Shown here: positions 1-64,000 of the stretch, one piece after another
Position numbering within the stretch: the stretch's first letter is position 1
How the letters are laid out: each line of letters starts with the position of its first letter
DNA from: Escherichia coli
GTDB taxonomy: Bacteria; Pseudomonadota; Gammaproteobacteria; Enterobacterales; Enterobacteriaceae
Reading direction: 5' to 3' (one strand)
Assembly (NCBI RefSeq): GCF_003790525.1
Contig: NZ_CP033635.1
Length of the DNA: 64,000 bases
Program-made: the position numbers and the translations under genes
The notes under the pieces: model-generated
Database searches by the model: none
The model's input: only the letters and a program-made list of their open reading frames with translations
What the model was told of the DNA's origin: nothing

Positions 1-1221
<1,221 letters not shown>

Positions 1222-1224
1222 GGG

Positions 1225-2121
1225 TTATTCCTTTTCCAGAGCCTTGCGAATAAAACCGCCGTGTTGATCCAGGCATTTTTTAGCTTCATCGGCATCGAGA
1301 TTTTTCAGTACCATCACAATGGCCGTTTTACAGTTGCGCTTGCAAGCAATTAACGCTGTTTCCGCTTGTTCGGCGCTACATCCGGTGGCGTTTTTAACGA
1401 TATTGACCTGGCGCACATGCAATTTTTCGTTGGTGGCGACCACATCGACCATCAGGTTGCCGAACACTTTGCCGGATTTAATCATCAGCCCGGTAGAGAG
1501 CATATTGAGCACCAGTTTCTGCGCTGTGCCTGCTTTCATTCGCGAAGAACCGGTAACCACTTCGGCACCAACCACCGGCGTAATAGCAAACTCAGCGGTG
1601 GTGGAAACCGCGCTCCCTGGATTACAGGAAATTCCCACTGTGCGGCAGCCGAGCTGGTGTGCGTATTCCAGTCCGGCAATTACATACGGCGTGCGACCAC
1701 TGGCCGCAATGCCAACCACCACATCCTGCGCGGTTAAGCCGATGTTTTTCAGATCGTTAACACCACCTTCCCGGCTATCTTCAGCGCCTTCCACCGCGTG
1801 CTGAATGGCATATTCGCCTCCAGCAATCAAACCAACCACCAAACCCGGTTTCACGCCGTAGGTCGGCGGACATTCGCTGGCATCAAGAATCCCCAGACGA
1901 CCGGATGTTCCCGCACCGAGATAAATCAGACGACCGCCGCCGCTTACCTGGGCGTGGATAACATCGATTGCCGCGGCGATATCCGGCAGTACGCGCTCAA
2001 CGGCAAGCGGCACGGTTTTATCTTCATCGTTGATAATCCGGCACATTTCCAGCGTTGATACGCGGTCAATTTCAGCCGAGGCGGCATTCGAGCCTTCAGT
2101 AATCATCTTTTCAAGTTGCAT
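1225..2121 (-). CDS. murQ: N-acetylmuramic acid 6-phosphate etherase
   Basis: 298-aa ORF with the SIS-domain etherase sequence ([21 protein letters not shown]...); divergent from murR. Confidence 0.95.
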
Positions 2122-2284
2122 CGGTGGTGACCTTACTATTTACGATCAAATAATTGCAGATGTATGGAATCATATATCCCGAATTGACAGACTTAAAGGA
2201 ATCATTGAGTCTACACTCGCAGAGTGTGAAGAGCGTCATAAGAACTTAAGCGGAATTTTTGCTGCCAGCCCAGGAGAGTGGAAG

Positions 2285-3142
2285 ATGTTGTACCTGACGA
2301 AAATACGCAATGCGGAAAGTGAATTTACCGGGAACGAGCAAAAAATTGCTGACTTTCTGCGGGCCAACGTGAGTGAGCTGAAATCCGTCTCTTCGCGCAA
2401 GATGGCGAAACAGCTCGGCATCAGCCAGTCGAGTATTGTGAAGTTTGCCCAGAAGCTCGGCGCGCAAGGATTTACTGAATTGCGTATGGCGTTAATTGGC
2501 GAATACAGTGCCAGCCGGGAGAAAACGAATGCCACGGCGCTGCACCTGCACAGTTCGATTACCAGTGATGATTCGCTGGAAGTGATTGCCCGTAAACTGA
2601 ATCGCGAAAAAGAGCAGGCGCTGGAGCAAACCTGCGCGTTGTTTGACTACGCGCGGCTGCAAAAAATCATTGAGGTCATCAGTAAAGCACCGTTTATCCA
2701 GATAACGGGCCTGGGCGGGTCGGCGCTGGTGGGGCGCGATCTGTCGTTCAAACTGATGAAAATTGGTTATCGCGTGGCCTGTGAGGCCGACACCCACGTA
2801 CAAGCCACCGTTTCTCAGGCGCTAAAAAAAGGCGATGTACAAATCGCTATCTCTTACAGTGGCAGTAAAAAAGAGATTGTCTTGTGCGCCGAGGCAGCGC
2901 GAAAGCAGGGGGCGACGGTGATTGCCATTACCTCATTAACCGATTCCCCGCTGCGGCGGCTGGCGCATTACACCCTCGATACCGTTTCTGGCGAAACCGA
3001 ATGGCGCAGCTCGTCGATGTCCACCCGCACGGCGCAAAATTCTGTTACCGATTTACTGTTTGTTGGCCTTGTGCAACTCAATGATGTGGAGTCATTGAAA
3101 ATGATTGAGCGCAGCAGTGAGCTAACGCAACGCCTGAAATGA
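2285..3142 (+). CDS. murR: RpiR/SIS-family transcriptional repressor of murQP
   Basis: In-frame ATG at 2285 gives 285 aa ([25 protein letters not shown]...); the track ORF from 2030 is a 5' over-extension overlapping murQ. Confidence 0.88.
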
Positions 3143-3270
3143 TGCATAAAGCAGCGACTGGATTGAGATTTTCCTGAATTAGTGAGCTGATCCGCAGCAA
3201 TATTTTGTTTATCCTGTATTTTCAGAGGGAATGGAGTGTAACGCTCTGTATTAACAAGGAGAGCATTAAA

Positions 3271-4062
3271 ATGGGTAAACTCACGGGCAAGACAGCACTG
3301 ATTACGGGCGCATTGCAGGGAATTGGCGAAGGAATTGCCAGAACTTTTGCGCGTCATGGCGCAAACCTAATCTTGCTGGATATCTCCCCTGAGATCGAAA
3401 AGCTGGCGGACGAACTGTGTGGTCGTGGTCATCGCTGTACGGCGGTTGTCGCCGATGTGCGTGACCCGGCGTCGGTCGCCGCAGCTATCAAGCGTGCGAA
3501 GGAAAAAGAAGGGCGCATTGATATCCTGGTGAATAACGCAGGCGTTTGTCGTCTGGGAAGTTTCCTCGATATGAGCGATGAAGATCGCGATTTCCATATT
3601 GATATCAATATAAAAGGCGTATGGAACGTCACGAAGGCGGTGTTGCCGGAGATGATTGCCCGCAAAGATGGTCGCATTGTGATGATGTCTTCAGTCACTG
3701 GCGATATGGTGGCCGATCCGGGTGAAACGGCGTATGCCTTAACGAAAGCGGCGATTGTTGGCCTGACTAAATCGCTGGCGGTGGAGTACGCGCAGTCTGG
3801 TATTCGCGTTAACGCCATCTGCCCCGGATACGTTCGCACGCCAATGGCGGAAAGCATTGCCCGCCAGTCGAACCCGGAAGATCCAGAATCGGTGCTGACT
3901 GAAATGGCGAAAGCAATCCCGATGCGTCGCCTCGCCGATCCGCTGGAAGTCGGCGAACTGGCGGCCTTCCTCGCATCGGATGAATCCAGCTATTTAACCG
4001 GTACACAGAATGTGATTGATGGCGGCAGCACACTGCCGGAGACGGTTAGCGTCGGCATCTGA
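3271..4062 (+). CDS. ucpA: Short-chain dehydrogenase/reductase (furfural resistance oxidoreductase)
   Basis: 263 aa from MGKLTGKTALITGALQGIGEGIA... with Rossmann TGxxxGIG motif; internal ATG of track ORF 3205..4062. Confidence 0.9.
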   Translation: MGKLTGKTALITGALQGIGEGIARTFARHGANLILLDISPEIEKLADELCGRGHRCTAVVADVRDPASVAAAIKRAKEKEGRIDILVNNAGVCRLGSFLDMSDEDRDFHIDINIKGVWNVTKAVLPEMIARKDGRIVMMSSVTGDMVADPGETAYALTKAAIVGLTKSLAVEYAQSGIRVNAICPGYVRTPMAESIARQSNPEDPESVLTEMAKAIPMRRLADPLEVGELAAFLASDESSYLTGTQNVIDGGSTLPETVSVGI

Positions 4063-4219
4063 TTCACCTCTGTTTCCTCCCTGCATTTGTGGGGAGGATT
4101 TCGTCTTATTCCCTTTTCAACTTCCAAATCACCAAACGGTATATAAAACCGTTACTCCTTTCACGTCCGTTATAAATATGATGGCTATTAGAAAGTCATT
4201 TAATTAATAAGGGTGCGCA

Positions 4220-5236
4220 ATGGCCGTTAACTTACTGAAAAAGAACTCACTCGCGCTGGTCGCTTCTCTGCTGCTGGCGGGCCATGTACAGGCAACGGAA
4301 CTGCTGAACAGTTCTTATGACGTCTCCCGCGAGCTGTTTGCCGCCCTGAATCCGCCGTTTGAGCAACAATGGGCAAAAGATAACGGCGGCGACAAACTGA
4401 CGATAAAACAATCTCATGCCGGATCATCAAAACAGGCGCTGGCGATTTTACAGGGCTTAAAAGCCGACGTTGTCACTTATAACCAGGTGACCGACGTACA
4501 AATCCTGCACGATAAAGGCAAGCTGATCCCGGCCGACTGGCAGTCGCGCCTGCCGAATAATAGCTCGCCGTTCTACTCCACCATGGGTTTCCTGGTACGT
4601 AAGGGCAACCCGAAGAATATCCACGACTGGAACGATCTGGTGCGCTCCGACGTGAAGCTGATTTTCCCGAACCCAAAAACCTCCGGTAACGCGCGTTATA
4701 CCTATCTGGCGGCATGGGGCGCAGCGGATAAAGCTGACGGTGGCGACAAAGCCAAAACCGAACAGTTTATGACCCAGTTCCTGAAAAACGTTGAAGTGTT
4801 CGATACTGGCGGTCGTGGCGCGACCACCACTTTTGCCGAGCGCGGCCTGGGCGATGTGCTGATCAGCTTCGAGTCGGAAGTGAACAACATCCGCAAACAG
4901 TATGAAGCGCAGGGCTTTGAAGTGGTGATTCCGAAAACCAATATTCTGGCGGAATTCCCGGTGGCGTGGGTCGATAAAAACGTGCAGGCCAACGGTACGG
5001 AAAAAGCAGCAAAAGCTTACCTGAACTGGCTCTACAGCCCGCAGGCGCAAACCATCATCACCGACTATTACTACCGCGTAAATAACCCGGAGGTGATGGA
5101 CAAACTGAAAGACAAATTCCCGCAGACCGAACTGTTCCGCGTGGAAGACAAATTTGGCTCCTGGCCGGAAGTGATGAAAACCCACTTCACCAGCGGCGGC
5201 GAGTTAGACAAGCTGTTAGCGGCGGGGCGTAACTGA
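4220..5236 (+). CDS. cysP: Thiosulfate/sulfate ABC transporter periplasmic binding protein
   Basis: 338-aa ORF with signal peptide; first gene of the cysPUWAM cluster. Confidence 0.95.
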
Positions 5237-6069
5237 TGTTTGCAGTTTCATCAAGACGCGTGCTGCCGGGCTTTACCTTAAGCCTCGGCACCAGTCTGCT
5301 GTTTGTTTGCCTGATTTTGCTGCTGCCGCTCTCCGCGCTGGTGATGCAGCTCTCTGAGATGAGCTGGGCGCAGTACTGGGAGGTGATCACCAACCCGCAG
5401 GTGGTCGCAGCCTATAAAGTGACGCTGCTGTCGGCGTTTGTCGCGTCGATTTTTAACGGCGTTTTCGGTCTGCTGATGGCGTGGATCTTAACCCGCTATC
5501 GCTTTCCGGGCCGCACGCTGCTTGATGCGCTGATGGATTTACCCTTTGCGCTGCCAACGGCAGTCGCCGGTTTAACGCTGGCCTCGCTCTTTTCCGTGAA
5601 CGGTTTTTACGGTGAATGGCTGGCGAAGTTTGATATCAAAGTCACCTATACCTGGCTGGGGATCGCGGTGGCGATGGCCTTTACCAGCATTCCGTTTGTG
5701 GTGCGTACCGTGCAGCCGGTGCTGGAAGAGTTAGGCCCGGAATATGAAGAAGCGGCGGAAACGCTTGGCGCAACGCGCTGGCAGAGTTTCTGCAAAGTGG
5801 TGCTGCCGGAACTTTCTCCGGCGCTGGTGGCGGGCGTGGCGCTGTCGTTTACCCGTAGTCTTGGTGAATTTGGCGCGGTGATTTTCATCGCCGGGAACAT
5901 TGCCTGGAAGACGGAAGTGACGTCGCTGATGATTTTTGTTCGCTTACAGGAGTTTGATTACCCGGCGGCGAGCGCGATTGCTTCGGTGATCCTCGCGGCA
6001 TCCCTGTTGCTGCTGTTCTCAATTAACACTCTGCAAAGTCGCTTTGGTCGGCGTGTGGTAGGTCATTAA
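5236..6069 (+). CDS. cysU: Sulfate/thiosulfate ABC transporter permease
   Basis: 277-aa polytopic membrane protein; start overlaps the cysP stop (ATGA-type coupling). Confidence 0.95.
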   Translation: MFAVSSRRVLPGFTLSLGTSLLFVCLILLLPLSALVMQLSEMSWAQYWEVITNPQVVAAYKVTLLSAFVASIFNGVFGLLMAWILTRYRFPGRTLLDALMDLPFALPTAVAGLTLASLFSVNGFYGEWLAKFDIKVTYTWLGIAVAMAFTSIPFVVRTVQPVLEELGPEYEEAAETLGATRWQSFCKVVLPELSPALVAGVALSFTRSLGEFGAVIFIAGNIAWKTEVTSLMIFVRLQEFDYPAASAIASVILAASLLLLFSINTLQSRFGRRVVGH

Positions 6070-6944
6070 TGGCGGAAGTGACACAATTGAAGCGTTATGA
6101 CGCGCGCCCGATTAACTGGGGCAAATGGTTTCTGATTGGCATCGGGATGCTGGTTTCGGCGTTCATCCTGCTGGTGCCGATGATTTACATCTTCGTGCAG
6201 GCGTTCAGCAAAGGGCTGATGCCGGTTTTACAGAATCTGGCCGATCCGGACATGCTGCACGCCATCTGGCTGACGGTGATGATTGCGCTGATTGCCGTGC
6301 CGGTGAACCTGGTGTTCGGCATTCTGCTGGCCTGGCTGGTGACGCGCTTTAACTTCCCCGGACGCCAGTTGCTGCTGACGCTGCTGGACATTCCGTTTGC
6401 CGTGTCGCCGGTGGTTGCCGGTCTGGTGTATCTGCTGTTTTACGGCTCTAACGGCCCGCTCGGTGGCTGGCTGGATGAACATAATCTGCAAATTATGTTC
6501 TCCTGGCCGGGAATGGTGCTGGTCACCATCTTCGTGACCTGTCCGTTTGTGGTGCGCGAGCTGGTGCCGGTAATGTTAAGCCAGGGCAGCCAGGAAGACG
6601 AAACAGCGATTTTGCTGGGCGCATCTGGCTGGCAGATGTTCCGTCGCGTCACGCTGCCGAACATCCGCTGGGCGCTGCTTTATGGCGTGGTGCTGACCAA
6701 CGCCCGCGCGATTGGCGAGTTTGGTGCGGTGTCGGTAGTTTCCGGCTCGATTCGCGGCGAAACACTTTCGCTGCCGTTACAGATTGAATTGCTGGAGCAG
6801 GACTACAACACCGTCGGCTCCTTTACCGCTGCCGCGTTGTTGACGCTGATGGCGATTATCACCCTGTTTTTAAAGAGTATGTTGCAGTGGCGTCTGGAGA
6901 ATCAGGAAAAACGCGCGCAGCAGGAGGAACATCATGAGCATTGA
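6069..6944 (+). CDS. cysW: Sulfate/thiosulfate ABC transporter permease
   Basis: 291-aa membrane protein; start overlaps the cysU stop. Confidence 0.95.
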
Positions 6945-8031
6945 GATTGCCAATATTAAGAAGTCTTTTGGTCGCACCCAGGTGCTGAACGATATCTCAC
7001 TGGATATTCCTTCTGGTCAGATGGTCGCGTTGCTGGGGCCGTCCGGTTCCGGGAAAACCACGCTGCTGCGGATTATCGCCGGGCTGGAGCATCAAACCAG
7101 CGGGCATATTCGCTTCCACGGCACCGACGTTAGCCGCCTGCATGCGCGCGACCGTAAAGTCGGTTTCGTGTTCCAGCATTACGCGTTGTTCCGCCATATG
7201 ACGGTATTCGACAATATCGCTTTTGGCCTGACGGTGCTACCGCGTCGCGAGCGCCCGAATGCGGCGGCGATCAAAGCGAAAGTGACAAAATTGCTGGAGA
7301 TGGTGCAGCTTGCCCATCTGGCAGACCGCTATCCTGCGCAGCTTTCCGGCGGCCAGAAACAGCGTGTGGCGCTGGCGCGCGCGCTGGCTGTAGAACCGCA
7401 AATTCTGCTGCTTGATGAACCGTTTGGCGCGCTGGATGCGCAGGTGCGTAAAGAGTTGCGTCGCTGGCTGCGTCAGTTACATGAAGAGCTGAAATTCACC
7501 AGCGTGTTTGTGACCCATGACCAGGAAGAAGCGACCGAAGTAGCCGATCGTGTAGTGGTGATGAGCCAGGGCAATATCGAGCAGGCTGATGCACCGGACC
7601 AGGTCTGGCGCGAACCAGCGACCCGTTTTGTACTCGAATTTATGGGCGAAGTTAACCGCCTGCAGGGAACCATTCGCGGCGGGCAGTTCCATGTTGGCGC
7701 ACATCGCTGGCCGCTGGGCTATACACCTGCGTATCAGGGGCCAGTGGATCTCTTCCTGCGTCCGTGGGAAGTGGATATCAGCCGCCGTACCAGCCTCGAT
7801 TCGCCGCTGCCGGTACAGGTACTGGAAGCCAGCCCGAAAGGCCACTACACCCAATTAGTCGTGCAGCCGCTGGGGTGGTACAACGAAGCGCTGACGGTCG
7901 TGATGCACGGCGACGACGCCCCGCAACGTGGCGAGCGTTTATTCGTTGGTCTGCAACATGCGCGGCTGTATAACGGCGACGAGCGTATTGAAACCCGCGA
8001 TGAGGAACTTGCTCTCGCACAAAGCGCCTGA
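6934..8031 (+). CDS. cysA: Sulfate/thiosulfate ABC transporter ATP-binding protein
   Basis: 365 aa with Walker [10 protein letters not shown] and ABC signature [15 protein letters not shown]. Confidence 0.95.
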
Positions 8032-8097
8032 TAGGTTGAGTGAATGTTAAACGCCCGGAGGCGCTTCCCGCGATCCGGGCTTTTTAATGGCAAGGTT

Positions 8098-8141
8098 TGT
8101 AACCTGTAGGTCTGATAAGACGCGCAAGCGTCGCATCAGGC
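8098..8141. repeat. REP (repetitive extragenic palindromic) element in the cysA-cysM intergenic region
   Basis: gtaacctgtaggtctgataagacgcgcaagcgtcgcatcaggca, whose reverse complement fits the GCCTGATGCG...CTTATCAG..CTAC REP pattern. Confidence 0.6.
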
Positions 8142-8164
8142 AACACCACGTATGGACAGAGATC

Positions 8165-9076
8165 GTGAGTACATTAGAACAAACAATTGGCAATACGCCT
8201 CTGGTGAAGTTGCAGCGAATGGGGCCGAATAACGGCAGTGAAGTCTGGTTGAAACTGGAAGGCAATAACCCGGCAGGTTCGGTAAAAGATCGTGCGGCAC
8301 TTTCGATGATCGTCGAGGCGGAAAAGCGCGGCGAGATTAAACCGGGTGATGTGTTGATCGAAGCCACCAGTGGTAACACCGGCATTGCGCTGGCAATGAT
8401 TGCCGCGCTTAAAGGCTATCGCATGAAATTGCTGATGCCCGACAACATGAGCCAGGAACGCCGTGCGGCAATGCGTGCCTACGGTGCGGAACTGATTCTG
8501 GTCACCAAAGAGCAGGGCATGGAAGGTGCGCGCGATCTGGCGCTGGAGATGGCCAATCGTGGTGAAGGAAAGCTGCTCGATCAGTTCAATAATCCTGATA
8601 ATCCCTTCGCCCATTACACCACCACCGGGCCGGAAATCTGGCAGCAGACTGGCGGGCGCATTACCCATTTTGTCTCCAGCATGGGAACAACCGGCACTAT
8701 CACCGGCGTTTCACGCTTTATGCGCGAACAATCCAAACCGGTGACCATTGTTGGCCTGCAGCCGGAAGAAGGCAGCAGTATTCCGGGCATTCGCCGCTGG
8801 CCTGCGGAATATCTGCCGGGGATTTTCAACGCTTCGCTGGTGGATGAGGTGCTGGATATTCATCAGCGCGATGCGGAAAACACCATGCGCGAACTGGCAG
8901 TGCGGGAAGGAATATTCTGTGGCGTCAGCTCCGGCGGCGCGGTTGCCGGAGCACTGCGGGTGGCAAAAGCTAACCCCGGCGCGGTGGTTGTGGCGATCAT
9001 CTGCGATCGCGGCGATCGTTACCTTTCTACCGGGGTGTTTGGGGAAGAGCATTTTAGCCAGGGGGCGGGGATTTAA
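8165..9076 (+). CDS. cysM: Cysteine synthase B (O-acetylserine sulfhydrylase B)
   Basis: GTG start at 8165 gives 303 aa (VSTLEQTIGNTPLVKLQRMGP...), PLP-enzyme fold; the track ORF from 8087 is a 5' extension through the REP. Confidence 0.9.
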   Translation: MSTLEQTIGNTPLVKLQRMGPNNGSEVWLKLEGNNPAGSVKDRAALSMIVEAEKRGEIKPGDVLIEATSGNTGIALAMIAALKGYRMKLLMPDNMSQERRAAMRAYGAELILVTKEQGMEGARDLALEMANRGEGKLLDQFNNPDNPFAHYTTTGPEIWQQTGGRITHFVSSMGTTGTITGVSRFMREQSKPVTIVGLQPEEGSSIPGIRRWPAEYLPGIFNASLVDEVLDIHQRDAENTMRELAVREGIFCGVSSGGAVAGALRVAKANPGAVVVAIICDRGDRYLSTGVFGEEHFSQGAGI

Positions 9077-9078
9077 GA

Positions 9079-9538
<460 letters not shown>

Positions 9539-9551
9539 GAGAAAAAATTAA

Positions 9552-10403
9552 ATGAGTAGTTTGTTGTTGTTTAACGATAAGAGCAGGGCACTGCAGGCGG
9601 ATATCGTTGCCGTGCAGTCGCAGGTAGTGTACGGCAGCGTAGGCAACAGCATTGCGGTGCCTGCTATCAAACAGAACGGCCTGAATGTCTTTGCCGTGCC
9701 GACGGTATTGCTGAGCAATACGCCGCATTATGACACTTTCTACGGTGGTGCGATTCCGGATGAATGGTTTAGCGGTTATTTGCGTGCGCTTCAGGAGCGT
9801 GATGCGCTGCGCCAACTTCGTGCTGTAACCACGGGCTATATGGGAACGGCATCGCAAATCAAAATCCTTGCCGAGTGGCTGACTGCGCTACGCAAAGACC
9901 ATTCTGACTTATTGATTATGGTCGATCCGGTGATCGGCGATATTGATAGCGGAATTTATGTCAAACCTGACCTTCCCGAAGCGTATCGACAATATTTACT
10001 GCCGCTGGCGCAGGGAATTACCCCCAATATCTTTGAGCTGGAAATCCTGACCGGTAAAAATTGCCGCGATCTCGACAGTGCCATTGCTGCCGCAAAAAGT
10101 CTGCTTTCAGACACATTAAAATGGGTGGTGATTACCAGCGCCTCCGGTAATGAAGAAAATCAGGAGATGCAGGTGGTGGTGGTCAGTGCCGACAGCGTGA
10201 ATGTCATTTCCCATTCACGGGTTAAAACTGACCTGAAAGGGACTGGCGACCTGTTTTGTGCTCAGCTTATCAGTGGTTTGCTGAAAGGGGAGGCGTTAAC
10301 CGATGCGGTGCACCGCGCGGGGTTGCGCGTACTGGAAGTGATGCGCTATACCCAGCAGCATGAGAGCGATGAATTGATTTTGCCGCCGCTGGCGGAAGCA
10401 TAA
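9552..10403 (+). CDS. pdxK: Pyridoxal/pyridoxine/pyridoxamine kinase
   Basis: 283-aa ORF matching PdxK ([32 protein letters not shown]...). Confidence 0.95.
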
Positions 10404-10411
10404 AAAAATGG

Positions 10412-10423
10412 CGCCGATGGGCG
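10412..10423. repeat. Left copy of the 12-bp target-site duplication (cgccgatgggcg) flanking IS4
   Basis: Identical 12-mer directly abuts both IS4 termini (10412-10423 and 11850-11861). Confidence 0.75.
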
Positions 10424-11849
10424 TAATGCCAGTCAGTTAAGCAACTGACTGGCTCTTTTTCGGGGCTGTGGGGTATTTCCAGGGCCTCTCCTTTACCACT
10501 CTCGGGAAGGCCCTTTCCCTTCTTGTCGGTAATTTCACAAGTTGTCCCATACTTGCAAGATCGCGCATCAGCTCCGGTATACGTCCCGGTGAAGCGCCCT
10601 GCAATGTCATCAGCATTCTCATCACCATTCCACATGATTCTGAGAAACTCAGTTGATTCGGCCAGTAACCTTTCAGATGTTCCGCCATTTTAATCATCTG
10701 ATATCTCACCAGATTATAAGCCAGTAAGACACCCCACAGCTCTTGCTCCACAAGCTCCGGTTTTTTACTTCTCAGCGTCAGCCTGCTCAGTTGCATCGTC
10801 TGTTTTATCTCCCTGTATCCCAGTTCGATTTCCCAGCGATGACTGTACAGATCCGCCATTTCTCCTCCGGGGAAGCGCATGGCGTCCGTCATCGACGTCA
10901 GCAGATGGCAGACTTTTCCTTTGCGCGTCACGGTCAGCAGGCGGGCTGTCACTTCATTTCCCAGTCCCGGCCACTTTTTTCGTGCCTGCGGGCTGGTTTT
11001 CAGCTTCACCAGATGATCGCCTTTACCCAGTTTTCTGATCTCTTCATATTGCGCTCCCTTTCTGAGAGGTATCATCCAGTGGCGGTGTTCTCCCGCCAGG
11101 CTCCAGGCATTTAACAGTCCCAGTGAGTAATAACCTTTATCCATTAACGTCAGAGTGTTATCGCCGGTTTGTTCTATAAGTTGCTCAGCAAGCTCATTTT
11201 CGCTGTTCTTCATCGTGCCGAAGGCTGCAGCCGTCAGCAGATGGCTGGTCAGTTCCATCTGGCAGACCATTTTGACCTGCGGGTAGAGCGCCGGGTTCCC
11301 GGCATGTGTCTGGCGGGGGAAGGCTGCATCGTTCTCTGGTGTATCCGGTGTGCGCCAGAACACACCATCGATGGCCAGCAGGGTCAGGCCGCACCAGTGC
11401 GGATGCGGCGTGGCGTTATGCCAGAGCTGCGCTGTTTTCGTGAACACGCGGCGGACAGCCTCACTTCCCAGGCGCTGGCGGGCCTGAATAACGGCACTGG
11501 GGGCAACGAAGGGGCGATTGCCCGGCAGCATGATGTCCAGGCGATTCACAATCTGGTGAAGAGGTTCTTTACGCTCAAGCGCCATGCCAACAATACACCA
11601 GACCATCATTTCGAGGGGAAGACGGCGCTTGCGTAGCGTTACAGTACCTGATTCGGCAAGGCAACGAGAGATGAGTTCGGGGTCGAGGTAATCCCCCAGA
11701 GAAGTCAGTGGGTTACGCAGAGAATCGTAACGGGATACCAGATCAAGAGCCTGTCCAATGTGCATAAAAAAATCCGGAAACAAGTGAGCGTTTCCGGATT
11801 CTTACACAGCCACTGGATCGGTCAACTGATCCTTAACTGATCGGCATTA
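10424..11849 (-). mobile_element. Insertion sequence IS4, 1426 bp, complete
   Basis: Terminal inverted repeats TAATGCCAGTCAGTTAAG (left) and TAATGCCGATCAGTTAAG (right, reverse complement), 16 of 18 matching; encodes the full-length transposase; flanked by a 12-bp direct repeat. Confidence 0.92.
10437..11765 (-). CDS. insG: IS4 transposase (DDE family)
   Basis: 442 aa from [26 protein letters not shown]..., the IS4 InsG sequence as I recall it; no frameshift or stop. Confidence 0.92.
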
Positions 11850-11861
11850 CGCCGATGGGCG
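11850..11861. repeat. Right copy of the 12-bp target-site duplication flanking IS4
   Basis: cgccgatgggcg, identical to 10412-10423. Confidence 0.75.
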
Positions 11862-11883
11862 CCATTTTTCACTGCGGCAAGAA

Positions 11884-12393
11884 TTACTTCTTGATGCGGA
11901 TAACCGGGGTTTCACCCACAGTCACGCTACCGGACAGTTTGATCAGTTCTTTGATTTCGTCCATGTTGGAGATAACAACCGGAGTCAGGGTAGACTTGGC
12001 TTTCTCTTCCAGCAGCGGCAGATCGAATTCAATCACGGTATCGCCAACTTTCACGCGCTGACCTTCTTCAGCAATACGCTTGAAGCCTTCGCCTTTCAGT
12101 TCAACGGTGTCGATACCGAAGTGGACGAACAGTTCAACGCCGCTATCAGATTCGATAGAGAACGCGTGGTTGGTTTCAAAGATTTTACCAATGGTGCCGT
12201 CTACAGGCGCGACCATTTTGTTACCCGTTGGTTTGATAGCAATGCCATCACCAACGATTTTTTCCGCAAAAACGACATCCGGCACGTCTTCGATATTGAC
12301 GATCTCGCCAGAGAGCGGAGCAATGATCTCAATAGTTCCGGTATCCTTCTTGTCGTCGGAAACCAGAGATTTCAGTTTATCGAACAAACCCAT
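11884..12393 (-). CDS. crr: PTS glucose-specific enzyme IIA
   Basis: 169-aa ORF ([39 protein letters not shown]...). Confidence 0.97.
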
Positions 12394-12433
12394 GATCTTC
12401 TCCTAAGCAGTAAATTGGGCCGCATCTCGTGGA

Positions 12434-14161
12434 TTAGCAGATTGTTTTTTCTTCAATGAACTTGTTAACCAGCGTCATTAACTCGTCCGTTGTCGGTTGA
12501 GCAAGAGCCTGCTCTGCTAACACCTTCGCATCTTCGAAGTTCGTGTTACGGATAATCTTCTTAATGCGCGGGATAGAAATGGCGCTCATAGAGAATTCGT
12601 CCAGACCCATCCCCAGCAACAGAAGTGTAGCACGTTCATCGCCAGCAAGCTCACCACACATGCCAGTCCATTTGCCTTCAGCATGAGAAGCATCAATAAC
12701 TTGCTTGATCAAGTTCAGCACGGACGGTGACATTGGCTGGTAAAGGTGTGAAATCATATCATTACCACGGTCAACTGCCAGAGTGTACTGCGTTAAATCA
12801 TTGGTGCCGATACTAAAGAAATCAACTTCTTTGGCTAAATGACGTGCAATTGTTGCGGCAGCCGGTGTTTCCACCATTACGCCGATTTCAATTGACTCGT
12901 CAAACGCTTTACCTTCGTCGCGCAGTTCCTGTTTGTAGATTTCGATCTCTTTGCGCAGTGCACGCACTTCTTCAACAGAGATGATCATCGGGAACATAAT
13001 GCGCAATTTACCGAAAGCCGAGGCACGCAGGATAGCGCGGAGCTGATCGCGCAGGATCTCTTTACGATCCATCGCGATACGGATAGCGCGCCAGCCGAGG
13101 AACGGGTTCTCTTCTTTCGGGAAGTTCATGTATGGCAGCTCTTTGTCGCCGCCGATGTCCATGGTACGAACGATAACCGCCTGCGAGCCACACGCTTCAG
13201 CCACTGCTTTGTAAGCAGCAAACTGTTCTTCTTCAGTGGGCAGCGCGTCGCGGTCCATGAACAGGAACTCAGTACGATACAGACCAACGCCTTCAGCGCC
13301 GTTACGCTCTGCACCTTCAACGTCACGAACCGTACCAATGTTAGCGCACACTTCTACCTGGTGACCGTCCAGCGTAATAGCTGGCAGATCTTTCAGTTTA
13401 GCAAGCTCTGCTTTTTCAGAAGCCACTTGCTCCTGAACAGCGCGCATTTTATCAATAACTTCGTTGGTTGGATTGACGTAAACCTGATTATTTACGGCAT
13501 CCAGAATCAGATAGTCGTCATTTTTCACCTGAGAGGTGACGCTACCGGTACCCACGATAGCAGGCAGTTCCAGAGAACGCGCCATGATAGAGGTGTGGGA
13601 AGTACGGCCACCCGCGTCGGTGATGAAACCCAGCACCTTCTTCAGGTTCAGCTGTGCGGTTTCGGACGGCGTCAGGTCAGCGGCAACCAGAATGACTTCA
13701 TCCTGAATGGCGCTCAGGTCGATAATCTTCAGGCCCAGGATGTTGCGCAGCAGGCGCTTACCGATATCACGTACGTCAGCCGCACGTTCTTTCAGGTATT
13801 CATCATCCAGCTCTTCCAGGGCAGAAGCCTGACCTTCGATAACTTCATGAGCAGCTGCGTCAGCTGTCATGTGCTTATCTTTAATCAGGGCTATGATTTC
13901 CTGCTCCAGCTCCTCATCTTCGAGCAGCATAATATGCCCTTCAAAGATGGCTTCTTTTTCTTCACCGAACGTTTCACCAGCTTTCGTTTTGATCGTTTCC
14001 AGCTGGGCTGATGCCTTGGCACGACCGCTCAGAAAACGTTCAACTTCCTGATCAACCTGGTCGGCAGAAATTTTTTTCCGGTCAATGACAATTTCGTCTT
14101 CTTTCAGAAGCAGAGCTTTACCGAAAGCGATACCCGGGGATGCTAAAATGCCTGAAATCAT
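12434..14161 (-). CDS. ptsI: PTS enzyme I (phosphoenolpyruvate-protein phosphotransferase)
   Basis: 575-aa ORF ([35 protein letters not shown]...). Confidence 0.97.
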
Positions 14162-14205
14162 AACCCTACCTTACTTGTGACTGATTTTTAAAAGAACCCG
14201 GGAAA

Positions 14206-14463
14206 TTACTCGAGTTCCGCCATCAGTTTAACCAGATGTTCAACCGCTTTCTGCTCGTCTTCGCCTTCTGCGGAGATAGTCACAACGGTACCTTGAGTCA
14301 GGCCCAGAGTCTGCAGTTTAAACAGGCTTTTCGCGCTGGCGCTTTTGCCGTTGGAAGTCACAGTAATTTCAGAAGTGAAGCCCTTAGCTTCTTTTACAAA
14401 CTGGGCAGCAGGGCGGGTGTGCAGACCGTTCGGAGCGGTAATGGTAACTTCTTGCTGGAACAT
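14206..14463 (-). CDS. ptsH: PTS phosphocarrier protein HPr
   Basis: 85-aa [32 protein letters not shown]... with active-site His15 context. Confidence 0.97.
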
Positions 14464-14702
14464 TGTATTTCCCCAACTTATAGGTTTAGTGTTGTGGAAC
14501 TAAAGTCTAGCCTGGCGGTTCGACTTTAGCCTGTATTGTTAGCGCCAGTTTTTAACAGACGCGACGCACGAAGAGCGCAATACAGTCCATTGCTGGCGGG
14601 TGTTGACCGCTGACGTTTCGTACGTCATTAAACATTATGCCGCTAAAGGAAGAATTGAACCAAATCATAAAATCGATTCAGCTTTGGCTTTTCCTGTAAC
14701 GA

Positions 14703-14724
14703 TTAATTTCGCGCATCAAAATAA
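14703..14724. promoter_or_regulatory. Candidate Mlc/NagC-type operator in the ptsH promoter region
   Basis: Near-palindromic ttaatttcgcgcatcaaaataa about 240 bp upstream of the ptsH start; resembles the TT-N-CGCG-N-AA architecture of Mlc sites. Confidence 0.35.
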
Positions 14725-14796
14725 TTAGTCTGGTTAAATACCAGTTCCGACAGGCTGAATCAATGCCAGGAGGGGCGAAAGTTTGAAGCAGGCCAC

Positions 14797-14824
14797 AAAA
14801 AAGCACCTGAAAAGGTGCTTTTTT
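14797..14824. terminator. Rho-independent terminator downstream of cysK (symmetric A-run/hairpin/T-run)
   Basis: aaaaaagcacctgaaaaggtgctttttt: 6-bp GC-containing stem flanked by A and T runs. Confidence 0.6.
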
Positions 14825-14846
14825 ACGCATTTTTAACAAGCTGGCA

Positions 14847-15818
14847 TTACTGTTGCAGTTCTTTCTCAGTGAAGAGATCGGCAAACAATGCGGTGCTTAA
14901 ATAACGCTCACCCGATGATGGTAGAATAACCACAATATTCTTGTTGGTAAAGCTTTCATCTTCTTGTAGTTTCAACGCCGCGGCAACAGCTGCTCCAGAA
15001 GAGATACCAGCAAGAATACCTTCTTCTTCCATCAGACGACGTGCGGTAGAAATGGCTTCTTCATTGGTGATGCCAATGACTTTGTCGACCAGCTTGAGAT
15101 CGAGGTTAGCCGGGATAAAACCAGCGCCAATACCCTGAATTTTATGCGGGCCAGGTTTAATCTCTTCACCTGCCAGCGCCTGGGCGATAACTGGAGAATC
15201 GGTTGGCTCAACGGCGACAGAGATAAGATCGGTCTTGCCTTTGGTGCCTTTAATGTAGCGGCTGACGCCAGTCAGCGTACCGCCAGTCCCAACGCCAGCA
15301 ATAAATACATCAACCTGACCGTCGGTATCTTCCCAGATCTCCGGACCGGTGGTTTTTTCGTGAATTTCAGGGTTTGCCGGATTGCTGAATTGTTGCAGCA
15401 GCAGGTATTTCTCTGGATTGCTGGCGACAATTTCTTCTGCTTTTTGGATTGCGCCTTTCATGCCTTTAGCACCTTCGGTCAGCACCAGGTTTGCACCTAA
15501 CGCTTTCAGCAGCTTGCGGCGTTCAATACTCATGGTTTCTGGCATGGTCAGGGTAAGTTTGTAACCGCGAGCGGCAGCGACATAGGCCAGTGCAATCCCG
15601 GTATTACCGCTGGTTGGTTCAACCAGTTCAACGCCTGGTTTCAGCACGCCGCGCTTTTCGGCATCCCAAATCATGTTGGCACCGATACGGCACTTAACGC
15701 TGAAGCTGGGGTTACGAGATTCCACCTTCGCCAGAATGCGTCCGTTACCGATGCGATTCAGGCGAACCAGCGGTGTGTGACCGATAGTCAGCGAGTTATC
15801 TTCAAAAATCTTACTCAT
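14847..15818 (-). CDS. cysK: Cysteine synthase A (O-acetylserine sulfhydrylase A)
   Basis: 323-aa ORF ([44 protein letters not shown]...). Confidence 0.97.
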
Positions 15819-16002
15819 GGCCTGTCCTTAACTGTATGAAATTGGGATACAACAGGTAGCATACCCGCTCAGAGAATATGCGGAAGTAAGGATTTAGCAT
15901 ATCTATATGCAGAAGGGAAATAATGACATGCAAGATGGAATAAGGGGCGGCATAAGCCACCCCTGTTTCATACAAACGGTTTACAAAATAACCGGTAGAT
16001 TG

Positions 16003-16764
16003 TTACCGCCACATGGCGTGTTTATCGCGATAGCAATCGACCCACATCGCCGTCGCGCCACAAACGGCAACGGGCATAATGAACAGATTAAGCAGCGGGA
16101 TCATCGTAAACAGGCTGGTTAAAGCACCAAACTGCATATTGGTGATTTTGCGTGTGCGCAGGGCGGTGCGCATCTCTTTAAACGGCACTTTGTGGTTATC
16201 GAAGGGGTAATCGCAATACTGGATGGCTAACATCCAGGCGCTAAACAGGAACCATAGTACCGGCGCGACGGTTTGCCCAATACCAGGGATGAAGTAAAGA
16301 ATTAGCAATACAATTGCGCGCGGCAGATACCAGGCAAATTTTTGCCATTCGCGTTTCATGATTCGCGGCACATCTTTCATGATACCGAAAATCCCGGTAT
16401 CTGGCGGTGTAGCGCCAGTCAATCTTGCTTCCAGTTGTTCAGCCAATAAACCGTTGAACGGAGCGGCAATCCAGTTAGCAATCGTTGAGAAGAAATAGCC
16501 AAACACTAACAGCACGGAGATGACTGCCAGAGGCCACAACAGATAGCTCAGCCATTGTAACCAGTCCGGAACATAACTCATGAGCGTCGGGATCCAGACA
16601 TCGAGCTGCGTAAATAGCCACCAGAATGCGCCCCCCATCAACAAAATATTGACCAGCAGCGGTAAAATAACGAAACGCCGAATCCCAGGTTGCGAGACGA
16701 GCTTCCAGCCTTGCGCAAAATAGTAAAAACCGCTGCGTGGGGCAGATGTGAATGATGAAACCAT
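16003..16764 (-). CDS. cysZ: Sulfate transporter CysZ
   Basis: 253-aa membrane protein matching CysZ. Confidence 0.95.
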
Positions 16765-16993
16765 AATCAGGATGAGCTCCTTTTGACCAATCCCAGGAAA
16801 ATTCTGCGTATTTTACCGGGTAATTGCGCAATGGACAGTTAGGATATGTTCGAAAAAACAGCAAAAAGCACGATTTCATCTATCTTTGTGCTGTGAAAGT
16901 TAATAGTGCACTTGCACTTGAGGTAATCGGCAAATACTCTTAGTGAGTAAATGTTTGCCGTGGTGGCAAGGTGTTAGAACAACAGAGAATATA

Positions 16994-17992
16994 ATGATGC
17001 AGGATTTGCGTCTGATATTAATCATTGTTGGCGCGATCGCCATAATCGCTTTACTGGTACATGGTTTCTGGACCAGCCGTAAAGAACGATCTTCTATGTT
17101 CCGCGATCGGCCATTAAAACGAATGAAGTCAAAACGTGACGACGATTCTTATGACGAGGATGTCGAAGATGATGAGGGCGTTGGTGAGGTTCGAGTTCAC
17201 CGCGTGAATCATGCCCCGGCTAACGCCCAGGAGCATGAGGCTGCTCGTCCGTCGCCGCAACACCAGTACCAACCGCCTTATGCGTCTGCGCAGCCGCGTC
17301 AACCGGTCCAGCAGCCGCCTGAAGCTCAGGTACCGCCGCAACATGCTCCGCGTCCAGCGCAGCCGGTGCAGCAACCCGTGCAGCAGCCTGCCTATCAGCC
17401 GCAGCCTGAACAGCCGTTGCAGCAGCCAGTTTCGCCACAGGTCGCATCAGCGCCGCAGCCAGTGCATTCAGCACCGCAACCGGCACAACAGGCTTTCCAG
17501 CCTGCAGAGCCTGTAGCGGCACCACAGCCTGAGCCTGTAGCGGAACCGGCTCCAGTTATGGATAAACCGAAGCGCAAAGAAGCGGTGATTATCATGAACG
17601 TCGCGGCGCATCACGGTAGCGAGTTAAACGGTGAACTGCTTCTTAACAGCATTCAACAAGCGGGCTTCATTTTTGGCGATATGAATATTTACCATCGTCA
17701 TCTTAGCCCGGATGGCAGCGGCCCGGCGTTATTTAGCCTGGCGAATATGGTGAAACCGGGAACCTTTGATCCTGAAATGAAGGATTTCACTACTCCGGGT
17801 GTCACTATCTTTATGCAGGTACCGTCTTACGGTGACGAGCTGCAGAACTTCAAGCTGATGCTGCAATCTGCGCAGCATATTGCCGATGAAGTGGGCGGTG
17901 TAGTGCTTGACGATCAGCGCCGTATGATGACTCCGCAGAAATTGCGCGAGTACCAGGACATCATCCGCGAAGTCAAAGACGCCAACGCCTGA
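16994..17992 (+). CDS. zipA: Cell division protein ZipA (FtsZ membrane anchor)
   Basis: Starts [26 protein letters not shown] (N-terminal TM), long P/Q-rich linker, conserved C-terminal FtsZ-binding domain; 332 aa here. Confidence 0.92.
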
Positions 17993-18053
17993 TACACTTA
18001 AGGCAAATTAACTCCTTTTCGAACCCCCGCTTGTCGGGGGTTTTTAGCATTGA

Positions 18054-20078
<2,025 letters not shown>

Positions 20079-20079
20079 G

Positions 20080-20298
20080 ATGGAAAAAGAGCAGCTGATT
20101 GAAATAGCCAATACGATAATGCCGTTTGGCAAGTACAAAGGGCGTCGCTTAATCGACCTGCCGGAGGAGTATCTGCTGTGGTTTGCCCGCAAAGATGAGT
20201 TCCCGGCAGGGAAGCTCGGTGAGCTAATGCAAATCACGCTGCTGATTAAAACCGAGGGGCTGACGCAACTGGTCCAGCCCCTGAAACGCACACTTTAA
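20080..20298 (+). CDS. ypeB: Small conserved protein, YpeB-like (DUF3820)
   Basis: ATG at 20080 two bases after the ligA stop gives 72 aa MEKEQLIEIANTIMPFGKYKGRRLIDLPEEY... Confidence 0.8.
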   Translation: MEKEQLIEIANTIMPFGKYKGRRLIDLPEEYLLWFARKDEFPAGKLGELMQITLLIKTEGLTQLVQPLKRTL

Positions 20299-21293
20299 GC
20301 TTTATCGGCGCTGCTTTCCTGCTGCGCCTGTAACTGTTCGGTCTGGCGTTTGTATCGACGCGCCAGCACCGCACAGACCATCAATTGGATCTGATGGAAA
20401 ATCATCAGAGGCAGCACCATCATACCGATCACCGATGTGGGGAACAGAATGTTTGCCATCGGGATGCCATTTGCCAGACTCTTTTTCGAACCACAAAAGA
20501 CGATAGTAATTTCATCTGCCTTATTGAAGCCCAGTCGGCGTGCCATAAAGACGTTAACTACAATCACGATAGCCAGAAGAACGCAACTGACCACCACGAT
20601 AAACAGCAATGATCCCCAGCCAACTTTGTGCCAGATACCGTTAACGACGGCTTCGCTGAATGCCGTATAAACCACCAACAGAATGGACGTCTGGTCAGTT
20701 TTCGCAATCCATTTTTTATTGCGCGACACCCAGTCACCAATCCACGGCCGGGAAAGATGCCCCAACACAAACGGCAGCAGCAGTTGCAGCATAATTTTAC
20801 CGACCTGCTCAAGGCTGCCCCCTGCACCGTGAACATTCATCACCAGACCAACCAGCAATGGTGAAAGGAAAATCCCCAGCAGGCTGGATGCTGACGCAGA
20901 ACAAACCGCCGCCGCGACGTTACCGCCCGCCATTGACGTGAAGGCGATTGCAGACTGCACGGTAGCAGGAAGAATGCACAAGTAGAGAAAACCGGAATAG
21001 AGCATCGGGGCGACATTTACCGGTTTCCACCAGGCAAACAGCACGCCCAAAATTGGGAACAGCACGAAGGTGCTACACATCACCCATAAATGCAGTCGCC
21101 AATGACCACCGCCTGCAATAATGGCTTCTCGCGATAACTTCGCGCCGTGCATAAAGAACAGCAGAGCAATGGCTGCGGTAGTCAGATTTTCAAAGAAGGG
21201 AACGGAATCGCCTCTGGCCGGAAAGAAAGAGGCCAGCAGCACCACCGTGATCAGGGTTAAGGTGAAAGGATCGAGGATACGAAAAAGTTTCAT
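20295..21293 (-). CDS. yfeH: Bile acid:sodium symporter family membrane transporter
   Basis: 332-aa polytopic membrane protein; conserved position divergent from yfeR. Confidence 0.9.
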   Translation of the reverse strand: MKLFRILDPFTLTLITVVLLASFFPARGDSVPFFENLTTAAIALLFFMHGAKLSREAIIAGGGHWRLHLWVMCSTFVLFPILGVLFAWWKPVNVAPMLYSGFLYLCILPATVQSAIAFTSMAGGNVAAAVCSASASSLLGIFLSPLLVGLVMNVHGAGGSLEQVGKIMLQLLLPFVLGHLSRPWIGDWVSRNKKWIAKTDQTSILLVVYTAFSEAVVNGIWHKVGWGSLLFIVVVSCVLLAIVIVVNVFMARRLGFNKADEITIVFCGSKKSLANGIPMANILFPTSVIGMMVLPLMIFHQIQLMVCAVLARRYKRQTEQLQAQQESSADKA

Positions 21294-21382
21294 AAAGACT
21301 CCAGATGATCGATGGTTCTATTGTGCTTCTTCCAGTTTGAGAAATAAAATTGATTTATTGCATCCATTCATGAAGAAAACAG

Positions 21383-22309
21383 ATGAATTATTCTTTAAAA
21401 CAATTAAAGGTTTTCGTCACAGTAGCGCAGGAGAAAAGTTTTAGTCGTGCAGGAGAGCGTATCGGCCTGAGCCAGTCGGCAGTGAGTCACAGTGTGAAGG
21501 AGCTGGAAAATCATACTGGTGTTCGCCTGCTGGACAGAACCACGCGTGAAGTGGTGCTTACAGATGCAGGGCAGCAGTTGGCTTTGCGTCTTGAGCGACT
21601 GCTGGATGAACTTAACAGCACGTTGCGCGATACCGGGCGTATGGGGCAACAACTGAGCGGAAAAGTTCGGGTCGCTGCCAGCCAGACCATTTCCGCGCAT
21701 CTTATTCCGCAATGCATTGCTGAAAGCCATCGCCGCTATCCAGATATTCAGTTTGTCCTGCACGATCGTCCGCAGCAGTGGGTGATGGAAAGTATTCGCC
21801 AGGGAGATGTCGATTTTGGCATCGTCATCGATCCAGGCCCAGTGAGCGATCTGCAATGTGAAGCGATTCTTTCCGAGCCTTTCTTCTTGCTTTGCCATCG
21901 CGATAGCGCTTTGGCCGCGGAAGATTATGTCCCCTGGCAGGCATTACAGGGAGCGAAATTGGTGTTGCAGGATTACGCGTCAGGCAGCCGACCGCTGATT
22001 GACGCAGCTCTGGCGCGCAATGGTATTCAGGCGAATATTGTGCAGGAGATTGGACATCCGGCGACGCTGTTCCCGATGGTAGCCGCAGGCATCGGCATCA
22101 GTATTCTTCCCGCACTGGCGCTACCATTGCCTGAAGGTAGCCCGCTGGTGGTAAAGCGCATTACGCCGGTGGTGGAACGCCAGTTGATGCTGGTGCGCAG
22201 GAAGAACCGTTCACTTTCCACCGCCGCACAAGCGTTATGGGACGTGGTACGAGGCCAGGGCCGTGCGCTAATGGCTGGGCGGGAAGGGGATCCGCTGTAT
22301 CAGATATAG
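21383..22309 (+). CDS. yfeR: LysR-family transcriptional regulator
   Basis: 308 aa with N-terminal HTH ([38 protein letters not shown]). Confidence 0.9.
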
Positions 22310-22346
22310 AGCTATTCATACTGCCGGGAGCCCCGGCAGTAATCAA

Positions 22347-23111
22347 TCAGAAATTAAATTTGATGGAGTAGATTATTGCATCCTGGTAAAAATCTTCGCC
22401 CAGTTTGTCATCCGCATAACGATACTGAATCCCTGTGGTGATGTGTGAAGTTGCATTCCACCAAAGTGCGACGGCACCGTTCAGACCTTCTTTGCCGCCA
22501 TTACTTGCCGCGTAGGTGGCATCACGATCAAACTCGTACTCGTTCCAGTTGGTGAGGGTGAATTTCTCACTGCCCAGCATAAAGCTGTAACCTGCAACCC
22601 AACCGGCGACATAACCGTTAACGCCGGTATAATAGGTTTGGTCTGTATAGCGTTTTGCAAAGAACGGTTTGAACCACCAACCGCTGCCGGTGAAATTGTA
22701 GCCGATCCCGTAAAGGAACATATCGTCATGGAAATTCACACGATTCGCAGAACCGTAGGTGCCATACGCATGCAAGTAGAGATTAAATCCGGTGTCACCC
22801 AGGTAAATACGGTTGGTATTTTTAAATGTGTAACGCTGCTCGCTACCCGGTTTATCATGACGATTATTATAAAAGTTTTCCCAGTCGAAGAACCCGTACA
22901 TTTCTCCCCAACTAAAGTTAGCGCCGCCTTCCAGTTCCAGATATCCAAAATCATCTTTGTGTGATTTGGTCGACGATTTCTCAGTGGTTCTGCTAGTCCA
23001 GTCAAGATAATGAATACCTATATCAGCAAAACCGCCTTTAAATTCTGCATGGGATACTGCTGGTATCGCCAATACAGAAGAGAGTGTCAGAGTAAAAAGA
23101 TGTTTTTTCAT
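22347..23111 (-). CDS. yfeN: Tsx-like outer membrane (nucleoside channel family) protein
   Basis: 254 aa with signal peptide and aromatic-rich beta-barrel-like sequence ending in F; adjacent to the xap nucleoside genes. Confidence 0.85.
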   Translation of the reverse strand: MKKHLFTLTLSSVLAIPAVSHAEFKGGFADIGIHYLDWTSRTTEKSSTKSHKDDFGYLELEGGANFSWGEMYGFFDWENFYNNRHDKPGSEQRYTFKNTNRIYLGDTGFNLYLHAYGTYGSANRVNFHDDMFLYGIGYNFTGSGWWFKPFFAKRYTDQTYYTGVNGYVAGWVAGYSFMLGSEKFTLTNWNEYEFDRDATYAASNGGKEGLNGAVALWWNATSHITTGIQYRYADDKLGEDFYQDAIIYSIKFNF

Positions 23112-23359
23112 AGCATAATTCCCTATGCTGATCGTTATTAGTTGATTGCTTAATAAAAAGGTTGATTAAAAGCGGCATATTGTTAATGCAAGGGAAAGGA
23201 GAGTACCAATACAGTTTTTTCAGTCTATTAATAGTGAAAAAATATAAATATATCGATATCGAATAACTATCGGATACATGAAAAAAGTGTATTGGTATGA
23301 GTTAGGGCAATCTCGTTATAAAAAGGCGTTAGATTCCACCCTACAAAAAAAGGATATAT

Positions 23360-24193
23360 ATGTATCAGGCTCAGTTTTCTCATAACCCACTGTATTGCGT
23401 AGATATTATCAAGACTTATAAACCTGATTTCACGCCACGAGTGGCCTTTATTTTAGGTTCCGGGCTGGGCGCGCTGGCCGATCAGATTGAGAACGCGGTC
23501 GCAATTTCCTACGAAAAGCTGCCTGGGTTCCCGGTAAGTACCGTACACGGTCATGCGGGTGAGCTGGTGCTGGGTTATCTCCAGGGGGTGCCAGTGGCGT
23601 GCATGAAAGGTCGCGGACATTTCTACGAAGGTCGTGGGATGACCATCATGACGGATGCAATCCGTACCTTTAAGTTGCTGGGCTGCGAGTTGCTGTTCTG
23701 CACCAATGCGGCTGGCTCACTGCGTCCTGAAGTGGGGGCCGGCAGTCTGGTCGCATTGAAAGATCACATCAACACCATGCCGGGAACGCCGATGGTGGGT
23801 CTTAATGATGAACGTTTTGGTGAGCGCTTCTTCTCGCTGGCAAATACCTACGATGCGGAATACCGCGCACTGTTACAAAAAGTGGCGAAAGAAGAGGGGT
23901 TCCCTCTGACGGAGGGCGTGTTCGTCTCGTATCCGGGTCCGAATTTCGAGACTGCGGCGGAAATTCGCATGATGCAAATTATTGGTGGGGATGTTGTTGG
24001 TATGTCTGTGGTGCCTGAGGTTATTTCTGCTCGCCATTGCGAACTTAAAGTCGTTGCGGTCTCTGCGATTACCAACATGGCGGAAGGTCTGAGTGACGTG
24101 AAGCTTTCTCATGCCCAAACGCTGGCAGCAGCGGAACTCTCAAAGCAAAACTTTATTAATCTTATTTGCGGCTTTCTGCGCAAAATTGCCTGA
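23360..24193 (+). CDS. xapA: Purine nucleoside phosphorylase II (xanthosine phosphorylase)
   Basis: 277-aa ORF matching XapA/PNP family. Confidence 0.95.
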   Translation: MYQAQFSHNPLYCVDIIKTYKPDFTPRVAFILGSGLGALADQIENAVAISYEKLPGFPVSTVHGHAGELVLGYLQGVPVACMKGRGHFYEGRGMTIMTDAIRTFKLLGCELLFCTNAAGSLRPEVGAGSLVALKDHINTMPGTPMVGLNDERFGERFFSLANTYDAEYRALLQKVAKEEGFPLTEGVFVSYPGPNFETAAEIRMMQIIGGDVVGMSVVPEVISARHCELKVVAVSAITNMAEGLSDVKLSHAQTLAAAELSKQNFINLICGFLRKIA

Positions 24194-24253
24194 GTAAAAC
24201 AACAATAAACGGCCTCACTGAGTGAGGCCATATGATGCGACAAGGAAACGATT

Positions 24254-25510
24254 ATGAGCATCGCTTTGCGCTTAAAGGTAATGTCCTTTTTGCAATATTT
24301 TATCTGGGGGAGCTGGCTGGTTACCCTCGGTTCTTACATGATTAATACCCTTCATTTCACCGGCGCTAATGTTGGCATGGTTTACAGTTCCAAAGGGATC
24401 GCCGCGATTATTATGCCTGGTATAATGGGGATCATCGCAGACAAATGGCTGCGTGCAGAACGTGCATACATGCTGTGTCACCTGGTGTGTGCAGGCGTAC
24501 TTTTTTATGCGGCATCCGTAACTGATCCGGATATGATGTTTTGGGTGATGTTAGTCAATGCGATGGCGTTTATGCCGACTATTGCGTTATCGAACAGCGT
24601 CTCTTATTCCTGTCTTGCCCAGGCAGGGCTTGACCCGGTGACCGCTTTCCCGCCCATTCGCGTTTTTGGTACTGTGGGGTTCATTGTCGCCATGTGGGCA
24701 GTAAGCCTGCTGCATCTGGAATTGAGTAGTCTGCAACTGTATATCGCGTCCGGTGCGTCATTGCTGCTGTCGGCTTATGCGCTGACTTTGCCGAAGATTC
24801 CGGTTGCGGAGAAAAAAGCGACTACATCGCTTGCCAGCAAGCTGGGCCTGGATGCCTTCGTGCTGTTTAAAAATCCACGCATGGCTATCTTTTTCCTCTT
24901 CGCCATGATGCTGGGTGCGGTGCTGCAAATTACCAACGTTTTTGGCAACCCGTTCCTGCATGATTTCGCCCGTAATCCTGAGTTTGCTGATAGCTTCGTG
25001 GTGAAATACCCGTCCATTTTACTGTCAGTTTCACAGATGGCTGAAGTCGGTTTCATTCTGACGATACCGTTCTTTTTGAAGCGTTTCGGTATTAAAACCG
25101 TCATGCTGATGAGTATGGTGGCGTGGACGCTGCGCTTTGGCTTCTTTGCCTATGGCGACCCATCACCAACCGGGTTTATTTTGCTGTTGCTGTCGATGAT
25201 TGTTTACGGTTGTGCATTCGATTTCTTCAATATTTCTGGTTCGGTCTTTGTCGAACAGGAAGTTGATTCCAGCATTCGTGCCAGCGCCCAGGGCCTTTTT
25301 ATGACGATGGTAAATGGCGTCGGCGCATGGGTTGGCTCGATTCTGAGCGGTATGGCAGTGGATTACTTCTCGGTGGATGGCGTAAAAGATTGGCATACCA
25401 TTTGGCTGATGTTTGCAGGGTATGCTCTTTTCCTCGCAGTGATATTTTTCTTTGGGTTTAAATATAACCATGACCCTGAAAAGATAACGCATCGTTCAGT
25501 TACACATTAA
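24254..25510 (+). CDS. xapB: Xanthosine:H+ symporter (MFS, NHS family)
   Basis: 418-aa 12-TM transporter matching XapB. Confidence 0.95.
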   Translation: MSIALRLKVMSFLQYFIWGSWLVTLGSYMINTLHFTGANVGMVYSSKGIAAIIMPGIMGIIADKWLRAERAYMLCHLVCAGVLFYAASVTDPDMMFWVMLVNAMAFMPTIALSNSVSYSCLAQAGLDPVTAFPPIRVFGTVGFIVAMWAVSLLHLELSSLQLYIASGASLLLSAYALTLPKIPVAEKKATTSLASKLGLDAFVLFKNPRMAIFFLFAMMLGAVLQITNVFGNPFLHDFARNPEFADSFVVKYPSILLSVSQMAEVGFILTIPFFLKRFGIKTVMLMSMVAWTLRFGFFAYGDPSPTGFILLLLSMIVYGCAFDFFNISGSVFVEQEVDSSIRASAQGLFMTMVNGVGAWVGSILSGMAVDYFSVDGVKDWHTIWLMFAGYALFLAVIFFFGFKYNHDPEKITHRSVTH

Positions 25511-25762
25511 AAGGATTCGCAGCTCTGTTCCTTGGGGCTGCTTTTATGATAAAGGTTAATTAGTGAAAGATATTTTATTTTCTTCTGGCGTTGGTTTTGG
25601 CATTGGTGCTTTGTTTACAATCGTGCGATTACCTATTCCTGTTCCAAATGTATTGCCGGGTATATTATCCATCGTGTTTATGTATGTCGGATATCTGGTG
25701 GTGAAATACTTTATGCCATGATAATTTAATACGATATATTTTTTTATATGGAGCACTTAATT

Positions 25763-26647
25763 ATGGAACGCGTATATAGAACAGATCTTAAGTTGCTCCG
25801 TTATTTTCTTGCCGTAGCGGAAGAGTTGCATTTTGGTCGCGCAGCAGCGCGTTTAAATATGTCTCAGCCTCCGCTCAGTATTCATATTAAAGAGCTGGAA
25901 AATCAACTCGGCACGCAGCTTTTTATTCGCCATTCGCGCAGCGTCGTACTGACACACGCGGGCAAAATCTTGATGGAAGAATCGCGTCGATTGCTGGTGA
26001 ATGCAAATAATGTATTGGCTCGGGTTGAACAAATAGGTCGGGGAGAAGCAGGGCGGATTGAACTCGGGGTTGTGGGAACGGCAATGTGGGGACGGATGCG
26101 CCCGGTTATGCGGCGATTCCTTAGAGAAAATCCTAACGTTGAAGTTCTGTTTCGCGAAAAGATGCCCGCGATGCAAATGGCCTTGCTGGAACGCCGCGAA
26201 CTTGATGCCGGGATCTGGCGAATGGCGACAGAACCACCGACTGGTTTTACCAGCTTACGGTTGCATGAATCGGCGTTTCTGGTGGCGATGCCTGAAGAGC
26301 ATCATCTCTCATCATTTTCCACCGTCCCGCTGGAAGCGCTACGTGACGAGTATTTCGTTACAATGCCGCCCGTGTACACTGACTGGGATTTTTTGCAGCG
26401 AGTTTGCCAGCAGGTGGGATTTTCACCGGTTGTTATTCGCGAAGTTAATGAACCGCAAACGGTACTCGCCATGGTCAGTATGGGTATTGGTATCACATTG
26501 ATAGCGGACAGCTACGCGCAGATGAACTGGCCCGGTGTCATATTCCGTCCGCTCAAAGAACGCATCCCGGCAGACTTATATATTGTTTATGAAACGCAGC
26601 AGGTGACGCCCGCGCTGGTTAAACTGCTGGCGGCGTTGGCGCAGTAG
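25763..26647 (+). CDS. xapR: LysR-family activator of xapAB
   Basis: 294 aa from MERVYRTDLKLLRYFLAVAEELHFGRAAARLNMSQPPLSIHIKELE; the ORF could start at 25748 instead. Confidence 0.9.
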   Translation: MERVYRTDLKLLRYFLAVAEELHFGRAAARLNMSQPPLSIHIKELENQLGTQLFIRHSRSVVLTHAGKILMEESRRLLVNANNVLARVEQIGRGEAGRIELGVVGTAMWGRMRPVMRRFLRENPNVEVLFREKMPAMQMALLERRELDAGIWRMATEPPTGFTSLRLHESAFLVAMPEEHHLSSFSTVPLEALRDEYFVTMPPVYTDWDFLQRVCQQVGFSPVVIREVNEPQTVLAMVSMGIGITLIADSYAQMNWPGVIFRPLKERIPADLYIVYETQQVTPALVKLLAALAQ

Positions 26648-26665
26648 ATGAGAGGCACGGGAACT

Positions 26666-26705
26666 GCCGGACATAGTTGGTCTGATAAGCGAAGCGCATC
26701 AGGCA
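26666..26705. repeat. REP-like palindromic element between xapR and lysV
   Basis: gccggacatagttggtctgataagcgaagcgcatcaggca (CTGATAAG...GCATCAGGC core). Confidence 0.5.
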
Positions 26706-26726
26706 ATTTCGCAAATTGCAGATAGC

Positions 26727-26753
26727 AAAAAAGCGCCTTTAGGGCGCTTTTTT
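26727..26753. terminator. Bidirectional Rho-independent terminator shared by xapR and the val/lys tRNA operon
   Basis: aaaaaagcgcctttagggcgctttttt: GC stem with A-run and T-run on opposite sides. Confidence 0.65.
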
Positions 26754-26757
26754 ACAT

Positions 26758-26833
26758 TGGTGGGTCGTGCAGGATTCGAACCTGCGACCAATTGATTAAA
26801 AGTCAACTGCTCTACCAACTGAGCTAACGACCC
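26758..26833 (-). tRNA. lysV: tRNA-Lys (anticodon UUU)
   Basis: Reverse complement reads GGGTCGTTAGCTCAGTTGGTAGAGCAGTTGACTTTTAATCAATTGGTCGCAGGTTCGAATCCTGCACGACCCACCA. Confidence 0.97.
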
Positions 26834-26837
26834 GAAG

Positions 26838-26913
26838 TGGTGGGTGATGACGGGATCGAACCGCCGACCCCCTCCTTGTAAGGGAGGTGCTCTCCCAGCT
26901 GAGCTAATCACCC
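26838..26913 (-). tRNA. valY: tRNA-Val (anticodon UAC)
   Basis: Reverse complement reads GGGTGATTAGCTCAGCTGGGAGAGCACCTCCCTTACAAGGAGGGGGTCGGCGGTTCGATCCCGTCATCACCCACCA. Confidence 0.97.
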
Positions 26914-26959
26914 ACTTCGGTACTTCACATTTTTACAAGAAATTTAGCTGGCGAGAAAG

Positions 26960-27035
26960 TGGTGGGTGATGACGGGATCGAACCGCCGACCCCCTCCTTG
27001 TAAGGGAGGTGCTCTCCCAGCTGAGCTAATCACCC
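26960..27035 (-). tRNA. valX: tRNA-Val (anticodon UAC)
   Basis: Second identical tRNA-Val copy. Confidence 0.97.
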
Positions 27036-27079
27036 ACTTCTCAATTTCTTGCTACACGGCGGAGACTACATAAAGTAGT

Positions 27080-27155
27080 TGGTGGGTGATGACGGGATCG
27101 AACCGCCGACCCCCTCCTTGTAAGGGAGGTGCTCTCCCAGCTGAGCTAATCACCC
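27080..27155 (-). tRNA. valU: tRNA-Val (anticodon UAC), first gene of the valU-valX-valY-lysV operon
   Basis: Third identical tRNA-Val copy, promoter-proximal on the minus strand. Confidence 0.97.
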
Positions 27156-27413
27156 CCGCTGTGTGGAGTCGCATTATAGGGAGAGTTCAAAATGAGTCAA
27201 CGCATTTTCTAAAGAAATTGTTCGTTCGTCGTAAATTTAAGCAAGATGATCGCAAAACAGGCCGTGCTGCGCAATTTCTCAACGAAAACAATAATGCATC
27301 ATGTAGCAACCCGAACTACATTGAGGAATCAGGCGGGAGTGATAGAATATCGCCCACTCAATTTTTCCAGGATTTGCCGGTTGTCGGCATCTTTCTAAAC
27401 GTAAGGCCATTTC

Positions 27414-28829
27414 ATGAAAATCAAAACTCGCTTCGCGCCAAGCCCAACAGGCTATCTGCACGTTGGCGGCGCGCGTACTGCTCTTTACTCTTGGCTTTTT
27501 GCACGTAACCACGGCGGTGAGTTCGTGCTGCGTATTGAAGACACCGATCTTGAGCGTTCCACGCCGGAAGCTATCGAAGCCATTATGGATGGCATGAACT
27601 GGCTGAGCCTGGAGTGGGATGAAGGTCCGTACTACCAGACCAAACGTTTTGATCGCTACAATGCGGTGATCGATCAGATGCTGGAAGAGGGCACTGCTTA
27701 TAAATGCTATTGCTCTAAAGAGCGCCTGGAAGCGCTGCGCGAAGAGCAAATGGCGAAAGGTGAGAAGCCGCGTTATGACGGTCGCTGCCGCCACAGCCAT
27801 GAGCATCACGCTGATGATGAACCGTGTGTCGTGCGTTTTGCTAACCCGCAGGAAGGTTCTGTTGTTTTTGACGATCAGATCCGTGGTCCGATCGAATTCA
27901 GCAACCAGGAGCTGGATGATCTGATTATCCGTCGTACCGATGGTTCTCCAACCTATAACTTCTGTGTAGTGGTTGACGACTGGGATATGGAAATCACGCA
28001 CGTCATCCGTGGTGAAGACCATATCAACAACACGCCGCGCCAGATCAACATCCTGAAAGCGCTGAACGCGCCCGTACCGGTTTACGCGCACGTTTCTATG
28101 ATCAACGGTGATGACGGTAAAAAACTGTCCAAACGTCACGGGGCGGTCAGCGTAATGCAGTATCGTGATGACGGTTATTTGCCAGAAGCACTGCTGAACT
28201 ATCTGGTGCGTCTGGGCTGGTCCCACGGCGATCAGGAAATCTTCACTCGTGAAGAGATGATCAAATACTTCACTCTGAATGCCGTCAGCAAATCTGCCAG
28301 TGCGTTCAACACCGACAAGCTGCTGTGGCTAAACCATCACTACATTAACGCACTGCCGCCGGAGTATGTGGCTACCCACTTACAGTGGCACATCGAGCAG
28401 GAAAATATCGATACCCGTAACGGCCCGCAACTGGCTGATCTGGTAAAACTGCTGGGTGAACGCTGCAAAACGCTGAAAGAGATGGCACAGACTTGCCGTT
28501 ATTTCTACGAAGATTTTGCTGAGTTCGATGCCGACGCCGCGAAAAAACATCTGCGTCCGGTAGCGCGTCAGCCGCTGGAAGTGGTTCGTGACAAACTGGC
28601 CGCGATTACTGACTGGACCGCTGAAAACGTTCATCACGCTATTCAGGCGACGGCGGATGAGCTGGAAGTGGGTATGGGTAAAGTTGGTATGCCGCTGCGT
28701 GTCGCCGTTACCGGTGCGGGGCAGTCTCCGGCACTGGACGTTACCGTTCACGCGATCGGTAAGACCCGCAGTATCGAGCGTATCAACAAAGCGCTGGCTT
28801 TTATTGCGGAACGCGAAAACCAGCAGTAA
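27414..28829 (+). CDS. gltX: Glutamyl-tRNA synthetase
   Basis: 471 aa, [30 protein letters not shown] with HIGH-type motif and KLSKR (KMSKS) motif. Confidence 0.97.
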
Positions 28830-28848
28830 TTAGCGCATAAAAGATAAA

Positions 28849-28877
28849 CGGCAGGAGAAATACCCCTGCCGTTTTTT
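28849..28877 (+). terminator. Rho-independent terminator of gltX
   Basis: cggcagg-agaaataccc-ctgccg followed by tttttt. Confidence 0.65.
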
Positions 28878-28939
28878 ATTTATCCGGTGCGCCGTAAAAC
28901 CCCGTCCTTCAGGGCGGGGATATAAGGCGCGGTTTTCCA

Positions 28940-29356
28940 CCTGACCAGGTGTTTGCTGTTGTTCAATGTATTGGCGGATGACGGATATTGGCGCACCTCC
29001 GCAGCTACTGGCAAAATAGCCAGGACTCCACAAAACGCCTTTGTAGTAATACCTGACTGCAATATCTGGTCGATCTCGTCGCAGTCACCTACCCGATACG
29101 CCTTTGAGGCTGTTTACCAGACTGGATATCGCCAGTTTGGGAGGATAGTTAATTAACAAATGGACGTGATCTGGTTCGCCATCCATTTCAACCAGTTCAG
29201 CTTCAAAATCAGCACATACATTTGAAAAGTAAGTGCGTAGTTTTTCTGTCGCGTCATGGTCAAAAATCTGGCGTCGGTATTTGGGACAAAGACCAGGTGA
29301 ACATGCATCAGGAAAACACAATGCCTTCCACGCCGGATATCGGTTTCTTTTTTCAC
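28940..29356 (-). pseudogene. tnpA: IS200/IS605-family HUH (Y1) transposase TnpA, inactivated by a frameshift and an in-frame TGA; extent approximate
   Basis: N-terminus ...RHCVFLMHVHLVFVP is in one frame and ...PKYRRQIF...EMDGEPDHVHLLINYPPKLAISSLVNSLKGVSGR in another (1-bp shift at about 29285); TGA at 29082-29084, after which the same frame continues LWSPGYFASSCGGAPISVIRQYIEQQQ (catalytic Tyr region). Confidence 0.7.
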
Positions 29357-29378
29357 AGACCAAAATATAATTTGACCT

Positions 29379-30589
29379 GTGAAACGACTACAGGCATTTA
29401 AATTCCAGTTAAGACCCGGTGGTCAACAGGAGCATGAAATGAGGCGCTTCGCAGGCGCATGTCGTTTCGTTTTCAATCGTGCTCTGGCGCTTCAGAATGA
29501 GAATCATGAGGCCGGTAATAAATACATCCCTTACGGGAAAATGGCTTCCTGGCTGGTTGAGTGGAAAAACGCCACTGGAACGCAATGGCTTAAAGATTCT
29601 CCCTCACAGCCATTGCAACAGTCACTGAAAGACCTTGAGCGGGCTTACAAAAACTTCTTCCAGAAGCGGGCTGCTTTTCCCCGATTCAAAAAGCGGGGAC
29701 AGAATGATGCATTCCGCTACCCGCAGGGCGTTAAGCTCGATCAGGAAAACAGCCGTATTTTTCTGCCGAAACTGGGCTGGATGCGCTACCGGAACAGCCG
29801 TCAGGTCACGGGTGTTGTGAAAAATGTCACGGTCAGCCAGTCCTGCGGTAAGTGGTACATCAGTATTCAGACAGAAAGTGAAGTATCAACTCCGGTTCAC
29901 CCTTCAGCATCAATGGTCGGGCTGGATGCCGGCATGGCTGAACTTGCCACGCTGTCAGATGGGGCACAGTCTTTGAGCCTGTAAACAGTTTTCAGAAAAA
30001 CCAGAAGACGCTGGCGAGACTTCAGCGACAGTTAAGCCGCAAGGTCAAATTCAGCAATAACTGGAAGAAGCAGAAACGCAAAATACAGCGACTGCATTCC
30101 CGTATCGCAAATATCCGCAGGGACTACCTTCACAAAGTCACAACGACCGTCAGCAAAAACCACGCAATGATAGTCATTGAGGATTTGAAGGTCAGCAACA
30201 TGTCAAAGTCAGCAGCGGGTACGGTCAGCCAGCCGGGGCGCAATGTCCGGGCAAAATCAGGTTTAAACCGTTCGATACTGAATCAGGGCTGGTATGAAAT
30301 GCGCCGCCAGCTTGAGTACAAGCAGCTCTGGCGTGGCGGTCAGGTGCTTGCTGTTCCGCCAGCGTACACAAGCCAGCGTTGCGCGTGCTGTGGTCATACA
30401 GCGAAAGAAAATCGCCTGTCACAAAGTAAATTCAGATTCCAGGTATGTGGATATACAGCGAACGCCGATGTAAACGGCGCTCGTAACATTTTAGCGGCGG
30501 GGCACGCCGTTCTTGCCTGTGGAGAGATGGTGCAGTCAGGCCGCCCGTTGAAGCAGGAACCCACCGAAATGATTCAGGCGACAGCCTGA
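29379..30589 (+). pseudogene. tnpB: IS200/IS605-family TnpB (RuvC-like, OrfB_IS605 plus zinc ribbon), split by a single frameshift near 29970
   Basis: ORF 29379..29984 ends ...GLDAGMAELATLSDGAQSLSL; the next frame continues FEPVNSFQKNQKTLARLQRQLSRK... into ORF 30167..30589 (...IVIEDLKVSNM...CACCGH...C..C...NGARNIL); joined length about 403 aa. Confidence 0.8.
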
Positions 30590-30628
30590 ACGTAGCAGGG
30601 ATCCTCGTCCTTCAGGGCGTGGAGGATG

Positions 30629-31021
30629 TCAAGCTGATTCATCTATGTCGAGACGAGCAAGGAAATTACGAATTCCTTCGCGTGACAAAAATTGCGCAAC
30701 TTTTTCCCGCTCACTGTGAGTCATGTTGTCTATTGCGCTGATGATTTGCCGATAAGCAGGAGTGCGAATCCCCGGTGCGTATTCGGCAAGGGGTTCTTCG
30801 GCTTCCAGAAGCATCGGCGTGTTATGGAAGGCTGGCGTGTTCTGAATAAACTCGCAAACTTGCGTATCGACCAGAATAAGTCTGGCACGACCGCCTTTCA
30901 CGCCGGGAAATTTTTCCGTTTTCCAGCCTTTTTCTCTGATCCAACGGTTAACAGTTTGTTTAGCCACACCGAGGCATTCAGCCAGTTCTTCGGTGGTCAT
31001 TTTATTGCGTAATCTTTTCAT
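30629..31021 (-). CDS. yfeD: Small HTH DNA-binding protein (DUF1323 family)
   Basis: 130 aa (MKRLRNKMTTEELAECLGVAKQTVNRWIREKGW...), paralogous to the adjacent yfeC. Confidence 0.85.
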   Translation of the reverse strand: MKRLRNKMTTEELAECLGVAKQTVNRWIREKGWKTEKFPGVKGGRARLILVDTQVCEFIQNTPAFHNTPMLLEAEEPLAEYAPGIRTPAYRQIISAIDNMTHSEREKVAQFLSREGIRNFLARLDIDESA

Positions 31022-31022
31022 A

Positions 31023-31382
31023 TTATTTGCTATCGCGAATCCCTAAGCGTTGTAATAATCCGATAATCCCTTCCCGCAGAAGCAAGGATGTAAACTGTTT
31101 TTGTTCAACTGGCGTCATCTCTTTCGCCAGTGTCACCAGCAACACTTCAAGCGGCGCATCACCAGACAGGGCAGGCGTTTCTCCCTGACTTTCCGGACGT
31201 TCAGCATTGCGAATATATTCACGAACCTGTTCATTGACGTGAACCAGTCGGGCTTTGCCACCCTGGACGCCTGGTTTTGGTGACGTTGTCCAGCCTTCCT
31301 TGCGTACCCATTTATTAATGGTCTGGCGGCTATAGCCGGTCAGTCTGGCAAGTTCATCTGGCGTCATCCTCTCCTTGAACAT
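31023..31382 (-). CDS. yfeC: Small HTH DNA-binding protein (DUF1323 family)
   Basis: 119-aa ORF (MFKERMTPDELARLTGYSRQTINKWVRKEGW...); true start may be slightly downstream. Confidence 0.85.
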   Translation of the reverse strand: MFKERMTPDELARLTGYSRQTINKWVRKEGWTTSPKPGVQGGKARLVHVNEQVREYIRNAERPESQGETPALSGDAPLEVLLVTLAKEMTPVEQKQFTSLLLREGIIGLLQRLGIRDSK

Positions 31383-31602
31383 AACAATTCCCTGAATGTA
31401 TGTGGGTCTATTAGTAGTTCATTTTATAACACCACTTTACAGGAAACCGTGACATGAATAACTACTGAATGCGAGCGGTTTTCCAAAATTGTTCATTTGC
31501 CTGATTTTTCAGCGATTGAAACTACACGTTGCAATTTGCCGTTGACACATTCGGGCGGAATTCATATGATGCCGCCCGTCAACTCGACAAGCTTTACGTG
31601 AC

Positions 31603-31678
<76 letters not shown>

Positions 31679-31717
31679 AATTTTGCACCCAGCAAAATTT
31701 GTACGTAAACGCATCGT

Positions 31718-31793
<76 letters not shown>

Positions 31794-31802
31794 AATTTCA
31801 AA

Positions 31803-31829
31803 CCCTCGCTGTAAAGCGGGGGTTTTTTG
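31803..31829 (+). terminator. Rho-independent terminator of the alaWX tRNA operon
   Basis: ccctcgctgtaaagcggggg followed by ttttttg. Confidence 0.65.
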
Positions 31830-32000
31830 TCTCTGCTTTTTGCCGCTTTTGTAATACAGTCTACGTCCGGGTTAGCGGCGCCTGGTGAAAGCATCATTGG
31901 ATGAAAAATCGGCAACAGGCTGACCCCTGTTTGCTTCGCGATGCGAATAAACTTATTATTTGTGTGCCTGAAAACCCCGATCAGTGAGAGTAGTGTACTC

Positions 32001-34190
32001 ATGTTTGTGGAGCATAACCTGATAAAAAATATCAAGATATTCACACTAGCGTTTACGCTCACCGTGGTACTTATTCAGCTATCCCGTTTTATTTCGCCAC
32101 TTGCCATTATCCATTCCAGTTATATCTTTCTGGCGTGGATGCCACTGTGCGTAATGCTGTCAATCTTGTTTATCTTTGGCTGGCGCGGTGTCGTTCCCGT
32201 TTTATGCGGGATGTTTTGCACCAATCTGTGGAACTTTCATCTCTCTTTTTTACAGACCGCGGTCATGCTCGGCAGCCAGACGTTTGTTGTGTTGTGTGCC
32301 TGCGCAATATTACGCTGGCAGCTGGGGACGCGTTGGCGTTATGGATTGACCAGCCGATATGTCTGGCAACGTCTGTTCTGGCTTGGTTTGGTGGCGCCGA
32401 TTGGCATCAAATGCAGCATGTATCTTGTGGGAAATTTCTTTGATTTTCCGCTAAAGATATCTACCTTTTTCGGCGATGCGGATGCCATTTTCACGGTCGT
32501 TGATTTGCTAAGCCTTTTCACCGCAGTGCTGATTTACAACATGCTTTTTTACTATCTCACCCGCATGATTGTAAGTCCCCACTTTGCACAGATATTGTGG
32601 CGTAGGGATATCGCTCCGTCGTTGAGCAAAGAGAAACGCGCATTTACCTTAAGCTGGCTGGCAGCTCTTAGCGTGCTGCTACTTCTGATGTGCACACCGT
32701 ATGAAAATGACTTTATTGCCGGTTACCTGGTACCTGTTTTCTTTATCATCTTTACCCTCGGTGTCGGTAAGCTTCGCTATCCGTTTTTAAATCTCACCTG
32801 GGCTGTTTCAACGCTTTGCCTTCTGAATTACAACCAGAACTTTTTGCAAGGGGTACTAACCGAATATTCGCTGGCATTTATTCTCGCAGTACTGATTTCC
32901 TTTAGTGTTTGCCTGCTCTATATGGTGCGTATTTATCATCGTAGTGAATGGCTTAACCGCCGCTGGCATTTGCAGGCGCTGACCGATCCGTTAACGCTTC
33001 TACCCAACTTTCGTGCGTTGGAGCAAGCGCCGGAGCAAGAGGCGGGCAAGAGTTTTTGCTGCCTGCGCATTGATAATCTTGAGTTTATGAGTCGTCATTA
33101 CGGCTTAATGATGCGCGTTCACTGTATCCGCTCAATTTACCGTACGCTGCTGCCGTTGATGCAGGAAAACGAAAAGTTGTATCAATTGCCGGGTAGTGAA
33201 CTGCTGATAGTGCTGAGCGGGCCGGAAACGGAAGGGCGACTCCAGCATATGGTTAACATCCTGAATAGTCGGCAAATTCACTGGAACAATACCGGGCTGG
33301 ATATGGGCTATGGTGCTGCCTGGGGGCGTTTTGATGGAAATCAGGAAACCCTGCAACCCTTGTTGGGGCAGTTAAGCTGGCTGGCGGAACAATCCTGCGC
33401 TCATCATCATGTGCTGGCGCTGGATAGCAGAGAGGAGATGGTTTCCGGGCAGACCACTAAACAGGTGCTATTGCTGAATACCATTCGTACTGCATTAGAT
33501 CAGGGCGATTTGCTGCTCTACGCCCAGCCAATTCGCAACAAAGAGGGTGAAGGTTATGATGAGATCCTCGCGCGACTGAAATATGACGGCGGCATTATGA
33601 CCCCGGATAAGTTTCTGCCCCTTATTGCTCAGTTTAACCTTAGCGCGCGTTTTGATTTGCAAGTGCTGGAATCCTTGTTGAAGTGGCTGGCAACACACCC
33701 TTGCGACAAAAAAGGTCCGCGCTTTTCAGTCAATTTAATGCCGCTCACGCTGCTGCAAAAAAATATCGCCGGGCGGATTATTCGTCTGTTTAAGCGTTAT
33801 CACATCTCCCCGCAGGCGGTCATTCTTGAGATCACCGAGGAGCAGGCGTTTTCTAACGCAGAAAGCAGCATGTACAACATCGAGCAACTGCATAAGTTTG
33901 GTTTCCGGATTGCGATTGATGACTTTGGCACCGGCTATGCCAACTACGAACGGTTAAAGCGTTTGCAGGCTGATATCATCAAAATTGATGGTGTCTTTGT
34001 GAAAGATATCGTCACGAATACGCTGGATGCGATGATTGTGAGATCAATTACCGATCTGGCGAAAGCGAAGTCATTGAGTGTGGTCGCGGAGTTTGTCGAG
34101 ACGCAACAGCAGCAGGCGCTATTGCATAAGCTCGGGGTGCAATATCTGCAAGGGTATTTGATTGGTCGCCCGCAGCCATTAGCTGATTAA
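32001..34190 (+). CDS. pdeA: c-di-GMP phosphodiesterase with N-terminal MASE1 membrane domain, degenerate GGDEF and EAL domains
   Basis: 729 aa from MFVEHNLIKNIKIFTLAF...; C-terminal EAL motifs (EITE, DDFGTGYANY); also known as yfeA. Confidence 0.9.
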   Translation: MFVEHNLIKNIKIFTLAFTLTVVLIQLSRFISPLAIIHSSYIFLAWMPLCVMLSILFIFGWRGVVPVLCGMFCTNLWNFHLSFLQTAVMLGSQTFVVLCACAILRWQLGTRWRYGLTSRYVWQRLFWLGLVAPIGIKCSMYLVGNFFDFPLKISTFFGDADAIFTVVDLLSLFTAVLIYNMLFYYLTRMIVSPHFAQILWRRDIAPSLSKEKRAFTLSWLAALSVLLLLMCTPYENDFIAGYLVPVFFIIFTLGVGKLRYPFLNLTWAVSTLCLLNYNQNFLQGVLTEYSLAFILAVLISFSVCLLYMVRIYHRSEWLNRRWHLQALTDPLTLLPNFRALEQAPEQEAGKSFCCLRIDNLEFMSRHYGLMMRVHCIRSIYRTLLPLMQENEKLYQLPGSELLIVLSGPETEGRLQHMVNILNSRQIHWNNTGLDMGYGAAWGRFDGNQETLQPLLGQLSWLAEQSCAHHHVLALDSREEMVSGQTTKQVLLLNTIRTALDQGDLLLYAQPIRNKEGEGYDEILARLKYDGGIMTPDKFLPLIAQFNLSARFDLQVLESLLKWLATHPCDKKGPRFSVNLMPLTLLQKNIAGRIIRLFKRYHISPQAVILEITEEQAFSNAESSMYNIEQLHKFGFRIAIDDFGTGYANYERLKRLQADIIKIDGVFVKDIVTNTLDAMIVRSITDLAKAKSLSVVAEFVETQQQQALLHKLGVQYLQGYLIGRPQPLAD

Positions 34191-34197
34191 CAGGCGT

Positions 34198-34228
34198 AAA
34201 AAACCGGGGAATTATCCCCGGCTTTTTT
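34198..34228. terminator. Bidirectional Rho-independent terminator between convergent pdeA and nupC
   Basis: aaaaaaccgggga-attat-ccccggctttttt. Confidence 0.7.
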
Positions 34229-34238
34229 ATGTATGGTC

Positions 34239-35441
34239 TTACAGCACCAGTGCTGCGATTGACGCAGACAGCACACTCACCAGGGTAGAGCCGTAAACCA
34301 GTTTCAGACCGAAGCGAGAAACCACGTTACCTTGCTCTTCATTCAGGCCTTTAACTGCACCTGCGATAATCCCGATTGATGAGAAGTTAGCGAAGGAAAC
34401 CAGGAACACAGAGATGATGCCTTCAGCACGCGGAGAGAGCGTGGAAGCAATTTTCTGCAGATCCATCATCGCAACGAACTCGTTGGAAACCAGTTTGGTC
34501 GCCATGATACTGCCCACTTGCAGTGCTTCACTGGAAGGAACACCCATCACCCATGCAATCGGATAGAAGATGTAGCCCAGGATGCCCTGGAAGGAGATGC
34601 TGTAGCCAAACCAGCCAGTCACGGTAGCAAACAGTGCGTTCAGCGCGGCGATCAGGGCGATAAAGCCGATCAGCATTGCGGCAACGATAATGGCAACTTT
34701 GAAACCTGCCAGAATGTATTCACCCAGCATTTCGAAGAAGCTCTGACCTTCGTGCAGGTTGGACATCTGAATGTTTTCTTCACTGGCATCAACACGGTAA
34801 GGGTTGATCAGCGACAGCACGATAAAGGTGCTGAACATGTTCAGTACCAGCGCCGCAACGACATATTTCGGCTCCAGCATGGTCATGTATGCACCAACGA
34901 TGGACATCGACACGGTGGACATCGCCGTTGCTGCCATGGTGTACATACGATTGCGGGAGATTTTGCCGAGGATATCTTTATAGGCAATAAAGTTTTCAGA
35001 CTGACCCAGAATCAGGGAGCTGACGGCGTTAAAGGATTCCAGTTTGCCCATACCGTTGACTTTGGAAAGCAGGAAACCAATTGCGCGGATAATCACTGGC
35101 AACACGCGAATGTGCTGGAGAATACCGATCAATGCAGAGATAAAGACGATTGGGCACAGCACTTTCAGAAAGAAGAATGCCAGGCCTTGATCATTCATGC
35201 TACCAAAGACGAAGTTAGTCCCTTCGTTGGCAAATCCGAGCAGTTTTTCGAACATTTCGGAGAAGCCTTTCACGAAGCCTAAACCAACGTCGGAGTTCAG
35301 GAAGAACCACGCCAGTAACACTTCGATAACAAGCAGTTGAATAACATAACGGATACGAATTTTTTTGCGGTCGCTGCTTACCAGCAGTGCGAGAATCGCA
35401 ACAACGGCAAGTGCCAGTACAAAATGAAGGACGCGGTCCAT
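34239..35441 (-). CDS. nupC: Nucleoside:H+ symporter (CNT family)
   Basis: 400 aa from [33 protein letters not shown]... Confidence 0.95.
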
Positions 35442-35713
35442 ATTTGCTCCAAATATGAGGCAGGTTAAATTTCCGTGCACATTCTATGTAACATGGTTAA
35501 GGAAAACGAGATCTGACACACACTATAATGACGTCCTGTGACAAGCTTCAAAAATAGTGAGCTGTCATACATTTCTGCTATGTTGTGTATGGAAGCTGAA
35601 AGTTATGTAAATGTGCTAACATTAAACATAATCACAACATTCAAGTCATCAATCTTTTCGTCGTCATAATTCTGGTCTATCAAAGAAATCATCACAATCC
35701 ACTTAAATGAATT

Positions 35714-35727
35714 TGATAATCATTCTC
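35714..35727. promoter_or_regulatory. Candidate Fur box in the mntH promoter
   Basis: tgataatcattctc resembles the GATAATGATAATCATTATC Fur consensus; mntH is a known Fur target. Confidence 0.4.
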
Positions 35728-35742
35728 GTTTGACATAGCATG

Positions 35743-35764
35743 AAACATAGCAAAGGCTATGTTT
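35743..35764. promoter_or_regulatory. MntR operator (palindrome) just upstream of mntH
   Basis: Inverted repeat AAACATAGC-aaag-GCTATGTTT ending 13 bp before the mntH ATG. Confidence 0.6.
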
Positions 35765-35767
35765 TAG

Positions 35768-37015
<1,248 letters not shown>

Positions 37016-37043
37016 TGGAACTGGTGTCGGAGCAGGCATCACT

Positions 37044-37078
37044 GGCGGATGCGGCGTAAAACGCCTTATCCGCCCTAC
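37044..37078. repeat. REP element between mntH and ypeC
   Basis: ggcggatgcggcgtaaaacgccttatccgccctac. Confidence 0.55.
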
Positions 37079-37082
37079 GTGT

Positions 37083-37409
37083 TTAATGGCGATGTCCATG
37101 TCCGCGGCCTTTTCCGCGATGATCATCACGATCGCGCCAGCCTTCACGATAGCCACGCTCATACGCTTTACGCTTATCCCAGCCACGGTGGTAGCCATTA
37201 TCATGACGCCACCAGCGGTTCTTACGCCATTCATAATTGCGATGCCAGTAGTCACGGTCGCGCCAGTGACCACCGTCCCAGTAATTACCGTAATGATCGC
37301 GATCGCCAATTTGTAATTTGATTGATGGCAGTAGGGTGATTTCACCTGCGTTTGCCGCAAGCGGGGTAAATGCCATCAGGGCGGCCGCCAGAAACAGTGA
37401 CCTGAACAT
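37083..37409 (-). CDS. ypeC: Secreted low-complexity protein (DUF2502), rich in H/R/D/W/Y
   Basis: 108 aa with signal peptide [21 protein letters not shown], then repetitive [31 protein letters not shown]... Confidence 0.8.
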
Positions 37410-37523
37410 TGTTATTCTCCTTCACGATCGAAGCCGTCAGCGGCCTGTTAACGCAATATTACGGGGAGGTAAAGCCCCGTATCATCGCCATAACTCTTAA
37501 ATCATAAAGGAGAGCATTTTTTG

Positions 37524-38780
37524 CTAAACGTTATCGTGGGGTGGCTGTTGCTTCGGACGATTGACCATCATCATCGGCTTACCTGCTAATAACAGCCATG
37601 CCGGAAGCATGACGATACAGAGCAGCGGTAGCAATGTGGTATTGGGTACAACGACTGCCGCCATAAAAAGACTTAACCAGCCATCGCGTGTTACCACCAG
37701 CACGATGCCGAGAATAGCGCAGGAAACGGTTATTGCCGCTGGAACGGCGGGAACGTGCTCATGCAGCATCAACCCTAATGCCACCCCGACAAACACTGCC
37801 GGGAATATTCGCCCACCGCGAAAGCCGCTGGCGGCAGCAACCACGAGAGCGGCAAGTTTAATCACGGCCAGCAAAAAGTAATCGCTGGTGCTGAAAGCCT
37901 GATTTGCCACCATCTGCTGCATCTCATCCAGCCCTTTAAATAGCGAAACTGGTCCAGCAATAACCCCCAGAATACCGAGAATAAATCCGCCCACTCCCAG
38001 CATTAGCACCGGATTTTTAATCTGATGCATCATCGCGTGCAACCGTGGCAGACACCATACGGCAACCATCCCTGCTGCGATGGCAATCGCCGCCACAATT
38101 GCACCGCTGAGAATATCGGTCATCTCCATCTGCCCATAATGCGCAATGGGCAGTGAAAAATGAGGATGGAAAAACAATCCGGTGGTTAGCGCACCAGCCG
38201 CCGCCGCCATTAACGGCGCAAAGAGACGATCCCATAGCGGGACTTCACTACTGCCATTTAAGGTTTGCGAAAATATCAACGCCGCCGCAACAGGTGTGCC
38301 AAACAGCGCGCCGATGGTTCCGGCAGAGGCTAAAATAGTCCACTCCATCCGATTGACGCGCGGTAACAGACGAGCACCTATCGCAACCGCAAGGGCGATA
38401 TTGACGGTCATGATCGGATGTTCCGGCCCCAGGCTGACGCCGCCAGCAAGACCGAGAATTAATGCTACGATAAGTCCTGGTAGCGCAGAGGGCGGAACCG
38501 GCGCGCCGATCAGCGGTTCACAGGCGGGGTCTGGTCCAGCATGCCCCTGGCTGAAACGGATAACCAACCCCACCGCAATACCTGTTAGCGTTAATATGGC
38601 GATGATCCAGAAAGGTGAATCCTGGGCTATCCCCAGAGTTCCCGGCAGTCGTAGCCAGAGCAAATTCTGTAATACCGAGGCGATTTTCATCACCACAATC
38701 AGAATAAGACTGGACGCAATCCCAATTGCCACGGCGGGGAGCGATAATAACAACATGGTTCTGGCTCGCGGATGGAGCAT
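37524..38780 (-). CDS. yfeO: Voltage-gated ClC-like ion channel/transporter family membrane protein
   Basis: 418-aa polytopic membrane protein with GxxxP/GGxxxGPE-type motifs. Confidence 0.9.
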
Positions 38781-38983
38781 GTTCTATTCCTTATGCGGGG
38801 TCAGATACTTAGTTTGCCCAGCTTGCAAAAAGGCATCGCTGCAATTGGTGCTGAAACGATAAAGTAATTGTGTGACCCAGATCGATATTTACAGGGAGCC
38901 TGCCTTTCCGGCGTTGTTGTTATGCCCCCAGGTATTTACAGTGTGAGAAAGAATTATTTTGACTTTAGCGGAGCAGTTGAAGA

Positions 38984-39949
38984 ATGACAAAGTATGCATT
39001 AGTCGGTGATGTGGGCGGCACCAACGCACGTCTTGCTCTGTGTGATATTGCCAGTGGTGAAATCTCGCAGGCTAAGACCTATTCAGGGCTTGATTACCCC
39101 AGCCTCGAAGCGGTCATTCGCGTTTATCTTGAAGAACATAAGGTCGAGGTGAAAGACGGCTGTATTGCCATCGCTTGCCCAATTACCGGTGACTGGGTGG
39201 CAATGACCAACCATACCTGGGCGTTCTCAATTGCCGAAATGAAAAAGAATCTCGGTTTTAGCTATCTGGAAATTATTAACGATTTTACTGCTGTATCGAT
39301 GGCGATCCCGATGCTGAAAAAAGAGCATCTGATTCAGTTTGGTGGCGCAGAACCGGTAGAAGGTAAGCCTATTGCGGTTTACGGTGCCGGAACGGGGCTA
39401 GGGGTTGCGCATCTGGTCCATGTCGATAAGCGTTGGGTAAGCTTGCCAGGCGAAGGCGGTCACGTTGATTTTGCGCCGAATAGTGAAGAAGAGGGCATTA
39501 TCCTCGAAATACTGCGTGCAGAAATTGGTCATGTTTCGGCAGAGCGCGTGCTTTCTGGCCCTGGGCTGGTGAATTTGTATCGCGCAATTGTTAAAGCCGA
39601 CAACCGCCTGCCAGAAAATCTCAAGCCAAAAGATATTACCGAACGCGCGCTGGCTGACAGCTGCACCGATTGCCGCCGCGCGTTGTCGCTGTTTTGCGTC
39701 ATTATGGGCCGTTTTGGCGGCAATCTGGCGCTCAATCTCGGGACATTTGGCGGCGTGTTTATTGCCGGTGGTATCGTGCCGCGCTTCCTTGAGTTCTTCA
39801 AAGCCTCTGGTTTCCGTGCCGCATTTGAAGATAAAGGGCGCTTTAAAGAATATGTCCATGATATTCCGGTGTATCTCATCGTCCATGACAATCCGGGCCT
39901 TCTCGGTTCCGGCGCACATTTACGCCAGACCTTAGGCCACATTCTGTAA
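38984..39949 (+). CDS. glk: Glucokinase
   Basis: 321-aa [36 protein letters not shown]... (ROK-like ATPase). Confidence 0.97.
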
Positions 39950-40167
39950 ATCCTTCCTGTCAAATCGGGAGATAACTCTCCCGATAATCTTTTAAATCAT
40001 ACAGTTAATTCAATTTTTCTTTGTGTCACCTCACAAGGCCGACCTGCGTCACACTTCCGTACAGCGGGATTAATTCTCCAGTAAATGCATTATTTGTCTG
40101 GTAACGGCGATTTGTTTTGCACGTTCATAATTTCACTCGTCAACTATCACTGAACGAGGAATTAACG

Positions 40168-40494
40168 ATGAGTAAGAAACTGATTGCTTTATGTGCCTGC
40201 CCGATGGGTCTGGCTCACACCTTTATGGCAGCCCAGGCGCTGGAAGAAGCGGCGGTGGAAGCAGGCTATGAAGTGAAAATTGAAACTCAGGGCGCGGACG
40301 GCATCCAGAATCGCCTGACCGCGCAGGATATCGCCGAAGCGACCATCATCATCCACTCCGTGGCGGTTACCCCGGAAGATAACGAACGTTTCGAATCACG
40401 CGACGTTTATGAAATCACTTTGCAGGACGCAATTAAAAACGCTGCGGGCATCATCAAAGAAATCGAAGAGATGATTGCCTCTGAACAACAGTAA
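40168..40494 (+). CDS. fryB: PTS fructose-like enzyme IIB component
   Basis: 108 aa from MSKKLIALCACPMGLAHTFMAAQALEEAA... (phosphorylatable Cys in CACPMG). Confidence 0.9.
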   Translation: MSKKLIALCACPMGLAHTFMAAQALEEAAVEAGYEVKIETQGADGIQNRLTAQDIAEATIIIHSVAVTPEDNERFESRDVYEITLQDAIKNAAGIIKEIEEMIASEQQ

Positions 40495-40515
40495 TATTCG
40501 ACAGGGATAATTGTT

Positions 40516-41763
40516 ATGGCCATTAAAAAACGCAGTGCAACCGTTGTGCCTGGCGCATCCGGTGCGGCAGCGGCAGTTAAGAATCCGCAGGCCTCTAAAA
40601 CCAGCTTCTGGGGTGAACTCCCGCAGCATGTGATGTCAGGGATTTCACGCATGGTGCCGACCTTAATTATGGGCGGTGTGATCCTCGCTTTCAGCCAGCT
40701 GATTGCTTATAGCTGGCTTAAAATTCCTGCTGATATCGGCATCATGGATGCTCTTAATAGCGGGAAATTCTCCGGTTTCGACCTCTCCTTACTGAAATTT
40801 GCCTGGTTGTCGCAGTCCTTCGGCGGCGTGTTGTTTGGTTTTGCCATTCCGATGTTTGCTGCATTTGTGGCGAACTCTATCGGTGGCAAACTGGCGTTCC
40901 CGGCTGGTTTTATCGGTGGGTTGATGTCTACCCAGCCGACGCAACTGCTGAACTTCGATCCCAGCACTATGCAATGGGCGACCTCTTCGCCGGTACCGTC
41001 CACCTTCATTGGTGCCCTGATTATTTCTATCGTTGCTGGTTACCTTGTGAAGTGGATGAACCAGAAAATCCAGTTACCGGATTTCCTGTTAGCGTTCAAA
41101 ACCACATTTTTGCTACCGATTCTTTCCGCCATTTTTGTCATGCTGGCGATGTACTACGTCATCACCCCCTTTGGTGGCTGGATCAACGGCGGTATCCGTA
41201 CCGTGCTGACTGCCGCAGGTGAGAAGGGCGCGCTGATGTACGCGATGGGGATCGCCGCGGCGACAGCAATCGACCTTGGTGGCCCGATCAACAAAGCAGC
41301 TGGTTTCGTTGCCTTCAGCTTTACCACTGACCACGTATTACCGGTTACCGCGCGTTCCATCGCTATTGTTATTCCGCCGATTGGTCTGGGTCTGGCGACC
41401 ATTATCGACCGCCGTTTAACCGGCAAACGTCTGTTCAGTGCTCAGCTTTATCCGCAGGGTAAAACCGCCATGTTCCTGGCGTTTATGGGGATCAGTGAAG
41501 GTGCGATTCCGTTTGCACTGGAAAGTCCCATCACCGCCATTCCGTCCTATATGGTTGGCGCGATTGTCGGCTCAACCGCTGCAGTCTGGCTGGGCGCAGT
41601 GCAATGGTTCCCGGAGTCCGCTATCTGGGCATGGCCGCTGGTCACTAACCTCGGCGTCTATATGGCGGGGATCGCGCTGGGAGCAGTCATTACTGCGCTG
41701 ATGGTGGTGTTCCTGCGTCTGATGATGTTCCGCAAAGGCAAATTGTTAATCGATAGCCTGTAA
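40516..41763 (+). CDS. fryC: PTS fructose-like enzyme IIC component
   Basis: 415-aa polytopic membrane protein. Confidence 0.9.
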
Positions 41764-41777
41764 GAAGGACAATCCTG

Positions 41778-42863
41778 ATGACATTACTCGCTTCGCTGCG
41801 CGACTGGCTTAAGGCGCAACAACTGGATGCGGTGCTTCTCTCCTCACGGCAGAACAAACAGCCGCATCTGGGGATCTCCACCGGATCAGGCTATGTGCTG
41901 ATTAGCCGTGAAAGTGCGCACATTCTGGTGGACTCGCGCTATTACGCGGATGTAGAAGCCCGCACGCAAGGCTACCAGCTGCATTTGCTTGACGCGACGC
42001 ACACGCTTGCAACCATCGCCAGGCAAATCATTGCCGATGAGCAGTTAAAAACGCTCGGTTTTGAAGGCCAGCAGGTGAGTTGGGAAACCGCGCACCGCTG
42101 GCAGTCTGAACTCAATGCGAAACTGGTAAGCGCCACGCCGGATGTGCTGCGGCAAATCAAAACGCCAGAGGAGGTGGAGAAAATCCGCCTCGCCTGTGGG
42201 ATTGCCGATCGCGGTGCAGAGCATATTCGCCGCTTTATTCAGGCGGGAATGAGCGAGCGCGAGATAGCCGCTGAACTGGAGTGGTTTATGCGCCAGCAGG
42301 GCGCAGAAAAAGCCTCTTTCGATACCATTGTCGCCAGCGGCTGGCGTGGGGCGCTGCCGCACGGCAAAGCCAGCGACAAGATTGTTGCAGCGGGCGAGTT
42401 TGTCACTCTTGATTTTGGTGCGCTGTATCAGGGCTACTGCTCTGATATGACGCGCACCTTGCTGGTGAATGGCGAAGGGGTGAGCGCCGAATCTCACCCG
42501 CTGTTTGACGTCTATCAGATTGTTTTGCAGGCACAGCTCGCGGCAATCTCCGCGATTCGCCCCGGCGTGCGCTGCCAGCAGGTTGACGACGCCGCGCGCC
42601 GGGTGATTACCGAGGCTGGATTTGGCGACTATTTCGGTCATAACACCGGTCATGCTATCGGCATTGAAGTCCATGAAGGTCCGCGTTTTTCACCGCGGGA
42701 CACCACGACGCTACAGCCAGGCATGTTACTGACCGTGGAGCCGGGGATTTATTTGCCAGGGCAAGGGGGCGTGCGCATCGAAGATGTTGTGCTGGTCACC
42801 CCGCAAGGCGCAGAAGTGCTCTACGCCATGCCGAAAACAGTGTTGCTCACGGGAGAGGCATAA
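41778..42863 (+). CDS. ypdF: Xaa-Pro aminopeptidase (M24 family)
   Basis: 361 aa with M24 metal-binding motifs ([13 protein letters not shown]). Confidence 0.9.
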
Positions 42864-43900
42864 TGGATTTATCGCTATTAAAAGCGTTGAGCGAGGCAGA
42901 TGCGATCGCCTCCTCGGAACAGGAAGTACGGCAGATCCTGCTGGAAGAAGCGGATCGCCTGCAAAAAGAAGTGCGATTTGACGGCCTGGGATCGGTGCTG
43001 ATCCGCCTCAATGAATCGACAGGTCCGAAGGTGATGATCTGTGCACATATGGATGAAGTGGGATTTATGGTGCGCAGCATCTCCCGCGAAGGGGCGATTG
43101 ATGTGCTGCCAGTTGGCAACGTGCGCATGGCTGCCCGACAGCTTCAGCCGGTGCGCATCACCACCCGTGAAGAGTGCAAAATACCTGGCCTGCTTGACGG
43201 CGACCGGCAGGGGAATGACGTCAGCACCATGCGCGTGGACATTGGCGCGCGCTCGTGTGACGAAGTGATGCAGGCGGGAATTCGTCCAGGCGATCGCGTC
43301 ACCTTCGATACCACTTTTCAGGTTCTCCCTCACCAGCGGGTGATGGGGAAAGCCTTTGATGACCGCCTCGGTTGCTACCTGCTGGTGACGTTACTACGTG
43401 AGCTGCACGACGCCGAACTGCCTGCGGAAGTATGGCTGGTGGCAAGTTCCAGCGAAGAGGTGGGATTACGCGGCGGGCAAACTGCCACCCGCGCGGTGTC
43501 GCCGGATGTCGCCATTGTGCTTGATACCGCCTGCTGGGCGAAAAACTTTGATTATGGCGCGGCTAACCATCGTCAGATTGGTAACGGGCCGATGCTGGTG
43601 TTAAGCGATAAATCGCTGATTGCGCCGCCAAAACTTACCGCGTGGATTGAAACCGTGGCGGCAGAAATTGGCGTGCCGTTACAGGCAGATATGTTCAGCA
43701 ACGGCGGCACGGACGGTGGAGCGGTGCATTTAACCGGCACTGGCGTACCCACAGTGGTGATGGGGCCAGCCACCCGCCACGGACATTGCGCGGCATCGAT
43801 TGCCGATTGTCGCGACATTTTGCAGATGCAGCAACTTTTATCTGCCCTTATTCAACGTCTTACGCGTGAGACGGTTGTTCAACTGACGGATTTCAGATGA
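42863..43900 (+). CDS. ypdE: M42-family aminopeptidase
   Basis: 345-aa ORF; start overlaps the ypdF stop. Confidence 0.9.
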
Positions 43901-43924
43901 TCTCCTGATTAACCCGGAGCGGTT

Positions 43925-46420
43925 ATGCTAACGATTCAATTTCTCTGTCCTCTGCCTAACGGTCTGCATGCTCGTCCGGCGTGGGAACTTAAAGAACAGT
44001 GCAGCCAGTGGCAAAGCGAAATCACCTTCATCAACCATCGCCAGAACGCAAAGGCAGATGCGAAAAGCTCGCTGGCGCTGATTGGCACCGGCACCCTATT
44101 TAATGACAGTTGCAGCCTGAACATTAGCGGCAGCGATGAAGAGCAGGCGCGGCGCGTGCTGGAAGAGTACATCCAGGTGCGCTTTATCGACAGCGACAGC
44201 GTCCAGCCAACGCAGGCAGAACTGACAGCGCATCCGCTGCCGCGTTCATTAAGCCGTCTGAACCCGGATTTACTGTACGGCAATGTGCTGGCAAGCGGCG
44301 TCGGCGTGGGTACGCTGACCCTGTTACAGAGCGACAGCCTCGACAGTTATCGGGCCATCCCGGCCAGTGCGCAAGACTCCACCCGGCTGGAGCACAGCCT
44401 GGCAACGCTTGCCGAGCAACTGAACCAGCAACTGCGCGAGCGTGACGGCGAAAGCAAAACTATCCTCAGCGCCCATTTGTCGCTGATCCAGGATGATGAA
44501 TTTGCAGGCAATATCCGTCGCCTGATGGCAGAACAGCATCAGGGGCTGGGGGCGGCGATCATCAGCAATATGGAGCAGGTTTGCGCCAAACTATCTGCTT
44601 CTGCCAGCGATTATCTGCGCGAGCGGGTCAGCGACATTCGCGATATCAGCGAACAGTTACTGCATATCACCTGGCCGGAACTGAAACCGCGCAACAATCT
44701 GGTGCTGGAAAAACCGACTATTCTGGTGGCTGAAGATTTAACCCCAAGCCAGTTTTTGAGCCTCGATTTAAAAAATCTTGCGGGCATGATTCTGGAGAAA
44801 ACCGGGCGCACCTCGCATACCCTGATCCTGGCCCGCGCTTCGGCGATCCCGGTACTGAGCGGCCTGCCGCTGGATGCGATTGCCCGTTATGCCGGGCAAC
44901 CTGCAGTGCTTGACGCCCAGTGCGGCGTGCTGGCGATTAACCCGAATGACGCGGTGAGCGGTTATTATCAGGTCGCGCAGACGCTGGCGGATAAACGCCA
45001 AAAACAACAGGCGCAGGCGGCCGCGCAGCTGGCCTATTCCCGTGATAACAAGCGTATTGATATTGCGGCGAATATCGGCACCGCTCTGGAAGCGCCAGGC
45101 GCGTTTGCCAACGGCGCGGAAGGTGTCGGGCTGTTTCGTACCGAAATGCTCTATATGGATCGCGACAGCGCGCCGGACGAGCAGGAGCAATTTGAAGCCT
45201 ACCAGCAGGTGCTACTGGCGGCGGGCGACAAGCCGATTATCTTCCGCACGATGGACATCGGCGGCGATAAAAGCATTCCTTACCTCAACATTCCCCAGGA
45301 AGAGAACCCGTTCCTCGGCTATCGCGCGGTACGTATTTACCCGGAATTTGCTGGCCTGTTCCGCACTCAACTGCGGGCGATTTTGCGTGCTGCCTGTTTC
45401 GGCAACGCCCAGTTGATGATCCCGATGGTTCACAGCCTCGATCAGATCTTATGGGTGAAGGGCGAGATCCAAAAAGCGATCGTTGAGCTTAAGCGCGATT
45501 GCCTGCGTCATGCAGAGACGATTACGCTGGGTATCATGGTGGAAGTGCCGTCGGTGTGCTACATCATCGATCACTTCTGCGATGAGGTCGATTTCTTCAG
45601 TATCGGCTCCAACGATATGACCCAGTATCTGTATGCGGTCGATCGTAATAACCCGCGCGTATCGCCGCTGTATAACCCGATTACGCCATCGTTCCTGCGC
45701 ATGTTGCAGCAGATTGTTACCACTGCGCATCAGCGGGGTAAATGGGTAGGTATTTGCGGTGAACTGGGCGGTGAAAGCCGTTATCTTCCGCTACTGCTTG
45801 GGCTGGGCCTGGACGAGCTGAGTATGAGTAGCCCGCGCATTCCGGCGGTGAAAAGCCAGCTTCGTCAACTGGATAGCGAGGCGTGTCGGGAACTGGCGCG
45901 TCAGGCATGTGAATGCCGCAGTGCGCAGGAAATTGAAGCGTTACTCACCGCCTTTACGCCGGAAGAAGACGTTCGCCCACTGCTGGCGCTGGAGAATATC
46001 TTTGTTGATCAGGCTTTTAGCAATAAAGAGCAGGCGATCCAGTTCCTGTGCGGTAACCTCGGCGTTAACGGGCGCACTGAACATCCGTTCGAGCTGGAAG
46101 AGGATGTCTGGCAGCGGGAAGAGATTGTTACCACCGGCGTTGGTTTTGGCGTAGCGATCCCGCACACCAAATCTCAGTGGATCCGTCATTCCAGTATCAG
46201 CATTGCCCGGCTGGTGAAACCGGTTGACTGGCAGTCAGAAATGGGCGAAGTCGAACTGGTGATCATGCTGACACTGGGCGCTAACGAAGGGATGAATCAT
46301 GTGAAAGTCTTCTCGCAGCTGGCGCGTAAACTGGTGAATAAAAACTTCCGCCAGTCGCTGTTCGCCGCGCAAGATGCGCAAAGCATCCTGACGCTGCTGG
46401 AAACGGAATTAACCTTCTGA
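43925..46420 (+). CDS. fryA: Multiphosphoryl transfer protein (HPr-like, enzyme I-like and EIIA-like domains fused)
   Basis: 831 aa; N-terminal HPr-like GLHARPA, central EI domain, C-terminal fructose-type EIIA. Confidence 0.92.
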   Translation: MLTIQFLCPLPNGLHARPAWELKEQCSQWQSEITFINHRQNAKADAKSSLALIGTGTLFNDSCSLNISGSDEEQARRVLEEYIQVRFIDSDSVQPTQAELTAHPLPRSLSRLNPDLLYGNVLASGVGVGTLTLLQSDSLDSYRAIPASAQDSTRLEHSLATLAEQLNQQLRERDGESKTILSAHLSLIQDDEFAGNIRRLMAEQHQGLGAAIISNMEQVCAKLSASASDYLRERVSDIRDISEQLLHITWPELKPRNNLVLEKPTILVAEDLTPSQFLSLDLKNLAGMILEKTGRTSHTLILARASAIPVLSGLPLDAIARYAGQPAVLDAQCGVLAINPNDAVSGYYQVAQTLADKRQKQQAQAAAQLAYSRDNKRIDIAANIGTALEAPGAFANGAEGVGLFRTEMLYMDRDSAPDEQEQFEAYQQVLLAAGDKPIIFRTMDIGGDKSIPYLNIPQEENPFLGYRAVRIYPEFAGLFRTQLRAILRAACFGNAQLMIPMVHSLDQILWVKGEIQKAIVELKRDCLRHAETITLGIMVEVPSVCYIIDHFCDEVDFFSIGSNDMTQYLYAVDRNNPRVSPLYNPITPSFLRMLQQIVTTAHQRGKWVGICGELGGESRYLPLLLGLGLDELSMSSPRIPAVKSQLRQLDSEACRELARQACECRSAQEIEALLTAFTPEEDVRPLLALENIFVDQAFSNKEQAIQFLCGNLGVNGRTEHPFELEEDVWQREEIVTTGVGFGVAIPHTKSQWIRHSSISIARLVKPVDWQSEMGEVELVIMLTLGANEGMNHVKVFSQLARKLVNKNFRQSLFAAQDAQSILTLLETELTF

Positions 46421-46422
46421 CG

Positions 46423-47280
46423 TTAGCCCTGAAAACGGGCGCTGTACTCTCCCGGCGTCAGGCCAAACTGACGCCGGAAAATGCGACAAAAATAGTCGCT
46501 GTCCGGAAAACCGCAACGCTGTGCCACTTCATGAATCGACAGATGATATTTCTGCAAAATCATCCTTGCCTTTGCCATTCGTACCCAGCGAACATACTCG
46601 ATAAAACGCATTGTTCCATGCTGAGCAAACAGTTTTGACAGATGATTGGGCGTGATATTAAAAAACTGAGCCACGCTCTCGCGGGTGAGCTGCTGGGCAT
46701 AATTATCCTGAACCCAGTTACAAATGCTGTGATAGAGAAAATCGCCGCGCGGCTGCGAATTGCCCGGTGGCATATTCACCACGTTGCGGCAAAGATGCAG
46801 CAAACTTAACACCAGTGGCTGAATGATATTCTGCTCCAGCGGCGAACGGCTAAGATGGGTGAGGGCGGTAAGCATCGCTTCACCTTCGCCGCGTTGCAGG
46901 CTGGGAAGCTGGATCTGGCGGGCAGGATGCAACAACGACGTGGTGCGGCTATCGTAAAACGATAACCCAAGCCAGGTCGGTGCGAACACCAGGCTTAACA
47001 GCATCACCGGTTTGTTGTTGACCGGTAAATTAGCCGCGCGTGCCGGAATAAACAGCATTTCTCCTTCCACCATACGTTGCTGCTTTGCTTCCAGCAGATT
47101 GCCGTATTCGCCGCGTAGCACGATATCCAGACGGGGAAAATCAATACATAAACTGCCCACTGGCAATGAGGCAGGCTGGCTGGCAAACCAGACGCGCCCC
47201 AGTAGTTGCGGGTTAAGCACCAGGCCGCTGAACAGATCGGCGAAAAATTGTTGATCGGCGGGCAAGCCTGGTGCTTTCAT
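46423..47280 (-). CDS. ypdC: AraC-family transcriptional regulator
   Basis: 285 aa with C-terminal AraC HTH. Confidence 0.9.
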   Translation of the reverse strand: MKAPGLPADQQFFADLFSGLVLNPQLLGRVWFASQPASLPVGSLCIDFPRLDIVLRGEYGNLLEAKQQRMVEGEMLFIPARAANLPVNNKPVMLLSLVFAPTWLGLSFYDSRTTSLLHPARQIQLPSLQRGEGEAMLTALTHLSRSPLEQNIIQPLVLSLLHLCRNVVNMPPGNSQPRGDFLYHSICNWVQDNYAQQLTRESVAQFFNITPNHLSKLFAQHGTMRFIEYVRWVRMAKARMILQKYHLSIHEVAQRCGFPDSDYFCRIFRRQFGLTPGEYSARFQG

Positions 47281-47292
47281 GAAAGTTCCCGA

Positions 47293-48026
47293 TTAAAGAT
47301 GCATTAACTGGCGGAATTCTTTAACTTTGCTGCGGCTGACCGGCACTTCAAAATCCAGATCTTTCAGCCGCAGAATGTAGGTGTTATTAAACCACGGTTC
47401 GATCTCGCGGATTTTGTTCAGATTGACACAAAATGAGCGATGGCAGCGGAAAAATGCGACGGCGGCAGCTTGCTGCAAAACTCGGTAATGTTCATCGGCA
47501 TTACGTAGGATTCACGCCGCGTATAGACAAAGGTCATTTTCTCATGCGCTTCGGCGTAATAGATATCGTTAATTGGCGTGACGATGATTCGCTCATCTTT
47601 CACCAGATTAATGGTGTCATTCTCACGCGTTACCGTCGTGGCAGGCGTACTGCTGGTCTGCTGTTGTTGCCAGGCTGCTTCCAGTTTTTGTAGCATCCCG
47701 GTAATGCGTGACTCCTGATACGGTTTGAGAATGTAGTCAAACGCCTCCAGTTCAAACGCTTCTACCGCATGTTCTTTCCATGCGGTGATAAACACAATAA
47801 ACGGTTTATGGGCGAACTGGCTGATGTTTTGCGCCAGCAACACGCCATCCAGCGACGGAATATTGATATCCAGAAAAATGGCGTCGACGCGGTTATGCTG
47901 CAAAAACTTCAACACGTCCAGACCGTCGTCAAAGGTGCCGACAATCTCCATCTGGCTGTGCTCTTTAATTAGCCAGCTCAGTTCCTGTTGTGCCAGGAAT
48001 TCGTCTTCAACAATGATGACTTTCAC
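47293..48026 (-). pseudogene. ypdB: LytTR-family response regulator YpdB, interrupted by a 1-bp frameshift in a homopolymer run
   Basis: REC domain plus most of LytTR in ORF 47418..48044 (ends ...KLPPSHFSAAIAHFVSI); the LytTR C-terminus FFRCHRSFCVNLNKIREIEPW... is in the overlapping ORF 47293..47478; frames meet at the T5 run 47450-47454 (minus strand); start may be the GTG at 48026 or the ATG at 48044. Confidence 0.8.
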
Positions 48027-48040
48027 AATATCACTCCGGC

Positions 48041-49738
48041 TCAAAGCAATAACGTAGCCTGTGAGGCGACTGGGGTGCGTTGGTTAGGAATGTAAAACGC
48101 AATTTCCGTTCCTGGTTCCAGGCGGCGGATATGCAGCCCCTCGCCATACAATAACTTCACGCGATGATGGACATTCAGCAGACCAATTTTATTGCCCGGC
48201 ATTTCGTTCGCTTCGACCCGCTCAATGACTTTTGGATCGATGCCGTGCCCGGTGTCTCGCACCGCAATGCGTACCCGATTACCGCACTCTGCAACGCTGA
48301 TGGTGACAACGCCTTTACCTTTGCAAGGCTGAATACCGTGGACAATGGCATTCTCCACCAACGGCTGGATCAGCAGGCTGGGAATGCAGCAATTCACCTC
48401 TTCATCAATATCATAGATAACCGTCAGCTTGTCGCCAAAGCGGGCCTGCTCAATGGCAATATAGTCTTTAATTTGATACAGCTCTTTTTTGATATCGATT
48501 TGCTCATCGTCTTTTAATTCAATGTTATAGCGCAGATAACGCGACAGATTAAAGATCAGCTGGCGAGCGGTATCCGGATTCAGACGGATTGACGATGAAA
48601 TAGCGTTCAGAGCGTTAAACAGAAAATGGGGATTAATTTTGCTTTGCAGCGCGCGAAGCTCTGCCTTATTTGCCATTTCACGTAACTGCTCGGCACGCGA
48701 AACCTCCAGTTGCGTGGAGATGATTTGCGACAGACCGACCGCCATTTCCTGTAATGATGACGTAATCTGATGCGCGTGGCAGTAGTAAATTTTCAGTGTT
48801 CCGGTCACAACGCCTTTCTCCCACAATGGGATCACCAGCATGGAATGAATCTCTGGTGTGCGGTGGGCTTCATCATTGTTTTTAATGATGATTTTTCCGT
48901 AATTCATCGCCTGTCGGGTAGTCGGGCTAATGAAGTCATCGCCATTCTGATAGTTGTGTTCACCCACGCCGACATAGGCCAGCACATGATCAGTATTAGT
49001 AATCGCCACCGCATCGGCGTGAATGTCATCGCGGATAATTTCGCAGACCTTGCGTAATGACTCGCTATTGACATGGCGAAACAGCGGCAGCGTTTTGTTG
49101 GCAATATCCAGCGCCAGCTTGGCCTGCCGCGCGGCGCTGGCCTCTTTTTCGCCCTCAACGCTTTGCACCAGCAGCACAATAAAGCCGATACAGACGCTAC
49201 CGAGGATCATTGGAATCCCGATTTTAGAGACGATATCGATCCCCAACGCGGTAGTTGGTGCCCAGACAATCACCAGAATCATGGTCAACGTTTCACATAA
49301 CATGCCGCCGAGAATACCGACGCGCCAGCGCTGTGCTTTAGGGATTTTCAGGTTGATCCAGCCCGATATACAACCCGCCAGAATGCTGGTGATAAAGCAG
49401 GGGATCGCCGTCACGCCGCCGATATCAATTAAATAACGGTGAATACCTGCGATCACGCCGGTAATAATGCCTACCCACGGGCCAAACAGAATTCCGCCTG
49501 ACATCACCGCGATAATACGTACGTTCACCAGCGAGCCTTCTACGGGAACGCCGGACCAGGTGCTGAACAGGGCGAACAGCGAGAAAATGGCGGTAACGGC
49601 GAGCAGCTCTTTCGGTGAGTGTGCCGACTTGTGCAACAGTTCGCGAAACAGGCGGATACGGATGAGAAAGAACAGGCAGATAAGCATTAACGCTGCCCGA
49701 TCGAAGACCGCCAGCAGCATGTTGAATATTTCGTGCAC
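48041..49738 (-). CDS. ypdA: Sensor histidine kinase of the YpdA/YpdB two-component system (5TM-LytS/GAF/HisKA)
   Basis: 565 aa with membrane N-terminus and C-terminal HATPase motifs. Confidence 0.92.
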
Positions 49739-50114
49739 GGGTGACTCTGAATAAGGATTAAACCTCTATGATAGGTAACCTGAAGGCTGATGACCAGCAG
49801 GCCGTTTTTGAGGAAAAACCACAATTTTAAAAGGGGATTGAAAGATAAATGGTGTATTAGCAATGCATCTCTTGATAATGCACATCTGGTTGGTAAATTT
49901 ATTGAAATTATAATGTTAATAAAATGAGTGGTAATTTTCTTGTTAGCGTAGATAAATTTCCTGTTTTTGAAGTGGAGTTCCTCATTTAAAACCATTGATA
50001 AAAATGTTCTAAAACGCTGGACAGACAGAAATTAATCAGGCTATTTTCAAAACAGCCACCATCGTGGCAGCGTCGCTCGGACGGTCCGGGCGCTAACGTT
50101 AATCTGAGGAAATT

Positions 50115-51353
50115 ATGGCTGACACTCGCCCTGAACGTCGCTTTACGCGTATTGATCGTCTCCCGCCCTACGTTTTTAATATTACCGCTGAACTGAAAAT
50201 GGCTGCGCGTCGGCGCGGCGAAGATATTATCGATTTCAGTATGGGTAACCCGGACGGTGCGACTCCGCCGCATATCGTCGAAAAATTATGTACGGTGGCC
50301 CAGCGCCCGGACACGCATGGTTACTCCACGTCGCGCGGCATTCCGCGGTTACGTCGCGCCATTTCCCGCTGGTATCAGGATCGCTACGGCGTTGAGATCG
50401 ACCCGGAATCAGAAGCTATCGTCACCATTGGTTCGAAAGAGGGACTGGCGCATCTGATGCTGGCGACGCTGGATCATGGTGACACTGTACTGGTGCCTAA
50501 TCCAAGCTACCCGATTCATATTTACGGCGCGGTGATTGCCGGGGCGCAGGTACGCTCAGTGCCGCTGGTGGAAGGTGTCGATTTCTTCAACGAACTGGAA
50601 CGCGCCATTCGCGAAAGTTATCCGAAACCGAAGATGATGATCCTCGGCTTCCCGTCGAACCCAACCGCGCAATGCGTGGAGCTGGAATTCTTTGAGAAGG
50701 TTGTGGCGCTGGCGAAACGCTACGATGTGCTGGTGGTCCATGACCTGGCCTATGCCGATATCGTCTACGATGGCTGGAAAGCGCCGTCAATCATGCAGGT
50801 GCCAGGTGCACGCGATGTGGCGGTCGAGTTCTTTACGCTGTCGAAAAGTTACAACATGGCGGGCTGGCGTATCGGCTTTATGGTCGGTAACAAAACGCTG
50901 GTCAGCGCGTTGGCACGTATTAAAAGCTATCACGATTACGGCACCTTTACGCCGTTGCAGGTGGCAGCGATTGCGGCGCTGGAGGGCGATCAACAGTGCG
51001 TGCGCGACATTGCTGAACAGTACAAACGCCGCCGTGATGTACTGGTAAAAGGGCTGCATGAAGCGGGCTGGATGGTCGAAATGCCGAAGGCTTCGATGTA
51101 TGTCTGGGCGAAAATCCCGGAACCATATGCGGCCATGGGTTCACTGGAATTTGCCAAGAAGCTGCTTAACGAAGCGAAGGTCTGTGTCTCTCCAGGGATT
51201 GGCTTTGGCGACTACGGCGACACCCATGTTCGCTTTGCACTGATTGAAAACCGCGATCGTATTCGCCAGGCGATTCGTGGAATTAAAGCGATGTTCCGTG
51301 CCGACGGTTTACTACCCGCCAGCAGCAAACATATTCACGAAAACGCGGAATAA
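50115..51353 (+). CDS. alaC: Glutamate-pyruvate aminotransferase (PLP-dependent)
   Basis: 412 aa from [23 protein letters not shown]..., class I aminotransferase with [10 protein letters not shown] lysine motif. Confidence 0.95.
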
Positions 51354-51373
51354 ACACCATCGCCAGAAATGCA

Positions 51374-51400
51374 AACAGGAGCCAGATGGCTCCTGTTTTT
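51374..51400 (+). terminator. Rho-independent terminator of alaC
   Basis: caggagcc-agat-ggctcctg followed by ttttt. Confidence 0.65.
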
Positions 51401-51417
51401 CATTGCACAGTTTGCTT

Positions 51418-51489
51418 TTAGATCATCAGGGCAAAAGTACCGGCCCAAACGATGACCATAAAAGAAATGCCCATAAAGAAATATTTCAC
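51418..51489 (-). CDS. ypdK: Small membrane protein YpdK (23 aa), GTG start
   Basis: Reverse-strand gtgaaatatttctttatgggcatttcttttatggtcatcgtttgggccggtacttttgccctgatgatctaa = MKYFFMGISFMVIVWAGTFALMI, preceded by ggagag; below the ORF-track size cutoff. Confidence 0.55.
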   Translation of the reverse strand: MKYFFMGISFMVIVWAGTFALMI

Positions 51490-51844
51490 TTTACATCTCT
51501 CCGCGTAATTACTGTTACGCCTGAATGACTTCATTACACCTGATACAGTGAGTTGACACCGGGCAAAACGACCTTAAAAGTCCTGTATTTTACCGTGGGC
51601 ATCACCCCAGAATTCTGAGCTAAACTGCTCCAGACGGCGCTAATGTACGCCTAAAACTGAAACGAGACAAGAGGCATTTTCTTATTTACTTTTAGTAACT
51701 TACAGGTGTCTCATATCGGCGACAGTTTAATTTCTGACGGTAATAATTAGAGATTCAGCGAAGGAAAAAACCTTAAGAAAAAAGCCATAAAAACCATGAG
51801 GTTATTATGGCTGATTTGAGGAGGGAAAGAGTAAGAGCAGTTTG

Positions 51845-52765
51845 TTAAATGTATAGCGACGATTCTCCCACCGGGCGCGTTTTAAAGCGACGGTGGATCC
51901 ATAGGTACTGCTCCGGTGCGCGCATGATCTCTTTTTCGATAATCTTGTTCATATAGGCAGCGGCTTGATTTTCATCTGCCGGGTAGCCTTCCATCTCTGG
52001 GGTGATGTACAAACGATATCCGCTGTAATCCGCTTTTCTTACCATCGTTACGGTTAACATGGCTGCGCCAGAGAGACGTGAAAGGACATACGTACCATTG
52101 GTTGTGGCAACATTTTCCACCGCAAAGAACGGCGCGAAGGAGCTGCCTTTACGACCATAATCCTGATCGGGAGCAAACCATACCGCTTCACCTTTCTTCA
52201 GTGCACCGACAATGCCGCGCAGATTATTTCTGCCGATCATCGCTTTGTTAGAGCGCATGCGACCACGGGTCTGCACCCATTCCATCAGCTGATTATTATG
52301 TGGACGATAGGTGGCCATCATTGGCTGACAAAGTCCCATCACGCGGCCGCCCAGTTCCAGCGACATAAAATGGACGCCGACAACCATTACGCCGCGATTT
52401 TGCATTTGTGCGCGTTTAAGATTATCCAACCCTTCAACATCAAACCATTTACGTACGCGACTGTCGGGCCAGAACCACGCCATGCCGGTTTCTACCAGCG
52501 CCATGCCGAGTGAACGAAAGTTTTCGGCAATCATCTTCTCGCGTTCTTCCGCAGAATGCTGCGGGAAACAAAGTTCCAGGTTTTTACGGGCGATAGATTC
52601 ACGCCGTTTCAGGAATGGTCGCGCCATTGCGCCAATACGCGTGCCGAGAAAGCAGAGAACAGGATAAGGAAGTTGTACCCAAAGCCAGAGTACACCAAGC
52701 CCAAACCATGTGAGCCAGTAGCGAGGATGCAGAAACTCGCGGGAAAATTTGCATTGTGGAAACAT
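51845..52765 (-). CDS. lpxP: Lipid A palmitoleoyltransferase (cold-induced lauroyl/palmitoleoyl acyltransferase)
   Basis: 306 aa from MFPQCKFSREFLHPRYWLTWFGLGVLWL... Confidence 0.92.
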   Translation of the reverse strand: MFPQCKFSREFLHPRYWLTWFGLGVLWLWVQLPYPVLCFLGTRIGAMARPFLKRRESIARKNLELCFPQHSAEEREKMIAENFRSLGMALVETGMAWFWPDSRVRKWFDVEGLDNLKRAQMQNRGVMVVGVHFMSLELGGRVMGLCQPMMATYRPHNNQLMEWVQTRGRMRSNKAMIGRNNLRGIVGALKKGEAVWFAPDQDYGRKGSSFAPFFAVENVATTNGTYVLSRLSGAAMLTVTMVRKADYSGYRLYITPEMEGYPADENQAAAYMNKIIEKEIMRAPEQYLWIHRRFKTRPVGESSLYI

Positions 52766-53117
52766 AGTTACCTTCTGTAGATACGAATTGTTGTATCGCA
52801 GAAGATTCCATGTCGACAGCGGTACACTCAATTGATTAGGCCATCATGTACGACAATGGTTCCTGTAAAGAGTGTAAAGACTAGTCAGGACATAACCACG
52901 AGGAGCATGAATGCGGTGGCTCTACTTTATCACTGGCTGACTGCTTTCAGCTACTGATTATTAATCGTGCAAAGTAAAAAGTTTTCCGCACGCAATAGCG
53001 TTGCATTTAACGTGCTGTTTTCATTGATGCTTAGCAAAAATTGCCAGAGGTTAAGGATTGTCTTACTATTAAAGTGACTGAAGTTACAGGTTTTTTAGCG
53101 CGGCAGGAGGTTGAGCT

Positions 53118-53360
53118 ATGATTTATTTATGGATGTTTCTCGCCCTGTGTATTGTCTGCGTAAGCGGATACATCGGTCAGGTCCTGAACGTGGTCTCGGC
53201 GGTCTCTTCTTTCTTCGGCATGGTGATCCTCGCTGCACTCATTTACTACTTCACCATGTGGTTAACTGGCGGTAATGAACTAGTGACGGGGATATTTATG
53301 TTTCTTGCCCCGGCTTGTGGCTTGATGATTCGCTTTATGGTGGGGTATGGCAGGCGCTAG
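53118..53360 (+). CDS. yfdY: Small inner-membrane protein (DUF2545)
   Basis: 80-aa hydrophobic ORF at the conserved position next to lpxP. Confidence 0.8.
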   Translation: MIYLWMFLALCIVCVSGYIGQVLNVVSAVSSFFGMVILAALIYYFTMWLTGGNELVTGIFMFLAPACGLMIRFMVGYGRR

Positions 53361-53436
53361 TGGGTCAGGATGGTTCATTTGGGCAGGTGTTCACATCAGC
53401 ATCAGGCATGATTGTTCACCTGCCATGTGACAGACG

Positions 53437-53712
53437 CTATCGCACAGGATGGATAAGATAATTCGCCTTTGTCGGAAAAGGGGGCGGAATTTCATCTGTG
53501 AGGTTTAATGGTGGCGCATCTTCTCTCATTTTTAACAAAATCGCCTGTGATGGCTGAAATTTTGTAGAATGAGTTGTCGTCATCATTGACGTTTTTTCTG
53601 TCTCTTTATAGCTCGCCTCACTACCACCACCAGAAATAGAAAATGCAAAAACATTGCATGCCATAATAGAGACCAATAAAAATAAGCTAAAAAGCATTAA
53701 GTTTACTTTCAT
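53437..53712 (-). CDS. ypdI: Putative lipoprotein YpdI
   Basis: 91 aa with lipoprotein-type signal peptide (LLVSIMAC lipobox). Confidence 0.8.
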   Translation of the reverse strand: MKVNLMLFSLFLLVSIMACNVFAFSISGGGSEASYKETEKTSMMTTTHSTKFQPSQAILLKMREDAPPLNLTDEIPPPFPTKANYLIHPVR

Positions 53713-53854
53713 AGAAAGTTATCCTGAAAATGGTTCACTGAAAACCTACGACGTTATTGCTGTATTTACATATAATTAATCAGTATTTACATCGATATAA
53801 TAAATGACATCTCTTTTTGGTATATAAGAATAGTTCTCTGTGACAGGAAGCATA

Positions 53855-53872
53855 TTCCTACAACTGTAAGAC
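53855..53872. promoter_or_regulatory. EvgA box upstream of yfdX
   Basis: TTCCTACAACTGTAAGAC fits the TTCYTACA-NN-TGTARGAA EvgA-box pattern. Confidence 0.5.
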
Positions 53873-53892
53873 TAAATGCCGCTTTGCGATAA

Positions 53893-53910
53893 TAACTACA
53901 GTTGTAAGAT
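53893..53910. promoter_or_regulatory. Second EvgA-box-like site upstream of yfdX
   Basis: TAACTACAGTTGTAAGAT, about 100 bp upstream of the yfdX start. Confidence 0.45.
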
Positions 53911-54007
53911 AACCCTTTCAAAATGTCCGTTGCTCTCTGATTTCTCATTTCATGCTCACCCAATATGATGGCGGCGTTTTCTAAAACTGTTAAAGAATGA
54001 GGTAAGT

Positions 54008-54631
54008 ATGAAACGTTTAATTATGGCTACGATGGTCACAGCAGTTCTGGCATCTTCAACTGTATGGGCTGCTGATAATGCACCGGTAGCGGCACAACAG
54101 CAAACTCAGCAAGTTCAGCAAACGGCAGCAGCAGAGCGTATCTCTGAACAAGGTTTATATGCGATGCGTGACGTGCAGGTAGCGCGCCTGGCTCTGTTTC
54201 ATGGCGATCCGGAAAAGGCAAAAGAACTGACCAATGAAGCTTCCGCTTTGTTGTCAGATGACAGTACCGAATGGGCAAAGTTCGCAAAGCCAGGTAAAAA
54301 GACCAATGTCAATGATGACCAATATATTGTCATTAATGCATCTGTCGGAATTTCTGAGAGTTATGTAGCGACACCTGAAAAAGAAGCCGCGATAAAAATT
54401 GCCAACGAAAAAATGGCGAAAGGGGATAAAAAGGGCGCAATGGAAGAGCTTCGCCTGGCCGGTGTTGGTGTAATGGAAAACCAATATCTGATGCCGCTTA
54501 AACAGACTCGTAATGCACTTGCTGATGCGCAGAAACTGCTTGATAAAAAGCAATACTACGAGGCAAACCTGGCGCTTAAAGGTGCGGAAGATGGAATCAT
54601 CGTCGATAGCGAAGCACTGTTTGTGAACTAA
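54008..54631 (+). CDS. yfdX: Periplasmic protein YfdX (EvgA-induced)
   Basis: 207-aa ORF with signal peptide [21 protein letters not shown]. Confidence 0.9.
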
Positions 54632-54685
54632 AGCTGACAGGCAATATATTGAGGTAAAGGATTTTACTCCCTCCAGCCGACAATT

Positions 54686-54722
54686 TTTTATGGCCACAAT
54701 ACGACAGGTTGTGGCCATAAAA
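54686..54722 (+). terminator. Strong hairpin terminator downstream of yfdX
   Basis: 13-bp perfect inverted repeat TTTTATGGCCACA...TGTGGCCATAAAA with an 11-nt loop, followed by ttattt. Confidence 0.6.
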
Positions 54723-54874
54723 TTATTTGGCGCTCGCGGTTCTATAAACTCGAATTTTATCTTCCTCAAAGTAAACCGCAATAATCCCGTGTTATCACAA
54801 ATCATTTATTATGTTATGTTTTATGGTACGCTTTAAAAAGCGTAATCATACCCTTACTTGTAAATCACTGGCGC

Positions 54875-54892
54875 TTCTTACAGTTGTAAGAA
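54875..54892. promoter_or_regulatory. Perfect-palindrome EvgA box upstream of frc
   Basis: TTCTTACA-GT-TGTAAGAA, 250 bp upstream of the frc start. Confidence 0.5.
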
Positions 54893-55142
54893 TAACATCA
54901 CAAATGTCGCGGCTCTCTCTGATTACCGCGAGCCAATATTTATCATATTCTTCTTTTCGTCCTCACTACTTACCATGCAGAAAGGAATTGGAAGTAGCGA
55001 TGAAATGATTTTCAGTACTTGATACAGGAATTTAAAAATATCGAGTGCAGCTACGACGATATTTTGCGGATTATTTATAGAGGCGTTATGTCTTAAATAA
55101 ACGCTAAATTAACACATATTTAATTAACTAATAGGTATTGCT

Positions 55143-56393
55143 ATGTCAACTCCACTTCAAGGAATTAAAGTTCTCGATTTCACCGGTGTGCAATCTGGCC
55201 CATCTTGTACTCAAATGCTGGCCTGGTTTGGCGCTGACGTCATTAAAATTGAACGTCCCGGCGTTGGTGACGTAACGCGTCACCAGCTGCGAGATATTCC
55301 TGATATCGATGCGCTTTACTTCACCATGCTTAACAGTAACAAACGTTCTATTGAATTAAATACCAAAACAGCGGAAGGCAAAGAGGTAATGGAAAAGCTG
55401 ATCCGCGAAGCTGATATCTTAGTCGAGAACTTTCATCCTGGGGCCATTGATCACATGGGCTTCACCTGGGAGCATATTCAAGAAATCAATCCACGTCTGA
55501 TTTTTGGTTCGATCAAAGGGTTTGATGAGTGTTCGCCTTATGTGAATGTAAAAGCCTATGAAAACGTTGCTCAGGCAGCGGGTGGCGCGGCATCCACTAC
55601 GGGTTTTTGGGACGGTCCGCCGCTGGTAAGCGCTGCAGCGTTGGGTGACAGCAACACCGGAATGCATTTACTGATCGGTTTACTTGCTGCTTTGCTGCAT
55701 CGCGAAAAAACGGGGCGTGGGCAACGAGTCACCATGTCAATGCAGGATGCCGTATTGAACCTTTGCCGCGTGAAATTACGCGACCAGCAGCGTCTCGATA
55801 AATTGGGTTATCTGGAAGAATACCCGCAGTATCCGAATGGCACATTTGGTGATGCAGTTCCCCGCGGAGGTAATGCGGGTGGTGGCGGTCAGCCTGGCTG
55901 GATCCTGAAATGTAAAGGCTGGGAAACCGATCCTAATGCCTATATTTATTTCACTATTCAGGAGCAAAACTGGGAAAACACCTGTAAAGCTATCGGCAAA
56001 CCAGAATGGATTACCGATCCGGCATACAGTACAGCCCATGCCCGACAGCCACATATTTTCGATATTTTTGCTGAAATCGAAAAATACACTGTCACTATTG
56101 ATAAACATGAAGCTGTGGCCTATTTGACTCAGTTTGATATTCCTTGTGCACCGGTTTTAAGTATGAAAGAAATTTCACTTGATCCCTCTTTGCGCCAAAG
56201 TGGCAGTGTTGTCGAAGTGGAACAACCGTTGCGTGGAAAATATCTGACAGTTGGTTGTCCAATGAAATTCTCTGCCTTTACGCCGGATATTAAAGCTGCG
56301 CCGCTATTAGGTGAACATACCGCTGCTGTATTGCAGGAGCTGGGTTATAGCGACGATGAAATTGCTGCAATGAAGCAAAACCACGCCATCTGA
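55143..56393 (+). CDS. frc: Formyl-CoA:oxalate CoA-transferase
   Basis: 416-aa family III CoA-transferase. Confidence 0.95.
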
Positions 56394-56446
56394 TATTAAC
56401 GGGGGCTTCTGGCTCCCAATTTATAAAAATTTCGAGGTTATTAATC

Positions 56447-58141
56447 ATGTCAGATCAACTTCAAATGACAGATGGTATGCATATCATCGTTGAAGCATTA
56501 AAACAGAATAATATTGACACTATTTATGGTGTTGTAGGTATTCCTGTGACGGATATGGCACGCCATGCCCAGGCGGAAGGCATTCGTTATATTGGTTTTC
56601 GTCATGAGCAGTCGGCAGGCTATGCCGCTGCGGCAAGCGGTTTTCTTACCCAAAAACCAGGGATCTGCCTGACAGTGTCTGCGCCAGGATTCCTCAATGG
56701 TTTGACCGCATTGGCCAACGCAACGGTAAATGGTTTTCCGATGATCATGATTAGCGGCTCCAGCGACCGCGCGATCGTCGACCTACAGCAAGGTGATTAT
56801 GAAGAGCTGGACCAAATGAATGCGGCAAAACCGTATGCCAAAGCAGCATTCCGCGTTAATCAGCCGCAGGATCTTGGCATTGCATTGGCACGCGCTATCC
56901 GGGTCTCAGTATCGGGTCGCCCTGGCGGAGTTTATCTTGATTTGCCAGCAAATGTCCTGGCCGCGACGATGGAAAAAGACGAAGCGTTAACCACGATTGT
57001 AAAAGTTGAAAATCCGTCGCCAGCATTATTGCCATGCCCGAAGTCAGTCGCTAGCGCAATTTCGCTTTTAGCAAAAGCTGAACGACCATTAGTTATCCTT
57101 GGCAAAGGCGCGGCGTATTCACAAGCTGATGAACAGCTTCGTGAATTTATTGAAAGTGCCCAGATTCCATTCCTGCCAATGTCTATGGCGAAAGGGATCC
57201 TGGAAGATACACATCCACTTTCTGCGGCAACTGCGCGTTCGTTTGCCCTGGCAAATGCTGACGTTGTCATGCTTGTTGGTGCACGACTGAATTGGTTACT
57301 GGCACACGGTAAAAAAGGATGGGCGGCAGATACACAGTTTATTCAACTGGATATTGAACCGCAGGAAATTGACAGCAACCGCCCCATTGCTGTGCCAGTC
57401 GTTGGCGATATTGCATCCAGTATGCAAGGTATGCTGGCAGAACTGAAACAAAACACATTTACGACTCCACTGGTATGGCGCGATATTTTAAATATCCACA
57501 AGCAGCAAAATGCACAAAAAATGCATGAAAAGTTAAGTACAGATACCCAACCATTAAATTACTTTAATGCATTGAGTGCCGTGCGCGATGTTTTGCGCGA
57601 GAACCAGGATATTTATTTAGTTAATGAAGGGGCAAATACCCTGGATAATGCACGAAATATTATTGATATGTATAAACCACGTCGTCGTCTGGATTGTGGC
57701 ACCTGGGGTGTCATGGGCATCGGTATGGGCTATGCCATCGGTGCTAGCGTGACCTCTGGTTCTCCGGTTGTCGCCATTGAAGGTGATAGTGCTTTTGGTT
57801 TCAGTGGGATGGAGATTGAAACGATTTGTCGATATAACCTGCCGGTGACGATCGTTATTTTTAATAATGGCGGCATCTACAGAGGAGACGGTGTTGATCT
57901 CAGTGGCGCTGGTGCACCATCACCAACAGATCTGTTGCACCATGCAAGGTATGACAAATTAATGGATGCGTTTCGTGGCGTTGGCTATAACGTCACCACG
58001 ACAGATGAACTTCGTCATGCTTTAACCACCGGTATTCAGTCGCGCAAACCGACCATTATTAATGTGGTCATCGACCCTGCAGCAGGAACTGAAAGTGGCC
58101 ATATTACCAAACTTAACCCAAAACAAGTCGCTGGTAATTAA
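56447..58141 (+). CDS. oxc: Oxalyl-CoA decarboxylase (ThDP-dependent)
   Basis: 564 aa with ThDP-binding GDSAFGFS...NNGG motif. Confidence 0.95.
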
Positions 58142-58209
58142 ATACTGACATCGTCTCCTCTTGCCAACTCATTATCGATGGTGAGGGGACCCTTATCGGA
58201 AATACTATT

Positions 58210-59154
58210 ATGCTAACATTTTTTATTGGCGATTTATTGCCTATTATCGTAATCATGCTGTTGGGTTATTTTAGCGGCAGACGAGAAACTTTTTCAGAAG
58301 ATCAAGCCCGGGCATTTAATAAACTGGTATTAAACTACGCTCTTCCTGCGGCCCTATTTGTTTCTATTACCCGGGCAAACAGGGAAATGATTTTTGCGGA
58401 CACTCGCCTGACCCTTGTATCACTTGTGGTTATTGTCGGATGTTTCTTTTTCTCCTGGTTTGGTTGCTACAAATTTTTTAAACGTACCCATGCAGAAGCA
58501 GCAGTATGTGCATTAATTGCAGGTTCACCTACCATCGGATTCCTGGGGTTTGCAGTTCTCGACCCTATTTATGGTGATTCCGTATCAACAGGTTTAGTGG
58601 TAGCAATTATTTCTATTATTGTTAACGCAATTACTATTCCTATTGGTCTGTATTTGTTGAATCCTTCCTCAGGAGCGGATGGTAAGAAGAATAGCAATCT
58701 GAGCGCATTAATTTCTGCGGCAAAGGAGCCAGTAGTATGGGCACCTGTTCTGGCAACGATCCTGGTGTTGGTTGGGGTAAAAATTCCGGCAGCATGGGAC
58801 CCAACCTTTAATCTGATTGCGAAGGCTAACTCAGGGGTAGCGGTATTCGCTGCGGGGTTGACTCTGGCTGCACATAAATTCGAGTTCAGTGCCGAAATTG
58901 CTTATAACACCTTCCTGAAGCTGATTCTGATGCCACTGGCGCTGCTTCTCGTGGGTATGGCATGTCATTTGAACAGCGAACATTTGCAGATGATGGTACT
59001 GGCAGGCGCCTTACCGCCGGCATTCTCCGGAATCATTATTGCCAGCCGGTTTAATGTCTATACCCGCACTGGTACAGCATCATTGGCTGTGAGCGTACTG
59101 GGCTTTGTCGTCACGGCTCCCTTGTGGATTTATGTCAGTCGACTGGTTTCATAA
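58210..59154 (+). CDS. yfdV: AEC-family membrane transporter
   Basis: 314-aa polytopic membrane protein in the yfdX-frc-oxc-yfdV-yfdE cluster. Confidence 0.9.
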
Positions 59155-59227
59155 TTAATCATGTTATTGATTTTACATAAATGCCGAAGTGTCTTTTCAC
59201 CTTCGGCTTTTTTCAAGGCATAAGCAA

Positions 59228-60373
59228 ATGACAAATAATGAAAGCAAAGGGCCGTTTGAAGGCTTATTAGTTATCGATATGACGCATGTCCTTAATGGGC
59301 CTTTCGGAACTCAACTTCTTTGTAATATGGGCGCAAGGGTAATTAAAGTTGAGCCGCCAGGTCATGGTGATGATACCCGCACATTTGGTCCCTATGTGGA
59401 TGGACAGTCACTCTATTACAGTTTTATTAATCATGGCAAAGAGAGTGTGGTTCTTGATTTAAAGAATGATCACGATAAAAGTATATTTATAAATATGCTT
59501 AAACAAGCTGATGTATTAGCTGAGAATTTTCGCCCAGGTACAATGGAAAAACTGGGGTTTTCATGGGAAAGGTTACAAGAAATCAACCCGCGCCTTATAT
59601 ATGCTTCATCGTCAGGTTTCGGACATACCGGTCCGCTAAAAGATGCTCCTGCCTACGATACCATCATTCAGGCAATGAGCGGGATAATGATGGAAACAGG
59701 ATACCCTGATGCTCCGCCAGTGCGCGTTGGTACCTCTCTTGCGGATCTATGTGGTGGTGTTTATTTATTCAGCGGAATAGTGAGTGCACTTTATGGCCGC
59801 GAAAAGAGCCAGAGAGGTGCGCATGTCGATATAGCGATGTTTGATGCCACGCTGAGTTTTCTGGAGCATGGACTGATGGCATATATCGCGACTGGGAAGT
59901 CACCACAACGCCTGGGAAATCGCCATCCCTACATGGCACCTTTTGATGTTTTTGATACTCAGGATAAGCCGATTACAATTTGTTGTGGTAATGACAAGCT
60001 TTTTTCTGCGTTATGCCAGGCACTGGAGCTTACAGAACTGGTTAATGATCCCCGATTTAGCAGCAATATTTTACGCGTACAAAACCAGGCTATTCTTAAA
60101 CAATATATTGAGCGAACGTTAAAAACGCAGGCAGCTGAAGTTTGGTTAGCCAGAATACATGAAGTTGGTGTACCCGTCGCGCCGTTATTAAGTGTGGCTG
60201 AGGCCATTAATTTGCCACAAACTCAGGCGAGAAATATGTTGATTGAAGCCGGAGGAATAATGATGCCAGGTAATCCGATAAAAATCAGCGGCTGCGCGGA
60301 CCCGCATGTTATGCCGGGAGCGGCAACGCTCGACCAGCATGGGGAACAAATTCGCCAGGAGTTCTCATCATAA
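59228..60373 (+). CDS. yfdE: Acetyl-CoA:oxalate CoA-transferase (family III)
   Basis: 381 aa from MTNNESKGPFEGLLVIDMTHVLNGPFG...; internal ATG of track ORF 59189..60373. Confidence 0.9.
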   Translation: MTNNESKGPFEGLLVIDMTHVLNGPFGTQLLCNMGARVIKVEPPGHGDDTRTFGPYVDGQSLYYSFINHGKESVVLDLKNDHDKSIFINMLKQADVLAENFRPGTMEKLGFSWERLQEINPRLIYASSSGFGHTGPLKDAPAYDTIIQAMSGIMMETGYPDAPPVRVGTSLADLCGGVYLFSGIVSALYGREKSQRGAHVDIAMFDATLSFLEHGLMAYIATGKSPQRLGNRHPYMAPFDVFDTQDKPITICCGNDKLFSALCQALELTELVNDPRFSSNILRVQNQAILKQYIERTLKTQAAEVWLARIHEVGVPVAPLLSVAEAINLPQTQARNMLIEAGGIMMPGNPIKISGCADPHVMPGAATLDQHGEQIRQEFSS

Positions 60374-60428
60374 ATGTAAGATGTGCTGGTAAATAGCTCC
60401 CACATTAGAACATTGTGGGAGCCGCAAT

Positions 60429-63400
60429 TTAGTCATTTTTCTGACAGAAAACAGCAATCTCCTGGTCCAGCTCTGCAATGTGTTCTTTTACAGAGTTCAG
60501 CAACTGAAGAATTTCAGGCTTACTGTCATCTGAAACAGGTGTTATTTCTAACTGATGGCTAATATTAATCAACTTTTGCAAATTCAGGATGTTAGCCGCA
60601 CCGTGGATGCGATGAATACACTGATGGAAAGTTCTGTTATCGCCAGCTTCTAGTGCATGAAACGCAGCGGGTAGATCTTTATGCGTTTCATGCTGGAAAG
60701 TCATGAGAATCTCCTGCATCAGTTGTAGATCATTCGCCGTATTATTCTTCAGGGCCTCGATATCAAGGTGGCGATACTGAGGTGCAATATGCGCAACCTG
60801 GTGTAACTGACTTAAATGTGTTTTCAGTACATCCAGAGTCAACGGTTTGAACAAACATAAGTTCATGCCGCAATTTAACCCTTTTTCACGTTCGTTAGCC
60901 TGTGCGTTGGCTGTAAGCCCCCAGATGGGTAAGGAAGAATTTTGCTCACGGAGTTTGCGAGTCAACTCAAAACCATCCATATTCGGCATATTTACGTCAG
61001 TAATAAGCAGATCATAATGTTGCATACTGATTTTGTGTAGCGCTTGCACACCATCAGTGGCTTCATCAACATCATATCCTAATAGATTTAGCTGGCGTTT
61101 GAGTAATAGCCTGTTGGTCGGATGATCATCCGCGATTAATATGCTCAACTTTTCAGGTAGTGTGATAGGTTGTTCTGCTTTTGTCTCTATAGCCGCCACT
61201 TGTTGGGTAATTTCTACCGGGATTGTGATCGTAAATATCGTTCCTATGCCTGGATGACTTTCTAATGACAAATCGCCCTGCATGTTTTTTATTAATTCTT
61301 TGCAGATCATTAAGCCTAAACCAGAACCTGTTTGCTGACGACCTGCACTTGTTTGGCTATAGCGTTTAAACAGTTGTTGTTGTTCTTCCTGCGATAATCC
61401 ACTTCCAGAATCCATAATCGTCATTTTGATAACAGCGTGGTTGTCATCAATGTGACCCAGGGAGGTCGTAATTTTTACTGCTCCCTCGGTAGTAAATTTG
61501 AGAGCATTACTCAGTAAATTAGATAAGACCTGCTTAAACGCCTGAGGGTCGATCTTAACCAGGTAGCGTTCAGGAAACGTACTGCTGCAACTTAATGCGA
61601 TGGATTTGCTTGCAGCAATCGCACCGAAAGAGTGACAAGTGTTCTGGACTAAAGTAGGGATATCGACCCATTGTGGTTGAAGTTGATAGTTACCCGATTC
61701 AATTTTGTCGACATCAAGGATTTCACCAATTAAGCCGAGGAGTGATTGTCCGGTGGCGTAGGCAAGTGAAATCGCCTCCACCCGTTGCTCCTTGCTAAGA
61801 CCAGAACCCGACAGTAGTTCCAGGAAGCCCATAATGGAGCTTATTGGTGTTCTTATTTCGTGACTCATTGTTGCCAGAAACTGGCTTTTTGCGACAGTTG
61901 CATTGATCGCTTTATTTCTCTCTACTTCGAGTGCATGAATTAAATCACGCGTCTCGGTAATATCTTGCCAACCACAAATATAAACAGCATGTTCGCTTGC
62001 TGGCAGATTACATAAGGTATGCCAGTGATTAATGCATCTTTTCTCGATGCCATTATCAATTTCAAATACCTGTGTGTATATTGTTCGGTTTTCTTTCGTT
62101 TCTGCTGTGACTTCATGCGTATTAGAAAAAACATCTTTAAAGGGGGATTCACTGTTTTCTAATGGTAACATTGCACTTTTATAGTAATCAGCAGTGAAAT
62201 AATGTTCAAATGCACTATTGTGACTAATGACATTACCTTGCCAGTTTACAACATAAGTTGGATTCGGTAAGGAGTCCGAGAGTGCTTTCCGGAATGATAT
62301 TTGGTTTTCTAAATCACCCTGAATAACTTTACGACGACGAACTGAGCGTAACAGGTAGAATCCCCATAAAAGGCTACTGCCAACTAATAAAACGGATAAT
62401 GTCGTAACAATATAAAATTGCTCGCTATAGAGGTCCCATGTATCAATGGTCACATTGGGCATTTTAATCCATTTTTCGGTCAGGCGCAGAACTTCGCTTG
62501 GGGGAATTGCATTCAGTGCTTTATTAATAATATCCTTAAGTTCCGGTTCTCCGCGAGGAAAAGCGAACGAAAGTGATGCATTCTGAACGCCGGGAATAAG
62601 AAAATGATAAAGTTCATTAGGATAGTAATGGTCGATCATGTAACGCGAATTTAACTGTGTCGCGACCAGAGCATCAAGTTCACCTTCCTTGACCTTGTGA
62701 AATGCAGCGCTGGCGTTATCGACTTTTATCCACTCTACCTCCGGATACATCTCTTTTAATTGCGAATGAAGCTCATAATAATATGGAATGGCAACTTTCA
62801 TTCCTTTTTTTAATGTTTGTTCACTGTCAGGCGCTTTTTGCATGACAAAAACGTAAGGCGTTGTTATGAAGGCTTCAGCAAATGAAACATTATTTTCTCG
62901 ATCTTCACTATAAATAGCGGCGGGCAATATATCCCATCCACCGGGGTTAAGCTGTGTCCCCGCATGAATATTGTGTGAAACGGTGATCGGAGAAAAATTT
63001 AAACCTGTTTGCAAGGTAATAATATTAAGAATATCACCCATCACGCCCCGAACTGAGCCAGTTTCATCTGTCATAGAATAGGGTGGCGAGTAAGGATTTT
63101 CCAGCACCTTTAAATCGGGATGCTGCTTAATCCACTGTTTTTCATGTTCAGTGAGTTCTAATGGTTTGTTCAGAAAGGCCAGGTTTCCTGTATCAAGCCA
63201 ATTTTGTGATACTTCATAGCGAACTTCATTTGTTAAAGCATCAACAAATCGATTGAGTACTTCATTAAGAACGATTGAATCTTTTCTGGTTAATAAAAAG
63301 TTATATTGACGCGGTGAGTTATAATACTTCACTACATTTAAGGAGTGAGTAAAATAACGGGAAATCATACTGCTGGTAATGATGTTACTACCAATAAAGT

Positions 63401-64000
63401 AATCATTCTGTCCGGCTGAGACGGATGCTAATGCCTGATATAAATTTGTAAAAGAGATAATTGTTGCTTTTGGAAATGATTGATGAATTACCTCGTCTGG
63501 GGGATAATTTGCTACTCGAGCAATATTTACTGGTTTTGATGAGGTAAGCGGTCGCATTGAATCGTGAAGGGTAGTGACCAGCGCCGGAAAGGTAATTATC
63601 AGAGGATTAGTTGCAGCAATGTCATCATTAAGAGGCGGCGAAGCAACTAAATGTGATAACACTATATCAACTTCACCGTCTTCCAGCGCGTCCATTGCTT
63701 TTTGATGATCTGCGTATTCCCGGAGTGTTAATTTGATATTTAACGCTCTTTTTAAAAGATTTAAATAATCAGCATTAATACCACGAATCCGTTGCTGCGA
63801 ATCGGTATGCAACAACGTAGCTGTTTGGGACTTGTGTACTGCAATCACAAGATTTTTTTTGCTCGCTAGCCAACGTAATTCCTTGTTGCTCAGACGTAGT
63901 GGATCAAGTGTGACACGGTTGTTACTACTGATGCCACGATATTCGATGTAATCTCCGTCTGCGAAACTTATGGTCGACCAAAGACCACAACAGAGAAGAA
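60429..64000 (-). CDS. evgS: Hybrid sensor histidine kinase EvgS; N-terminus lies beyond the window end (partial)
   Basis: Open frame to position 64000; translation from the window edge reads ...FLLCCGLWSTISFADGDYIEYRGISSNNRVTLDPLRLSNKELRWLASKKNLVIAVHKSQ..., continuing through HisKA/HATPase, receiver and HPt domains. Confidence 0.95.
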   Translation of the reverse strand, partial: LLCCGLWSTISFADGDYIEYRGISSNNRVTLDPLRLSNKELRWLASKKNLVIAVHKSQTATLLHTDSQQRIRGINADYLNLLKRALNIKLTLREYADHQKAMDALEDGEVDIVLSHLVASPPLNDDIAATNPLIITFPALVTTLHDSMRPLTSSKPVNIARVANYPPDEVIHQSFPKATIISFTNLYQALASVSAGQNDYFIGSNIITSSMISRYFTHSLNVVKYYNSPRQYNFLLTRKDSIVLNEVLNRFVDALTNEVRYEVSQNWLDTGNLAFLNKPLELTEHEKQWIKQHPDLKVLENPYSPPYSMTDETGSVRGVMGDILNIITLQTGLNFSPITVSHNIHAGTQLNPGGWDILPAAIYSEDRENNVSFAEAFITTPYVFVMQKAPDSEQTLKKGMKVAIPYYYELHSQLKEMYPEVEWIKVDNASAAFHKVKEGELDALVATQLNSRYMIDHYYPNELYHFLIPGVQNASLSFAFPRGEPELKDIINKALNAIPPSEVLRLTEKWIKMPNVTIDTWDLYSEQFYIVTTLSVLLVGSSLLWGFYLLRSVRRRKVIQGDLENQISFRKALSDSLPNPTYVVNWQGNVISHNSAFEHYFTADYYKSAMLPLENSESPFKDVFSNTHEVTAETKENRTIYTQVFEIDNGIEKRCINHWHTLCNLPASEHAVYICGWQDITETRDLIHALEVERNKAINATVAKSQFLATMSHEIRTPISSIMGFLELLSGSGLSKEQRVEAISLAYATGQSLLGLIGEILDVDKIESGNYQLQPQWVDIPTLVQNTCHSFGAIAASKSIALSCSSTFPERYLVKIDPQAFKQVLSNLLSNALKFTTEGAVKITTSLGHIDDNHAVIKMTIMDSGSGLSQEEQQQLFKRYSQTSAGRQQTGSGLGLMICKELIKNMQGDLSLESHPGIGTIFTITIPVEITQQVAAIETKAEQPITLPEKLSILIADDHPTNRLLLKRQLNLLGYDVDEATDGVQALHKISMQHYDLLITDVNMPNMDGFELTRKLREQNSSLPIWGLTANAQANEREKGLNCGMNLCLFKPLTLDVLKTHLSQLHQVAHIAPQYRHLDIEALKNNTANDLQLMQEILMTFQHETHKDLPAAFHALEAGDNRTFHQCIHRIHGAANILNLQKLINISHQLEITPVSDDSKPEILQLLNSVKEHIAELDQEIAVFCQKND

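Follow-up and report, generated by a model that had tools for sequence, protein, structure and literature searches.

AcrZ, KdpF, CydX/AppX and MgtS are small accessory or regulatory subunits of larger membrane proteins. Each has fewer than 50 residues and is essentially one transmembrane helix, and their partners have been identified: AcrB for AcrZ, KdpABC for KdpF, cytochrome bd for CydX and AppX, and MgtA and PitA for MgtS. KdpF, CydX and AppX are moreover encoded in the operon of their partner. A second group with which a very short membrane peptide may be compared is that of the type I toxins (Ibs, ShoB, TisB, DinQ and Ldr), short hydrophobic peptides with long structured leaders whose distribution is typically patchy and multi-copy. 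YpdK of Escherichia coli, a 23-residue peptide that Hemm and colleagues reportedly detected as a tagged protein in 2008, is like the first group in its size and its single predicted helix, and like the second in its hydrophobicity and in the long structured leader described below. Its gene, ypdK, is among the 18 small membrane proteins from Hemm et al., 2008 (as stated in PMC3009722) and has been in the K-12 annotation since that small-protein survey; the protein is listed with 23 amino acids and the sequence MKY|FFMGISFMVIVWAGTFAL|MI, identical to the one found here (PMC10470546 Table S1).

The DNA analysed here (the window) is a stretch of 64,000 nucleotides from another E. coli genome, in which alaC lies at 50115..51353 on the plus strand and lpxP, in the RefSeq annotation, at 51845..52765 on the minus strand, so that the two genes converge on a gap of 491 bp. 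The elements that we assign to this gap are the following:

51418..51489, minus strand: coding sequence of ypdK, 23 codons and a TAA, with the GTG start at 51489..51487 and the stop at 51420..51418
51497..51502, minus strand: Shine-Dalgarno sequence GGAGAG, 7 nt before the GTG (9 nt counting GGAG only)
51503..51520, minus strand: leader hairpin GCGTAA-cagtaa-TTACGC, 6 bp, the 3' arm of which ends at the Shine-Dalgarno sequence
51615..51633, minus strand: candidate 5'-proximal leader hairpin CTGGAGC-agttta-GCTCAG with one bulge, from per-sequence folding
51490..51636, minus strand: predicted 5' untranslated leader of ~146 nt, its start placed from the -10 element
51642..51670, minus strand: putative sigma-70 promoter of ypdK, with -35 TTGTCT at 51670..51665, a 17-nt spacer and -10 TACATT at 51647..51642
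51671..51761, minus strand: conserved promoter-upstream region, an A/T-rich tract and an inverted repeat, from a 22-genus alignment
51373..51398, both strands: predicted bidirectional intrinsic terminator common to alaC and ypdK, CAGGAGCC-atct-GGCTCCTG with flanking A and T runs
51777..51812, minus strand: predicted lpxP intrinsic terminator, AGCCATAA...TTATGGCT followed by TTTTTT (-17.2 kcal/mol, z -4.85)

The initial annotation, made from the letters of the window, had picked out a 23-codon GTG-initiated ORF in the gap between the convergent alaC and lpxP, noted a strong Shine-Dalgarno sequence (ggagag) ahead of it, and named it YpdK. The translation and the gene coordinates agree with that description, and the Shine-Dalgarno sequence and the GTG start are both present and kept across the order. 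Read on the minus strand, which the initial annotation had left unstated and which is also the strand of lpxP, the ORF opens with GTG AAA TAT TTC and closes with ATG ATC TAA; its direct translation is VKYFFMGISFMVIVWAGTFALMI* and, with the GTG read as (formyl-)Met, its product is MKYFFMGISFMVIVWAGTFALMI. MG1655 (NC_000913.3) has ypdK as b4680 (YP_002791250.1, 'putative membrane protein YpdK'). The gene occupies 2496921..2496992 there, with lpxP ending 355 nt ahead of it and the end of alaC 64 nt beyond it, and the window has the identical spacing and the same 23 residues. All 72 of the 72 nt of the coding sequence are identical between K-12 and the window, and the 9 positions at which their 491-bp gaps differ all lie outside the ORF. 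Thus, in the comparison with the annotated K-12 gene, which had been set beforehand as the refuting test, neither sequence nor location differs. The name is borne out as well by the RefSeq CDS of K-12 DH1 and of strain 165 (WP_010723117.1), which maps onto 51418..51489 of the window, and by the NCBIfam model NF033437 (YpdK, equivalog), which scores the ORF at 57.5 bits (E 9.4e-16) against a curated cutoff of 30 bits and aligns residues 1-23 with profile positions 1-23. The exact peptide is named 'Uncharacterized membrane protein YpdK' by NCBI and UniRef (n=262, Enterobacteriaceae); a Pfam search with the peptide returned no family. With the same peptide, 72-nt coding sequence, GTG start and position as YpdK of E. 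coli K-12 (b4680; NF033437), the gene itself is without difference from that one, and on this sequence evidence we consider it nearly certain that the 23-codon ORF is E. coli ypdK, a gene that had been annotated before and that does encode a protein, and not a new one. The further remark that it is invisible to standard ORF-length filters has to be qualified, as current RefSeq/PGAP annotation carries a 'ypdK: membrane protein YpdK' feature on every E. coli record among the matches listed, and the NCBI pipeline calls the gene in essentially every E. coli genome. A real 23-codon gene proved recognisable from raw sequence alone.

When the gap was compared by megablast with 5426 complete E. coli genomes, it was found in 5422 of them, with a median of one occurrence per genome. 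Orthologues beyond E. coli were sought locally in fetched AlaC-anchored loci, a set of 80 Enterobacterales loci (one genome per species) that together with two RefSeq loci makes 82. Of these 82, 77 have a YpdK-like ORF, always on the strand opposite alaC; they include Escherichia, Citrobacter, Salmonella, Klebsiella and Enterobacter and, further out, Cedecea, Pantoea, Erwinia and Serratia. The five loci in which it was not found comprise one that lies at a contig edge (L004), three with no match within the flank (L068, L070 and L080) and one in which the ORF is apparently disrupted (L066). In this last locus, from Candidatus Pantoea haifensis (~4802..4840), the C-terminal half FFVLLWVGTFVLMLK is recognisable and the GTG-Lys-Tyr start is missing, and the orthologue may be a pseudogene.

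In every genus ypdK lies tail-to-tail with alaC, separated from it by 36-88 nt in most loci and by ~700 nt in Serratia. On its other side, lpxP is found only in Escherichia, Citrobacter, Salmonella and the Enterobacter/Lelliottia/Leclercia group, being adjacent in only ~20 of the 77 ypdK-bearing loci, and a conserved upstream gene was sought across the genera and not found, the neighbours varying from genus to genus. The sole conserved neighbour is therefore the convergent alaC, which encodes a cytoplasmic aminotransferase, and the conserved genomic partner of ypdK is the 3' end of alaC, not lpxP. Eight of the nine Citrobacter loci (L005-L012, ~4880..5880) have a distance of ~1000 nt between ypdK and lpxP, as against ~360 nt, and the additional sequence contains a ~199-codon ORF on the same strand as alaC.

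The GRAVY of YpdK is 1.73, its highest 19-residue Kyte-Doolittle window scores 2.12, and K2 is its one charged residue; since this hydropathy and the single charge fit one transmembrane helix and little else, we predict that YpdK is a single-pass inner-membrane protein, its 23 residues being almost all hydrophobic. A transmembrane segment at residues 4-21, with the N-terminus out and the C-terminus in, has likewise been predicted by TMHMM, and a YpdK HA-MBP fusion was not cleaved by RseP (PMC10470546 Table S1). Across the order, Y3, G7, S9, G17, T18 and F19 are invariant and K2, M6, W15, L21 and M22 nearly so. Six invariant and five near-invariant positions in a peptide of 23 residues are, as judged from the alignment, more constraint than membrane anchoring alone needs, and conservation of helix residues beyond the needs of anchoring is a feature that YpdK has in common with AcrZ, KdpF, CydX/AppX and MgtS. 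By analogy with these proteins, the role that seems to us most likely, although we hold it only tentatively and would put it somewhat short of an even chance, is that of a small subunit, accessory or regulatory, of some larger membrane protein. In such a scheme the single YpdK helix, once inserted in the membrane, would pack against its larger partner, and the binding would be through the invariant Y3, G7, S9 and G17-T18-F19 together with the near-invariant K2, M6, W15, L21 and M22. Unlike KdpF, CydX and AppX, ypdK is apparently monocistronic, is without a solved complex (a PDB search returned no chain with YpdK) and offers no hint of a partner through its gene neighbourhood, in which no membrane-protein gene is conserved across the orthologous loci. 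The papers that could be searched report no ypdK phenotype, two further papers that mention the gene are silent on its function, and the supplements of the Salmonella small-protein census contain neither the name YpdK nor its sequence.

An alternative to the accessory-subunit role is that YpdK is a membrane-damaging peptide of the type I toxin kind, silenced by a structured leader or by an antisense RNA. It is certainly a very short hydrophobic peptide, its leader is long and structured and has a hairpin at the Shine-Dalgarno sequence, and the K-12 transcript that overlaps ypdK rises about twofold after UV (log2 1.06; PMC3009722 file S3), which recalls tisB and dinQ. However, ypdK differs from the Ibs, ShoB, TisB, DinQ and Ldr toxins in its distribution: it is single-copy, with its median of one place per genome in 5422 of 5426 E. 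coli genomes; it is syntenic, with a fixed position beside alaC across the order; and it is conserved order-wide under strong purifying selection. Neither an antisense RNA family (Rfam) nor an opposite promoter (consensus scan) was detected, both tools being insensitive, and by eye there is no complete LexA box (CTG-N10-CAG) in the promoter or the leader. We therefore think it very improbable that YpdK is a toxin of this type, and an accessory or regulatory subunit remains the reading that we prefer.

In E. coli ypdK follows lpxP on the same strand, and an lpxP-ypdK operon was considered and rejected: a strong lpxP terminator lies between lpxP and ypdK and separates the two, the ypdK promoter is conserved, and lpxP is absent from beside ypdK in most genera. 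From conservation and folding, it appears instead that ypdK is its own transcription unit and not a member of an lpxP operon. The unit would consist of a sigma-70-type promoter, a structured leader of ~146 nt, the 72-nt ORF and the terminator common with alaC. The hairpin of this terminator (51395..51376) is predicted to fold at -20.9 kcal/mol (minus strand) or -20.3 kcal/mol (plus strand), with z ~ -6, and it is conserved across genera.

Both the promoter and the terminators were assigned in this way, from conservation and folding. Almost every orthologous locus in the range from Escherichia to Serratia keeps the motif CTTGT-17-GTACATTAGC, with the version TTTATT-17-GTAAATTAGC in Pantoea and Erwinia. 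The motif recurs at a distance of 120-196 nt upstream of the GTG, again in almost every locus, those of Serratia, Pantoea and Erwinia included. A 22-genus alignment shows an almost invariant string GTACATTAG with GCGCC after it; in the window, a G+C-rich AGCGCC (51636..51641) follows the -10 TACATT. With 8 of 12 consensus matches, the ypdK promoter falls below the threshold of a consensus promoter and terminator scan of 51300..51900, which found none of the promoter and terminator elements described here. The one minus-strand 'terminator' that the scan did call lies inside the ypdK ORF, and the terminators of alaC/ypdK and of lpxP, both strong folds, were missed, which calls for caution in relying on the scan alone. 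The conserved -10 places the predicted transcription start near 51635, and this agrees with the tiling-array transcript of K-12 that starts 148 nt upstream of the ypdK ORF (PMC3009722 file S3).

Conservation extends well beyond the promoter itself. The ~90 bp that precede the -35 are kept in at least 22 genera, with or without lpxP as the neighbour. They contain an inverted repeat, TGTC-N10-GACA at 51724..51707 in E. coli and TGTCG-N8-CGACA in most genera, whose centre lies ~80 nt upstream of the predicted start. In its sequence and position this repeat looks like a transcription-factor site, and it matched no known transcription-factor site. The layout as a whole (a -35, a 17-nt spacer, a -10, a G+C-rich stretch after it and an A/T-rich tract before it) recalls what we take to be the arrangement of stringently controlled promoters such as rrnB P1.

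The whole predicted transcript (~265-271 nt) folds at -92.1 kcal/mol (z -4.7). The leader hairpin at 51503..51520 folds at -7.1 kcal/mol (z -2.3), and over 43 genera its columns covary: 84.8% of cells are paired as against 73.2% in shuffles, with 32 double-change cells as against 11.3, a value that none of 500 shuffles reaches, while shifting the partner by one column as a control lowers the pairing to ~13%. A second hairpin may form near the 5' end of the leader, at 51615..51633. The majority of 72 orthologous leaders fold into a hairpin at this place, with stem sequences that differ among them (mean dG -6.8, mean z -0.9), and RNAalifold, applied to a MAFFT alignment of the 5'-proximal leader, predicted no pairs there. 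Two other candidates were set aside. A long-range pairing between the leader box ATGCCCA and codons 6-8 (TGGGCAT) occurs in the minimum-energy fold of E. coli and, by eye, is without covariation elsewhere. The other is an upstream ORF of 22-23 codons (51534..51605, minus strand) that in E. coli starts in the leader box GAGGTGATGCC and ends in TAATG, overlapping an ATG from which the ypdK frame can be extended to 38 codons; taken from the conserved GGTGATG box (51605..51534) in the other loci, this ORF varies freely in sequence and in length, from 4 to 122 codons. The box GAGGTGATGCC itself is kept in many genera, and the cause of this conservation probably lies at the RNA or DNA level. In one locus, that of E. 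coli SCPM-O-B-8794 (a separate GTDB species representative, L003), the leader has a 33-nt deletion, leaving 122 nt instead of 155 nt from the -10 to the GTG; the LpxP of this strain is only 95.8% identical, and the YpdK peptide is unchanged.

These non-coding parts of ypdK seem to be previously undescribed, a limited literature search having found no mention of the conserved promoter-upstream region or of the structured leader. It is conceivable, although we regard it as rather doubtful, that leader and promoter together form a dedicated regulatory device that times the synthesis of YpdK, or else that the ~265-nt RNA has a second function at the RNA level. The device would combine a transcription-factor site with a translational switch that senses temperature, a small RNA or a protein. 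If this were true, knowing the signal would open a first way into the function of YpdK, an orphan protein since 2008, and the map of conserved promoter and leader elements could be used to establish the timing of its synthesis and the purpose that this serves.

With so much conserved around the frame, it may be asked whether the conserved element is instead a non-coding RNA, or simply the 3' regions of alaC and lpxP, and the 23-codon frame an untranslated by-product. The predicted transcript is indeed unusually structured and has conserved non-coding parts, and the frame is short enough to have arisen by chance, the same gap holding four further ORFs of 21-37 codons; it was because an ORF of this size could so arise that comparative evidence was sought. 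The pattern of variation is, however, of the coding type. Among 65 distinct coding sequences, the mean column entropy at codon positions 1, 2 and 3 is 0.55, 0.18 and 1.11 bits, so that third positions vary most and second positions least, and the mean pN/pS across the orthologues is 0.27. In distant genera pS reaches 0.6-1.0 and the peptide is retained; in comparisons with Serratia, for example, pS is 0.76-0.99, which is near saturation, and pN is ~0.2. The ypdK frame is open in all 65 sequences, whereas the other five frames are open in 12-56 of them. All 77 orthologues start with GTG and encode 23 residues (57 loci) or 24 (20 loci), and of 69 distinct orthologous upstream regions, 68 have a GGAG at a distance of 7-10 nt from the GTG. 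Third-position variation, a low pN/pS, an open frame and a conserved GTG and GGAG are together the signature of a translated gene. There is in addition a curated NCBIfam protein model, and no significant Rfam family, the Rfam search having returned only sub-threshold chance matches (a plastid psbJ 3' UTR and a snoRNA). That the frame is a mere by-product is thus hardly credible; across Enterobacterales, purifying selection acts on ypdK at the level of the protein, and the comparative work gives strong sequence-level support for its translation from the GTG.

The conserved start of ypdK, by the same alignments, is this GTG at 51489, served by the conserved GGAG. A mechanical ORF list prolongs the frame to an ATG at 51534, giving 38 amino acids, and we tried this longer form and rejected it, as Escherichia alone has the extension; the frame is closed by a stop only one or two codons ahead of the GTG in Citrobacter, Salmonella, Klebsiella, Enterobacter and many other genera. 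That the true product has 38 residues (MKSFRRNSNYAERCK followed by the 23) can be dismissed as exceedingly unlikely, for although E. coli does have the ATG-to-stop ORF (51418..51534) and an AGGTG just upstream of its ATG, the spacing between the two is only ~2 nt, the unconserved extension crosses both the Shine-Dalgarno sequence and the covarying leader hairpin, and the 23-residue form is the one adopted by RefSeq, by the MG1655 record and by NF033437. The 23-residue form with its GTG start is, by this argument, the gene. Another small feature of the start region is a conserved GATG; of 69 distinct orthologous sequences, 45 have an ATG that stands 5-8 nt upstream of the GTG. In E. coli the nucleotides between the Shine-Dalgarno sequence and the GTG (51490..51496) contain ATG-TAA, a start followed directly by a stop, out of the ypdK frame.

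Follow-up and report, generated by a model that had tools for sequence, protein, structure and literature searches.

Probable separate EvgA-dependent promoters of yfdX and frc in Escherichia coli share a layout common to EvgA targets

Introduction

Two look-alike segments of the Escherichia coli chromosome, one upstream of yfdX and the other upstream of frc, probably serve as upstream activator regions in two distinct EvgA-dependent sigma-70 promoters, of which the first drives yfdX and the second frc-oxc-yfdV-yfdE. A hairpin between the two units would limit read-through, and the likeness of the two segments would mainly reflect a shared promoter layout. EvgA dependence and EvgA binding are taken from the literature; the present analysis contributes the sequence features, the register in which they stand, and how far they are conserved and exceed chance.

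The existence of a separate EvgA promoter for frc is supported, yet already known, and is textbook-level for the regulon. More specifically, Mullins et al., 2013 (PMC3720670) place EvgA-binding inverted repeats before yfdX and before yfdWUVE, inducing both, so that the two promoters described here are listed members of the EvgA group; they cite Masuda and Church, 2003 for the induction of yfdX and yfdWUVE by EvgA. Johnson et al., 2014 (PMC4283999) report frc as the gene with the highest fold increase in an evgS-constitutive mutant, call yfdU (oxc) the most strongly induced EvgS-regulated gene, and found EvgA sites only at targets already known. Roggiani et al., 2017 (PMC5706723) employ PyfdX as a direct reporter of EvgA~P, citing Itou et al., 2009. 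The fixed layout of EvgA promoters, together with its conservation into Buttiauxella and Y. vastinensis, is the sole and modest addition made here. Overall, the feature is an ordinary, known regulatory one with modest new detail, and its significance is small.

Results

Genomic setting

The window, that is the whole stretch of 64,000 nucleotides analysed, is E. coli chromosome containing ypdI, yfdX, frc-oxc-yfdV-yfdE and evgS (Table 1). Positions 51410-64000 are collinear with K-12 MG1655 2,484,396-2,497,000, from ypdK to evgS, at 97.2% identity. The 1.8 kb surrounding both modules is found in 5422 of 5426 complete E. coli genomes, and the yfdX promoter stretch has the same sequence in the type strain ATCC 11775. 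The evgA gene lies just beyond the window edge, and the genome that carries the two promoters has evgAS.

Table 1. Features of the yfdX-frc region, in window coordinates.
Feature	Position	Strand	Details
ypdI	53437-53712	-	
Distal yfdX box	53855-53872	+	TTCCTACAACTGTAAGAC; 1 mismatch; centre about -112.5 from predicted yfdX start
Proximal yfdX box	53893-53910	+	TAACTACAGTTGTAAGAT; 3 mismatches; centre about -74.5 from predicted start
yfdX module	53893-53942		TAACTACAGTTGTAAGATAACCCTTTCAAAATGTCCGTTGCTCTCTGATT
yfdX linker	53911-53942	+	25 nt, with CA at 53919-53920, then TCTGATT at 53936-53942
Putative yfdX core promoter	53942-53969	+	-35 TTCTCA (53942-53947), 16-nt spacer, -10 TATGAT (53964-53969); consensus scan
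yfdX CDS	54008-54631	+	207 aa, periplasmic YfdX family protein
Intrinsic-terminator-like hairpin	54686-54722	+	15-bp stem (5 G:C pairs), 7-nt loop, then TTATTTGG
frc box	54875-54892	+	TTCTTACAGTTGTAAGAA; 0 mismatches, perfect inverted half-sites; centre about -74.5 from predicted start
frc module	54875-54924		TTCTTACAGTTGTAAGAATAACATCACAAATGTCGCGGCTCTCTCTGATT
frc linker	54893-54924	+	25 nt, with CA at 54901-54902 inside ACAAATGT, then TCTGATT at 54918-54924
Putative frc core promoter	54923-54951	+	-35 TTACCG (54923-54928), 17-nt spacer, -10 TATTCT (54946-54951); shared register
frc (yfdW) CDS	55143-56393	+	first gene of frc-oxc-yfdV-yfdE
evgS	60429 to window end	-	

EvgA boxes upstream of yfdX and frc

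Masuda and Church reportedly gave, in 2003, an 18-bp inverted repeat with the consensus TTCYTACA-N2-TGTARGAA as the EvgA site. When checked, this consensus matched upstream of the known EvgA targets safA, ydeP, emrK/evgA and yegR in K-12; upstream of gadE no box was found at three or fewer mismatches. With up to three mismatches allowed, the pattern TTCYTACANNTGTARGAA has only three matches in the window against 0.44 expected, and these are the boxes listed in Table 1. As originally predicted, an EvgA-box-like inverted repeat opens each module, and the frc copy is perfect.

The two yfdX boxes lie 38 bp apart. It is the proximal, weaker box that fits the register of other EvgA promoters, and the better, distal box, 38 bp off that register, is not part of the aligned module. 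The distal box is kept in K-12 and degenerate in Y. vastinensis; in strain A10 it is gone along with the next 20 bp. A 90-nt query that includes the frc box was found in 5403 of 5426 complete genomes of E. coli, and the box is kept in Y. vastinensis. The original prediction had paired the frc module with the weaker, proximal yfdX box, and the distal box falls inside the interval that it covered.

A cryptic box, CTTACTTGTAAA, was considered at 54853-54864 upstream of the frc box and rejected: its half-sites are 2 bp too close, K-12 has a mutated left half, and Y. vastinensis lacks the element altogether.

The two modules resemble each other beyond the box

The two segments proposed to be look-alike are indeed alike. 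Local alignment of the two intergenic regions, upstream of yfdX and upstream of frc, gave a score of 30 against 15.2 ± 2.3 for dinucleotide shuffles, none of 1000 of which scored as high. The likeness reaches beyond the box, since CAAATGTC and CTCTCTGATT are common to both modules; once the boxes were taken out, the following 65 nt kept a score of 15 against 8.3 ± 1.6, a value reached by 6 of 2000 shuffles. Part of this likeness is strain-specific. To some extent the 13-mer TACAGTTGTAAGA, in its exact form, and the match at ATGTC are limited to the present strain, K-12 yfdX having TACAACTGTAAGA and ATGAC, and the spacer of the K-12 yfdX box is AC where the present strain has GT.

A promoter layout common to EvgA targets

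The EvgA-box promoters retrieved were anchored, without gaps, on the first base of the 18-mer. Those of yfdX and frc came from the window, from K-12 and from Y. vastinensis; four Buttiauxella species each supplied yfdX, and K-12 also supplied safA, ydeP, yegR and emrK. All anchored promoters have CA at index 27-28, 20 bp beyond its counterpart CA in the left half-box, and TC at index 44-45. The longer element TC[CT][TG]ATT (TCYKATT) occupies index 44-50, 25 nt after the box, in all but emrK (TCCTCTG); every yfdX and frc promoter carries the G variant TCTGATT, and safA, ydeP and yegR carry TCCTATT or TCTTATT. Six promoters together have 5 invariant columns against 0.22 expected from random circular shifts (0 of 5000 as many), and the excess holds in sets of four promoters that cannot be mutual paralogues (p = 0.002 and 0.005).

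Downstream of these elements, the promoters of yfdX, frc, safA, ydeP, yegR and emrK each have a -10-like hexamer that starts 61.5-62.5 nt from the centre of the box. At 62.5 nt the hexamers are TATGAT (yfdX), TATTCT (frc), TATTAT (Y. vastinensis frc), TATTCT (Buttiauxella yfdX), TATTAT (yegR) and TAAATT (emrK); at 61.5 nt they are TATATT (safA) and TAATTT (ydeP), the last read by eye and below the scan threshold. The Y. vastinensis yfdX promoter also has a -10-like hexamer within 61.5-62.5 nt of the box centre. If the -10 occupies -12 to -7, the box is centred at about -74.5, CA falls on -57/-56, and TCYKATT spans -40 to -34 and so overlaps the first two bases of a weak -35.

On this register, yfdX would start near 53976 and frc near 54958, the latter with a predicted leader of about 185 nt. 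In K-12 coordinates these predicted starts correspond to about 2,494,434 for yfdX and about 2,493,440, minus strand, for frc. The register of about -74.5 rests on -10-like hexamers in AT-rich DNA because no mapped start of frc or yfdX was retrieved, and rival -10-like hexamers lie close by in frc (TATCAT at 57.5 and CATATT at 60.5). Among the positions listed in the supplements of two Cappable-seq papers, none lies close to where yfdX and frc are predicted to start in K-12; the genes were probably silent under the conditions used, or the listings are incomplete. An Rfam search of 53700-55250 found no RNA family, with a sub-threshold miRNA match on the terminator hairpin only; the long frc leader would accordingly be without a known riboswitch or sRNA.

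A second full EvgA palindrome within the linker was also considered (frc ACAAATGT, safA TCAGTACTGA, ydeP CAATTG) and rejected, since its right half is not kept: it is lost in yfdX of K-12 and Y. vastinensis and in frc of Y. vastinensis, which has TCT for TGT.

Conservation in other genera

A scan for YfdX, with one genome per species, found the entire yfdX-frc-oxc-yfdV-yfdE-evgS island in Y. vastinensis, where YfdX is 85% identical. In Buttiauxella, yfdX and an evgS/evgA-like pair converge directly on each other, the frc-oxc genes being missing from the interval. The yfdX promoters of both have the same linker and TCTGATT layout as E. coli yfdX.

Between E. coli and Y. vastinensis, the whole yfdX-frc intergenic region is 55% identical. 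Identity is concentrated in the module 54875-54924 (88%; box 83%, linker 88%, that is 22/25) and in the hairpin (84%), against 40% in the DNA between hairpin and box and 44% from the yfdX stop codon to the hairpin. The frc module is thus strongly constrained, and because its linker is kept at 88% when the flanks are at about 40%, the constraint on the linker bears on sequence as well as length. The frc -10 hexamer matches at 5/6 positions, Y. vastinensis frc having TTACAC-17-TATTAT in the columns of the E. coli -35 and -10, and the yfdX -10 is also kept.

A terminator-like hairpin separates yfdX from the frc module

Downstream of the yfdX stop codon lies a stable GC-containing stem-loop followed by a T-run, as in Rho-independent terminators. 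In a 60-nt context it folds at -27.8 kcal/mol (z = -7.3), and in both K-12 and Y. vastinensis one G:C pair of the stem is replaced by A:T, a compensatory change. The strong hairpin predicted at the end of yfdX is thus present, with a stem of 15 bp rather than the 13 bp first given. Its T-run (TTATTTGG) is not continuous, and that of Y. vastinensis is poor, which makes some read-through past the hairpin likely. Partial read-through would probably reconcile the two wordings in the literature, 'yfdXWUVE operon' and 'yfdX plus yfdWUVE'. With such a hairpin between the two units, an independent frc promoter would be useful.

Discussion

A separate promoter for frc

The original prediction gave frc-oxc-yfdV-yfdE its own EvgA promoter, and the evidence agrees: the box is perfect, its register to a -10-like hexamer is that of other EvgA targets, the 50-bp module is kept at 88% against about 40% in the flanks, and a conserved hairpin separates yfdX from the module. 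A different account would deny the frc box any part in an frc promoter, with frc transcribed by read-through of a yfdXWUVE operon or from a frc-proximal promoter, and the box serving another purpose or none. Several papers do use the term 'yfdXWUVE operon', the interrupted U-tract fits some read-through, and genomic SELEX located a site for RNA polymerase and H-NS between yfdX and frc, for which another pair of hexamers was proposed, TTTATA-18-AATAAT (PMC3946193). Such an account would, however, leave a perfect and near-universal E. coli box standing in the register of other EvgA promoters and conserved together with an aligned -10, and yfdX and yfdWUVE are named as separate EvgA-induced units (PMC3720670); we regard it as very unlikely.

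Shared layout, duplication or chance

The likeness of the two modules is a separate question. It was originally read as a duplication, the frc promoter being a paralogue of the yfdX promoter, and this is not established, since most of the letters in common (box, CA, TCTGATT) belong to the general EvgA layout. Because that layout is common to EvgA-activated promoters, it explains most of the resemblance between yfdX and frc. Outside the functional elements, their likeness is not above that of non-paralogous promoters of the EvgA regulon: the ungapped yfdX and frc linkers agree at 12/25 positions, compared with 13/25 for frc and emrK, 14/25 for Y. vastinensis yfdX and ydeP, and 12/25 for E. coli yfdX and its Buttiauxella counterpart, and the yfdX and frc spacers between -35 and -10 agree at 3/21. 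The gapped linker score does favour the pair in the present strain (p = 0.006) and in K-12 (p = 0.036), but the alignment requires two compensating 1-nt indels, the matches in the GT spacer and ATGTC are partly strain-specific, and the signal fades in Y. vastinensis (p = 0.25), where box, CA and TCTGATT are nevertheless kept in both promoters.

True paralogy would mean that the frc module was duplicated from an ancestral yfdX module when frc-oxc-yfdV-yfdE was inserted between yfdX and evgS. In its favour, yfdX adjoins an evgAS-like two-component system without frc-oxc in Buttiauxella and also in Klebsiella (PMC5706723), so that the yfdX promoter is clearly older than the frc promoter. Furthermore, the G of TCTGATT is confined to yfdX and frc in all species examined (safA, ydeP and yegR having TCYTATT), the 10-mer CTCTCTGATT is common to both and CTC precedes TCTGATT in both. 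The adjacent safA and ydeP promoters, which are clearly alike after the box (linker 17/25, spacer 10/21, p < 0.0002), provide a likely precedent for local promoter copying within the EvgA regulon; their likeness is, however, far stronger and specific to the pair, whereas that of yfdX and frc does not rise above the regulon background. We therefore hold the duplication to be possible but on balance doubtful. At the other extreme, the likeness past the EvgA box might be chance in AT-rich intergenic DNA, of no functional or historical meaning. The sequences are short, and in K-12 and Y. vastinensis the two promoters resemble each other less than they do in the window, yet chance sits badly with a box-masked score so rarely reached by shuffles, with offsets of CA and TCTGATT identical in up to nine promoters, and with a frc linker kept across genera far better than its flanks. 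Chance is accordingly disfavoured and, to our mind, scarcely credible.

A tentative mechanism and its likeness to BvgA promoters

Under the preferred reading of two separate EvgA promoters with a shared layout, phosphorylated EvgA, a response regulator of the NarL/BvgA family, would bind the 18-bp repeat about 74.5 bp upstream of the predicted start and, from this palindrome, would activate a weak sigma-70 promoter. TCYKATT, which resembles a half-site, lies 42 bp beyond the first half-site, in phase with it on the helix, and adjoins the weak -35. We infer, tentatively, that further EvgA dimers might extend cooperatively from the strong site toward the -35, as BvgA does; the presence of CA (+20 bp) and TCYKA (+42 bp; compare TTCYTACA) on one helical face is what would be expected if EvgA dimers extend in this manner. 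Common descent of the yfdX and frc modules is possible, and their resemblance does not require it.

The comparison with BvgA draws on homologous regulators of the NarL/FixJ type, EvgAS and BvgAS being sister phosphorelays. At the Bordetella promoters Pfha and Pptx, head-to-head BvgA dimers follow one another at 22-bp intervals, beginning at a strong site upstream and ending at one that abuts the -35 (PMC7250471). Both kinds of promoter have a strong inverted repeat furthest upstream, constrained and phased DNA leading to the -35, and a weak -35. In contrast, three to six BvgA dimers have been mapped by FeBABE cleavage at 22-bp spacing, whereas the case for EvgA consists here of conserved letters at +20 and +42 bp only; these spacings are 20 and 42 bp and not the 22 and 44 bp of BvgA, a second palindrome is not conserved, and between the EvgA box and the -35 no more than one or two additional dimers would fit.

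A stronger proposal can be formulated, in which a rigid layout of three parts governs all EvgA targets of E. coli and extends to yfdX of Buttiauxella: a palindrome at about -74.5, CA two turns on, and TCYKA four turns on and abutting a weak -35. Such a rule would imply nucleation like that of BvgA~P followed by phased dimers touching RNA polymerase, with the frc promoter recruited by copying the layout from an older, evgAS-linked yfdX promoter. We offer this combined proposal as speculation that is unlikely to hold in full.

Place within the EvgA regulon

The K-12 EvgA promoters (ydeP, safA-ydeO, yegR, emrKY, yfdX and frc/yfdW) share the box, about 62 nt to the -10, CA and TCYKATT, with the emrK variant noted above. 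Compared with the other members, yfdX stands apart in having two boxes, the common register being kept by the weaker, proximal box alone, and frc in combining one perfect box with a long predicted leader (about 185 nt). The safA and ydeP promoters form a second adjacent EvgA pair with alike sequences after the box.

The arrangement would wire the oxalate-decarboxylation genes frc-oxc and the periplasmic, chaperone-like YfdX separately to the acid-sensing EvgS/EvgA phosphorelay. Separate wiring would account for the fact that, although a terminator follows yfdX, frc and oxc can rank with the genes most strongly induced in evgS-constitutive mutants. The layout (box, CA, TCYKATT and -10) also offers a sharper search pattern than the 18-mer for targets of the EvgA/KvgA type in other enterobacteria, and gives concrete point mutations with which to probe BvgA-like phased oligomerisation by EvgA.

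Among minor observations on the region, two open reading frames are considered spurious: 54811-55008 (+), which spans the frc promoter, and 54254-54805 (-), which is antisense to yfdX. The RcsB box KMRGAWTMWYCTGS (PMC6394985) is matched at a half-site only, and this half-site overlaps the EvgA box.

Probable promoter copies and box number

In K-12, the adjacent safA and ydeP promoters (locus L002, 4089-3990 and 6748-6650 in that locus's own coordinates, minus strand) are alike far past the EvgA box, both carrying AAnTCCGCnCAnnAnTGAAGC...GTCyTATTT, with 17/25 identities in the linker and 10/21 in the spacer (p < 0.0002). This pair makes a clearer case for promoter copying than yfdX/frc. The K-12 evgA promoter (locus L003, 5531-5640, in the direction of evgA) departs from the common EvgA register: its TCCCTGATTTTA-like element lies 26 nt farther from the box, immediately upstream of the TTGACA that a genomic SELEX study assigned as the -35 of evgAS (PMC3946193).

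The number of boxes at yfdX also varies. Aligned to window 53855-53910, E. coli strain A10 (NZ_CP195143.1, L017) lacks precisely the 38 bp by which the two yfdX boxes are set apart and retains one hybrid box, TTCCTACAACTGTAAGAC, in the promoter-proximal place. From the alignment, this looks like the product of recombination between the two boxes or else the state before their duplication. The single-box state is rare, 5263 of 5267 genome matches covering at least 80% of the yfdX promoter query.

The island and its promoters in other lineages

Yersinia vastinensis IP38594 carries the entire yfdX-frc-oxc-yfdV-yfdE-evgS island (locus L005, 7800-16612), with a YfdX 85% identical to that of E. coli. 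The island directly follows arsB and an arsC-like open reading frame, named by eye from its N-terminal sequence, where E. coli has ypdI, and the likeness to E. coli sets in shortly before the distal yfdX box. The comparison points to horizontal transfer of the yfdX-evgS island together with its promoters. No Escherichia species besides E. coli turned up in the YfdX scan of one genome per species that found Y. vastinensis.

Between E. coli and Y. vastinensis, the inferred frc leader retains two conserved blocks, separated by 115 nt of 43% conservation; no Rfam family matches either block.

Conserved blocks of the inferred frc leader
Feature	Window position	Conservation, E. coli vs Y. vastinensis	Content
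Block 1	54952-54975	75%	TTCTTTTCGTCCTCACTACTTACC, at the predicted start
Block 2	55091-55142	75%	CTTAAATAAACGCTAAAT and ribosome-binding region

In Buttiauxella spp. (loci L006-L010 and L012; ~7850-8010 and 8791-12838), yfdX and an evgS/evgA-like phosphorelay face each other convergently, and no frc-oxc genes lie between them in these loci. The phosphorelay comprises SBP_bac_3, HisKA, HATPase, REC and Hpt domains and a LuxR-type regulator. The yfdX promoter there contains the palindrome TCTGACA-N2-TGTCAGA, whose register matches that of the E. coli box, and a second box-like palindrome precedes the regulator gene (L006, 12821-12838).

The window yfdX promoter (within 53855-54010) is identical to the copy in ATCC 11775, a phylogroup B2 strain. 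Both EvgA promoters, yfdX and frc, are intact in the window, and evgS occupies 60429-64000. Since the EvgS of most B2 strains is unresponsive to mild acid (Roggiani et al., 2017; PMC5706723), these promoters appear to be maintained even though the known inducing signal may have no effect in this lineage.

Insertion sequences and a contaminant

Insertion sequences also land around these promoters in some E. coli strains. In strain Z503 (L015), the match to the frc promoter module ends after window position ~54909, between the box and TCTGATT, and an IS1 is annotated ~50 bp past the end of this match; IS903B and IS1 are annotated within the ypdI-frc region in strains 165 and GN02270. Separately, a 241-nt scaffold of Limosilactobacillus vaginalis DSM 5837 (L011) codes for the last 54 residues of YfdX, 100% identical to the E. 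coli protein, and almost certainly entered the Lactobacillus assembly as an E. coli contaminant.
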